Source: Hydrolagus affinis
Lineage: Eukaryota
Length of the DNA: 64,000 nt
Assembly: GCA_012026655.1 (NCBI GenBank)
Contig: JAAILG010000370.1
Location: 1 to 64,000 of the forward strand
Direction: 5' to 3'
Shown here: positions 1-64,000 of the stretch, piece by piece
Position numbering within the stretch: the stretch's first letter is position 1
Layout of the letters: each line of letters opens with the position of its first letter
Position numbers and translations under genes: made by a program
Notes under the pieces: model-generated
The model's input: only the letters and a program-made list of their open reading frames with translations
Database searches by the model: none
Told to the model about the DNA's origin: nothing

Positions 1-109
1 GTCCGAATGCGCGCGCATGCGCAGTACGAAAAAATCGATATTTCGGTATATCTCGATATGAGCCCATCGATATATTTAATCGGGAAAATTTCCATATCGA
101 CGTTCCCTA
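1..109 (-). mobile_element. Partial CpG-rich hAT-type MITE (same family as 62073-62486), cut by the window edge
   Basis: Reverse complement begins tagggaacgtcgatatggaaattttcc...gctcatatcg...gtactgcgcatgcgcgcgcattcgg, matching 62073 onward. Confidence 0.8.
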
Positions 110-2182
110 CTTTCAAGGCAGTAATGTTTCAGAATTCAGGTGTAAAACTTCAAGATTGTGGGTTATGATGTAATTTGAACATCTTTCTTGAATCAAATGA
201 TCTATTATATGGTAGGGAACCTATTAATAAAAGTGTGCTCGGACTGTTTTATATCAATTTGAACTTTGTTTACAATTACAAATTGCTTCAAGCAGTATGG
301 CATTCTTAAGTCAATGCTGCATGATCAGTTTATTTTGTTAAAAACAGTTTATTCTGTTAAAAACTGTTTATTCTGTTACTCTGTTTCTTGTAAAATCTTG
401 CGATTTAAAATCATGATTCTTTTTCTACCACCCAGGACTCTGTGACAACATGTTTCAAACTAATAATCATCCACTGAGTAAATATCTTTTCAGTTAGCCT
501 TTGACTTCAATATACTGTAAAAGGAAACTTTGTTTTTGCTAAAGTTAATGCAGGTTCCAAAACTATTCTTTATATTTAATCTGTGATGTTATTTGCAACA
601 ATTTAGCTAAATGCATAAAGACTTCTTTGAAATGGTATTGTTTGTTCGATTTAAAACAGTTGTTATATTGTTTTCATGACAAAAAATCATTTTTCATGAC
701 TGACATTTTAGATAATTGTAACAGCTGTTTGTTTTGGTGAAAATTTGTTCCTTATACCTGGTACTTGTGAACTTTTGTCTATTGTTTGAACAGAAGTGGA
801 ATATTTGGCTTAACATAAATTTTAAAGGAAATGCTGTATTGCATTTTTAAGAGTAATATTTTAAAACACAAGATATTGCATTAGAGTAGTGTGCGCTTAA
901 TAAGACTAATGGTGCTTCCAGATGTTAGGATTTTCTTTTGCTTTGTTACTTATGGCACTATAGTACCAAGTCAGCAATCTGAGAAGAGTGATTGGGAAAT
1001 GGAGCTCATTAAAAGGACACCTGCGTCTGTTTATCGACTTAGGCAACAGTTTACAGCAAAACAAGCTCATGAAGTTTAACAGATCTGATTTTCTTGATTA
1101 ATTTATCTGGGTGTAGCACCACCATCACTGTTTTCCATCTGTTAGCATAGTCAGGGAGCCAAATGTGATTTCCCCATTATAAGTGTATCATAGCAGGTTT
1201 GGGGCATAGTTTTATGGATGGTACATGCCTCTGGTACTTCACACAACCTGTGTATTTACACGTGTGCCATGATAATGAGTGTTGTGGACTAGCTGGCTTG
1301 AGCTGCGAGGGTATCACATTTGAGGTATGTGCACATTCAGAATCCTGGCAGATTTTGTTTACCTAAAATGGAATATAATTAATAAAAATACCGTATATGA
1401 GGAGGTTAATTCAGCAAAAGCAGTGAATTAAGATTGAGATCTCTTCAGCTTGTGTGACCCAGGTACTTACTAAATATATTTGCTGATTCATTGTGGAAGC
1501 TGAAACATTTCTGTAGACTTCCACCGATAATGGACACCTCGATTATCCACCAATTTCTATCATCCATTATATTGGATATTCCAGGTTTCCATGTACTGCA
1601 CCTTAATAAATTGGTGTGGTTTGTAAATAAAGGAAATTTTCTTTTGAAAGTTACTTGTAAGAACATCCAGTAGCAATAAAGAGGGAAATTTTAATAAAAC
1701 AGCAAGGATGAGTCATGGAGTTTTCAAATGTATAAATGAAGTTTTATTTCTTTTAATAATTGTTCCATCAGGATAAACAGTTAAATTTTGTGCGAATTAC
1801 AGGCTTGTATTTTCTTTTGAACATAAAACTATATGGACCATTTCCAGTAAGGGATTTGTGCAGTAAAATGTAAAATCCTGCAGCTGATTGGTCATATTTC
1901 TTACTTAAAATCAATGGAGATTATTAATGACAATCTTAACTGGTTTAATTATTGTTTTTTCTCCATCTTAGTAGATGATTTTGTGGCAAATGAATCTTAA
2001 GAGAAAAGTGTTATCTAGTTTAGTACCTCCCAAAACATATTTATGGTCATGTATGGCACAAGCCAGCTGCAGTGCAGAGGTTATCTTGATGATGTATATT
2101 AGTAGCACTAGCACAGAGCATTTGCTGCTATCTGTTTCTCCTCATGGTCTTGTGGTGCAGGATTTCTGAATTTGAGTTAATT

Positions 2183-2872
2183 ACAACAACAACAAAATTA
2201 CTTTTATAGAGTGTTTTTCACTCTGACTTCCCAGTCAGATTGGGAACCAAGCAAGGGGGAGAGGCAGGGTAGGGGGAGGGAGAGAGTTGGGATGGCAGCA
2301 GAAGGCACAATCAAAGAGGAGGGCCTTGAGACCGGCCGTGAAGGAGGCAAGAGAGGAAACGAGGCGAAGGGACAGTGGGATGCAATTCCAGAGTGTGGGG
2401 GCAGAGAGGCTGAAAGGCCACTGATGGTAGGGCGGGTCATGCGGGACACATTGAGCAGACCAGAGCTCGCAGAATGGAGGGGGCGGGCAGGTTGATAGGG
2501 AGTCAGCAGGTCTGAGAGATAGGAGGGGCCAAGGTCATCAATGGCCTTGAAAGTGAGGACAAGGATCTTGAATTCGATTCTCTGGGGGATGGGAGGCCAA
2601 TGGAGCCGGGCAAAAGTGGGAGTGGTGTGGTTGGGGAGCTTAATGAGGGAGAGGACATGAGCTGCAGAGTTCTAGATGATCTGCAGCTTGTGAAGGGAAG
2701 GCCGACGAGGGAATTTCCATAGTCGAGCCTTTATGTGACTAATGCATGGACAAGGGTTTCGCCAGCCTAAGGGGTGAGGCATTAGCGGAGTCTGGCAATG
2801 TTATGGAGGTGGTGGAAGCCAGTGCTGGTCATGGCGCGTATGTGGGGGAGGGAGGGCAGTTCAGGGTCCAGA
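2183..2872 (-). mobile_element. L2 (LINE2) 3' fragment, diverged
   Basis: (TTG)n tail and clear similarity to 6864-7713 (ggccttgaaa..gaggacaaggatcttgaa..cgat; gaatttccatagtc). Confidence 0.85.
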
Positions 2873-3560
2873 GTTTAGGGCCCATAATTAGTGATGGGTT
2901 GTGCTGATTGGTCAAACAGACGAGGATGTTTACCTGTCAAGACTTGATTATTGTCTGTTCACGCACAAAAAAAATTCCCACTGAGGTGTCCTTGTCCATT
3001 TGATCTCCCTACTGAGCTGCTTTTGTCCATTTTATTTGTCACCGTATGTAGTGGTTATATATGCCTTGAACATTAAGCAAATAATTAGCTAAAAGTGCTA
3101 GATCAAGTCACTGATTAACTACACGGAAAGGTATTTCTAGCTTTACAAAGCTAGAAATTTATTTCTATGCAGTTAATGAGTGACTTGTTCTGGCAGTTTT
3201 TGTCATTTGTAAGATACTATTTTTTTCCTTCCTGCAGCTGAGACTGATGAAATTCACCTCCATGTGAACTATAACTACGCTGTGTTTATGTGGTTTAAAA
3301 AAAACTGGTGTATGCTGCATCAGTGATGCATTCTAATTTTGCAGTCCTTAATGTTTTATGCAGTGCTAAGGCATGATAATTTTGCAGCCCAATCTACAGT
3401 AATGGAGCCGTACATTTAGCCAAATGTTAGATATCTGAGTAAAAGTCGATCTAAAATAAAGCAATGCTGTAAACCTAACAAGTGGTTAATTTAGAAGACT
3501 GAGTAGAGCAGTGTTTCCACTGCAGTTCTCTTGAGTGATTTTTTTCAGCGATTTTGTAGA

Positions 3561-3585
3561 TGATTGATTGATTGATTGATTGATT
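3561..3585. repeat. (GATT)n microsatellite
   Basis: tgattgattgattgattgattgatt. Confidence 0.9.
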
Positions 3586-4812
3586 TCAAGTATTCTCAGT
3601 GAAGTTCATTTTTTATACGGATTGTTTGACTTCCTCAAGAATATGACACACTATTGTATTACTCCCAAGATGCCTAAGCTCATTATATTTTATGAAGTAG
3701 AATTGTTTTCCTTCCAGAATATGCTAGATAAAGCTTTTATTTGAACAATTTAATTTTCTGAATTTGTGTTTCACTGTAAACATTTGCAGATGCCAATTTT
3801 GAGGTTGAACCCTCCCCTGCCCCCTACAAAAGGCTTTGCGCAATTCATCGTGCTGTTAAAATTGTTTAATTGCACATTTTTCATTGGCTGCTTTACTGAC
3901 CTGCCTTCAAGATGCTGTATGACTTCTCTCAGGGACTTGTTGAGTTACCTTTGTAGTCATGTGCTTTGGCTTGGTAGGCTTGTTTCCATGGTAACTGCTA
4001 GTACTGTATACTTCCATCATTAGTCACTTTATAGAAATCTTCATTAGCTGATTCCCTCAGGTGAAGTGCCATTGTTGTATTCAAGTGATAATGCAGCTTG
4101 AGTATAATGTAACATTGTAAATATGTGCTTGATGATTGCGAACAGCAGTCTTTTGAGCAGAGAAAAAATATTTACTTCACTGGAATTAAATTTGGGGGGG
4201 ATATTTGGAAAGGAAGGAAATTTTATTTTTAAATTGTGTTGATTTTCAGTGTTTATTTCCATAAGATTAACAGTAGTTCTGCTTAATTTGCTTTTTTTTA
4301 AAACGGAAAACCTCAGATTTCAACCCACATTTTCTTTCATAAATGCTTATTGGATAGTATAAAAGGCTTGATTATTTTGTAGTGTAAATCTAAAGTATGT
4401 TGCAGAAGCATTAAATAACATCCAGAAATGAAATGTAATTTTTAAGGCTAATTCTGAAAATATATGAGAGCCAGGAAGATGCAGGTGTGTTGGGTAATAT
4501 TAGATTCCAACATCTGTTTGCAGCTAATAGTCTAGGGCTGGACAAACTCTAAATAGCTGCTTGGTATCTCTAACTAGAACTATACAACACATTGAAAAAT
4601 AGGATATCTGAACTTTAGGATCTATAATTTATGGACCTGTATGAGGGACAGAAGGTGAGAAATGATGACATGACTGCAGTCCATTGATCAGCTTTGCTTT
4701 TTGGACCTGATCTGCAGAGAGAGATAAGAACAAACAGAAATAAGTAACTGGTAAAAAATCAATTTTTTAAATGTTAGCAAAATCAAATAAAAAATTTGAT
4801 TTTATTAACTTA

Positions 4813-4985
4813 GTAATCCTTGCATTTGATTTGTCTTCTAGACATCTCAAAGCGCCTCACAAATATACATTAAAATGAATTGACTGCATATTTTGTGGGT
4901 AATAATAATAATCCTTGCATTTGATATCGCGCTTTTCATGTCTTCTAGATGTCATAATAGTTGTGGATTGAAGTGACCAATTTCT
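4813..4985 (-). mobile_element. Nested/tandem SINE 3' fragments
   Basis: Two successive aatccttgcatttgat...tcttctaga tails followed by ttgtggattgaagtgacc body. Confidence 0.75.
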
Positions 4986-6487
4986 TTTTTTTTTGGAGTG
5001 TTATTACCCCCAGAAAAGCAATCCATCAAATGATTAACAATCATTTTTTAACCAAATTTTAACTGTAGGTTGAGCTCATGATAAACATGAAGAAAGCTGT
5101 TTTTGAACCTGCAGCATTTCAAATTAATCAACACTATCGTGCAATAACGTTTTCTTAAAAGTGGATGAGTAATTTACAAGTCAGGACCACATTCTCAAAT
5201 GTGTCGAGTATAATTCTTGGGAAACAACATTATGAAAAGTGTTAGTTGGTGTTTACATAAAAGTAAGTATGTTTGAAGATTTGCAATCAGGTGTATTAGA
5301 TTATTTCCTTCCCTTGTACAGTACTTATAAATTACAGGATAACATTTTGAACAAGTACCACTCTGTTATAGGGGTATAGTTGTGGCAAATTATGACACTG
5401 ATGTAAATTTATTTGTTTGGACGTTGAGTTAAAGCTTAAAGTAAGACTGAATTCATTAAATTACCAACTCGTGATGGGATAATGCAAATAAGCTGTTGAC
5501 TTGATTTCAAAGAGAGTTTGAGTAACATGGTATGTGACATTGTCAGCTCCAATGAACAACCATTGGTGCATATTAATTTTTAACCATGCAAGCACTCACT
5601 GGAGAAGGTTGATGTTCATAAACCTAGGCTACACAATTGCAAGACAGGTAAGCAATTTGAAGGGACAACTACAAGAAAAATCTGAAATACTAATACGTAG
5701 TTAAGTTCTGCACAAGGAACCAAAATAAGTAATTGAAGCAAATCAAAACAGTTTATGGGTTTGCAATATTGCCTTTGAAATGGCTTCCACCATTTGTCAT
5801 TTTGTAACATCAAACCGTAGAATAAATGTTTGATTAATAGATGACCATTACATTTTAGAATTGTTTGAGCTCAAAACATATTACTTGGTGCCATCATATA
5901 TAAAATTGGATGGAATTAAATTAGGCTTAATGATTGTAATATGTGCATTATTTTGATTAATTCAGAAAGCAAGAGATATCCATATTTGTAAACTGCTTTC
6001 TAATATGAATTATATTGCCTTCTATTTTTACAGTATCTGAACTGTGAGATTGATAAAATGTCGCCCAATAATTGCTCAGCAAGGATTGTCCAGAGTGCAT
6101 ACTTGATAGGTTTTAGCCCTTCACATATTAAGATGATGTACTTATATCAGGGCACTTTTTTTCAGTTTTAAATAATTTTTCCCCTGAATAAAGATACGTC
6201 CTTATGCAAATATTCATACTTGAACTTATAATGTTGAATACTTATCTTAATTTCAAAAGTAAAACATCAAGAATTTTTGAAAAAAAATTGGGGAGTGGGG
6301 TGGGTGGGGTGGGATTGTTTAAATGGGATCCACAATCATGGCAAGGATTTCAACTTTTACAAAATGTCATTTGTAACTTAAAGCTATTAATCAGTCTTGT
6401 GTAGCTACAAACCTTCTAGGAAACTCAACATTTCTGCAATATGTGTTCTCCTTTAGATAGTTTACAAGATCTCTTTGTTTTGCAATG

Positions 6488-6714
6488 CAGGTACCCCTCC
6501 CCAACCGCGGGGGATACGTTCCTGAAAACCTCTTTGGTTGGTAAAATCGCAGTTGGAAAATACAGGGCCCTATGGGAAACATGGGGGATAGGGGGAATAT
6601 GTTTGCTTTTTCGCGGTTGGAAAATGCAAGGCCCTATGGGAAACATGGAGATAGGGGGAGTAAGTTTGCGTTTTGTAGAACTAAACACAAAAAAACACAT
6701 ACACAGTTCTAACA
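6488..6714. mobile_element. Tigger/MER2-like non-autonomous DNA transposon end, truncated by gap
   Basis: Terminus caggtacccctccccaaccgcgggggatacgttcc; internal ~64-bp tandem duplication (gttggaaaat..ggccctatgggaaacatgg..tagggga x2). Confidence 0.6.
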
Positions 6715-6814
6715 NNNNNNNNNNNNNNNNNNNNNNNNNNNNNNNNNNNNNNNNNNNNNNNNNNNNNNNNNNNNNNNNNNNNNNNNNNNNNNNNNNNNNN
6801 NNNNNNNNNNNNNN
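6715..6814. other. Assembly gap (100 N)
   Basis: Run of n. Confidence 1.
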
Positions 6815-6863
6815 AAGGTGTGGGGCGGGGGGTGGGTGACACGGAAGGTGAGGGGGGTGTGAC

Positions 6864-7713
6864 ACAACAACAACAAACAACAACAAATTAAACTTATAGA
6901 GCTCCTTTCACGTCGGGAGGACGTCCCAAGGCGCTGCACAGGAGGCATGTGACCCGAGCTGGGAGGGGAGTGTTTGGGAGGGGGTAAAAAACGTTGGGGA
7001 GGTCGAAGAATTAGGGGGGGAACAGAAGGCACGGTCAAAAAGGAAAGTCTTCAGACCGGCCTTGAAAGAGGAAAGGGAAGAAACAAGGCAGAGGGATTGG
7101 GGGATGGAATTCCATAGGGTGGGAGCAGAGAAACTGAAGGCCTGGCCTCCGATGGTGGGGCAGTTCGGGCAGGGGGCTTGGAGCAAACCAAGTCCTGCTG
7201 AACGGAGGGTCCGGGTGGGCTTATAGAGGGAGAGTAAATCAGATAAATAGGGTGGGGCAAGGCCGTGTAAGGCCTTGAAAACGAGGACAAGGATCTTGAA
7301 CTCGATCCTCCGGAGGATGGGGAGCGAGTGGAGAGGGGCGAGGGTGGAGGTTATGTGGTCACAGAGGCGTGTGCTGGATAGTACACGGGCTGCAGAGTTT
7401 TGGATGATCTGCAGCCTGTGAATGGAGGAGCTGGGGAGGCCGACGAGGAGAGAATTTCCATAGTCCAGCCGTGAGGTGATGTACGCGTGCACGAGTGTTT
7501 CGACAGCATGGGGGGTGAGATAGTTGCGGAGCCTGGCAATGTTGCGCAGGTGGAAATAAGCGGTGCCGGTCAAGGCACGGATGTGGGGGAGGAAGGAGAG
7601 TTTATGGTCGAACGTGATGCCAAGGTTGCTGACTGGCTTTGTGAGGTGGAGAGTACAGCCTTGGATGTTGAGGCTGGCAGTGCCCGATGTACGGAGCGCT
7701 GCCAGCCTCAACA
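6864..7713 (-). mobile_element. Young 5'-truncated L2 LINE (C-terminal ORF2 region, 3' UTR, (TTG)n tail)
   Basis: Uninterrupted ORF 6908..7744(-) with L2/CR1-clade motifs [70 protein letters not shown]. Confidence 0.93.
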
Positions 7714-8658
7714 CAGAGGGTGGGTGACACGGAGGGGTTGACATGGAGTGCAGAAGGTGGTGTGGTGGGTGACATGGGGATAGGACACTTACACACAGAG
7801 AGAGACACTTACACAGAGACAGAGAGTATGCAGAGAAGTGACAATAAATTCATGTTATTTACCTTAACCCTAAGAGAGAAGTGTCGTCGCTGGTTGATTG
7901 CGACATCGCACTGAGTCCTAGCGCTAAACGCTAGTGCGAAGCAACATCAAGGCTGGTTGATGCAACTAGGTCATAGCACTAAACGCTAGTGTTAGTGTTA
8001 AAACCCGTTGATAAGCAAGGGTAATAAACTGGTTTGCAAGGGTTGTCGCATTTAGCAAACGGTGGATGCGTGAGTTTCGCGGTTGTCGAGGGCATGGTTG
8101 GGGCGGGGTACCTGTTCTTTTGTTGTTTGATAACTTGTTTTGCTGACTTGAAACATTGTTTCATTGCGATATGTTTCTAGCCTCCTTTATGTCTTTATAC
8201 AGATAAACACATTTATGTCCATGTTAAGGCATCTGAAATGTATTTATTCACACACAACAATCGTGTAACTGGGTCGATTAATAATGGGATCAGTTTGGGT
8301 CGAGCCAACCAGAGTTTAGAGTGCCTTTGGACTTTGTTTCCTTTCAGGAAGCAGGAAGCAGAAGCTAACTACAGGATTCCTTAGTTGCTCAGCAAAGACA
8401 TTTTAGCAGAGTTATGTTGTACATTTGGCCAGAACAAAAAGGGTGTGCCTGCTTTGTACTTCACATAGCTGATGAAGAACGTGGTGTAGTCCTTTCAATG
8501 ATTGTACATTGCTGGCACATGCACAATGAAAGCATGGTTTATAAAGAGTACTTTGCTTCAGTGATGAATCGGGGAACTAATTACGGGAATTATTCTTTTT
8601 CACGCTTGACACCAGTGATAAGATATGCACTTGCCATTCCCTACAGGGCCAGTTTCTG

Positions 8659-8667
8659 ATATCTATC

Positions 8668-8703
<36 letters not shown>

Positions 8704-8709
8704 TACACA
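8659..8709. repeat. (TA)n(CA)n compound microsatellite
   Basis: atatctatctatatatata...acacacacac. Confidence 0.9.
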
Positions 8710-8844
8710 ATACTTGTAATTAATTACAACCTGAATAATGCACTGTCTGGACTAAAATACTACATGTCTTGGAAGGTTTATTTTAAGATTTTGTATTACC
8801 GAAAGTAGAAAACAAATGCATTGTGTTCCATTTTTGTTTTTATT

Positions 8845-9007
8845 TTGGTCATTTCAATCCATGACTTTTTGTGGGACACTGCTGTGTGCAATTTGCTGCC
8901 GCTTTTTGCCCACGAATATACAGTCATTCATTTTACAGTATGTGAAGTGCTTTGAGACATCTAGAAGATGTGAAAAGCGCTATATCAAAAATGCAAAGAT
9001 TATTATG
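8845..9007 (+). mobile_element. SINE 3' half
   Basis: ggtcatttcaatccatgac..gtgggacactgctgtgtgca..gtgaagtgctttgagacatctagaagatgtgaaaagcgctatatc tail. Confidence 0.85.
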
Positions 9008-10572
9008 TGAAAATAGCAGAAAAGTGGCTCTGTATAGTTAAGTAGGAAAATCAATATATGTATTTGAAATGTGTCATTGAAACATAATTACCACCATTGT
9101 TTGATCCCTTCACTGTATCTGGGTTTAACTCTTCTCAGATGGTCAACCAGTGTTAATAATATTTTAGCAAAAGGGTTGTAAAAATGAATGAAGGTTTTTA
9201 AATGGAGTATTTCATTTCTCAAGTTTAGTTTTTTTTTAAATGGATCAATAATCCTAGTCAAGCTAATATTAACCATGTTCTTAATAAAGTCTTTTGCATT
9301 AGTGTAGTCAAATATTATGGTTGATGACTTCATTATCATGTGATTCATTCTCTAATGTTTGAATCATGTGCTTTAAAAAGGTTTGATTGTTTCCAAAGTG
9401 GGTTGACGTAGTTTGAGGAAGTGAGTAATATGGTGTGGCTATTTTCCTTTTCTCGAATACAGTTGAGACCTATTGCAATGCACATGCTCCGTCTTTAATT
9501 ATTTGTTTGAGCTTTTCATTTGACCAGTGTGCTTTGTTCTAATGATTGATTGTTAATATTAAGATTGATCCTGGAGAAATTTGGTTAAAGACAAATTTGT
9601 ATTTTTGCCATAATTTTCAGATATTTGAGAATGATATAAGCTGTATCTATCTACAAAGTTATCAGTACTGAGTAATCAGAGTGTAAAATATGTCTAACTT
9701 TTTTTCCTTGTATTTGCAGAATTTTGCACCTTTTGAGCTGAAGAATAACTGATTTAGCCGAGCAGATTCTAATTGGTACGAAGAAAACCAGCCCATCCTG
9801 CTGACTTGGCCGAGAATGCTAATTTTGAAATATTTGATTACTTTAATGTCCTGATACATGCTGTGCTGCATAGCTTTGCTGTGGATTCAATACACCAAAT
9901 TCATAGCTGTCATCAAGAAAGCTTAATTAAAGGTGAAGCATGGTGTTTGGCAGAATACTGGACAAATAAGGAAAACATGATGCAGCATTTGATTTCACGG
10001 AGTGCCCTGGTAGACTTTGCTGTGTTGTCAAAGAAAGCTCAATTCTGTTGACATTTTAAAATGTTTGAAGATTTTGAACAGAAATCTTTGGGCGCGCTCT
10101 CATTATAACTTGTGGCTTTTAAATGTTGCCTTGCTCAAATCGGAAAGTTTACTCTGATGCTTGAGTGAAGAAAATCAGCTTCTTCTGTCACAAAAGTGGT
10201 TCTGTTGGATCTAAAGCAATGTGGATGGATTAAACACTTTAAATAACTCCTTGTACTCTCCTGGGCCGAGAGCAGTAATAAATCTTTCAAAGCCAATTGA
10301 AGCTGTCCAACAATATTCTATCTATCTTAAAAAATAAAAGTATCATAAGAGAACGTTTAACCATCTAATACGATCTGAAGTTTCGTGATGAGATTTAATG
10401 GGACAATAGTTTGGTGTCTGCCTGCTGCTCTGAGTTTTAATGGTGACTTGTGGAACAGCCTAATCTACATCAGGCATGTTTTATATCCAATGTGAGATGA
10501 TCCGCAGTTTTGGTTAAATTCCAACAAAGAAGTCAATTTTGTTTTAGAATCTTTCCAACACAATCAGTGACG

Positions 10573-10716
10573 ATGTCTTGGAGGAAGAATTATTTTACAC
10601 CGAATAGTAATGTTCAGGGTATGTTTCAGCCACGTAGTACTACTTCTATTGCTGCAAGTAAAGGACTGATGAATGAGCCTGGTCAGAACAGCTGCTTTCT
10701 CAACAGTGCATTGCAG
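10573..10716 (+). CDS. USP54: USP54 coding exon 1 (start codon, Cys box)
   Basis: [48 protein letters not shown] then gtgagt donor; in-frame TGA upstream at 10498. Confidence 0.95.
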
Positions 10717-13700
10717 GTGAGTACGATTCCTGCAATAAGTTATAAACGGTTAAGCAAGTCGGTTTCCACACAAACATAATTACCATTGGATTACCCCTGT
10801 AACAGTTTGCAACTCTATGTCTATGGAAACTTCCCTCAGTATTATTTTCCTTGTTCTATTTGTTAGATTTCAATTCAATGTATTTTTTTTAATGAAGAAT
10901 TTTAATCATTTTCTTTTCAGATAGAGAAAGAGGACAGGCAAATTTGCTTTTCTATTGATGTTTTTGTACCATCTACAAGGTGGGGTTGGTTAACGCCTCT
11001 TGACATTTTTTACTTTGTCTCTGCAGGGACATGCTTTGTTTTTATAATTCTTTGAAATCACATTCCCATTCTGTGAGGAATCAAAGGTTTGCATACAAAT
11101 GGAACACTATCACAAGACTTATTTACAAAAATGGAATTTAATTTCCAGAATATATTTGCTAATGTAATATACAAAGTAACATAACATGTCTCAAACAGTT
11201 GGCACCAAGGTAGAACATTAGATGTCATGCAGTCAGTCTGCTGTGGGATTCTCTGGAAACCAGTTCCTGAGCCAGGTGGGTCTGGATTATGTCAGAGCAC
11301 TGCAGATGACAGACTAGTCAATCTGACTCATCATAACACTTGACTGTAGAGATTCGTTGAAGTGATTGATTGTGCTTGGGTGGATTTAATCATATGAGCC
11401 AAAGCCCTAACTGGTAGGGTGAGTGGAGCTGGTCAAACAGCTGGAAGCTTTCCAGATACTGTTCTCAATATCATGCTTTGGGGTGTTAGCTATTTTTTAA
11501 AAGTGGACTGGTCAATGTTTGACTTTGATAAAGCATTCAACCAGGGGCTTGTGTTATTGATTTTCCCAACAAGGTAAATTGCAGTTATAGAGAGTGCTGG
11601 GTGGGGCCAGAGGCTGACTCAAACATAAACAATCTACAGGCAAGTCAACCCAGTTTTTCAGCCTGCCCTCTAGTTCTGCAAAATCCTGTGTTTGGAGCAA
11701 GTGGCAAAAAAATGTATTTTTTTATTTATCTGCAGCTATGATCCTCTTCAATATTGTACCAGTATCCTCTCCTTGAATTCTTGTCTGTCTTGCTAACCAT
11801 TATGGGCTTTGAAGCCCTGTTTTTTTCCTTTGAATTCATGCTATCTCAGTAAGTAACCACAGCTAGGATAAAAATAGATTTGTCATTAGCTGAAATGAAT
11901 GCCTACTTGAATACTTATGCTTATTAGTCCCTTTTTAGTTTCTTTTAATTTGGGGGAATGTGATTTTAAAAAAACTTGGATAGATCTAACCTTTATACTT
12001 GTATCAAAGCACTTATCAGTAATTTGATTGTTAATGACTCTGTATGGGAGAAAATGCCCTTGCAGCTCAGCTCACCTCACCTCTAAATAAAATGTACTTT
12101 TTCCTGTGTCTCGTTTAGACTTCATTGGAGTGTTCCACAAAAACTACACCAATAAGATATTATTGTGATGTAGCTTCACAACTTTTATATCTTTTATTTG
12201 TTCAAGTTGTGTCTAATCCTATTTACCCCCACAGAACAGGCCATTTTTAATCTACTCCCAGGCACTGTACTGCTGCTTTGCGGTTGGCTGTAGTGTCACG
12301 TGAAAAAACTTCCAAAGCATCTTCTGTCTTCCTTTCACTGATTTTGTTTATCTAACGTTGAGATAAGTTGCCTTGTGGCAGTTTGTAGTTGTGAACCCTT
12401 TGAGGACACCTGATGCGTTTCCGCATGTGTCAGAACCTGGGAGAAAAAAAGACCAAAAAAGTGATTGAACTGAGACTTGTTGGGCTCAATTTTACACTGA
12501 TCAGTGAACCTGTTATCTGAGTCAACAGCGAGAATGGTTTAATAACTGACGAGAATAATGTTCATACTGACATGAGCTTCAAAAACTCAGAACTTATATG
12601 GTGACCTCCCCCACTTCTATTTTACAGTTAAATAACAAAACATTGTTATAATTTAGCTTGAATGGTTTGTCTAATTTCTTTTATGAATTTTTTCACCAAA
12701 GGTCCTTTGGCATCTAGATATTTTTCGGAGGAGTTTCAGGCAGCTGACCACTCACAAATGTATGGGTGAATCTTGCATCTTCTGTGCTTTGAAGGTAAGG
12801 TATTATGTACTGTAAAAGTCTGTTTATCTGGCACCCGTGAGACCTGGCCAATGCCGGTTAAAGCGCCTGCCGGATATTCGGGCGGCCCGCGGCCGAAAAC
12901 CCACACATAAATGTTAAAGTTCTTTTAATGCACACCATACACACCAGACTAAATAATAACAGAATATTGTATTGGTACTTATTGTTAAAACTACTCTCTT
13001 GCGCTTCTCACCTTTACTGATTGAGGTTTACAGTCCAGCGATTCTTTTTTAAATGGAGGACGCCAATCGAGTTAAAAAAAACGGCAGCGCAATTTTAAAG
13101 TCGCACGACTACTAGCGGCAAGCCGATAACCCTAGACTACTAGCAGCAAACCGAAATACTGCACCTACGAGACAATGTGGGTTATCGGCTAGCTTTATCG
13201 GCTTGCCGCTAGTATGGCTTTAAAGTCGCGCTCCATTTTTTTCACCCACTTGGCGTGCTCCATTTTAAAAAGAATCGCTGGACTATAAACCTCAACCGCA
13301 ACATCATGGCTTCAAGCGCAGCATCTATCATCAAAGGTGAGAAGTGCAAGAGAGTACTTCTAATAATAAGTACCAATACAATATTCTGTTATTATGTTAT
13401 TATTCATGCATTTGCAAATGCTCCACTGCTCTTGTTCCTGATAAGTTCCAGTTTATCGAATGGGGATTTTTTTTTGGCATGCCGGTTATACAGAAGTGCC
13501 GGTTCATCGAGTCACGGATAAACGGGCTTCTACTGTACTTAGTAGCCTGTGTGTGTATGTGTATTTAAACATAGATGCAAAGATGACTTACATAAACTTG
13601 GTAAGATGTTTTGCTAAGGGACTACTCCTTACTTGAGTGCTGCAAATTTGTTAATAAAATGCCATGCTCTTTTCCTCCTTTCTCTCCCGTCCACTGTCCA

Positions 13701-16700
13701 CCCCCCACCGGTTCAATCTCGCTTTTTTTCGTATTGGTCTTTATGAGCCAATGACAGGATCTAATGTCAGTTGGTACTATTGTTGCTTTTTGAGCGTGAG
13801 ATTGCCGCTGGCAATTATAATAATATAAATCTTTGCATTTGATACAACCCTTTATCATGTTTTCGAGAGTCTCAATGTGCTTCACAAAAATAACGTAAAA
13901 TGATTTGACTGTTTATTTTGTGGGCAAAACGCAACAGCACATAGCAGTGTTCCATAAACAGTCGTGGATTGTAGTGACATTTTGTTGATGTTGTGAATGA
14001 TAATCCATTTTTAATCATATTTATGCTGTATGTGGGCTGAAATAGTGTTGAATCGTTGATAACAAATACCGTTCACAAATACCGAATGTTGACAAGATTT
14101 TAATTCCTTTGACACAATTTGCAAGCAGAGTACTCTATGTTCTCTTTATCAAATTTGCATCAGTCACTGCCATTTAGCAAAGTCCAGGGGTCATGAAACT
14201 ATGCCTAGAAATTCTTGGCATCTGTTTATATAGTGCAAACTTTTTTTTTATTGAATTCATGTGGGACTTATCTCTTGAAGATTGGTTGGGGCAAAGGAAT
14301 TGAAAGAAAACTTAAGAATTCTCTCCTTCTGATTCACTTTGATTTATAGATGGCAGCCTCTTGAATACATGTTATGCAACTGCATTTCTTTCTTCTGGCT
14401 TTATTGAATAGCAGTAGATTGTTGATCGTTTATGTGAAGAACTGTTGACTGCAAATTATTTCATATGTAGTCAGTCAGGTTTTTAAAAGGAAGATGGAAA
14501 GGCTTTTCAGATTTGTATTCACCCACTTCGGTGCCAGATTTATTGGTTAAATGTCATTTATTGTTTTTGTATGGTTTGTTAGATAATTTTTCATGTTGCC
14601 TTAGTAAAATTAAAGGTGGTGGCAAAGATATGAGCTATTCTCCATTTTAACAGTGGGTTTTAAAATGGAATTGTCAAAATCATATTAAAGACTGCAGCAA
14701 GGATGTGCAGTCATTAGTAAATAATGCTAAGTTTACATAGCACATTTAATGGTGATTTGTTACTAAAATGCAGTATGAACTAGACAATTATGTGATTGGA
14801 TCCATTCATTTATGTTGCATTTAATTATAGCATGAACTTGACAGCATGTTGGAAGCAACCATGGTGTTACTGATGCAAGTGTAAACTTTGAGATCCACTT
14901 AACAAATATGTTTTCATTGATATCTGTGGAGGTAATTGTCCACTACTGAACCTAATAAAAATATTACATTTGTTAATATTTAATGTTTCAGCCCAACAAT
15001 TAATTACAGGAAAACACAAATGCAGTTACAGTAAAAGCCTATTTATCCGGCACCTGATCAACCGGAATGCTCGACCCCCTCCTTGGGCAATTCCCCATTC
15101 CAGCAATCGCGAGTATGCTCACATTGCGCATATGCGCAATAAGTTTAATGCGCACTTATTAAACTTACAAACTTAGAGGTTTTTACCGATCGGTTAAAAA
15201 ATGCTTTTTACCGAGTGTGCTGAAATCTTTATTGGTAAGTAGCCATACGATATTCTGTTACTATTTAGTATATTATTAATATAGTATGTTTTAAAATAAG
15301 TTAATTTTTTGTGTTTGTTTTTTGGCAACTTGCCGCCTGTTTATACGTCACAGTCAATTAGTCAACCCCCCCCGCCCGAGCGTGCAGGATAAACAGGCTT
15401 TTACTGTATTTTGATCTGGCAGCTGTGAAATAATAAGATTAGTTTCCACAGCACCAAAACTCTTGAATACAGTAACAATGAGGAACTATTCTTTGCAATG
15501 GTTCTGCAATATAAACATAACACAATGAGCTTGCAGTGCTAAAAGCCCAGTTAATCCTTTAACCCTAAATGTTTACACAAAAACCCATCTCCCAAAAGCC
15601 TTAATAATAACTGTTTTAATCGAGGAATATTTTTAACCTGATCTTTTTCCATCTAAAGAGCAGCATTCTACCCAATCCACCACAACCTACACCAAACAGT
15701 AATAGTATTTGTTCTGTAGAACAAAATTTGTTGGTTTGTTTTAATAGCTGAGAGATGGATGGATTTACTGAGTACCATAACCCAAATGCACTTCAAGGCA
15801 TTTCTGGGAGAAAACTACACAGTTAATATTGTCTTAATCCTTTTGTAAACAAAAAATAATAAACTTGGTGAGAATTCTTTGTTTTGCTGTGATATGGGTA
15901 GATATACCAGGTAAGCAAGTATTGACACAAAAACAGAAGTTGCTGGGGAAACTCAGCAGGTCAGGCAGCATCCATGGAGAAAGGAAAAAGAGTCAATGTT
16001 TTGGGTTGTAGACCTGAAACGTTGACTCTTTTTCCTTTCTCCATGGATGCTGCCTGATCTGCTGAGTTTCCCCAGCAACTTCTGTTTTTGTTTCAGATTC
16101 CCAGCATTTGTAGTATTTTGTGTTTTGAAGCAAGAATTGACTATTGCCATAACTCCATCATCATATTTTAAGCAGTAACACTGTTCAGATAATTTGTGGA
16201 GTGTAACCCTGGCTAAGGGTTTGGATTGGTGTGATTTATTCACATGTATACAACTTTCTAAACCCTAGATTGTGTTGATGTTTGACAAGAAATATGCAGA
16301 ACCAACAGAATAAACCAGGTTAAAAATACTGTACTGCTTTTACTTACTTTTTAATATGTGCTATTGTATTTGAAGACTAAACCATCTTTTAAAAAATCTG
16401 GCAGTGTTCTTGGTGTTTGGATCAGTAAATATGATGTACATGTATTTTTCAGCTGATGATAGGTCTGATGTTGACATTATGGTTTTCAATAATTTATGCA
16501 TATTTTAAGTTAAATGTACAGTAAAAGCCCGGCACCCAATCAACCATAACTTCCTTATAACCGGCATCACAAATAAAAGGTCTGCATTTGATTAACTGGA
16601 ATTTATCCGGAAAAATGTATTGAAAAAAAAGTGTTTTTTGTTTTGTTTTTTGCGTTTTCGGCCGAATATCCAGCAGGCGCTTTAACCAGCATTGGTCAGG

Positions 16701-19700
16701 TCACGAGGGTGCCGGATAAACGGGCTTTTACTGTATTTAATATTAGTTCTAGTAAATTAAGGATCTGTATGTGCACAACTGAAAATACAATATACAGTAC
16801 TCTCTTGGATGTATTCGACATAAAGCTAAGTAATACAGTACTAGGCTTAAGGTTAATGGTACAGTTATTCCAGCAGGGTTAATATCTCTCAACAATGAAT
16901 TCTTGCAACATTGTAACATAATTATATACAAATCCATTTTTAATCACTTGATCATGTTATGTTTAATTCTAAAGTGTAACTGAGGGTTTGAGATTGCTGT
17001 TTTAATGCTCCTACCACTGATGATTTAAGAGACCTTGCACAGAATGAATTAACCAGAATGTTTCACCATTTTGAGTAGAATGTTGTAATGATTCTCTCCC
17101 CCTGAAAATGCAGAGCCAAAATCATCTTTACAAAATACCGATCTGATTAAATATCAGTATTTCACCTAGTGAAATTGGACACAATGGAAAATCACTACTA
17201 CTGTTTTTGGTTATTTTAGTTTAGTTATCAAACCCTTTTTTTTTTTAACTTCAGCGTATTCAACTGTAGCAGCAATGTTTTTTCATTAAGGGTCAGGTTA
17301 TTTCTTTATCCTCTTCAACCAGCAAATTGATCGTCAATTTCAGAAATGACAGTCCAGCCTTCCAGCTACTGGCATTGACTGAATTAGAAATGGGCACAAA
17401 TTCAATCAACTTTCCACAAAAGCTTCAAGGCTTATTTGCACACGGCCATATGGACTTGACGGCTGTTCAGATCTGTAAAACTTTATTTTTAAAAAAAATC
17501 TGTAATATCTGTACAATTTATGCTGTGGTTGTTTTAAATATTATCTTAATATGATTCATATGAATTAATGATTCATATTAATAGGAGTGGATTTTTTTTC
17601 CAACCCTCTTTTACCAATCTATCTCAAATAATCTCAAATCACATTCAATAACTGAACATGTGCTCTCTGATTGGATAATAATAATAATCCTTGCATTTGA
17701 TGTAGCTCTTTTTACGTCTTTTTGTAGACATCTCAAAGCCCTTTACAGAATATACTGTAAGGTGAATTGACTGTATACATGCGGCAAAACGCAGCAGACA
17801 ATTGCACACAGCAGTGTCCCACAAAGTTGTGGATTGAAATGACCAATTTATTATTGTTTTATTTTGAGAGATTATTATTAGTCATGTGGAGCAAGGAAAC
17901 TTGCCAAAGGTTTTGCCCTGCCTGGAATTGAACCCAGGTCTCTCGCTTGTTAAGGTGAGTGCTCTAACCACTGAGCTATAGGACTCCACAGTTGATTATG
18001 GTCTACAATAAATTCCAGCTAACTTGTCATTCCAAGGGAGAAGGATTCAGTCCCAAGTTAGACAAAGGTCCTTCTTCTGGTGACAGACCGAGCTGTTGTC
18101 AGTTTGATGGGTATCCCCAGGTTGTCAATTTATTTGTTAAAACTTATGCCCCCAACACCTCGGCGTTGCTCTTTCGCTCATTCATCCAGCGTCCACTCGC
18201 CGCAAACACTGCATGCGAGAATGCAAGTCCAACTTCCCGCACCAGCAAGAACAACAGATTATATTTGTATGGCGCATTCCACTTCAGGAGTACGTCCCAA
18301 AATCTAGGCCTGGGGGGAGCCACAGCCCAGCTCTTGAATTGACCAGGGGCCCCTGGGATGCATTTGAGCGTACTTAAATGTTAATTGAACTGTAACATAT
18401 TAGCGGGACTTTTTTTGTAGTGACATTTTGTACAGCTCCTGGAAGCACTTTCAAGAGGTTCTTTTTGATTTCACTTTAGACATAAATGGTTTCCGTTTTT
18501 GGTGTTTGTAGACTTGTATGATTGATCTTTGTTTCAAAGTGACCCTGTATCACAAATGTACTGTTTCCTGTCTATATCCTTTCAAAAGATAGCTGTGTAC
18601 CCATTGATTTATGTTCAGTAAAATTCTAACTATTGCTATGATGTAGCTCAGTGACATGTTGACCAGGAAGGTCATAGGTATTGATCCCTGGCCAGTGCTG
18701 AGTTTGTATTCCTGCTTGAGATTGAATCTGAGCAAGATACAATAGACCAAATTATTTCTGGCAATAGAAGAAAAAATTACCAGCTTTACATGTGTATTTA
18801 TAATCTTCTGCTGTTGATCTAAAGGGATCAATTTAACCAATGAGATATTTGTATTGTCCATATTATTGCTCTATATCAGTGGTTCCCAACCATTTTTTGC
18901 TGCGACCTTAAATTGGCCACCAATAGGACCTCCCGACGCGTAGGGGGCGACTGCGTGACTGAAGTGAAGTTCAGCCAAGACGGTATCTCCGTCTCTTTTG
19001 TGGACCCAGCGCAACTCGCTAGTATGTTCTTTCATACAAATTGGTTGGCAGTGATGCCTCGGGCACTTTTCAGCACAAAGAAAAAAAAATTCTGATGACC
19101 CTTCACGACCCTACTGAGGACCCCCGCAACTCTGATTTGGGTCGGGACCTGAGATTGGGAACCACTGCTCTATATAATAAGGTGTCTTCAAAAAGGTTTT
19201 CTATTTCTTAAAATATGTTTGGAAATGCTATCTAAAATTAGCTCATTATGTATGGCTCTCTAATGTTTGATTCTGCCATAAAGTTTTTTTTTAAAAGATA
19301 TACAGTAGAAGCTCGTTTATCCGGCACCCGCGGGACCTGGCCAATGTCGGTTAAAGCGCCTGCCGGATATTCGGGCAGCCCGTGACCAAAAACCACTACA
19401 AAACAATTAAAGTTCTTTTAACACACACCAGATTAAGTAATGGCAGATAGTGAAACAATGTTGGTGCTTGTTGTTGGGGCTGCTCTCTTCCGCTTCTCAC
19501 CTTTGCTGGTTGGAGTTTGCAGTCCAGCGATTCTTTTTTGAATGGGGGGCGCCCGGCGGGTGAGAAAAACGGTAGTGTGATTTTAAAGTTGCGCGACTTT
19601 ACTAGATGTAAGCCGAAGCCCTAGACTACTATCGGCAAACCAAAATACTGCACCTGTGCGACAATGTGGGTTATCAGCTTGCCGCTAGTATGACTTTAAA

Positions 19701-22700
19701 GTCATATGCGCTCCGTTTTTTTCACCCGCTTGCCGTGCTCCATTTTGGGGGGAGTCGCTGGACTAAACCTCAACCGCAGCATCATGGCTTGAAGCGCAGC
19801 ATCTACCAGCGGGGGTGTGGGGCGCAGGAGAGTGGTTTTGACGGTGAGTGCCAATGCAGTATTCTGTTCTTATGTTATTATTTATGCATTTACAAATGCT
19901 CCACCGCTATTGTTCCGGATAAATTCCGGTTTATCGAATGGGGCCTTTTTTTTTTTTGGCGGGCCGGTTATACGGAAGTGCTGGTGCATCGAGTCATGGA
20001 TAAATGGGCTTCCACTGTATATGGATTTTGAATTATATGGACCATTTTTTGTTTGCTTCAGGAAATCTTCACTCAATTCCAATACAGCAAAGAAAAGGTA
20101 CTTCCATCTGATGCCTTGCGTAGTGCTCTTGCCAAAACTTTCCAAGATGAACAGCGCTTTCAGTTGGGGATCATGGATGATGCAGCAGAATGTTTTGTAA
20201 GTTTAAACATGAATCACCAGTGTTGCTTTTTAAATTTGGAACCATAGACTTTAACGTAGGGAAATCTTCCCATTATTTTGTTTCTCAAAAGAAATACAAT
20301 TGCTTATTCTGTAAATGAGCAAGTTCTGAACATCTTGAGGTGAATTGAATTGTATATTATTTCCCTAGATTGTTTTCTTTTACAGATGAGTATTTTAATA
20401 AAGTACTGTTCCATTTAGTTTTAATGAGGAATATTAGTAGGTCACAATTTGCTAGGATTCTAGTGGTGTGAAAATGGTTTGTTACCTAAGTTGAGGGAGG
20501 CGGTGAGGGAAAAGATAAGTGAAAATGTAGTTGAATGGTAAGGTTTTGAGAAGGACCTTAGAAAAGCTGAATCAGAGGGAATACAAGTTGGAGTTCCAGA
20601 AAATGGGGGCAGCTAGGCATTGCTGTTGACAATTTGTATAAATATATTTATTACTAACTATTTTGTTTTTCATTCAAGAGGCAATAAACAATGAACCCTT
20701 TTTTATACATAGGAAAATATTCTCATGCGAATCCATTTTCATATCGCTGATGAAACAAAAGAGGACATTTGCACAGCAAAGCATTGCATTCCTCATCAGA
20801 AATTTGCAATGACTTTGTTTGACCAGGTAAGATACATCCATACTTGAATTATGGAAAAGGAATGTGGCAGTATTATAAACCTTTATTTAGTATTGTTTCC
20901 TGGTACCATGTTCCGAAAGCAAATCAACATTTAAAGGATATTTCAAGAAGTGCACTTAAATATTACAAAGATGCAAAACTGCTTCCTTGTGAAAAATTAT
21001 TGAACTTTGATGCAGCTTGAATTGGTGTAAACAATGCAGGTTTATTCCCATACTCAAGTTCTATTAAAATGGGTGCTTTTTATGTAAGATAAGTTGAGAG
21101 GCTTCTTCAATGTTTTTTCTTGCATGAGCTATAATAAATCTTTGCGGACCTATCAATCACACCAATGTGTAGTTATCAATATTTCATACCTTGGTAATTG
21201 TCTTACAAATGATGTACCATTACTCTCCTGGTAGATTTTTTAATTGAACTTCCAACCATAGAATGTTCAGTTGGAAATGAGCAGACTTTATTCAAGATTG
21301 TTCAAGTTTTTTTGAACTATGTGAATATTTGTGCTTCTTGCAGTGCGTTTGTACCAGCTGTGGTGCAACATCTGACCCATTACCTTTTATCCAGATGGTG
21401 AATTACATCTCTACGACAGCATTGTGGTAAGCCTTTCCTAATGATGACTGCACTAAGCCTGAACTTTACTTGGCAATACACTCGTACAAAAAAGAAGCCT
21501 GTGACAGAATTGGGATAAAGAAGTGAAAGATCAGAAAGGCTTAGTGTACAATGTTCCCTAATGACCTATTGGAAAATCCAACAGAAGCTTTTTATTACGC
21601 TTTCAATTGCTGAAGTGGAATATATTATGTTAAATTTCAAACCTTGTTGTAGGATTAGAAAATAAAGGGTTTGTAATAGAGAATGAAATTACCTGGTATA
21701 TTTTGAATAGAAACAATAGAACCAATTTCTAGCATGCAGGCAAGTTAGGACTGTCTGAAAATTATTCTTGCAGACTACTTCATGATTTTTTGCTCCTTAC
21801 TTATGTAAACATGGGGTTTGGTACACTGAAGACTAATGGAAAGTAAAGTATTTTTGGATTGGAGCCTTTTAGCTTATTGACTAAGCTACACTTATTTTTT
21901 AATAGCTTCTTTGATGTATTCTTCTGAACGTGTTTTTACAACACCCTCCTCAGTAGGGGTGGGGGGGAGAGAGAGAGAGAAGAAAATGCATAATAATAAC
22001 AATAATAATCCTTGCATTTGATATAGCATTTTTACAGATTTTAGACACCTCAAAGCGTTTCACAGAATATATTGTAAAGTGAGTTGCCTATATATGTGGG
22101 CAAAATGTGGCAGCCAATTGTGCACGGCAGTGTCCCACAAACAGTCATGGATTGAAAATGCCCAATTTTGTTTGAGGGATTGTTATCAAGCATGCGGAAT
22201 AAGGAAAGTTGCCCAAGGTTTCGCCCTGCCTGGAATTGAACCCAGGTTTCTTGCTTGTAAGGCGAATGCTCAAACTACTGAGCTGTAGGACTCCACAAGC
22301 TTAGAAATAAGTTTAAATCTTGGGACCTTTTAGATAGAGAGATGTAAATGTTGATCTGTATTTTCAATCTAGTTCCTTAAATGAAGACTGCTGTGTACAT
22401 TTAAATATGCAGAGAATAGTTAACACTTTAAAACTTTTATACTGTATATACAAGGGTTTAGTGCTTCTTAATGTGGTGTTACAAACATGGTTGTGTTGTG
22501 ACTAAAATGGACTATACATAATCACAAGTAATTTTTACAAAGCAAATTGGTTTTGTTTAATTAATTTTCAATAGTATACTATTGTTTGCTATGTGATTAA
22601 GTGGGATTTGGCAGCAATTTTTCAATTTGTCAGAAGTTTGATGTGGATGTCACAGAGTAGAGGGTTTGTAAGTTTTCATGGAAATCAACTCTTTTCTTTT

Positions 22701-25700
22701 TTATTCCTTTTGTGTAGTAATCAAGCAATCCGCATGATGGAAAGACGTGAGAAACCAACGCCTGACATGTTTGGGGAGCTTCTGCAGAACGCAAGCACAA
22801 TGGGTGATCTCAGGAACTGCCCAGTAAGTGCTTTCCTCTTCCTATTAGATGTCCTTGTGAAGATTAAATATGGAAGAATTTTGTGTTGTACTTCTCATGA
22901 AGCAAACAGAAATGAATATTTAAATCCAGTGACTTTCTAATTCAAATGTATGCAAAATCTATTTGGGTTTACATGGTCTTGATGCAGCTATGTAGTGCTA
23001 GCAGGTTCGGTAAAGAGTTTACATTTTTATAATGACTTTCTAGAGGTTCCAAGTGCTTCATGAGTAATTAATTAGTCTAGTATAGTGAACCTTTTTTGTG
23101 TGTAGACATACTAGACATTTGTAATAGCAAGGTCCTACAAACTTATCAGATGAATATCCAATGCAGCTGGAGAATTTTTAGCCTGGATTAAAGTTAATCA
23201 TTCATTTTGGCTGTTATTTTGCATTGATATTGGGGTAAAGTTGTAGGGAAAAGCTAAGATTATTTTTATTATTTATTTTTAGGAAATTGGGAGTAAACAA
23301 AGTTTTTTAAAAAAAACTCCTTAAAATATAGATATTTTCAGGTCCAACTTTGATTTGTTGAGGTATGGAAGCATTTAGTTTATTTGTTATCTTTTTCAAT
23401 CCTACTGTACCAGGAAGTAAACTATTCAAAGCACAATTGACTTAATGTGATTCTTTTGTGTTGAAAATGCCAAGCTCTTTTACTTCAATGGGAAGATGGC
23501 TGTGAATGTAGCTGGAATTTGAATGGCTGTAATTTATTGATGAACACGCAGAGTTCAATAAGTTTTTAAGATTTTGGTATCTTGATCACATGCAGATTGA
23601 GTGGTATCAAAACAAAATAGTTTCATTGATAATTTAAATTATTTGAATGAAGCAGTGAACAGATAGGTGACTTTGACATAAATAAAGGCATTTGGATTAA
23701 AATGTTACCAACTTGTGCACCTGCAAAAAGTGCTGGTGTCTAGTAGTCTTTGGATAGTTGCCCTTTTTTTTTACAGCAACAACAGTTATGTTTTGAGTTG
23801 CCTATTGATCTTTTTATTATTAAATTATTTCAATATCAAGCTTTCTTAAGCACAAAATTGTAAAACATGTATGTCATAATTTTCCAACTTTCCAGACTAC
23901 GCTTATTAAAATAAATAATACTACCCTGCAAGAAGTTTTGTAGAATCTGCAGTTTTGCTGTTTGTCTTTCTCTCCCTCCACCCCCACTGCCTAATATAAA
24001 GAGGGAAATCGGGGCACAGTCAAAGGGTCAGATCAACGCTAATTGCTTTTGGTAGCAGCTAGAAGCTCATTGAAGTGGCATCCCTCATTACTCTACCAAC
24101 ACAATGTATGTGAGGGTCTCATTAAAAATTGGTGTTGGATCTCTTCCCATGTTTGTGGTCGAGTGGAAGAAGATAATTATTGGTCTTCAATGCTGTTTTA
24201 AAGCTCTATTTTATGTATTCTGCTGTTGTTCTCAGTATCACGTTGGTGTGTTGTGACACATAAAGCTGAGAAGCAGTTGGGGTTAAAGTAAACTTGACTT
24301 TATTGATTGTGATTGAGGGTTACCGATATTTGATATTCTCATTGGCATCAATTGCAAAAAAGTTTTGAGAATATGAGTCTATGCTAATGCATAATTTGGG
24401 TTAGATAGAGTCTTGGACCTTCGGGCAGTTAAATATTCATGTAACCCTATAATATTCCAAAATGCTTAAATGAATAAATCCTTGATATTGCGTTTCTGGA
24501 GATAGATACTGAGATTATTGCTGTTAGTAAATCACACTAATTATTCAGCATATTACTACTGCTGAGTGGTGATTGATCACTGTCAGTAGTTAATTGGAAA
24601 CTGCAAAGCACTTTTTAAAGCGCTCATATTGTTAATGAGTTTGACATTACTTTGAAATTAAATATGGAATATAAAATTAAAACTATTATAGAATAAAAAT
24701 GCAGCATCTTGGTTTAAACAAGGAAATTGCAAAGACTAGACCACTGATCATTCTAAGTAGCTTCATTCACTGCCATAAAAGTTATTGCTGTATTGATGCT
24801 TAGTGATGTGTGGTTGGTAAACATTTTGTTTCTAAATAGTTTAAAAAATGTGTTGTAGTAATTTTACTATGTTTCCATAATGAGCAAAGGAATAATATTT
24901 AAAATAATTGTGAATATAAAATGTTTAGAAACGTGTAATAATTTAGAGAGCGTGGGGGGCAATGTAAAGTTTTTAATTTCTTTGTTTTTCAATAATATTA
25001 TTTTGTTTCCCAACATCCTTTACATACTGCAGAGCCTGCTGGAAAGATGTTGTTCCTAACAACCTTCTGCAGTGTGTAAGGGAAAAATGAAACCCAATAC
25101 TTTAGTTCAATTTCTTTAAAGATGGTTACAAATGGTAATGCAATTTGATGTACTACACATAGAAGGGAGCTGTTTGTCAGAACACAGCTGTGCTGCTGTT
25201 AGCCACCGGAAGTTACTCCAATTGAATTGCTAAAACCAATTACATTAATTTCAACAAACCATGCAATTGAGATTACAGGACATCATTTGTAATGGCCTGC
25301 ATGACCTCCTTTTTTTTAAATCCAGAAAGGAATATGGTTTAGATAGCAAAACATGTATGTTGTATTAAAGCATCAACTGTTTGTACTTCTACAAATTTCC
25401 AACTAAGTAACGTGCATTTATTCACGTTGTTTGCACAATATTTTGTTTGCAGATATTTCCATTTAGTTATTCATCTTTGAAGTTAAATCCATCAATTTAG
25501 TTTCATGTATTCTATTCAATACATCAAAAAAGCTGTTCTAGTTTATTTGTGTGCCAATTATCAGCATTTTAGACTTAATAATTAACAGCATTTTACAGGA
25601 ATTCTTTTTAGTTCCTCCCTGATCACAAGTAATTATTCCATCACCATCTTTTTTTTAAAAAAACTTCCATATATATAAAAAGTACATATACTTGGGAAAA

Positions 25701-28700
25701 TGTCACCATATGTCGTTAAACTAGGTTGAGAGAGCAACTGTTCTGTTTCTTTGACATGATCTTTTGAAGCTGCAGGCCACCCACTCAACCATTTTGTGTG
25801 TTTAAATTATGTAATGCAAATGCAAGATGACCCTTTGTCACAATCTCTTCAACATTACTGTGATTTGATGTGCCTGCATCTTATAAAATTAAAAATTTGC
25901 ATTTATGCTGTCCCATTGTGAATTGTAATGTAAATAGGATAGCTCAAAGTCAATATTTCTTGGACATGGGGAGAATTGTAATGGAAAAACTCCTGGTTCT
26001 AGTTCGAATGGGTTTAGTAAGGCTTTGATTCTGTGGCATACCAGGATTACAGCACTGAACTGAAGAAACTGTTCAATTGTAAAGAGGATTGAATATATTT
26101 GTAACATTCAAGGACTTTGCTACTAATCCTCATCTGTTTTGTACATGGTGAACAATTTTAACGAATTATTGTAATCTGAGCTTAATATTCAACATTTTAA
26201 TGCACTGCCAGCAAAAAAGGAGGCCATTTGGCTGAATAACAAAATTAGCTAGTGCAAATTATATTGCAGAAGTTACATAACTTAAGTCCAATTCCATGCT
26301 CTTTTCCTATTACGTAATTATTATTAAATATTGTTTCTAAATACTATAAAAGGGTTCCATTCACTTCTCTTTCTTATATCCACAAAAGTATAATTATTTA
26401 TGAGCATGTATAATTTGACTTTGAAAAATTGCTCTTTCGCAATTTTCATCAATATTCATGTCAATTCTAACCTTTGGATTATGCCTTATTAAAAAAAACT
26501 TGGATAATTTTAATATCTTTTTCCCACTATTTTGTTTTTCATTTCAGTAGCTTCAGAAATCTGGAAAATGTTATATAAGATGTTTCCCTTCATTGGCAAA
26601 CAATTTAAATTTGATTGGTAGCATAGCATTCACCTTAGGTGAGATATGTCAGCAATGTGGAATGGAATTGTTTCGACCCAGTGTCAGCATTTGAGGCATT
26701 ATTAGATGAGGTTTGAGAAAACTGGACACCATTAAAGCTCCCTTCATTCTAGCTAAACAATGCATCTTAACTTCAATGTGAGACTGTTAAACTGTTCTGA
26801 GGTATAGTGTGATAGAACAACAACATGCTCTTGTCTATTTTTGGAAGGGTGAAAGCCTTCAATTCAAATGTCAGAAATATTTGTTTTATGTTCCCTTTAC
26901 AGAGCAACTGTGGTGAGAAGATAAGAATCCGCAGAGTATTAATGAACTCCCCCGAGATTATCACTATCGGTTTAGTATGGGACTCTGATCATTCTGATCT
27001 TGCTGAAGATGTCATCCATAGCCTAGGAACATGCCTCAAACTGGGAGATGTAAGATAATGAATATTTGTGTTATTCTGTTTTCCCAAACAAAGTCTATAT
27101 CTGTAATTACAGAGGAATTTGCAATTTAGTTGCGTTGCAAGATAATGTGGCTCTTTTAGGTTAAAGCACCAATTTATTTATGAATAGTCAATAAAGAGTT
27201 TGTGAACTAGCTGACAAAAAAAACCCTGATTTCAATTTGTTTTCATTAAAGACCAGAATGTTAGTTAAAAGTTTTTGAATTTGACATTCTTTGTTATTGT
27301 ATGTTGTGATTGATTTTAGATGTAGCCTTTTGCAGGATTTTTATCAAGTTCATGTATTACCATTTGTTCTTTGCAGTTATTTTATCGGGTGACGGATGAC
27401 AAGGCCAAGAACACTGAGCTCTATTTGGTGGGGATGGTGTGTTACTATGGTAAACACTATTCCACTTTCTTTTTCCAAACCAAAATCCGCAAATGGATGT
27501 ACTTCGATGATGCTCATGTAAAAGAGGTAAAACTATCCTGAAATGTTTATTTATAACACTAATGCAATTTTGTTCAGATATCATGGTTAATCAGAACTTT
27601 AAAGTTAATAATGTCCATAAATTTGTTCTCATTGATAACTGTATCCATCAAATGCTTTATACTTGGTTTATTATTTTTTTTAAAATTTATTTATTTATTT
27701 ATTTATGTATTTTCCACACAAGATTTATAATTAGCTTTTCAAAGCATGCATTCTGACAGTGGAGGTTGAGTACTGCTGGGAGGCAGACCCTCTGAAACTA
27801 GGTTGCACTAACTAAAGGGAATGCAACACATTTGATAGTGTATAAAATGTTTTAAACAAATACTGAATATACTGGTGTTTGCTTTTATTAAATTGTTCAA
27901 ATTCAAGTCCTACGGTTAGATTGCAGCAACAGTGTATGCATTTACAAAATGATAAGATTGTTCTTAAGTTTGGTGTTGGAATGTGAGAATGCCTTACCAG
28001 AACCGTTAAAGTTGTTCATAACAGCATTTAGAAAGAATTGGATATATACTGGAGAAAATAATGTTAAAGGGTACGAGGAAATAGCAAGAGAATATGATTT
28101 AGAGTAGATAACTACACTGGCTGAGCTAGCTCTTGTACAAACATTGAACTTTCTATGATTCTAATGCATGAGCTCTTGCTTCTGGTTCAAGCTGTAAGCA
28201 CTTTGACAAATTCTATTTACCACAGATAAAAGGTTATAATTTATTATAACAATATATTGTAATTGTAAATAAATTTATGTTCAACCTCAAGAACATGTTT
28301 TTAGATATCCAAGCCAACCCCTTTGTACCTCTGATATAGCGTGAGCCTGCTTACGACATAGTTGAACTGTGGATCCATTGTATATTGGAATGTTCTCGTG
28401 CTGGCTGACTGGCTCCCTGTGCACTGGACACAGGCGCAGAATCTTCCCAGCATTTTCGCAGTGTTCCAGTAACTGGAATACTTGTCAGAGTGATTGCCAG
28501 CTGTCTTGGGTCACAGGACGTAAAGTCAATAGTTACCTGACGACTGCGAAGTGCTGATGGTGGCCATTTTTAGTGAACCCTATTATAAAATGTGGCTTAA
28601 GATTGTGAATCCAAATAATGCTTATGTAGTAGTGATTTATTATATGCAAAGAATAACATTTTGATACTGAAGAAGCAGTTAAAAAGCTGCAGCTCAGCTA

Positions 28701-31700
28701 ACTATATTTTACTTTAGATTGGACCAAAATGGAAAGATGTGGTGACTAGATGCATAAAGAGTCACTATCAACCTTTGCTACTACTTTATGCTGATCCCAG
28801 AGGCACACCTGTGTGTGTGCAGGACTTGCCTTCAGTAGACATCCATCAATACAACAGAACTTACTATGACAGTGAAGATTCAGGCAAGTTTGATATTTCA
28901 TTACTCATCGGTGTTTAATATCTATACAGGTAGGCAAAACACATTAAAGATTCATTCATAATTATTAACTCAGCTCTGTTTTAAAGATTTACTGCAGAAG
29001 AATTCAACAACTGCTTAAAAAGCCCCCTTTTATATTATCTTTTCCCACATCATTCACATAGCTAGGTTGTGGTCTGTTAAATCTCATGAGCAGATTGGTA
29101 GGCGTTGTGCAAAAAAAAATAGTATCCTAACTGAAGCCTTTGATTTTAACTGTGCAGCTCTCATAACATGGATGTGATTGGGACAATTGCTGCGATGCAT
29201 TGATTATAAAACCATATCTTACCAATGTGTTCCAGTTTTTTGACTAATCTTTCATGCTCCACAAAATAATTTTGGGGGACAATATATTACTTTATGAAAT
29301 TTACAGTGTATTCTAGCTTGTCGTTTAAATATTTCAATTATATGTCCTTCAAATCATTATTTTGAACTCCTATCTCAAAATAGATCATTTGTTTCTGCAA
29401 ATGTTGCCTGAAATGTATCTGTAACCTATGTAGGTTCATTCCTTTTCTGACTTGTTTTTCTGAACAGAATTTATCATCACAAGTGCTGTGTTCCTTACCA
29501 CTTTCAAAACCCTAATATTAGTGATGCATGTGTTTATCTACTAATGCATATTCCAAAACATAGGCATACTGTGTGCAATGTCTGCTGTGTTTCACCCACA
29601 AATATACAGTCAATTCACTTTGCAGTCTACTCTGTAAAGCACTTTGAGACGTCTGGAAGACGTGAAAAGCGCTACACCAAATGCAAGGATTATCATTATT
29701 ATTGCTGCTGAAAACTCCAAAGCAAGACAAAATGGTTTTGGCAATGAGAGAATTGTTGGTAATGGCCCTCATACTCGCTTCCCACATCTGTAGGATTATA
29801 CCTCACAGAGGATGGAAAATTAGATGTTAATTGTCTGTTCGTTTGGCCAGGTCACAATGCCATTGTGAAGCTTTACAAACTGATTTGTTGCTAGTTTGCG
29901 GTCAGGAGAGAAGCAAAGAAGTAGAAAAACATTGTATTATTACTGATAATTCTGCTGGTTATGCAGTTGGAATCTAACTTTAGTTTTCATGATCCTCTAA
30001 GGATTTCAAAAGTTCAAACATGCCAAAATAAACAATAAGAACAAAAGGATCTTTCACATAACTATATATTGCAGCTTTTTATGTTTAGAAATTTGGAAAG
30101 GAGTTTCAATAGTAACTCCCAATCTCTTAGGGAGTTGACATTTCTTAGAAGCGATGTAACCTAGTGTAGTGATTTTTTCTTTCTCCTGTTTTTTTGCTGA
30201 GCACAACACTTGGGTTTCCTGTTTTTCTCGGATAACTGATATATTTGACAATGTAGAAAATTGCTTTTGAAACTATTACCCTTGAAAGTTTCAAAGTTTG
30301 AAAGATGTATATATGTTATAGGATGATTAATTAGTTTACTTTAACAATTCTAAAATGAAAGGCTTTTGTTTCCGAAGTTTGATTACACTCTTAGAAAGTG
30401 AAGAAATATGCGTTAAAATTGGTGCTCAGCAAACCTATTTAGACAATAGGTGTAACGTTTAGAAATATATTCTCTTGTCAGCTAAATATGTGTTATTTTG
30501 TTTGCTTGTCCTTTTGTAGGAAGAGAGCCATCGATATCCAGTGATAGCAGGACAGATTCTTCTAATGAAAGCTATCATTATAAACATAGTCATCATGAAT
30601 CTGTGGCCAGCCATTTCTCCTCTGACTCCCAGGGTACGGTGATTTACAACATGGAGAATGATACAGCCTCTGAAAGTAGCAGAGACACAGGTACTCTAGA
30701 TTGATATAAATAATAACTACAGTAGGTAGATAAATGAAAAAAACTGTCAGATGGTATATAGATAGATAAATTGATGTGCAAAATACAGGTGATATTAACA
30801 AAGGTAATTTTGGAGTGAAGATAGATGAGTTAAAATGGATTAAACTAATTACAGTAGAAGCCCATTTATCCGTGACTCGATGCACCGGCACTTCCGTATA
30901 ACCAGCACGCAAAAAAAAAAAAGTCCCCATTCGATAAACCGAAACTTATTCGGAACAATAGCAGTGGAGCATTTGTAAATGCATAAATAATAACATAACA
31001 ACAGAATACTGCATTGGCACTCACCATCAAAATCATTCTCCTGCGCCCCCCTACCCCCACTGGTAAATGCTGCACTTGAAGCCATGATGCTGCGGTTGAG
31101 GTTTACAGTCTAGCGACTCCCCCCAAAATGGAGCACGGCAAGCGGGCGAAAAAAACTTTAAAGTCATACTAGGGGCAAGCTGATAACGCTAGCCGATAAT
31201 GCTAGTCCCACATTGTCGCACAGCTGCAGTATTGCGGTTTGCCGTTGGTAGAGTCTAGGGCTTCGGCTTGCAGCTAGTAAAGTCGCGCAACTTTAAAATT
31301 GCGCTGCCGTTTTTTTCACCCGCTGGGTGCCTCCCATTCAAAAAAGAATCGCTGGACTGCAAACCCCAACCAGCAAAGATGAGAAGTGCAAGAGAGCAGC
31401 CCCAACAACAAGCACCAACACAACATTCTGTCACTATCTGCCATTACTTAGTCTGATATGTATGGTGTGCGTTAAAAGAACTTTAATTTTTTTGTAGTGG
31501 GTTTTCGGTTGCGGGCCGCCCGAATATCCGGCAGGCGCTTTAACCGACATTGGCCAGGTCCCATGGGTGCCGGATAAACCGGCTTCTACTGTATTTCCAA
31601 AAGGATTTCAACATCAATCTTTGAAAAATAATTTTTTTTTGAAGACTAGCTGCAATCATGGACCTTTCTTCTGTTACTAGTGTAGAACTTAAGCTGTAAA

Positions 31701-34700
31701 TGTTATATAATGGAAAGCCTAGATTTTAAAAGCTGCGAATAAAAGTGCTTGAAGGCTTAAATGGTTCAAGCATTTCTCCTAATGAAATGTTCTGATTGGA
31801 GCGCACAGTCTGCGGCTCGCTGTGCCCAAAATTGCTTTCTTTTAGTGTGTTGTATTGATTACCCAGCCCGAATGCAATGTAAGATATTCAAATAAAAGTG
31901 AACATTTTTTTTTACCAATTGTCTCTTCAGCTACAATCTGAAGATACAATGGGTTCCATAAGCATTCCTTATATTAATTTATATTCATTTGGATCATCAT
32001 AACTGGCATAAATCTTTGAAGAGCCCTATTCAGTAGCCCTTAATAATATTTTTATTTAAATTATATACTTTGCCCTAGGACACCATACAGACAGTCAATC
32101 TAACCAACATCCTCCTTTCAAAAAAGGGATTTACGTGGACCGGAGAAGGAGTTCCAGCCGACCTCGACGTATTGATAATAGTGGAAAACCTGAAAAAGTG
32201 GATGAAGTTCCATTCTCTGGTTATCACAGTGAAGGTAAGACAAGTTGCCTTTTCTGATATCTGCTGTGAAATACCAAAAACTAAAATGCAGATTGGAGTG
32301 TATTTTAATATATATTTAATATAGAATGTACAGGAAAGTGCATGTCTAAGTCTTGGAATTGCCACTAGTTCATGTTATTTATTTTAAATTGTAGGTGAGA
32401 CGCTAAAGGAAAAACAAGCACCAAGAACTGGACCAAAAGTTGCTTCTAGTAGACTAAAAGACTTCAGAGAAACCATGAGTAACATTATTCACAACCGGCC
32501 TCTGCACAGCCAAGACCAAAACAGCAATAAACCTATTCAAGCAAAGGCAGCGGACTATGTTGATGGTGGTAATGCAGGAGTGTCCAATGAACAATCACAC
32601 GACTGGGAAATGGAAAATACCAGCAGTCAGTCCAAGATTAATACATCCAGTAGATGCAAAACCTATTTGTGGAAACCCAAAAGAGAAGTCCTCAACATTG
32701 ACAGTATTTTCAGCAAGGAAAAGAAGAGAAATACAAGTTATGCACAGATAAATTCCATGTCAGAGGATGGTATTAAAAATTCCAACTTGAATCACACTGA
32801 AAGTTCAGTTGGACATAGCATTTCTCCTTTGGCATTAGACAATACAAAGTATGAAGGAAACGCTGTGCAACTGAATCATGATAAATATGAGAAACCTGGG
32901 TACATGAGCAAAACTATACAACAGACTGGTATCTCTAGTCTTGGAGAAAATGAGCGTCTTATCCAGCGAATGGAGTCAGGTTATGAGAGCAGTGAGCGTA
33001 ACAGCAACAGTCCAGTGAGCCTGGACACCTCAATAACTGATGGGCTGCCAGGTGGAGTTCACAACGCTAGTGCCAATCCTTTCAGGTAAAACTCAATTCT
33101 GACTGTTTAACACATTTCTTGACTGATTTTTGCCCATAGTATTCATGATTTGTATTAGTTTTATAACATTTGTTTGTCATTGTTACTGTTACAGCAGTAA
33201 TTCATTTTATAATGCTGTATTTTGAATAGTAGGATGTAATTGAATACTGAACATGCTGATATGTGATCGAAAATACTCTTGTAATAAAAATGGGTAGTTT
33301 GCATCTTATATTGGACATAATTGATAAGAGCTGAATGTCCAATCGTACCAGTGGACAAGAAATTGCCATAGTTATAAGCATTCAATAGCATCATTTTCAG
33401 TCAAAAGTATTATCAGCTTTGAATTTTGCTCTGACTGTAGATTAAGCTTTATAATGTTCACAAGTGTTCAAATGTTCTTGATACAGTAGCAAGACTAGTT
33501 TGCATTTTGTTCCTCTCCCACCACTCCATCCATGAAGCCCTGCAACAACAAAATTATACTTGTATAGCTCCTTTCACGTCAGGAGGATGTCCCAAAGCGC
33601 TGGACAGTCATTGTTTCAGGCCTGAGCTGGGATTTGGAGGGAAAGGAGGGGATTTGGGGAACCGTCAAAGAGGAGCAACTTTAGCTGGGACTTGAAGAAG
33701 GCCAGGGAGGGGGCAAGGCGGAGGGACTATGGGATGGAGTTCCAGAGGTTGGGGGCAGAGTGGCGGAAGGCTTGCTTGCCAATGGTGGGGTGGGTGGTCT
33801 GGGTCTAGAGCAGGCTGGAACCTGCTGAGTGGAAGGGCAGGCCGGTTGGTACAGGGTTAGGAGGTTGCAGATGTAGGTTGGGGCGAGACCTTGGGGGGCT
33901 TTGAATGTGAGGACCAGGATCTTGAATTGGATCCTCTGGGTGATAGGGAGCCAATGGAGTCGGGCGAGGATGGGGGACATGGGATCACAAAGCTTGTAGT
34001 GGTAGACAACACAGGCCGCAGAGTTCTGGATTATCTGCGACATCTAGAAAAAGTAGAAAGCACTGTATCAAATGGAAGGATCATTATTAAATTGAGAGAG
34101 AAAAACAATTATTTTAGTTGGATGCATATTATATAAAAAAAAGCATATTGTTTACTTGTGATTCATCTTCCTGTGCAACACTGTATCCTGGGCAAACTTT
34201 TAGCAATGTTTTTTTCTTTTTCATATTCTCCAATTTCCCAGTTTGTAGTACAGTTGGCAATGCACTTGCCACATGATCAGAGTCTGTAACAGTGTCTAGT
34301 TCATTTTCTTTCTTTCCTGGGTTAGCCTGTCTGAGCAAAGGGAGGGCAGCAGTACACTAATGAGTGCATGACTGACAACATACATAACTTGTTGGGCTTT
34401 ATGTCCCTGGGTTATGAAGAGGAAATATGCATCACATTTGTATTTCACATTGCTGACCTTTGTTTGAAAATGTAATTTCATGGGTATTTGGATGTGGACA
34501 CAATTGGACATGGCTCGATGCTTCTCTGGCTGCTAACACTTGCCTTGATTCACAAATGAAGAATGACAATGAGGATGAGATGCTAGAGGGTAGCCAAGTC
34601 CTACATAACCGGATTGCAGTATAAGTCTATATTTTAAGGAAAGAAAGGGAAGTATTCAGACAGGAGAACCCTTCATCTGATATTTTTGGAAAGTTGTACA

Positions 34701-37700
34701 ATCTGTGGACATTAATGCCATTCTTGTAGATGTAGTTTTACATAATTGTGCATATTATTCTTTTCTGCTTGATTTAAAGGGAAACTAATGTCAAAAAACC
34801 TGTCAGTTCTGGTCCTTCATGGAAAAGTGTACCCAAGTCCAAGAGCAGCAATGCCTTACAACGTGAACCTTCAACAGCCTCCAAGAGCTGGATGAATATG
34901 CAGCAGAGTTTCAGTAAGTTAATCTACTGCCTCATAACTTATGTTAACTTGTTTTTAAACTGCATCCTGCCACTTGGACTGTATTGTGTAAACTTTACCA
35001 TGAAAATAATGCATTGAATCCAAATAATTACTAAGTAACCTTTTAAGAATGTAAAAAAAAATGCATTTGACTCTTTAGAACATTTTATATTTAATTGTAT
35101 CAATTGTATTAAAATCTATAGTTATAACAATTTTTGACATGTTCAGAGCGAGATGTGTGATAATAAAATGTTGCAGGAACTATTTATGATAGGGTAAGGT
35201 GCAGCTTTTTGTTAGTTGTACTGTAGTTTATGCAAGAACCAATTTTGTCTGTAAATATATTGGCCTTAAATTTAAAGAAGGTTTCTAATGAACATGTGAC
35301 ATCTAAAGGACCCTATTTGAGGCATGGAATTTCACATTGGAAATGATGGCACTCTCACTGGTTGCTATCCTATAAAAGTACAATGAACTCCTGATAACTC
35401 GACACAGACTTAACTAGCAACTTCAAGATCCTCACATTTGTATTCAAATTCCACTCACTCCCTAGCACCTCCCTACCTTTCCAACTTCCTCAATCCCCAA
35501 ATGATTGGCAATGGCCTCCTGCTCATCCCTCACACCCACCGTTCGGCTTGTAGTCAGGCTTTGTCACTGGTAAGCACTCTGAGATACTACCCGGTGTGCA
35601 GGGCGCTATATAAGTGCAGGTTGTTGTCGTCTTTGCCACTTTAAGTCATTATACTGTTAATATCCTGATTGCTTTTATTTACGCATTAATACATAATACA
35701 TTAAGCAATAAGCCACTATGGATAACTGGATAACTCCTCACTGAGACCTTTTCCTTTGGAGTGACAAGTTATCAGGACTTTACAGTTTTCCAGCTTTGTG
35801 TTCCAACATATTATGTAGGATTGGTTCAGTAATACAGATATTTGCCTGTCAGGCCAACCTTAAATGACTTTCATTTTGAAAACATTGTGCAATAAAACTC
35901 ACATGAGTCGTATCAGTCAGGACCATGACATTTAATATGACTTGCCTGAAGTCCAAGTCAACGCCTTGGGAAGTCCTCCTGATGTGAAAGGTACTATACA
36001 AATGTAATTTTTGTTTTTTTTTGTTGTTGTGAAGTCTGAGTTGAGGGAAATCTGGTATAAATTGTAGAAAATCAGATTTAATCAATCTACACTATGTAAT
36101 TCAAAGCAATAATTCAATCTCTTCAATGCAGCCGGCAAATGCAGATGCAGTACTTACTCACTGAAGTCGTTAAGTGCGTCTGTGGGGTGGCAGGTCAAGA
36201 GTAGCTCTCTGCTTGGGCTGCTGTTTTCAGCACAAAAAACTAGCTGCAATCTGAAACCATTTCCTAACAGATTGATTTGGCAGCAATGGCTCAGTAAAAT
36301 ATCTCATCCTATTTTAGCTGACAATAATTAAGAGCTGTGGCATCTGGGGATACTTTTAATATTAAATACATTTTTAATCAATATGTTGCGGTGAGATAAG
36401 TTCATAGTGGTAGAAAGATCAAAAATGTATTATTTGATGCGCTTTTCTCAGTCTTGCAACAATGTCAATTGTGTCCAGACTAGATCACCAGTACAATTTC
36501 CAGTCTTTCCAAAATAAAATGTAAAGAACATAATCACAAACCATAGTGGAGAATAGATCAGTCAAGAATTAATTTTAAACAATAACATGAAATTAAAAAA
36601 AAAATCAAAGATACTAATCTTTGTACTGTATTTGGATAGTGGACATAATTACTAATTACACCGTCATTAACTTAACAAAATTACATTTATAGAGTGCCTT
36701 TCACATCAGGTGGAGAGACTAGCCATACTTAAAGGTCTTTAGAAACCATTTTGATATAAAAAAAAGTGTTGCTTTTCTTAAAAACATTTTTTTTCATTTA
36801 TGCAATTTAATGCAATCTTCCATTTAGTTGGATATTCAATAACTTTCCACCCTAAATTCCTGTTTTCACTGATGCAATCAGCTCACAAGAACACTTGCAT
36901 AATAACAAGGTCAGGCAATCCACCCAGATTTATGCCAACAAAGCTATCCAGCACTAATCATGATGATGCAAACATTACCTGACTGAATAAGTTGAGCATT
37001 TGATTTTAAACAGATGTGTAAGAATTTGTCTTCAAAGCTCAAATGGTTCCTGTTTGCAGATGATAGGAAAATTGAAACAATCACACAAATGATATGTTAA
37101 CCCAATTACCTAAGTGCTAAGGGTTAACCCCCACTCACCAAAAAACAAAAAAATCACTCCAATCCATGACTCTTTGTGGGACACTTGTGCACAATTGGCT
37201 TCCACTTTTTGTCCACAAATGTACAGTCAACTCACTTTACAGTATATTCTGTGAAGTGCTTTGAGCCATCTAGAAGATGTGAAAAGTACTATACAAAATG
37301 CAAGGATTATTATTACCCAAATAATTACTTTGGAGCTTTATCTGAAATGGCAAATGTGGCTGTTTGCATCATATTAGCATCCAATTGCTAATACAATTAT
37401 TTTATGTCACAAAAAGTTTGCTGGTATCCTTCAAAGATATACTCCCTCATTTGTATCATGCTTTCAGATGTAATGCTGCAATAGCTTGGCTCTCAACATG
37501 TTCATGTCAGCACGTAGCATATAGTAGCAGATGGCTTGATGTGTGAATGGCAGCAGTGACCTGCATCATATAGCAGCAGATGGCTTGAGGCTTGTGCAAG
37601 TGGAGCAACTAGTAGAAACAAGATCAGTTGCAGTACTGATCAGCTTAAAACTCAGCTGGACAAATCAGAAGATAGGATACAGCAAAAACTAGGAAATCAA

Positions 37701-40700
37701 AACTTTATTTAGTCTCAGATGAGCTTGATTGTATTATTTGGCCAATCATAAAATTAAAGCATCATCTAACAAGATAGGAAAGGACAAACAATATTCCAGA
37801 TTATACAAACGTTCTCAATTCACTGGATGTTGCCTTTTGCAGTTTTTAAAATAAGTAGAATAGAACCAGGGAGATTTCTATACTTTCTGTTCCTGATTTA
37901 CTTTATAAGAAGCAAAACAAAATTAAACAAAAATTTGCATTTCTGTTTAGTTTCTAATTAAAAAAATGTCTGTACAAATATGTGCCTACTAGTAGAAAAA
38001 CCCTCCAAGGGCTATGTTGTATTTGTTTCATGGTGTACTGCCCATGATTGAAGTAGAACTTTACAATATTAGTATCGATAGAACTCATCATAGTGCACCT
38101 TTCGCAATAGCATGAAAAACTACTGGCTCCTAATACTTCTTCAATATTATTGGAAGAGTGCAAGGTTGTTTGTTCTATAAACGAACACCTACACCACCTA
38201 GCGGCCGTCTATAATTACAAGAGCTTCATATTTGTTCCAATCTATTTTGCAGTTATTTATGATGAGCAGATAAGAATTATTGTTTCTTGTACTTGAAAAC
38301 CTTCTCAAGCAACTGGATTACGATAAATTACGTTTTTATTTCCATTTGAGGGTTTAAGTCGTCATTGTTGATTCTTAAACATTATTTCATGGTAAATTTG
38401 AACAATGTGTATAAAAATAAATCAGCGAAAGCCACTTTTTGAACTGTATTAAATCATCGCTGTTCAGATGACCACTTCAGTTGTCCGATACGAAGTGAGT
38501 TGGATGAGCTAGAAGAAGAGATTAAAAGAAGAACAAAAGAGGAGGAAATAAGGAGAAAGAAATTGCGAGAGAAGGAAGCATCTATGGTATTTAACCCCCG
38601 ACCCAGCAAATTCATGGATCTAGATGAACTTCAGAATCAAGGTTGGTCTTTTAATTGTTTTATAATTCTGGCTTTTAATATTATCTTTTAGATGTTTGTC
38701 AGTCTTGTTTCAGACAGCCATGAAGTCGGAATTCACAAATGTATTACTTTTGAGCAGTTCTGTGTATTTGAAAAGAAATTACTGAATTGTTATCCTTCCT
38801 GACTGCTGTTTATTATCTGCTAACAAAATCTAGATCTATAATGCAGTCTACAATACAGCAACAGCCTGCTGTAATGTGGGTTTCCTGTGACCTGCACATG
38901 CGCAAAAGTGCCATGTGCAACTTTGTTTTGAGGAATGCTGTAGTCTGCCCCATAGTGTAAACATGGGACATTTTGCAGGAGAAGAGCTCTAACATTGTGG
39001 AACTGCTTCTCATTGAAGCAACTTCCATGAAGGAGGCATTAAGCTTGCCCTGAAGTCTGTATACTTTTCTACATAGTTTAAAACTTATAGCACCTCAGTG
39101 AATAATTTGTCTAAATTTAACGTGTGGACACATCTAACCCTTTCCACAATTCACCATTGTCTTATTGTGTATCTATTCATGTTCTCATGAATAGCCCTCT
39201 GAAGACATTAGCATGTGAACAGATGACCTTTTAACTTCAAGCTATTAATCTTTTCTCATTTTTTGTAACATTTCCTCTGCCTTCCCTTCTAAATACTTTA
39301 TTTGGATTACCTACAATACATTTCCCTTCTCATATTCATAGATTGATTTTCTTTCTATTTTCTTTTGCTAGTTTTATGAGTTTTTAATATTGCTTAATCC
39401 ACAGTTTACTGAAAATGTTTGAGCAAATGTGGTTAGTTTAGAACCTGGTAAGTTCATATTCGTCAGGAATTTGCCTTTCAGGTTTATGCTACATATGTTT
39501 TGACTAAACTGAATGTTTTTGTAAGTTTGTGTTATCTAGAAGTTAATATCTCACATAAACTGCATGTGAAAAATTTGGTGTTGCCTCTGCAGGGAAGACT
39601 GACAACTTTGAGAGATCATTACAAGAGGTAGACTCTCTTTTAGAACAGTCTTTCCGCCTTGAACAAAAGGATGATTTAGCTACAGCGCTCTCGCTCTGCA
39701 ATGAAGCTGTGTGTAAGTAACCCTAACTGCCTTTGCTGCTCTTACACTAAACACTTTGCTAATCAGTTGTCTTGTTGACTAAAACTTCTTACTGTTGACT
39801 GGAAACTGGAACCCAAACCGTCATTTACCCATTTACTGTTGATGCACATGCCAGATACTACTTTTGAAATTCTTTACGCATCAAAAGTATTCCTAAAATC
39901 ATTTTATTTGAATCTGTGAGAAACATTTTAAACACTTCATGTTAAATGTTTTGTGATAATTTATTTTGTATTTTTAAACTGAAAATAATGTGATCAAACC
40001 AAGGATGATATAAAATGTTCTTAATGAAAGGCATGATATTAAAAAATTCTTTATCAAAACACTTTATTTTTGCAAGCAACTTAATTTTTTGTGAATACTA
40101 TATTTCATTTAAGTTTTCTTAAGCAACACTTTTATGAATTGATGGATGCCACTGGCAATTTAAAATGTTTATCGATGAAAATTTAGGGTGCAATTATTTC
40201 TAGTGCAGGGAATAAAAAGCAGAGTAAAGATCACTGTGCACAAATTATTTCTGAAGTGTGCTAAAGTTGTCTTTAACTGTGCCATCAAAAGGCAGAGCAG
40301 TAATTGCTTCTGTCATTCATCTGCTTTTGTTTTTATGTTTGCTTATTTATGCAATTGCACATATTCCTAAATTATTTGGTTGGCATTTCCTGCAACATAG
40401 GACAAATCTCTGTGCACAAAACACCTATTTGTAATTAAACTGTGTCACATTGCTGATTTGAGCACTGCTAACATTTCATTCTTAAAACATTTATGAGTTT
40501 CCCATATTTCTGTTTTACAATTGCATGTTGTTTTGGCCTGTGTGTGCATTTTTTTCTGCTGTTTTGCATTTTAGCTAAACTAAGACTTGCTATGCATGAA
40601 GGCATTACGAGCTCACATGGCAGAACCCTTGCTGATAAGAAGCTGCATACTTGCATGAAGAAGGCTCGAAGTCTGCAGGATCGTATGCAGCAGTCCGTCC

Positions 40701-43700
40701 ACTCCCTTTCACAGGGAAACCCAATGACTGAAAACAAAAGGTAGTACTCTAGGTTAAAGAGGGGGAATTGGATAGAAGCCTTTAGAATATTGGTACCAAC
40801 AGCATAGTTTTTAGAAAAGAAGATTTTATATTGATCACTTTGTTTAGATGAGAAAGTGTTTGATAACCTCCAACGGCTTGCATATTATAGTGTTTTTGTC
40901 CTGACTTAGCCTGAATTTGTCTTTATATGAAGTGACAATCTCTTTCTGGCTTCCCTTATTTTCTGGGATAGATAATCTCAGGTGGGGATTTCTTTTAAGC
41001 ATTTTTCTCCCACCCATAAGAAAGCTGTCTGAACACTCTTATTCTCTCAAATGCGAGAGACTATTGCAGTGAAGGGTTCCTTCAAAATAATGTAAATTTC
41101 AGAATTCCTGGTGTCGTTGTTGTCAAATCTTGTCTTTTTTTCAAAAAACATTCTCCCCACACTTGGTACATGCTAACATGTATTACCTAGGAGAATGAGC
41201 TGTGCAATTCTCCCCAAACTGTCCATACTCTTCTCATGAAACATCCAATGATAGTCTTACTAAGAGGATGAATTAATTTCTGGAGGGTTTGCCCTCTGAG
41301 GCATTGTGGTTTGAAGAATGAAAACTCAACTAAGTTGAAACTGACTGCTTCAGTTTCTATACATCATTATGTGTGGTAATCTCCCAATCAATCTCCCAGC
41401 AATTTCATTGATAGTTGTGGTGCACTCTGCTTTTTAACCTTGAAAGAATAAACATTGATTCTCCCCCCCACCCCCAAGATTTAAAAGAAAAATGAGTCCC
41501 AGTCTGGATGATAGTGGCCTAGACTTACTTGTGATTCCTGCTTGTGTTTTGCAGTTTGAATTCATAATTTCTGCTTCTGTCATTAGGTTTTGCCACAGAG
41601 AATATACCTGTTACTTATATGTTTGGCAAATGTTTCTCTTTTAGACACAGGTCTGTGGGAGTTGAAAGAATTTAAAGGAAATTATGTTCCATTCCAATGT
41701 AAAGGGGAATCAAATTAAACTATGTTTAAAAATTAGTCTAGAGATTTTTTTTGATCAGCTGGTTGTTTGACGCAGAAACGGACTACCATGCTGAAGAGTA
41801 TCCAATCCAGACTGAGATTTTTGCATAGGACTGTCACCTCCCCATGTCTGGGATGGAAAGTGTACTCCTTCTCCCTGGGAGGATGCAACTTGTGTACATA
41901 TTCAAGAAAATATTACGAACAGTTTGGAGAGACATACACAAGGTACTTTGTTTGAACAGCGGGCTTGCACTTGAGAGCACTGCCTAGCAAGCTTATCCAG
42001 TGAGGACCATCCTGCTTACTAGGATTTTGGATTAGAGTGGAGCTGAGTGGGAAGAATCTCTGCACTTAGTGGATTGGTATGCCCCTTCCAAGTCCTGCTT
42101 ACAAGCAGGCTGTCCTATCTGATCATGAGGACCATGAAATACTGTGGTTCAAGAACCAGACTACCAAGACTACTATAGAGGGTTGACTCAATTCAGACAT
42201 TCCATTGCCAAGCACATCAGCTTCAAGCCACCTCAGTTCCAAGGAGATCTGCTTACCTTCCAAAGTGCCCACTCCCTCCAAATAGGAGATACAAGGAACT
42301 CCCGATAAGAAGCACAGCTCAGCGTGAAATAGTGTGAGCAATACCACCATCCATAGCTGGCACATGGCTTGGAATTGCAACCCTAACCATTTAGTGGCAA
42401 TTAGCAGTACGGAGTTTGAAATGCAGCTACTTACTAAGATTTACTCTAAATTTATGAAGCTCCTATTGAACGGAATTACCAAACAGAAAATACAATCTCA
42501 GAACCAGATGGTAATAAAGAAAAGTCAAAATTTATATTGTGTATTAAAATGAGAATATTACAAACTTTGCATTTGCTGGGAAGTTGCTATTTTTAAAAAT
42601 TCTTATGATTTCCTTTATTAACTCATACAAATTGCCACCAGAAGGCAGGCACTTGAAATAACATGTTTGATTTTCTATATGGTGAGAAATTCACTGTCTG
42701 TATCCCAGGGAGCAGGCAGTGATTAAGTTGTTGATTCAGATGAATATTGTGGTTCATGCCCATGATGGACATCACACCATATGGTTGGGGTTTCTGTAGT
42801 TTGAAAGAAAAGATTCCTGTAATCGTAAAGAAAAGCCTGGGATCCTACTGCCTCCTCTCCTATCCTCATTCTTTAGATTTTACACGTTCCAAAAAGTCCA
42901 CTCCATTCATTAAAAACGAGATGGAATTTATTTTCAGTTTCAATGTTTTTAGCCTAATATGTCTGCATAAGTTCAGCAGTTGGGGATGATTCAATGTTGG
43001 CAATTGAATATGTATATATTGTACTGTGGAATGTGAATTCTCCATATGGATGTAAAATTAGCTGCCATTTAATCCAGCGAGTACTAAAATTTAACTTGCC
43101 ACAAAATCTGTAGTGAATTCATGGAGTCCTGTACCTCAGTGGTTAGAGCACATGCCTCTCAACCCGGATTCAATTCCCGGCAGGATGAAACCATGGGCAA
43201 GTTTCCTTACTCCACATGTCTGATTAAAAAAAAAGAAACTCCCCCTACCCTCAAAAAACCCCAATAATAAATTGGTCATTTCAAACCACGACTGCTTGTG
43301 GGACACTGCTGTGCAAAATTGGCTGCTGCATTTCACCCACAAATATATAGTCAATTCACTTTACAGTATATTCTGCAAAGCACTTTGAGACGTCTAGAAG
43401 ACGTGAAAAGCCGTATATCAAATGCAAGGATTATTATTATAGTAAATAGAATGTTTAAATGGCTACAAAGTGTGTCATATGAAATAAGCAACCTAAGAGT
43501 TCTTAGAAGTATTGCGGGTGTACAGTGTGCCCTATAGTACTTGTAACTGTTTAGTAAAACATTTGTTGACAAGTAGAGGGACTGCATATTAAGGCATTGA
43601 AGTCTTTCTGATACTATACTTTGGAAATAATACAATCCACTTTGATTACAGTATGCAGACTAGCCAGATCGAAGTACTGTTAACATCAGAGAAAATAATG

Positions 43701-46700
43701 AAACCCATAAGTAAACCTGACTTCAAGCCCAACTCCTCCCCAGTCTTATCAGCCTCCAACCATGAACTACATGCAACCACATCACAAGAACCTCACTGGG
43801 AGTTGCATAGTCAGATTTCTACTTCATTGGATTCAGAACTGAAATATAACCAACCCAGCCGATACACTTCTGAGATTCAATCTCCCAGCAATTGCAATCA
43901 GGTTCCAGCTTTTCGCACTGGGGAGAAGGTGGAGGAAAAAGTTGTGATGAGTACAAGTGACTGTCGTATTTCACAACCTGACCGAATTTTGAATCATGCA
44001 GCCAAAAGCTTGGTGAAGAACAATGATGTTGAACCAGTAGAAAATCAAGCAAGGTTGGATCTTTTGGTACCGAACAATAAGGAAGCATCTGGCCAACATG
44101 GTTCCTTGCCATTAGTTGACATTGGTTATAGAGATGAAAATTGTACTTTTCCACCACAATCTCCCCATATAAACATGTTAATACAGAAGGATGAAGTGGA
44201 CAGTTATCTGCTGACAACTCCACAACATTCTTCAATATATACAAATTCAAGACCGTTTAATACATCTGACATAGAAATCTCTTCATGTAAAACATTGTCT
44301 TCCACAGGCTTGAACTTATCTCCTACCTGTCAGTCACACAAAGATAATATGACCTTGGAGAAGCCTGATTTCAAAACGGCAGAATTTTACAACAGATGTT
44401 CACCTTTGGTCAAGACAACAATTGATAAGGTTAATGTAAAGGGCTTAACAGCACAATTTCAAAGAGTAAATGCCAAGTTGGAACAGGCAAGCCATGAAGG
44501 CAGTTATCAAAGCATATATTCAAATTCTATGCCATGTCCACCAGAAGAATTTAACCAAGAGCAGTCTTGGCTCCCTTTGAATACAAAAATGGAGGCTACC
44601 CACAGTAAGAATCAGTTAAGCAGTACATGGTCTTCTGAGACCTTGCTTTCTTCCCAAGCTTCAGGCATTCCTATGGATCATAAAACTGAGTCACCTATTT
44701 CTCCTTCTGCTCCTACTAGCAGAACAAAAACTAGTGCTGGAGCCAGAGATGTAAACAGTGGTACCAGAGTATTAGATTTTTCAAATGATTCTCAAACAGA
44801 TGCACAACAATACCAGAATCTTTACTCGTCTTTCAGAAATAACTATTCCAACAACCTTTCAGAAGGGGTGAGACTGTACGATGAGCAATTTACTATGTCT
44901 GAGTCTTCTCTGCCTGTGGATCGATGGGTCAATAATGTGAGAAAACATCACATAACTCAAACAGATTACAAGAAGAGTGAACAGCAACACCTGCAGGGTA
45001 ATCTGCCCAGTCAAGAGAGTTGCATATACGGTCATGAAAAAAAACTAACGCCGCCATTTATTAGTAAAGGTCAGGATACTGAACTTGAATTTTCAGAGCT
45101 GGAATCCCTGTATCAGGCAAGTCTCCAGGCTTCAGGGAATTGCCGGACATCACCAGGAAGATTTGTGACTGACACTGGTACCAGACATAATGGTGCTAAA
45201 CCAGGTGAGAGTGCACAATATGTCAAATAATGTAGAACTTCTGATTTTTGTTTTCCCTTGGAAAGTGGGCATAACGTATTTTAAAATATTAAGATGTTTA
45301 GAAGTTTCTAAAGTACTTGAACAAATACAAAAGGGATATCATCCTGGGGCTGAAGAAGTTTTTTTTAAAAAAAAAGTTACAAGAATGAAGGATCTGAAGC
45401 ATTTTTTATATTCACATAACTTCCAACATACATAAAATTGTGCATAAAAATTGAAGAACAATTTTGGAGGAAGTGAAACATCATCTTTTGTGGAGTGCTT
45501 GTTAATACATGTACTGAACTAAATAACAGAATTGTCAGCAATTTCAAGAAATCCAATTTAATATTATTTCCATTTTTATTCGTCTCTGCAAATAGTTGCA
45601 AAAAATTTCCACTCTGCACCAGAAAGGGGTAGATCAAAGACTCCCACTGCAGAGATTGAGCGCAGTGCCTACGGGACAGCTTCTTCCAGGGTTTCTGCAC
45701 TAGACAGGACAAAGGTAAACTCGAGTAGGATAAAGTACCTATTATGTCTGCTTTTTCAAATGTGTCTTTTAAATCCGAAGTAAATAGCATTTCTTTTTCT
45801 ACCTTGAATTTCAATAAAGAACCTCAAATAAAACTTTCTGAATACACCCTTGTGCAATCATGCTACCATCTTCAGTTGGAATTGAAGAGTAGTTTGACTT
45901 GTGAATTCTCAGGACATCACAGTTCTATGCTTTTGTATTTGGGCTCTCTTGGTAGCTGAGTGGTCAGAATTTGGAATAACTTTAACTTCCTTTATTTTTA
46001 GACTAATTTCAGCGCAAGTGCTCCAACAGAAAACTTGGAAAATGACAATTATACTGCAGAAAATTTCCGACGTATTGCTCGCAGTCTGAGTGGAACTGTC
46101 ATTGCTAACCGAGAGAACACTGTGGTTAATTCTCATAGTTTTGTAAGTAAAACTGTTTGTAAAAAGTTTTGTTTACTTCAGATTAGTTTATTATGTTACA
46201 TTCTATTGAACTGCTTAATAGTGCGGATGGAAGGTGGGAGAATAAATTGGAGGCTTTTTATTTTGTTTTCCTTCCTGTGGAAATTCTCGGTATATAACCG
46301 TCAATGTCGATTTATGTTGCAAGGAAACAACAAAACTGAGGAAGTCACATTTGGAGCCTCGAAAAAGATCTGCCAGCTCCTCTTCCCTCATCTCCCAAGA
46401 TCCCTCCCACAATCCTCCTGTGTTAAATTCCTATCCTCAGCATCACCCCTACCTATCACAGCACCTTTCATCTGATCCACTACAGCCCAGCAAGGCTGGT
46501 GAGGCAAACAGAGCATCAGGTAAACATGGCTTCTCTAAACGAAAGTGGCTTGTATTTACATTTCCTTTCAATGCATCTCTACCCACAGCACTCAACGTTG
46601 CATGACTCTATCCTTGGCTGTTAATTTCCTTTTCCATTGTATGTGATGTGTTCCAAGTACTGCATGAAGAATATTTCTGTTTGAGACTATTTTATAGAAT

Positions 46701-48919
46701 GTCTGATTCCTAATATGTTTGCTCTGGATCGCATTTGTTCAACTTGGCAATAAAGTTGATAAATTGAAATCAATGGTACGAAAATCATCAGAATCGTCTA
46801 GATTCATCAGAAATGTATATATAACTTACTACTTTATTCTGCATCCTCCACCTTTGAGTTGAGACCTAGATAACATTTTGGAGTACACATGTGGTTAGCA
46901 ATGATCTTCATGACTTTTTTGACATTGGTACTTGCCAAGCTTCAATGGTAGTGATAGTACTACCACAATGTCATAAAGGGTTGCCATAGTCTTCCCCAGA
47001 GTTTGATCCAGGTTTGGCTCGATTCTAGCAATATAAGAACAATGAAAAAGATCTGCAAGGTAGGTAATTGTTCTTTTGTGTGCATGTGTAACATTCGGAA
47101 GTGGTATTATTCAGCACCTAAAGATCACTTTTTACTTTTGTTTTTGTTTATCCTCATTGTAATTTTATTCACTATATCCACTGGGTACCCCTGACCAGCG
47201 CAACAAATTGTTTTAAAACTCCCTGTTCATAGCATGAATTTTTCTTCAAGATCAGCATGTTCATAGCACTGTGACTTTACCCAAGTGACCATTCTTCTTT
47301 GCACCAACAGTTGAACTGTGTAAAGCTAAAGCTACTTGTGGTTATCCAGTATTCACACACATGCGCTTATCAACAGGGGTCATTACAAAAAAAAACCTTA
47401 GCTGATTTCTTTCATAACCCCAAGAACAGAATCAATTGCACTGCTGTTTTGCTGGCCCACCTAACTCTGGATTGAGGCTTGTACCTTCTAAATCCCATAA
47501 TTCCATTACCATAGAATGACTTTACAAGCTGAGCCATCTTGAGTTAAAAGGAATGGTTAATCTTATATATTTTCACTTAAATTATTGTTGTCCTGTCATT
47601 TTGTGATTTTTCACAGTATAATTGGTAAAGTACAACAGTAAAAACTTCAGGGATGCACTCTCAACACGGACCAACCCTTTCTATTTATTTAATTTTATTA
47701 TTTGTGTGTTAATAATATTGCACTTTAAAACATTCTGAAATTTGCCTCATATCTTGCTGAACAATTGACTGGAATTGGTTTCAACTTTTATGAGTTCATG
47801 AGAAAAATTACGAGTATATTACCATGGCTTGAATGGGATTTTCATGACAATGGAAATGGTATATGATCACTGATCTTCAGCAAATCCTCAAACTGTTTTT
47901 TCGCATGATGAATACTGACTGAACTGGAATCCATATGTTCTGGCCTGTACCATTGAATAAGCAGCTGAAGTCTAAATTTTGTTTGTGTAGTTGTTGCAGA
48001 TCATGGCTGTTTGTGGGATATCACTGTGTGCAATTGGACTATAGCAATTGCCTACAAATACAGTGAAGTGCTTTGGGATGGCTTGCCAGCACGAGAGATG
48101 CTATACCAAAAGCAAGGATTATTGTTAGATCCTTGTTGGATACAATTTGTAATGATTTCAAGCTACTTAATTGTTCTATTTCCTATGAATGCAGATAAGA
48201 ACATCGAAAAATTTCTGGCTATGTTTGACCGGAGTGAAGCTTTCAGCCGTGACAACTACCAGAATGTTGCAGTGAATTATGGAACATTGCCACGCACTCA
48301 GAAACATGTGGTTCCAGGGCAGAGACACTTCGGAAAGGAGCTGCTGCACCTTGAGACTAAAAACTTTATCAAACAAAGACTAAATCAAACAAACCGAGCA
48401 ATTCTGCCAAACAAGAGCAAAATAGAGCACCTTCAAAGAAATCCATCCAGCACTGCAACATTGAACAGGCCTCTCCAAAGTGGAACAGAACTTTCCGATT
48501 TTTATGGTTCTGCTGATCACTTTCCTGCGCATTGCAGACCTGGGTTTGACACTAAGCAGAGCGCTTTCCCAAAAACCAGTGCAGCGAATACCTTAAACTA
48601 TCAAAAACCTCCTTACATTGTGGCTTCACGATCTAACACTCTTGGTCCCCGGCGTCTTGATGTTCCTCCTGATGAAGATTGGAGGAAAGCGACTTTTGCC
48701 CCATCTCAGCATTTTGTTTGCAGTGCTGCTCCAAGGACTAATACTCCTGACATTTACACCAGGGGGTCATCAGCTGTCAGACGAGTGAGTGAACAGACTG
48801 CTTTTCAGCCGGGTAGGAGACGCCAATGCTCTCTTTGCCAGCAAGTGCTCATAAACACCGCACAGGTTTACTGCCAGAACTGCACTGCATATATGGCACA
48901 ATTTAAACCAAGACATTAA
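10573..48919 (+). CDS. USP54: Ubiquitin-specific peptidase 54 (USP53/54 family), 21 coding exons, 5484 nt, ~1827 aa
   Basis: join(10573..10716,12702..12794,20062..20196,20713..20826,21344..21426,22718..22823,26903..27049,27377..27526,28718..28883,30520..30690,32079..32234,32395..33085,34780..34913,38468..38641,39593..39712,40575..40740,43652..45204,45596..45714,46002..46142,46324..46519,48195..48919). All phases are consistent and all introns are GT-AG except one GC-AG. N-terminus MSWRKNYF...[34 protein letters not shown], His box YYGKHY, and an MIT-like helical segment fit USP54. Confidence 0.95.
12702..12794 (+). CDS. USP54: USP54 coding exon 2
   Basis: ag|[31 protein letters not shown]|gtaagg. 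Confidence 0.95.
12810..13535 (+). mobile_element. Tc1/mariner (Tigger-like) MITE, copy A, with long internal inverted repeat (unedited state)
   Basis: TIRs c(t)gtaaaagtctgtttatc / ggataaacgggcttctactg, TA on both sides; internal arms ~12953-13130 and ~13195-13395 are near-complementary. Confidence 0.92.
13825..13980 (-). mobile_element. SINE 3' half, diverged
   Basis: aatctttgcatttgatac..tctcaatgtgcttcaca..gcagtgttccataaacagtcgtggattg. Confidence 0.75.
15029..15406. mobile_element. Tc1/mariner (Tigger-like) MITE, related subfamily
   Basis: ta|cagtaaaagcctatttatccgg ... ggataaacaggcttttactg|ta. Confidence 0.9.
15927..16091. repeat. Long near-perfect palindrome, Penelope-type inverted terminal repeat remnant
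   Basis: acaaaaacagaagttgctggggaaactcagcaggtcaggcagcatccatggagaaaggaaaaagagtcaa ... ttgactctttttcctttctccatggatgctgcctgatctgctgagtttccccagcaacttctgtttttgt. The palindrome is directly visible; the family assignment is from recall of chondrichthyan repeats. Confidence 0.8.
16519..16733. mobile_element. Short Tigger-like MITE (internal deletion derivative)
   Basis: ta|cagtaaaagcccgg ... gccggataaacgggcttttactg|ta. Confidence 0.88.
17675..17988 (-). mobile_element. Full-length tRNA-derived SINE with L2-like tail
   Basis: Minus strand: ggagtcctatagctcagtggttagagc (A box) ... ggttcaattcc (B box) ... aaatgcaaggattattattatt. Confidence 0.92.
18877..19167. mobile_element. hAT (Charlie-like) MITE with perfect 8-bp target site duplication
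   Basis: TIRs cagtggttcccaa / ttgggaaccactg; TSD ctctatat at 18869-18876 and 19168-19175. Confidence 0.95.
19303..20017 (+). mobile_element. Tigger-like MITE, copy B (A-to-G hypermutated subfamily)
   Basis: ta|cagtagaagctcgtttatccggcaccc ... ggataaatgggcttccactg|ta; colinear with copy A. Confidence 0.93.
20062..20196 (+). CDS. USP54: USP54 coding exon 3
   Basis: cag|[45 protein letters not shown]|gtaagt. Confidence 0.95.
20713..20826 (+). CDS. USP54: USP54 coding exon 4
   Basis: tag|[38 protein letters not shown]|gtaaga. Confidence 0.95.
21344..21426 (+). CDS. USP54: USP54 coding exon 5
   Basis: cag|[27 protein letters not shown](C)|gtaagc. Confidence 0.95.
21991..22295 (-). mobile_element. 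Full-length tRNA-derived SINE
   Basis: Same family as 17675-17988; A/B boxes and (ATT)n tail. Confidence 0.92.
22718..22823 (+). CDS. USP54: USP54 coding exon 6
   Basis: tag|[35 protein letters not shown]|gtaagt. Confidence 0.95.
26903..27049 (+). CDS. USP54: USP54 coding exon 7
   Basis: cag|[49 protein letters not shown]|gtaaga. Confidence 0.95.
27377..27526 (+). CDS. USP54: USP54 coding exon 8 (His box)
   Basis: cag|[50 protein letters not shown]|gtaaaa. Confidence 0.95.
27960..28163 (+). mobile_element. Old CR1 LINE 3' end
   Basis: ...gcatttagaaagaattggatatatac...aagggtacgagga... ending in the CR1-type ttctatgattcta repeat. Confidence 0.6.
28718..28883 (+). CDS. USP54: USP54 coding exon 9 (GC donor)
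   Basis: tag|[55 protein letters not shown](G)|gcaagt. Confidence 0.9.
29565..29703 (+). mobile_element. SINE 3' fragment
   Basis: aaagcactttgagacgtctggaagacgtgaaaagcgctacaccaaatgcaaggattatcattatt. Confidence 0.85.
30520..30690 (+). CDS. USP54: USP54 coding exon 10
   Basis: tag|[56 protein letters not shown](G)|gtactc. Confidence 0.92.
30852..31591 (-). mobile_element. Tigger-like MITE, copy C (A-to-G hypermutated subfamily), inverted relative to A and B
   Basis: ta|cagtagaagcccatttatccgtgactcg ... gggtgccggataaaccggcttctactg|ta; reverse complement aligns to copy B along its length. Confidence 0.93.
32079..32234 (+). CDS. USP54: USP54 coding exon 11
   Basis: tag|[30 protein letters not shown]...PFSGYHSE(G)|gtaaga; phase 1/1. 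Confidence 0.9.
32395..33085 (+). CDS. USP54: USP54 coding exon 12
   Basis: tag|[10 protein letters not shown]...[14 protein letters not shown]...[23 protein letters not shown]...PF(R)|gtaaaa; contains ORF 32475..33089. Confidence 0.92.
33543..34044 (-). mobile_element. L2 3' fragment
   Basis: ORF 33681..34043(-) [33 protein letters not shown]; tail ctttcacgtcaggaggatgtcccaaagcgc + (TTG)n. Confidence 0.9.
34780..34913 (+). CDS. USP54: USP54 coding exon 13
   Basis: aag|[44 protein letters not shown]|gtaagt; phase 2/1 fits neighbours. Confidence 0.85.
35381..35785. mobile_element. Old Tigger-like element with a nested degraded L2 fragment (35418-35630, +)
   Basis: Degenerate TIRs caatgaactcctgataactc / agttatcaggactttacag; internal ttcaagatcctc..ctagcacctccctacct (FKIL..LAPPYL) and gcgctatataagtgcaggttgttg tail. 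Confidence 0.55.
37155..37315 (+). mobile_element. SINE 3' half
   Basis: caatccatgactctttgtgggacac..gtgaagtgctttgagccatctagaagatgtgaaaagtactatacaaaatgcaaggattattatt. Confidence 0.85.
38189..38207 (-). promoter_or_regulatory. Candidate CTCF motif
   Basis: Minus strand ggccgctaggtggtgt closely matches the CTCF core CC(A/G)(C/G)(C/T)AG(A/G)(G/T)GG(C/T); an isolated GC island in AT-rich intron. Confidence 0.45.
38468..38641 (+). CDS. USP54: USP54 coding exon 14 (coiled-coil-like)
   Basis: cag|[57 protein letters not shown]|gttggt. Confidence 0.9.
39593..39712 (+). CDS. USP54: USP54 coding exon 15 (MIT-like domain, part 1)
   Basis: cag|[39 protein letters not shown]|gtaagt. Confidence 0.9.
40575..40740 (+). 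CDS. USP54: USP54 coding exon 16 (MIT-like domain, part 2)
   Basis: tag|[40 protein letters not shown]...ENK|gtagta. Confidence 0.88.
43123..43440 (+). mobile_element. Full-length tRNA-derived SINE
   Basis: ggagtcctgtacctcagtggttagagc..gattcaattccc..gcactttgagacgtctagaagacgtgaaaagccgtatatcaaatgcaaggattattattat. Confidence 0.92.
43652..45204 (+). CDS. USP54: USP54 coding exon 17 (large, low-complexity/disordered)
   Basis: Coincides with the 525-aa ORF 43653..45230; cag acceptor, gtgaga donor; motifs [31 protein letters not shown]. Confidence 0.9.
45596..45714 (+). CDS. USP54: USP54 coding exon 18
   Basis: tag|[39 protein letters not shown]|gtaaac. Confidence 0.85.
46002..46142 (+). CDS. USP54: USP54 coding exon 19
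   Basis: tag|[47 protein letters not shown]|gtaagt. Confidence 0.88.
46324..46519 (+). CDS. USP54: USP54 coding exon 20 (alternative in-phase donor at 46498)
   Basis: aag|[32 protein letters not shown]...ANRAS|gtaaac; phase 0/1 bridges exons 19 and 21. Confidence 0.75.
48005..48125 (+). mobile_element. Old SINE 3' remnant (accounts for the non-coding front of ORF 48011)
   Basis: gctgtttgtgggatatcactgtgtgcaattgg..gtgaagtgctttggga..gcaaggattatt. Confidence 0.7.
48195..48919 (+). CDS. USP54: USP54 terminal coding exon 21
   Basis: gcag acceptor in phase 1; [23 protein letters not shown], terminal CxxC-x11-CxxC, TAA stop. Confidence 0.88.
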
Positions 48920-50741
48920 TACTGTTTGAGATTAGCTGAAACTGTTGGACTTTATTGAAAGAGACTACTTCAAAGCAAGCTAACTCTTGTCACTACCAAC
49001 TAAGTGAAGGGATGCCATTATAACGGTGTGAGTTCTATGCAAGGAGTATTTACTATTGTTTCTGTTGTAACCAAGGTGTGCTCATATGCAGTTGATAGTT
49101 GGTACGAAATTGGTTTAAAAAAAACAGGTTGAAAGACTAAATGTTTTTTTAATTAAAAAGTCTAAAGTTAATATTTTTCAGTTACTGTTTAGGGGTTAAG
49201 TTTAGAATTCTGGATGTAATAATTCACTGCTTCCTCCAGCCCCTTAACTATACAAAATTAAGTTCTGTATTACAGTACTCAGCAAGTCTATACATATTTG
49301 GACCATTACACTGTTATGAAATGTACAGTATTACTTTGAATTACAGTGTAATGATCTAAGTAAGTTATGGTTTGCATATTGTCATGTAACGGAGGCTATC
49401 TTGAAGTGAAGGCAATTTAAGAATCAGCAATTTAATCCTTTTTAATCCAATCAAGTTGAAATATTCTAATGGTAAACAACCCGCTCAAGTATGCATTTTT
49501 AAATTGAAAGATTACTTTTTAAATGCTACTTTGGACACGGTGTTTAGAGCATCTTCGGGTTAATATGATAAACCTGTATCTCTTTGAAATCTATTAAATT
49601 AATGAAGTGGAATGACTGGCAAATTACTACCAGCCTGATATACTGAAAGTCTTTATTCTGTTAAAATATGGGCTTCAAGGAGTTGAAAGATTCCTAACCA
49701 GAAATAATTCAGCTTATTATATAGATTTAGCGTAACGGTAGTTATTTGGATGCAGAAATTTTTTTGCAGACCAAGACAGTGCTGTACACTTTTTCAATAA
49801 AAATGAAGGAGATAAACTCATACTTAATGTCCATTGATGCGCAAGACACCTTTGTGATACTTTCTTCACCTCCCCACCCCACCCCACCCATCCCATCATA
49901 TATATTTAGATATGATTAAAAATGCTAGGTGTGCACTGAAGGGAAGAATATGTATTATTTCACAAATGTCTACTTGCAGAGATGGGAAGCTGCTGCAAAA
50001 TATATGAAGATTGTTAAAATAATTCATGAGAATTCATGTGTGGACCAGTCACCAACCCTTTGTGAGCCAGAATATGAGACTGATGGCATGATAAAATGGC
50101 AAACCTGGTCTCAATACATGAAGACAAGGTAGGAAGGGAGTTTCAAGGGCAGTAACACAAGTTAAATTCAGGTCATGTCATCAAAAGGGAGTAAATCTCG
50201 AGACACTTGTACACATCTGTACCGTTCATGACTGACTGCCTTTAATTTTTTCCTACCATTTGTTATTTTTATAATGTATACAGTTGTAATTTTTATTTTC
50301 TTGAAGTTTGTAAAGTTCCCAGTGTTCAGAACCAATTCATTATCCTTGTAAAGTCATGCCATTATATGCATATTACAAGACCTTGTAAGCAAAGTAATGA
50401 TATTGATCATGTGACTGGTGAAACAGTATTACAAGGTTCTTTATGCAATGAGTATTGGGTTGTCCACACCCTTATGTATATTATATAAAATTACCAGAGT
50501 AACCGCTGATAAAAAAAAATAGGTTTACAGATATGGTGTTGAGATTTTATTGTAGAAAATGGTTTACAGACTTTTACTGTAATTTCTTACTGTCTGCATA
50601 GTAAAGCTTCATATTCTTGCTAATGTATTCCTGTTAAATTGTGTACAGCTTTTACGGGCAATGACAAGTAAAATTGGAAAAATTTCTGTACCTATCGGTA
50701 TTTGTAATTGCAGTGCTAGGAAATGCAACTCATATTTTTGC

Positions 50742-50747
50742 AATAAA
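50742..50747 (+). terminator. Candidate USP54 polyadenylation signal (AATAAA)
   Basis: AATAAA preceded by several TGTA elements and followed by GT/T-rich sequence; an alternative AATAAA lies at 49796-49801. Confidence 0.45.
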
Positions 50748-53010
50748 GTATCTATAATGTGCTAATAATGAGCAATGCCTTTGCCTGGTATGTGAACAGT
50801 GACATTCTTATTTTCATTTTTGTGAACAAGATACTAAGCTTGAATGTAGCCATAAGGTGCTTTAGTCTGGACAGTGGTCCTCTGGTTTTTAATGAGGAAA
50901 CGTCATAGCCGATCAGAAGGTATTTTCTCTACTTGGCTCTGACCCTGAATCAGGAAGCACAATTAGGTAGTTGGTTATTGCCACCTGGATATCGTGACCG
51001 TACTTAAACGCCATTTTTAACAGGAAATGGAAGCACAACATCATGATAGGAATATTGTGGCAAGGCTGAAGGAGGAGACAAGTAATTAAATTGAAGTTGT
51101 GTTGAGTGAATTATGCCTTGTGGCTGTTATGCTTGAGGATGTGTATGGCATACAAGTAGCTGAAGCCTATTGTGAATGTAAGGTAACTTGCTGACAATGG
51201 GGGCAGCATTATAATTACAGTAAGGGTAGCAGCATAATAAAACAAAATTGTACACAGGCATTAATGTTTCTAAGAGGAAGATCTGGCACAATGAGAGCCG
51301 AAAGAGTGTTGAAGGTGGAGGACCTCTGACAATACATTTACTGATAGCAGCAAAGAAGCAATGGGAAGGCTTTGATCGCAATGTAGCATGTACCTCTAGC
51401 CATGTTTGTAAACTTCACTCATCGTTTTATAAACTTGAATAATGATAAATGAACATTCACAAAACATTTGGTCGCTCAATTATAGCTGAATTATTTCATT
51501 TGTGTGCAATTGGCTGAAGCATTTTTGCCCACAAGGTACAAGATACTGTACAGTCAATTAATTCACTTTACAACACATTCTTTAAAACACTTTGAGATGT
51601 GATAAGACTCTATATCAACTGCAAAGGTTACTTCACTGCCCTGATCTTACACAGTTCAGAGGTATTTTTGTCCTTGTGGCACTGGGAAGACAGCGAGGTT
51701 TGAATAAAAGCCAATATTGTTCCCAGGAGAGTAACAGTGGGACCTCATTGAACAACTGAGCTCTCAAATTGAACAGTTCAAGCCATGTGTATAACTAGAA
51801 CAGTTGTTTTCAGTGCTATATGAAGTTTGTCATTTGTTATACACTTGAGAAATCCATGTTCAACAATTTCATACCATGTAGTGGCAAATGGAATTATCTT
51901 ATTAGATTGTCCTACTATTGTCTGTCAAATTCTACATTTTTGTATTAAAATATTTAAGTTCCTCCATTTGTTATGTGACTGACTTAGGAGAGATCTCCCT
52001 GTTAAATGGATACATGCTTTCTTTTGAGCTGTTTTAATATCTTTCAGGATATTAAAACTTAGTTTTAATGAATAAAAACACAATGTTCAAAGATCTGCAA
52101 TCTGAAAATACAGTAGTAGTATTGCTAGGAAAAATGGAGGAGTGCTATTATTGAATTCTTGATTACTTTTAGAGGATGGGGAAGGGAAAGTAAGACAGAG
52201 ACTGAATAACTTCAATTTCACCTTCTGCTCATACAAATACATTGTATTTTTATGGAGAGCTTTAAAATATTACACAAGATTCTATGGAATATAACAAGTT
52301 TATCTCCCTTGCACTTTTACACTTTGCATAAATGTAAATATTTGATGGATTTAACAAATCCTGCATAAAGATGTTGACTTTGAATTACGGATCACTGCAG
52401 CAACAACAGCTACATTTATGGAGCACCTTTCACATTGGGCTGACTTTCCAAGTTACTGGACAGTCGAGTTTACTCCTGAGCTGGTTGTATTCAAGAGGGG
52501 TGGGAGGAAGATCGAAGGAGTGATTGTAGAGGAAAGTCTTGAGAAGATACTGTACTGTTAAAGCAGAAAGTGTTCTTGGAGAAGCTGTTGATCTCAAAAG
52601 TGCTGAAAAGGGAAAACGTATGGTACATCAGGAAAGCACAACAGCTTCTGAACATTTAGGTGAAAATTGGAAAAGTGAAAGAAGCAAGGTTTGCTATCTA
52701 GATCTTCAATCGGTTTTACTGGGCTATGAAAAAATAAATCCCAATAGGAAAGTATTTTGTGATGTTTGACCTGGTAAACTTACTTAGTACCTGATTAAAA
52801 GCAACTGAATAAGAGACAAAGCAGTGTGTGCGTTAAACAGATAGCATTCAGTTAAGGTTTTTTTCATGCATTTTTATTTCATTTAATTCCCCATCCACCC
52901 CCTTCGCTGAGTCACACCGTTCTCTTCTGTCAAGAAGGTGTGAGAGTCATCGGGGGGGAGGGAGCGGCAGCGGCTGGTAGTGGGGGATCTCTTTTTCCAA
53001 ACACAAAAAA

Positions 53011-53060
53011 CAGCTTTCATTAACCAGGACAGTCTATCCTGTCCTGGTTAATGAAAGCTG
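53011..53060. repeat. Perfect 22-bp inverted repeat with 6-nt loop
   Basis: cagctttcattaaccaggacag-tctatc-ctgtcctggttaatgaaagctg. Confidence 0.97.
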
Positions 53061-53441
53061 ATGCATCTAATGGTGCAGTGATCAGTGACCAAATACAAAT
53101 GATTGTTTTGGGGGACACGTGCGCACATTGGCCAACAAATATATGCAGTCACACCAGGCACTATATCAAATGCTAGAATTATTATAATTATCTCTGCTTG
53201 TACACGGACTGGATTATTTAATTATTTATTTGTGCAGTGAAATTACTGAGGATAACTTTTTAATTAGAAAAAAAAATGTTTTTTTTAAATAAAAGTATTT
53301 TTGTATGAGCCGAAAATAGATATTTGAATTTTATTTCCTCTGGCTTAATCTAACGTGGTTATTAAATGAATTTGATCACAACTGGATGCCACTGTACATA
53401 CTAGGAAGAAACTAACAATCCATTCTGACCAACTGGCATTG

Positions 53442-53525
53442 AATAATAATAATCCTTGCATTTCACGTATTCTAGATATCTCAAAGTGCTTCACAGAATG
53501 CACAGTGACTATTTGTGAGTGAAAT
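53442..53525 (-). mobile_element. SINE tail fragment
   Basis: aataataataatccttgcattt..ttctagatatctcaaagtgcttcacagaat. Confidence 0.75.
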
Positions 53526-54018
53526 GCCTGTGAGATTGGGTATATAGGTGATAATATTTGATAGCAAGACCCAAGTGTATTGGTAATGAAAGAGAGTATT
53601 CATTTTGCAATCCTATACATTAGAGAAATATTAGTTTGTGGATTAGTTCTCTCAAACAAATAACGCTATTTTTCTATATGACAATGATATCAATCTGAGC
53701 TTTGTGTTCCATTATTATGCAAGGGGCTCATGTTATGTCTTAAATGAATGGGACTATGCTTAAATGAATATTGGAGAGGTTTTTTTTACAATTGATTCAA
53801 CATTAACAAAACATAACTTGATACTCTCTTAAACAACATTGTTTCCAATGATAATTTGTTAACTTAATAACATCTTTTGAACAATTTCTTTACGTTTCTG
53901 AAAAAGTTCTCTAAACTACTTTTTAATTCATTAACAAATTGAAGTGCTTCTAGTGCATTCCTCACGTAATGTATATTCATAGCAGAACAGATAGTCTTTG
54001 GTCTAAGGGGACAACATT

Positions 54019-54166
54019 CTATTTCCACCTATTAACTCTAAGAAGCTGCACAAATGCTAGGAACATGAAAACTATCATCAGACAGAAAAGTGCAAGTTCA
54101 TTTTGCCAGAAGCCCCAAGGACTGTAATTGATTCCTTGCTGGTCCAGGTACATCTCACCATAGAAT
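54019..54166 (-). CDS. ABCG2: ABCG2-like terminal coding exon (TM6)
   Basis: [48 protein letters not shown]. Confidence 0.95.
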
Positions 54167-57100
54167 CTGGAAACAAAAATGGAATACGAATTGTCAAAGG
54201 AGAAGTGAAGAATGAGAATTAACATTTTTTTAAAAAACGTATATGATTAGGAAGGAAAAAAAACTTACGGTGTTGTATTTAAATAATATATTTGTCCTTT
54301 TAATTCATTGATTGCGAGTGACTATGAGAAGAAAGAAAACATTAATTGGAATAGGAGTCCTCTAACACCCCACCCACCATCTAATTGTGTTCTCATTTTA
54401 GCTGCTTAATATGCTCGTTAGATACCCTGAACACATCCTGATATGATTTGTTTTCCTGAATCCTTCCTACCTCATCCATATGGCCTGCTCATTCTTTCTT
54501 CTGATCTCAAATTAAGAGATTCAATGCTGGATTGGAGAGGTAGCCTACCTAGACTATGTGCTCAGGTCCTAATGTGGGGACTGAACCCTTGTGACCCAGA
54601 GGTGAAAACTAAGTCAAGCTGACACTGGTAACATCAGTGTGTGAAGGAATAAAGGAACAAAGCAGCACCTTCCTGCACACCAGGGCAGGTGGTGGCATTT
54701 CAACCTTGTGGCAACCAGGATAAACTTACATGGGATGAAACATTTTTTAAATAGTTGAGATCCTTCACCATGGTTTACATCTATTGAGAAGATCTTGGGA
54801 CATCCTCCCAACGTGAAAGGTGCTCTATTATTGTAAAAAAAAATTAAAAAGAGAAATCTTACATTCAAACCATAGCGGAATATACTGATCCATTTCAGCC
54901 ATGAAAGCCAGTCCAACATGCCATTTAGATTCACCAAGAAACCTCCAAAAACCTACAAACATAAATGTTGTGTTACACTTCTCTAACATATAAGTAATTG
55001 AAAATGTTAGCAAGCAACTGACTGAAAAGCAGATCCTTACCATCATCAAGACATAGGGGAGGGCGATGAGGGCATTGGCAGCTGCAAATGTGTCAACACT
55101 CGCACTCACAAAGAAAGCCAGACTCACTGCCGCCAGGCTGGTAAGACACATGGTCAAAACAAAAAGGAAAAAGGATGCAACGTCTTCTTTCAACCCTGCA
55201 TTTAAGGATAAAATATGGCATCAAGCAAGGGAGGAATTATACTTGTTTCATTGAATAATAAGTTTAGAAATGGACAAGAGGATAATAATAATCCTTGCAT
55301 TTGATATAGTGCTTTTCACATCTTATTGATGTCTCAAAGCGCTTCACAGAATATACTGTAAAGTGAATTGACTATCTCCTGTTTTTGGAATTCGTGAAAG
55401 GATTCCAAAGTGACAACAGTGACAATCGCTGCAATGCAGCATCAAGTAGATAGCACGGATCCCTTAATTAAAGTATACTTCATTGCCATATATACAGTAA
55501 AAGCCCGTTTATCCGTGACTCGATCAACCGGAACTTCCGCATAACCAAAAGTCCCCATCCGATTAACCGGATGTTATCTGGCACAATCGCGGTGGCGCAT
55601 CTAATGAATTGATTGTTGCACGAGAGTACTATAAGGTATTTTGGCTTGATGCTAGTAGAGCCTTAAAGTCGCACTGCAGTTTTTTTCCCTCGCGTGGTGT
55701 CCGCCATTGCAGAAGTTATCGATAGACTGTACACCTCCATCCCAGCATCATGGCTTCAAACCAGGCATCTACCAACAAAGGTGATTTTTAGGTGAATAAC
55801 AAAGATGTTATTATTTAGTCTATTATTAATATGGTATGTGTTAAAATAAGTTTTTTTTTGTGTGTTGAGTTTTTGGCATCGGATCCGACTGAATATCCAG
55901 CATGCCGTTTAACCAGCATTGACCATGTCCCACGGGTGCCGGATAAACGGGCTTTTACTGTAAATAGATACTGAGAATGTATCACAAAATGCAATCAAAG
56001 GGACATTTCTTCAGTTTTATGATGAAATCGCATGAATCACTAATATATTATCCCAAAACATGACAGCATTTTACTGACAATTCCTCCTTGAACTATGGGC
56101 AAGTATGAAAGGTCAGACCAATGGAATAGCTCCAGGATTAGATTGCCAAAACTGCTCCTCATAGAGAATGTGTGAGTAAGATCTCACCAGAAAAAAAATC
56201 AACTACTGGCCTACCAGAGATGGTATCCTAACAACAGCTTTATTCTAAACTCTGTGAAACCATCAGGTCCCACAGTTAAAAATCTCCCCAGCGGTTACAT
56301 CCATTAGTCCATCAAAACAGCAATTTATATTACTTCCTTGAAATCATTCAGAGGGTCCATTATATTATGCACAATCCAAAAAATATAAGGAAACAATTGT
56401 TGGATGCATTTTCTGTCTATATTGCAGGCAAACATTTAACACAATATGGGCCCATTAGGGCCTAGTTTTGAATTGTAACATTTTGATTATCAATGGTATA
56501 GTATTTCAATTTGTTTTTTTGTGAGATGCAGATAGACTTACCCATCATGAAGTAGGATATAGCTGAAAGTGCAAAAATTGGTATGATACGATTAGGTATC
56601 AGATCAGCTATGATTTTGGATAGGAAGTATGCAGAGGTCCGGTAATAACCACTTGAATTTTCATGTCTATTAAAAAAATTTATGTTGTCTATAACATGGA
56701 TGTTATCACACAAATAAAACAAGCCTTAGGAATAGAACATGCAAGAAATGTTCACTCTTATATATTTCATTGAAATTTAAAACACTATAATATTGTACAG
56801 AAGATAATTCCAATATTGCAGATTGTCCTTGTGAGGATACAAAAGCAGATTTTTGAAAGTAGCCAAATACCCAGGACTCAAAAGAGTTAAGATGTTTAAA
56901 AAAAAAACACATTATGGGTCATGATGATTTGGGAACCAATGTGTTATTTCCATGTTGCTGGCAGCGCCTTTGATTTGACTGTAACTTAAACAAGGGATAA
57001 CAGCATTGTCAGCCTCAAACTATTTATGAACCCAGTTATAAGGCTCCACAAAGGTTAAGGTGCAAATAATTGGTTTCTATAAATCATTCAAAGAAGGTTG

Positions 57101-60100
57101 TGTTAAAATAACCCCCCCAAAATGACATATTTGAAAAATCAAGACACACTAAAAATGTTGATCACTGATGATAACTTGGATCAATAATATAATGCTTTGA
57201 GATTATCCGTGAAGGCTGGATAATCACTGTTACTATTTCATTTCAGACCTCTGTAATCACTATTTGTTGTGTACTCTTATCAATAGAAAACAANNNNNNN
57301 NNNNNNNNNNNNNNNNNNNNNNNNNNNNNNNNNNNNNNNNNNNNNNNNNNNNNNNNNNNNNNNNNNNNNNNNNNNNNNNNNNNNNNNNNNNNNGAGCTGG
57401 GAGGGGAGTGTTTGGGCGGGGGTGAAACACAAAGGGGAGGTCGAAGAATTCGGGGGGGAACAAAAGGCACGGTCGAAGAGGAAAGTCTTCAAGCCGGCCT
57501 TGAAAGAGGAAAGGGAAGAAACGAGACGGAGGGATTGGGGGATAGAATTCCATAGGGTGGGAGCAAATGCAGCAAAGGCAAATTTATGCTATTGGCTTCA
57601 CATGAAAAACATGTGAATGTTTTTATCTGCAATAGATAAACCTGTAAGCAACAATATAGTGTTGCATAACAGTCACACCCTCGGAAGGTACACAGTCCAA
57701 CGTAATATAATTTTGGGTGATACATATTGACATATAAGTTGCAAATCAAGATTGTGTGTTCTGATTCAGAATAATGTGCTTTGAGCTTCTTAGTGGAAAA
57801 AGTAAAAGCTACAAGTACAGTATGTCACCTGAAGCATCCAAGGCTCCACCCTGTGTGGGTCATTGTTATCAAGTATAGTTGTTCTCTATTTATAGACAAA
57901 TTGACTGATTTTTCCCACGTCAAGATTGTAAAATCCTATGAAGTGATGACAAATTATCTGGTGGATTGTTGGTTAGTGCCATTGGATCTTTAATGGGAAG
58001 GGTTATCTTAATATTGCTAGTATGTTTGTGACAATGTAATTTATGTTTTCTATTCATCTACCATATGTGCATAACAACAATTTGCACCTATATAGCGCCC
58101 TCTGCGCAAGGGAGCATCTCAGAATACTTAACAGTGGCAGAGCCAAAGCATAAGGACAACTCTTATCAACTTACATGAAGAGTACTTTTTCCTTGATGAA
58201 GAGGTCCACTGCTGAAAGGTTGCCAAAAACTTGGTTGATTATCAAGAAGAAAAAAGCACCAATTCTGCAGAATCAAAAGAAGCACCAATGAGATTTGATA
58301 CGAAGATAAAGTTAAGGAGAACTCAGGGTGATAATTTGTGCTAAAATTTTACACTGCGGTTGTTTCCTGATTTTAGCCGTGTCTGGTCATCTGATCAGTG
58401 GAAGTGTGAGCCAAGTTAAAATTGTTCATCATTCTATACATCCAATAGGGAACAAAATCTTTGCCCTTTCGGTGTGGCTTTGGCACAGAAGAGAAAGGGA
58501 CCTCAACAGCGGGCAGTGCAAGAAAATAACACTTGCAAATATGCTACAAAATACTGTCATTGTTTGGATATTAAATCGTATATAATGCTTAAAGAAATGT
58601 ATTTTATAAAGTGGCACCAGTATGTTTAATATATTATGTTTTTCCTACCTGTTTTGCAAAGCCTCCGGCATCGTGTTGGGTATTTGAAAAAAAATAAGCC
58701 CATTCAAAATACCAAAGAATATCATCATGATCACTTGACCAACTGAAGTCTGTGGGTTCCTTATGTAATTCTTCACAGTGCGCCCACCCACTACATACAG
58801 CTAAGTATACGAGAGAGAAAAATAAAGCAGCAACACGAAGGAGAACACAATGACACACAATGAGAAAACATTGATCACATGTATGTTGGATCTGCAATTA
58901 GCAAGAGCAAGTAACCAACAAAAATACATGAGAGAGATGTATCTACCTGGTTCCAAAAGGAAGTTGGGTAAGAGTTTGTTTTCACTTTTAACATTGAGTC
59001 TGTTGATGTGTGTATCTTTTTCAGCTCCTTCTCAACCTCGTCATAGTAGCGAGATTGCTCATAACCATGAACCAAGTAGCTCTTATCAGAGCTGGAATCC
59101 ACTGTTACGTAAGTAGTGACAACAGGGGCTTGAAAAAAAAACAAATGTTTACTATGATATTCCACTAGCTCGTGTACTTGCAAATGACATTTAGAGTTAT
59201 TTCCAGCATGCTGTAAATAAACCCCTCATATAGAGATGATTGTTGCAAATGGTGAAATTACCGGGTTCCTATATACTCCAATGTAAACAGAGATGTGTGG
59301 AGGAATAAAACCTACGTAAGTTTCACCCCACCCATACCAATAAACCATTAATAAATGAAGCAAAGTAGTTGTCCTTTGCTAATAAACATCACACCCTATA
59401 TGATGTATTCTTAGGTTGTTTTCTCTTCTGTCCTCCTTCCTTCCCATACCTTCCATCATAAGCAAATTCTAATTGGCAGTCTCCTACTGGGTGCGCAGTA
59501 TTAAGTATTTATAATGATCTAAAGAAAACATTTTGGTTCTCACCTGAATTGGAATTTTCAAGGGAAGATGTAATTGATCCATTGATAACATCCAAGAAAA
59601 AATCTGAAGGATTGTTGTAAGGCTCACACACGTATCCTATCAATGAACAATTTACACAGATTCTTATCATGATCCTTGTAAACACCAATATACATCAAGT
59701 TAACAACAATAATAATAATCCTTGCATTTGGTCCAGCGCCTTATCACATCTTTGAGAGACCTCAAAGCACTTCATAGAATATACTGTAATGTAAATTGAC
59801 TATATTTTGTGGGTGAAACGTGACAGCGCACAACAGTGTCCTACAAACTGTCATGAGTACTTATATTGAGTACTCCACTAGCTGATATTAATTCACCATT
59901 CAACCTATAAAAACTATAAGTGAAAACAGAGCAATTTATTGTTGGGGTAACAAAGTTAGGAAGATTTTCTATTCATTACTCACTGAAAACTTGATACGGT
60001 GAGTCAGTTAGAGAAACATGATTTCTCTATTACCTTCATCCCCCTCCAGTTGAGCTTTTCACAAGCAAATGTTAAATATTGAAACTTCTTACCAATTTCC

Positions 60101-63100
60101 GTAAAGTAGTCAAGAGCTTCTGCACCAGGCCCCTGGTATATGATTTGACCTTTGTTCATCAAGGTTAAGCTATCAAATAGTCTGAAGATGGAATACCGGG
60201 GCTGATGGATTGAGAATATTATTGTTCGACGGTTTTGGGATAACCTGCAAATCAAAGATCTTCTAGTCATCTCAACCTCAGAATATTGTAGTGTGGTTCA
60301 TTTAGAAGGGGAAAGCACTTAATACTGGCCTGAATCATCTTCTAACCAAGATAACAAGGGACTAATCATCAATATTTTTTATAGTCAACATGTTTCAATT
60401 TGATGTTAAGGAGAAATAACTAAAGACTTTGTCTAATAGAAACACATAATTTGTTCCTCTTTCATTTTACCCATGGAAAAACTAGGCCAGTTAGCTCCAG
60501 ATACAGGTAAAGGGAAGTCAGGACTGTAAAGCAATATGTGTGTGCATCCCAAACAATTACAACTAATGTTACAAGAATTGCAGAAAAGCTACCTTTGTTT
60601 GGATCTGAAAGTCTGTTTAGCATGAAATAAAAGTTGAGAAAATGTATAGGACATCCAAAATACATTGATATACTATACATGTGAGTCATCCATCTCTCTG
60701 GGAGAAGTTGCATTGAAAACATGGTAAACTCCCTATTTACTCATTCAATACATGCCACCCAAAGCGTAATCTTTCATCAAGATTACGAGTCCAGTTACCA
60801 ACCCATTTTTGCTTCTTCCAAGCCAAACTGATTTGTTCTGTCAGTCTCCACATTCATTTAATTCAGGTATTCTTACATTCTACAACTTGATAAATTGCAC
60901 AAAGGCGGTATTAAGGATATGATACATAGCAAGAAATGAGTTTCAACAAGGGTTTACTATTTTTTGTGGCTATGAATAACCAAAGCAATGAGATGACTTA
61001 CATGTAAAGCAAGTGCATGATGGAATTGGCTGTGTTCGCATCCAGTCCAGTGGTGGGTTCATCTAAGAAGAGCAGGGAGGGTGATGTAATTAACTCCATT
61101 CCAACACTGCAGCGTTTTCGCTCTCCACCAGAAACCCCACGAAGGAATTCTGTTCCAACCTAGCATTGCAGCAATAGATTAACAACTCACGACTGAAAAT
61201 TTCAACCATACAAACAATTAAACCATTTTAAAACAAAGGTTTTACATATAGCTACAGACATTTGGGTGAAAATTTTACTTGTCGCTTACAGCAAACCAAA
61301 ACCCTAACGGGTAGGTAAGGTGGTCGTAGCTGGACACGTAGTGAGAATAGCTTGCCAGATAGCAATATCAATAATAATCCTTGCATTTGATATAGCTCCT
61401 TATTACATCTTATTACGAACCCAGGTCTCGCTTGCGAGGCGCGTGCTCTAACCACCGAGCTACAGGATTCCATATGGCAAGCTATGCTTTTCAGTTGGTT
61501 AGACTTCAATAATACCCCAACACACACTCTGGGGTCCCCAAGGCTTGGCTCTTGCTAACCTGTGGCCAATACTTTCTGGAAATGTGAAAGCAGGAAAAGT
61601 CCCTCCAGGGAGAGAGTGCGCATTCTATTCCAACAATCTATCTGCCGAATTGCCATCTTTAGATGGGATGCATGGAATTCTTGGGGTGGATACTGTTACC
61701 ATGATTTCATTGGATACTGCGAAGTAAAGTTTCAACATGTGTCAAGACAGGTTGTTGACCAAAAACTAATTGCAAAAATCCTTGCAATTGACATACCTTG
61801 GTATTAGCACAGTCCTGTAATCCAAGCTCTTTAATGATCTCATTCACCTTCTTTTGCCTCTCCTCAGCAGTGTACTCCTTTTTCGATAACCTAAGGTTAG
61901 CAGAAAACTCCAGATTCTCCCTCACACTTAATGTTCCCATTAGAATATCATCCTAGTTTTGAAAAAAAAAGTCTATTCATTCACAAATTGGTTGTAAAGC
62001 ATTTTAATTGATTCTTTAATTGACACAATATTAGCCATCTTCACAACACTGCCAGCAATTAAGAGGTCAACGTAGGGTCCGTTGATATGGAAATTTTCCG
62101 ATATCGATATATCGGTTGGCTCATATCGATATATACCGATATATCGATATCTCCGGGTTTTTTTGTACTGCGCATGCGCGCGCATTCGGAGGTGCGCGCA
62201 CATTCGGAGGTGTGCGCGCATTCCGATATGCGCGCGCATTCCGTGCTCTAGGCCCAGGAGGTTTGCAATGCCGGTGACAAGGTGAGTTGAAAAAGTTCGC
62301 TTTATACCGATATATACCGATATATCGATATATCGCCGGACACGATATACCGATATTTGCGATATATCTTTTTTTTTCCATATCGAATTTTTTGATACAT
62401 CGATATATTTGAATTTCCAATATCGGCATATCGTTATGAAAAATTATACCAATATAACCGATATATTGATATATCGCTGGACACTGGGTCAACGTGATCA
62501 TATCATGACAACGTGTGATCATTCTCACCTGCACTACATAAGCAGAGGGTTGATGAAAGCTTGAGTCTACCAATTGACCATTCAATAGAACCTGCCCTGA
62601 CTTGATCCCTTTGGGGTTCTTCCTGTGAGCCAGCACATCTAGAAGCCTTCAAAAACAAGGGACATCTTTTTGTTCGTACAGTATTGTGAGAAAACATTAG
62701 AGCATTTACAATTCTGACAGTTCAAGGCTTTTCTGTATGTTACTTACGATGTTTTGCCACTTCCTGTTGGTCCAAGGAGAGCATTCATGCCGGATTTCAT
62801 AATCCCACTGAAACAGACACCCTGCTGTAAATCAGTTTGAAGAGTACACATCCCCATTTATTCTATCCTCCATTATTGGCTAAACTGGTATTTTTAGTTC
62901 AGTGATAGTAATCATTTACAGCCTTTTCAAGAATTGACCTTCAAGCAGTTTGTCGATTAAGATTAAATTAACGATTTTTTAAAAATTCCACACGATCTTA
63001 CATTTTACATCAGTGGCCTTCAGGTTAAGATCATTTCACTTTGTGACACAGAGAATCCACACTTAGCTAAAAGCATCAATTAGGATACATTTCTGAGAAC

Positions 63101-63519
63101 AAAATCAATATATTTTTTAAAGAAGTCCTCTGGATAGCTACACATGGATTTATGCACAATTTTAAAAGTTTTAATTTCCAAAGATTAAAATGTTTTGGAG
63201 TACGTGACAAATAAACTGTCATTTTATGTGTTAATCCAAGCCTTTTCCCCTGTACAATAGGACTAGTTATCTGTGAGGTATGTCTCGTTTTTACATAACA
63301 ATTTAGAAACGTACCTGAAAAATTCAACACGGCTACTGCAGTGGTAAACAGTTAGGATATTTACCTTACATTTTGAAGGATCAATTTCTCCTCTCCTTTC
63401 TTGACACAGAATGTTTTCTTTATGTTCACAGCATAGCTGATGTTACTAAAAGTCAGAATGGGACCTGGGGATTCAAAATCATTTCCTTGTTCCTTTCTGC
63501 TCTGTTCCAATGTTTCCAT
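54019..63519 (-). CDS. ABCG2: ABCG2-like (BCRP-family) ABC half transporter, 15 coding exons, 1887 nt, ~628 aa; divergent paralog resembling the fish abcg2b/c type
   Basis: complement(join(54019..54166,54269..54321,54863..54952,55041..55195,56542..56666,58175..58264,58649..58800,58947..59128,59544..59636,60093..60244,61002..61159,61797..61952,62529..62646,62748..62807,63365..63519)). Walker [11 protein letters not shown]-loop YVVQDD, signature VSGGERKR, Walker [14 protein letters not shown]-loop [24 protein letters not shown]. Exon sizes 60/158/152/90/125/155/90/148 match human ABCG2. The start codon is uncertain. Confidence 0.92.
54269..54321 (-). CDS. ABCG2: ABCG2-like exon (short extracellular loop 3)
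   Basis: tag|[17 protein letters not shown](P)|gtaagt, 53 nt, phase 0/2 fits neighbours. Confidence 0.9.
54863..54952 (-). CDS. ABCG2: ABCG2-like exon
   Basis: [30 protein letters not shown], 90 nt. Confidence 0.95.
55041..55195 (-). CDS. ABCG2: ABCG2-like exon (TM4-TM5)
   Basis: [52 protein letters not shown], 155 nt. Confidence 0.95.
55282..55375 (-). mobile_element. SINE tail fragment
   Basis: ataataataatccttgcatttgatatagtgcttttcac..tctcaaagcgcttcacagaatatactgtaaagtgaattgact. Confidence 0.85.
55495..55960 (-). mobile_element. Tigger-like MITE, single-arm relative of copies A/B/C
   Basis: ta|cagtaaaagcccgtttatccgtgactcgat ... cacgggtgccggataaacgggcttttactg|ta; shares catcatggcttcaa..gcatctaccaacaaaggtga. 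Confidence 0.9.
56542..56666 (-). CDS. ABCG2: ABCG2-like exon (TM3)
   Basis: [41 protein letters not shown], 125 nt. Confidence 0.95.
57294..57393. other. Assembly gap (100 N)
   Basis: Run of n. Confidence 1.
57394..57575 (-). mobile_element. L2 3' fragment abutting the gap
   Basis: Very similar to 6956-7130 ([20 protein letters not shown]). Confidence 0.9.
58175..58264 (-). CDS. ABCG2: ABCG2-like exon (TM2)
   Basis: [29 protein letters not shown], 90 nt. Confidence 0.95.
58649..58800 (-). CDS. ABCG2: ABCG2-like exon (TM1)
   Basis: [51 protein letters not shown]. Confidence 0.92.
58947..59128 (-). CDS. ABCG2: ABCG2-like exon (linker)
   Basis: APVVTTYV...[18 protein letters not shown]...YPTSFWNQ|gtagat. 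Confidence 0.88.
59544..59636 (-). CDS. ABCG2: ABCG2-like exon
   Basis: [31 protein letters not shown]. Confidence 0.93.
59705..59856 (-). mobile_element. SINE 3' half
   Basis: aataataataatccttgcattt..ctcaaagcacttcatagaatatactgtaa..cagtgtcctacaaactgtcatg. Confidence 0.8.
60093..60244 (-). CDS. ABCG2: ABCG2-like exon (H-loop)
   Basis: [50 protein letters not shown]. Confidence 0.95.
61002..61159 (-). CDS. ABCG2: ABCG2-like exon (ABC signature, Walker B)
   Basis: [52 protein letters not shown]. Confidence 0.95.
61371..61472 (-). mobile_element. Internally deleted SINE (tRNA head joined directly to tail)
   Basis: ataataatccttgcatttgatatagc...gaacccaggtctcgcttgcgaggcgcgtgctctaaccaccgagctacagga. 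Confidence 0.8.
61797..61952 (-). CDS. ABCG2: ABCG2-like exon
   Basis: [52 protein letters not shown]. Confidence 0.95.
62073..62486 (+). mobile_element. CpG-rich hAT-type MITE with 8-bp TSD and subterminal (CGATAT) repeats
   Basis: TSD ggtcaacg at 62065-62072 and 62487-62494; imperfect TIRs tagggtccgttgatat / atatcgctggacactg; internal 4x18-bp gcgcgcgcattcggaggt-type repeat. Confidence 0.9.
62529..62646 (-). CDS. ABCG2: ABCG2-like exon (to Q-loop)
   Basis: [39 protein letters not shown]. Confidence 0.95.
62748..62807 (-). CDS. ABCG2: ABCG2-like exon (Walker A)
   Basis: [20 protein letters not shown], 60 nt, AG/GT bounded. Confidence 0.95.
63365..63519 (-). CDS. ABCG2: ABCG2-like first recognisable coding exon (exon acceptor at 63568)
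   Basis: METLEQ...[33 protein letters not shown]|gtaaat; frame is open back to the acceptor. Confidence 0.8.
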
Positions 63520-64000
63520 ATTGTCACCTACTGTAGAGCGGCCATTGTGAGCACTGACATAGTTGATTCTGGAGGTAAAGGTCAACTTGCATTACACAGT
63601 AAATATAAAGAGCAATAATAGTGAACACTCCCTTTGCTGATCACCAATACCTACATCCAGTATCAAAGTTCATTTAGACCCAGTTACATAACAAAATACA
63701 GTAGATAGAAGTTTGCGTCAGTTTATTGTAGACTGGTTGATATTTCAAGCCATCCCTGCATCTGAACTTTATATAGAACACTGATAGTACAGTATATTCA
63801 GAATGTTTGTCAATTTCTTGACATCAGCATATTTTGGTGTATTGGGAAGAATTTTGTTTAAAAGGTGTGAATGAAGTTTGAACTTCTTGGCAAGAAACTA
63901 AGATCTGGGAAACCGCACAACAGAGTAACATTTTAGAGGAATGAAAGGTGAATACATATTTGTTAAGTCAAGGAATCGAGGCATTTGGAGCAAAGGTGGG

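What the first reader, a model, noticed from the sequence alone, without database searches (positions are those of the whole stretch)
19430..19880. ADAR-like A-to-G hyper-editing footprint fixed in a DNA-transposon (MITE) subfamily
Seen in sequence: copies B (19303-20017, +) and C (30852-31591, -) differ from copy A (12810-13535) by roughly 40 A-to-G substitutions (manual count), largely shared and all on the same element strand. Examples, A vs B/C: ggtacttattgttaaaactactc vs ggtgcttgttgttggggctgctc; ccattttaaaaagaatcgc vs ccattttggggggagtcgc; caaaggtgagaag vs cgggggtgtgggg; taataataagtaccaatacaat vs tgacggtgagtgccaatgcagt. The changes fall in BOTH arms of the element's internal inverted repeat and essentially not in the unpaired terminal parts, where A-runs such as ggttaaagcg and ttaaagttc persist. 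A is the ancestral state: copy A's arms are near-perfectly Watson-Crick complementary, and the outgroup copy at 55495 reads accaacaaaggtga. Edited A's are mostly preceded by T or A. Established knowledge: clustered, strand-specific A-to-G in long dsRNA with 5' U/A preference is the ADAR A-to-I hyper-editing signature, and Tc1/mariner MITEs move by DNA cut-and-paste with no RNA step. Inference: a hairpin transcript was hyper-edited and written back into the germline genome (e.g. by L2 reverse transcriptase or cDNA-mediated conversion), and the edited master was then re-amplified by transposase. B and C lie in opposite orientation with their own TA TSDs, so the edits predate both insertions.
Basis: partly seen in the sequence, partly recalled or inferred. 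Interest (0 to 1): 0.9.

Follow-up and report, generated by a model that had tools for sequence, protein, structure and literature searches.

The report
RNA-edited copies of a DNA transposon
About a quarter of the copies of a small hairpin-shaped DNA transposon in this fish genome carry the fingerprint of the RNA-editing enzyme ADAR, acquired many separate times and on both strands, which suggests that an element thought to move only as DNA repeatedly passed through RNA in the germline.

Summary
B and C share 52 A>G against 5 T>C versus A. They belong to a 743-bp TA-flanked MITE (about 4,000-5,000 copies) in a chimaera-like genome. An unedited precursor subfamily, A2, fixes the polarity. A2 to the edited consensus is 49 A>G with no other substitution. 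A second set of copies is edited on the opposite strand (32 T>C, nothing else). Edits lie only in the long hairpin: 0 of 67 outer A's and 0 of 8 bulge A's. They favour a 5' T/A, and the two strands hit mirror-image sites (26 of 30). In 88 copies sampled without regard to editing, 22 are edited, all on the A2 background. There was no single founder: 35 antisense copies fall into 7-9 non-nested patterns and 92 sense copies into 18-39. Edited copies keep normal TA duplications, have no poly(A) tail and share no carrier flank. Best reading: ADAR edited hairpin RNA, which was reverse-copied into germline DNA many times and then spread by transposase. The editing signature is shown; the write-back route is inferred. 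Ten literature searches found no such case.

The parts
19303..20017 (+). Copy B: sense-edited (G-type) MITE, A2 background, 43 arm A>G; TA at 19301-19302 and 20018-20019; intronic, sense to the USP54a-like gene
19434..19588 (+). Arm 1 of B's internal hairpin (approximate limits), edited
19694..19884 (+). Arm 2 of B's internal hairpin (approximate limits), edited outside the bulge
19776..19807 (+). Unpaired bulge in arm 2 (approximate limits); unedited in the sense-edited and main antisense-edited groups
   Evidence: 0 of 8 A (sense), 0 of 6 T (antisense)
19303..19323 (+). 5' terminal inverted repeat (21 bp, begins CAGT); not edited
   Evidence: 7 of 897 TIR A cells read G; background 0.9%
19997..20017 (+). 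3' terminal inverted repeat
30852..31591 (-). Copy C: sense-edited (G-type) MITE, 47 arm A>G, same pattern cluster as B; TA at 30850-30851 and 31592-31593; intronic, antisense to the host gene
12810..13535 (+). Copy A: unedited member of the older A1 subfamily; TA at 12808-12809 and 13536-13537; intronic, just after an exon
55495..55960 (-). Copy D: related 480-bp MITE family with the same TIR type and no long arms; 0 of 30 nearest copies edited
16519..16733 (-). Short 215-bp MITE with the same TIR type
10573..48916 (+). Host gene (context only): coding exons of a USP54a orthologue; A, B and C lie in its introns

Best explanation
The element is a Tc1/mariner-superfamily (pogo/Tigger-like ends, recalled) non-autonomous DNA transposon whose middle folds into a roughly 160-bp hairpin. 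While its A2 subfamily was active, germline transcripts of either strand were hyper-edited by ADAR (A to I). The edited RNA was then copied back into DNA on many separate occasions. The two likeliest routes are RNA-templated repair of the break left when transposase excises a transcribed copy, and a cDNA (made by a LINE or repair-polymerase reverse transcriptase) that converts a resident copy or is integrated by transposase. Edited copies kept intact TIRs and some were amplified further by ordinary transposition. Shown: spectrum, polarity, confinement to stems, neighbour bias, both strands, many patterns, normal TA ends. Inferred: that the substrate was RNA, the enzyme ADAR, and the write-back route.
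For: A2 to G consensus 49 of 49 substitutions A>G; A2 to C consensus 32 of 32 T>C. Background A>G is only 0.9% per site, and unedited A2 copies show no excess at edit sites (14 of 1677 vs 53 of 5734, p=0.88). Edits confined to stems; bulge and ends spared; 5' T 38/66, A 42/85, C 6/29, G 7/27; 3 of 3 A's folded opposite C edited. Mirror sites on the two strands agree: 26 of 30, OR 21, p=5e-9; rho 0.70 at pattern level. Antisense copies keep the bulge and all arm-specific letters, so they are not inversions or conversions of sense-edited arms. The 8 antisense pattern groups are non-nested (4-21 private edits each way; 10 sites shared by all). Purified ADARs gave no product on an all-DNA duplex (PMC5389660, passages). 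Palindromic DNA repeats are hyper-edited as RNA in Xenopus (PMC5625713, passages). Transcripts can template break repair in human cells (PMC12065846, abstract). RNA reads of a related species show more A>G and T>C places on an unedited copy than DNA contigs do (103/104 and 80/68 vs 29/33 and 18/18).
Against: No founder with retro-marks was found: no poly(A) within 30 nt in any of 124 copies and no shared carrier flank among 88 sense and 31 antisense copies. No 3'-G preference (16 of 40 vs 43 of 85 for A), although ADARs usually show one (recalled). The inner stem and the 21-bp TIR stem are almost unedited despite TAG triplets. The A1 subfamily forms an equally good hairpin and sits in introns too, yet 0 of 45 are edited; this is unexplained. 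The RNA signal is weak, because transversion places also rise about 2.4-fold (124/121 vs 52/51), and the runs are pooled family reads from another species. Mosaic copies (L272, L236, L284) show that recombination inflates the count of sense patterns. The matching transposase was not found (4 of 150 DDE_1 places inspected).
Confidence: 0.78

Rival explanations
1. ADAR deaminated the DNA strand directly in RNA:DNA hybrids, with each RNA arm pairing to the opposite arm of the same-sense displaced DNA strand; replication then fixed dI as G. No reverse transcription is needed.
For: ADARs edit dA in hybrids, best at dA-C mismatches, with the usual neighbour bias (PMC5389660, abstract and passages). 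Cross-arm hybrids would also spare the bulge. It explains normal TA ends and the lack of retro-marks.
Against: Wild-type enzyme is slower on hybrids than on RNA duplexes. About half of all stem A's on both arms of one strand would have to be hit and escape dI repair. An ordinary R-loop would expose the unpaired ends as well, and 0 of 67 outer A's are edited.
Confidence: 0.12
2. An unknown deaminase or an error-prone polymerase (Pol eta or iota, T-dGMP misinsertion; recalled) acted on a single-stranded DNA hairpin formed during gap repair of the excision site.
For: It ties the changes to transposition and to one active subfamily (22 of 43 A2-background copies vs 0 of 45 A1). Pol eta also prefers 5' A/T (recalled).
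Against: No A>T or A>C accompanies the 49 and 32 changes. A polymerase would not skip the bulge inside an arm, nor hit mirror sites on both strands. No vertebrate enzyme that deaminates dA in a DNA stem is known to me, and ADAR did not.
Confidence: 0.06
3. A few A2 copies sat inside an active LINE or SINE master, were edited and retrotransposed with it, and were later cut out by transposase, so the RNA phase belongs to a carrier.
For: It would explain the A2-only origin, the roughly 20:1 strand bias (21 vs 1) and the lack of private mutations between patterns. This is one possible route within the best explanation, not an alternative to ADAR.
Against: No common junction: SINE-adjacent copies are 17 of 88 sense-edited vs 10 of 78 A1 and 7 of 54 A2, at scattered positions and both orientations; the one shared site (SINE position about 238) also holds A1, A2 and antisense copies. 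Only about 290 of 4,000-5,000 copies were seen, so rare founders could be missed.
Confidence: 0.15
4. Gradual mutation, GC-biased conversion, selection against the palindrome, or an assembly artefact.
For: Editing weakens the DNA hairpin (computed -229 kcal/mol for A2 vs -182 and -174), so selection could favour edited copies once they exist.
Against: Bimodal counts; one substitution type on one strand per copy; hundreds of genomic copies with their own flanks (482 exact matches to an edited 29-mer); the edited arm-1 letters also appear in DNA-labelled contigs of another species (table 5c).
Confidence: 0.01

Closest known systems
[quoted passage not shown]
   Same: About half of the A's in an inverted repeat changed to G and recorded in DNA.
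   Different: Retroviruses reverse-transcribe as part of their cycle, and those were single isolates. Here the element has no RT step in its known cycle, and roughly a thousand germline copies and many events are involved.
RNA-level hyper-editing of palindromic Harbinger DNA repeats in Xenopus tropicalis (PMC5625713, passages)
   Same: A self-folding DNA-transposon repeat is an ADAR substrate.
   Different: In the passages read, editing is reported in RNA reads; here the edits are genomic and inherited.
APOBEC-edited LTR retrotransposons (PMC4866542, passages)
   Same: Strand-specific deaminase hypermutation fixed in repeat copies.
   Different: G>A on RT intermediates. That study used DNA transposons as a negative control and found only weak, non-specific clusters (268 G>A and 323 other among 17.9 million copies).
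RNA-templated double-strand-break repair (PMC12065846, abstract and outline) and retroprocessing of edited RNA in plant mitochondria and kinetoplastids (recalled)
   Same: RNA sequence is written back into the genome.
   Different: Not described for transposon excision sites or for ADAR-edited nuclear repeats in what I read.
Tc1/mariner-superfamily (pogo/Tigger-like) MITEs
   Same: Short, non-coding, 21-bp TIRs starting CAGT, TA duplication, thousands of copies.
   Different: A quarter of the copies bear the mark of a duplex-RNA enzyme.

Membership tests
Tc1/mariner-superfamily MITE | Terminal inverted repeats | tested here: met
   21-bp TIRs, perfect in A2
Tc1/mariner-superfamily MITE | TA target duplication | tested here: met
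   TA on both sides in 110 of 124 copies with both ends aligned
Tc1/mariner-superfamily MITE | Short, high copy number, no transposase gene | tested here: met
   743 bp; 1,916 exact matches to one 22-mer; too short for a transposase, ORFs over B and C of 127-139 aa only, not scanned against Pfam
pogo/Tigger branch | Autonomous DDE_1 partner with the same TIRs | tested here: inconclusive
   150 DDE_1 places in the genome; 4 fetched, none with these TIRs; the branch label rests on recalled TIR likeness
Class II (DNA-only) transposition | No RNA intermediate | tested here: inconclusive
   The editing footprint implies an RNA phase for 22 of 88 copies or their ancestors, but a DNA-strand route is not excluded
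ADAR hyper-editing footprint | Clustered A>G on one strand only | tested here: met
   49 of 49 and 32 of 32
ADAR hyper-editing footprint | Confined to long duplex | tested here: met
   0 of 67 outer, 0 of 8 bulge, 54 of 98 stem A's
ADAR hyper-editing footprint | 5' G disfavoured, 5' U/A favoured | tested here: met
   80 of 151 vs 13 of 56, p=1.4e-4
ADAR hyper-editing footprint | 3' G favoured (recalled) | tested here: not met
   16 of 40 for 3' G vs 43 of 85 A, 15 of 33 C, 19 of 49 T
ADAR hyper-editing footprint | A opposite C preferred (recalled) | tested here: inconclusive
   3 of 3 edited; positions 171, 546 and 548 could instead be retained ancestral G
ADAR hyper-editing footprint | Same sites edited in RNA of unedited copies | tested here: inconclusive
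   Modest A>G/T>C excess in pooled RNA reads of a relative; per-site rows cut
Retrocopy / LINE-mobilised element | Poly(A) tail, long TSD, shared flanks | tested here: not met
   No poly(A) in 70 edited copies and TA-only ends; no shared carrier flank

The most novel reading that the evidence does not exclude
The A2 subfamily used a hybrid life cycle: it was copied through its own hairpin RNA (possibly from the CCAAT and GC-box motifs in its left end), reverse-transcribed in trans, and pasted at TA by transposase. Many insertions would then be separate RNA passages, each stamped with its own ADAR pattern. That would be a replicative RNA route for a class II element and one answer to how MITEs outnumber their cut-and-paste parents. 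It fits 12 pattern clusters among 19 newly sampled sense-edited copies with unrelated flanks, the A2-only origin and the strand bias.
Probability: 0.3. Interest if true: 0.96.

Novelty: new variant of a known kind. Interest (0 to 1): 0.88.

Why it matters
DNA transposons are the standard example of elements with no RNA step and have been used as the negative control in genome-editing screens. Here about a quarter of a family carries a duplex-RNA enzyme's signature, gained many times. If the reading holds, it is a heritable, countable record of RNA-to-DNA information flow in a vertebrate germline. It makes two open questions testable: whether transcripts template repair of transposon excision breaks in vivo, and how MITEs reach high copy number. 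It also gives a fossil read-out of ADAR site preference on one substrate from dozens of molecules, and a simple screen (single-type, single-strand differences between subfamily consensuses) for other genomes.

Tried and rejected
Antisense copies as inversions or arm-to-arm conversions of sense-edited copies: rejected, because the bulge and arm-specific letters are kept and there is no non-T>C difference from A2. Single edited founder: rejected by fit (log-likelihood -2416 for 1 pattern vs -904 for 10; best description length at 10-14), by 113 of 253 site pairs with all four combinations in 5 or more copies, and by non-nested antisense groups. Retro-carrier flanks: not found; two sense-edited copies share a SINE site, but it is a hot spot used by all classes. 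Autonomous partner: not found in 4 loci. A degenerate pattern meant to count antisense edits on the A1 background mostly matched sense-edited arm 1 read backwards, so it did not answer that question. Other repeat families in the window showed no clear one-way skew in pairwise hits. Family D: 0 of 30 edited, but the sample is the 30 nearest to copy D. No RNA holder was listed for the copy-A locus; this is no evidence either way. The tree gave an ordering only, as the script stopped before printing support values. Pfam on 18 window ORFs gave one sub-threshold hit; Rfam gave two tRNA-like SINE heads. Ten paper searches listed no report of genomic ADAR footprints in a DNA-transposon family. The library lacks most subscription papers and Repbase reports, and I opened no supplements, so absence from print is not established.
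Full report
Observation. Of 80 alignment columns where B and C agree against A, 52 are A>G and 5 are T>C. B against C is balanced (12 G>A, 7 A>G, 10 T>C, 10 C>T), so the skew lies between A and the B/C pair. All three copies are in introns of a USP54a orthologue on the + strand. The nearest named protein is from Callorhinchus milii (93% identity over one exon), so the genome is chimaera-like. C is antisense to that gene yet carries element-sense edits, so its edits were not gained from this pre-mRNA.

The family. It is a 743-bp element with 21-bp TIRs beginning CAGT and a TA duplication (both sides TA in 110 of 124 copies with both ends aligned). One unedited 22-mer matches exactly 1,916 times in the 1.11-Gb assembly. 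At about 4% divergence that implies roughly 4,000-5,000 copies (inference). Positions 142-613 fold into a long hairpin with a roughly 30-nt bulge in arm 2. The pogo/Tigger label is recalled from the TIR; no autonomous partner was found in 4 of 150 DDE_1 places.

Polarity. The consensus of 30 A-like copies differs from that of 58 B/C-like copies by 48 A>G, 4 other substitutions and a few indels. Searches with the unedited ends found a third group, A2, that has those other changes but not the arm A>G changes. A2 to the sense-edited consensus (37 vs 73 copies) is 49 A>G and no other substitution. Full-length copies carry 0-7 or 36-53 A>G against the A1 consensus; two later copies had 31 and 32 against A2, one of them a mosaic. 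Non-CpG divergence falls in the order A1 4.6%, A2 4.4%, edited 3.6%. Three sites (171, 546, 548) are G in A1, A in most A2 and G in edited copies, so they may be edits at A-C mismatches or retained G.

A second strand. One copy (L124) showed 13 T>C and no A>G. It led to a set whose consensus differs from A2 by 32 T>C and nothing else (22 full-length copies). These keep the bulge and every arm-specific letter, so they are A>G edits of the antisense strand, not flipped arms.

Signature. Sense-edited: 54 of 98 stem A's, 7 of 43 inner, loop or bulge A's by the computed fold, 0 of 67 outside, 0 of 8 in the bulge. Antisense: 29 of 88, 3 of 47, 1 of 64, 0 of 6. Pooled 5' neighbours: T 38/66, A 42/85, C 6/29, G 7/27. 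There is no 3' G preference. Of 30 antisense edits at A-T pairs, 26 mirror a sense edit (OR 21, p=5e-9) (all). The same enzyme-like selectivity therefore acted independently on the two strands. TIR A's are at background (7 of 897). Family D, which lacks long arms, had 0 of 30 edited (biased sample).

How many events. Among the first places listed for the unedited 22-mer I took 90 (the 30 loci given, plus 60 of the other 70; I skipped 10 already held, including B and C). After dropping 2 assembly duplicates: 45 A1, 21 A2, 21 sense-edited, 1 antisense-edited. All 22 edited copies are on the A2 background (p=3.5e-9). Copies of one master should differ at about 4 non-CpG sites. The 35 antisense copies fall into 7-9 groups depending on the cut (sizes 22, 5, 2, 2, 1, 1, 1, 1 at the middle cut), none nested in another, sharing 10 sites; these were found by similarity searches, not at random. 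The 92 sense copies fall into 18-39 groups, and a mixture model prefers 10-14. Some neighbouring sites exclude each other (166 vs 168: 0 copies with both, 26 and 42 with one). Three copies have long unedited tracts, so recombination or partial write-back adds to the sense count. The sense groups may also share an edited founder followed by further rounds, since 32 sites are near-fixed; each round would still be a new passage. A cautious minimum is about six antisense and several sense events (inference).

Route. Edited copies look like normal transposase products: TA on both sides in 46 of 52 sense and 17 of 18 antisense copies, and no poly(A). No carrier junction is shared; the one repeated site is a SINE hot spot used by all classes in both orientations. 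RNA reads from a related species laid on an A2 copy give 103/104 A>G and 80/68 T>C places, against 29/33 and 18/18 in DNA contigs. Transversion places also rise (124/121 vs 52/51), so this is only suggestive. Purified ADARs did not react on an all-DNA duplex and were slower on hybrids (PMC5389660, passages). I therefore put edited RNA plus reverse copying at 0.78, ADAR on the DNA strand of a hybrid at 0.12, and a DNA-hairpin enzyme or polymerase at 0.06. Within the RNA reading, repair of the excision break from a transcript and a cDNA handled by transposase are about equally open; a LINE or SINE carrier is less likely. Why only A2 was affected, and why sense exceeds antisense about 20:1, is unexplained. 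A2 has perfect TIRs, and the family's left end has CCAAT and GGGCGG motifs, untested. Editing weakens the computed DNA hairpin from -229 to -182 or -174 kcal/mol, which could favour edited masters (inference).

Known cases. ADAR marks fixed in DNA are reported for avian retroviruses (PMC12925331, passages). Palindromic DNA repeats are edited as RNA in Xenopus (PMC5625713, passages; PMC2873906, passages). A screen of 80 genomes treated DNA transposons as a negative control for DNA editing (PMC4866542, passages). Transcript-templated break repair is shown in human cells (PMC12065846, abstract). A 2025 commentary asks why edited A's in transposons are not genomic G (PMC12458077, passages). Ten searches listed no genomic ADAR footprint in a DNA-transposon family; the library is incomplete and I read no supplements. 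An unchecked note from this scan describes one edited MITE inside a LINE in another genome; it is a lead, not support.

Verdict. The write-back mechanism is inferred. I file it as a new variant of edited RNA written back into DNA, with a 0.3 chance that it marks a new RNA-mediated copying route for a DNA transposon. Interest 0.88.

Noticed in passing
window 15923-16095: A near-perfect 173-bp hairpin repeat whose five arm mismatches are all G-T on the + strand and none A-C. It could be A>G editing or C>T decay; too few to tell.
   Followed up: partly
window 2273-2868, 6870-7620, 33543-34038: LINE-like fragments (L2/CR1 likeness recalled) whose pairwise differences are rich in A<->G in both directions (for example 35 A>G, 30 G>A vs 9 T>C, 17 C>T). 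The strand is purine-rich, so composition may explain it.
   Followed up: no
L272, L236, L284: Sense-edited copies with long unedited tracts (L272 at 541-579; L236 at 226-267, and 218-451 counting variable sites; L284 at 474-481): conversion tracts or partial write-back.
   Followed up: partly
L145, L348, L200, L257, L155, L003: The MITE inserts repeatedly at about position 238 of an abundant 312-bp tRNA-derived SINE, in both orientations and in all subfamilies.
   Followed up: yes
window 12699-12810: Copy A begins about 15 bases after the end of a USP54a exon match, close to the splice donor; effect on splicing unknown.
   Followed up: no
element positions 39-76 and 105-111 (left end of A, B, C): CCAAT, GGGCGG and an A/T-rich box in the CpG-rich left end, a possible internal promoter.
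   Followed up: no
G000 C55, C773, C126388/C126393: Identical or mirrored repeated stretches that look like assembly duplicates.
   Followed up: partly
window 54831-55220 (-): Weak ABC2_membrane match below Pfam's cut-off; probably chance.
   Followed up: no
window 17913-17985 and 22221-22292 (-): tRNA-like heads of the SINE copies.
   Followed up: no
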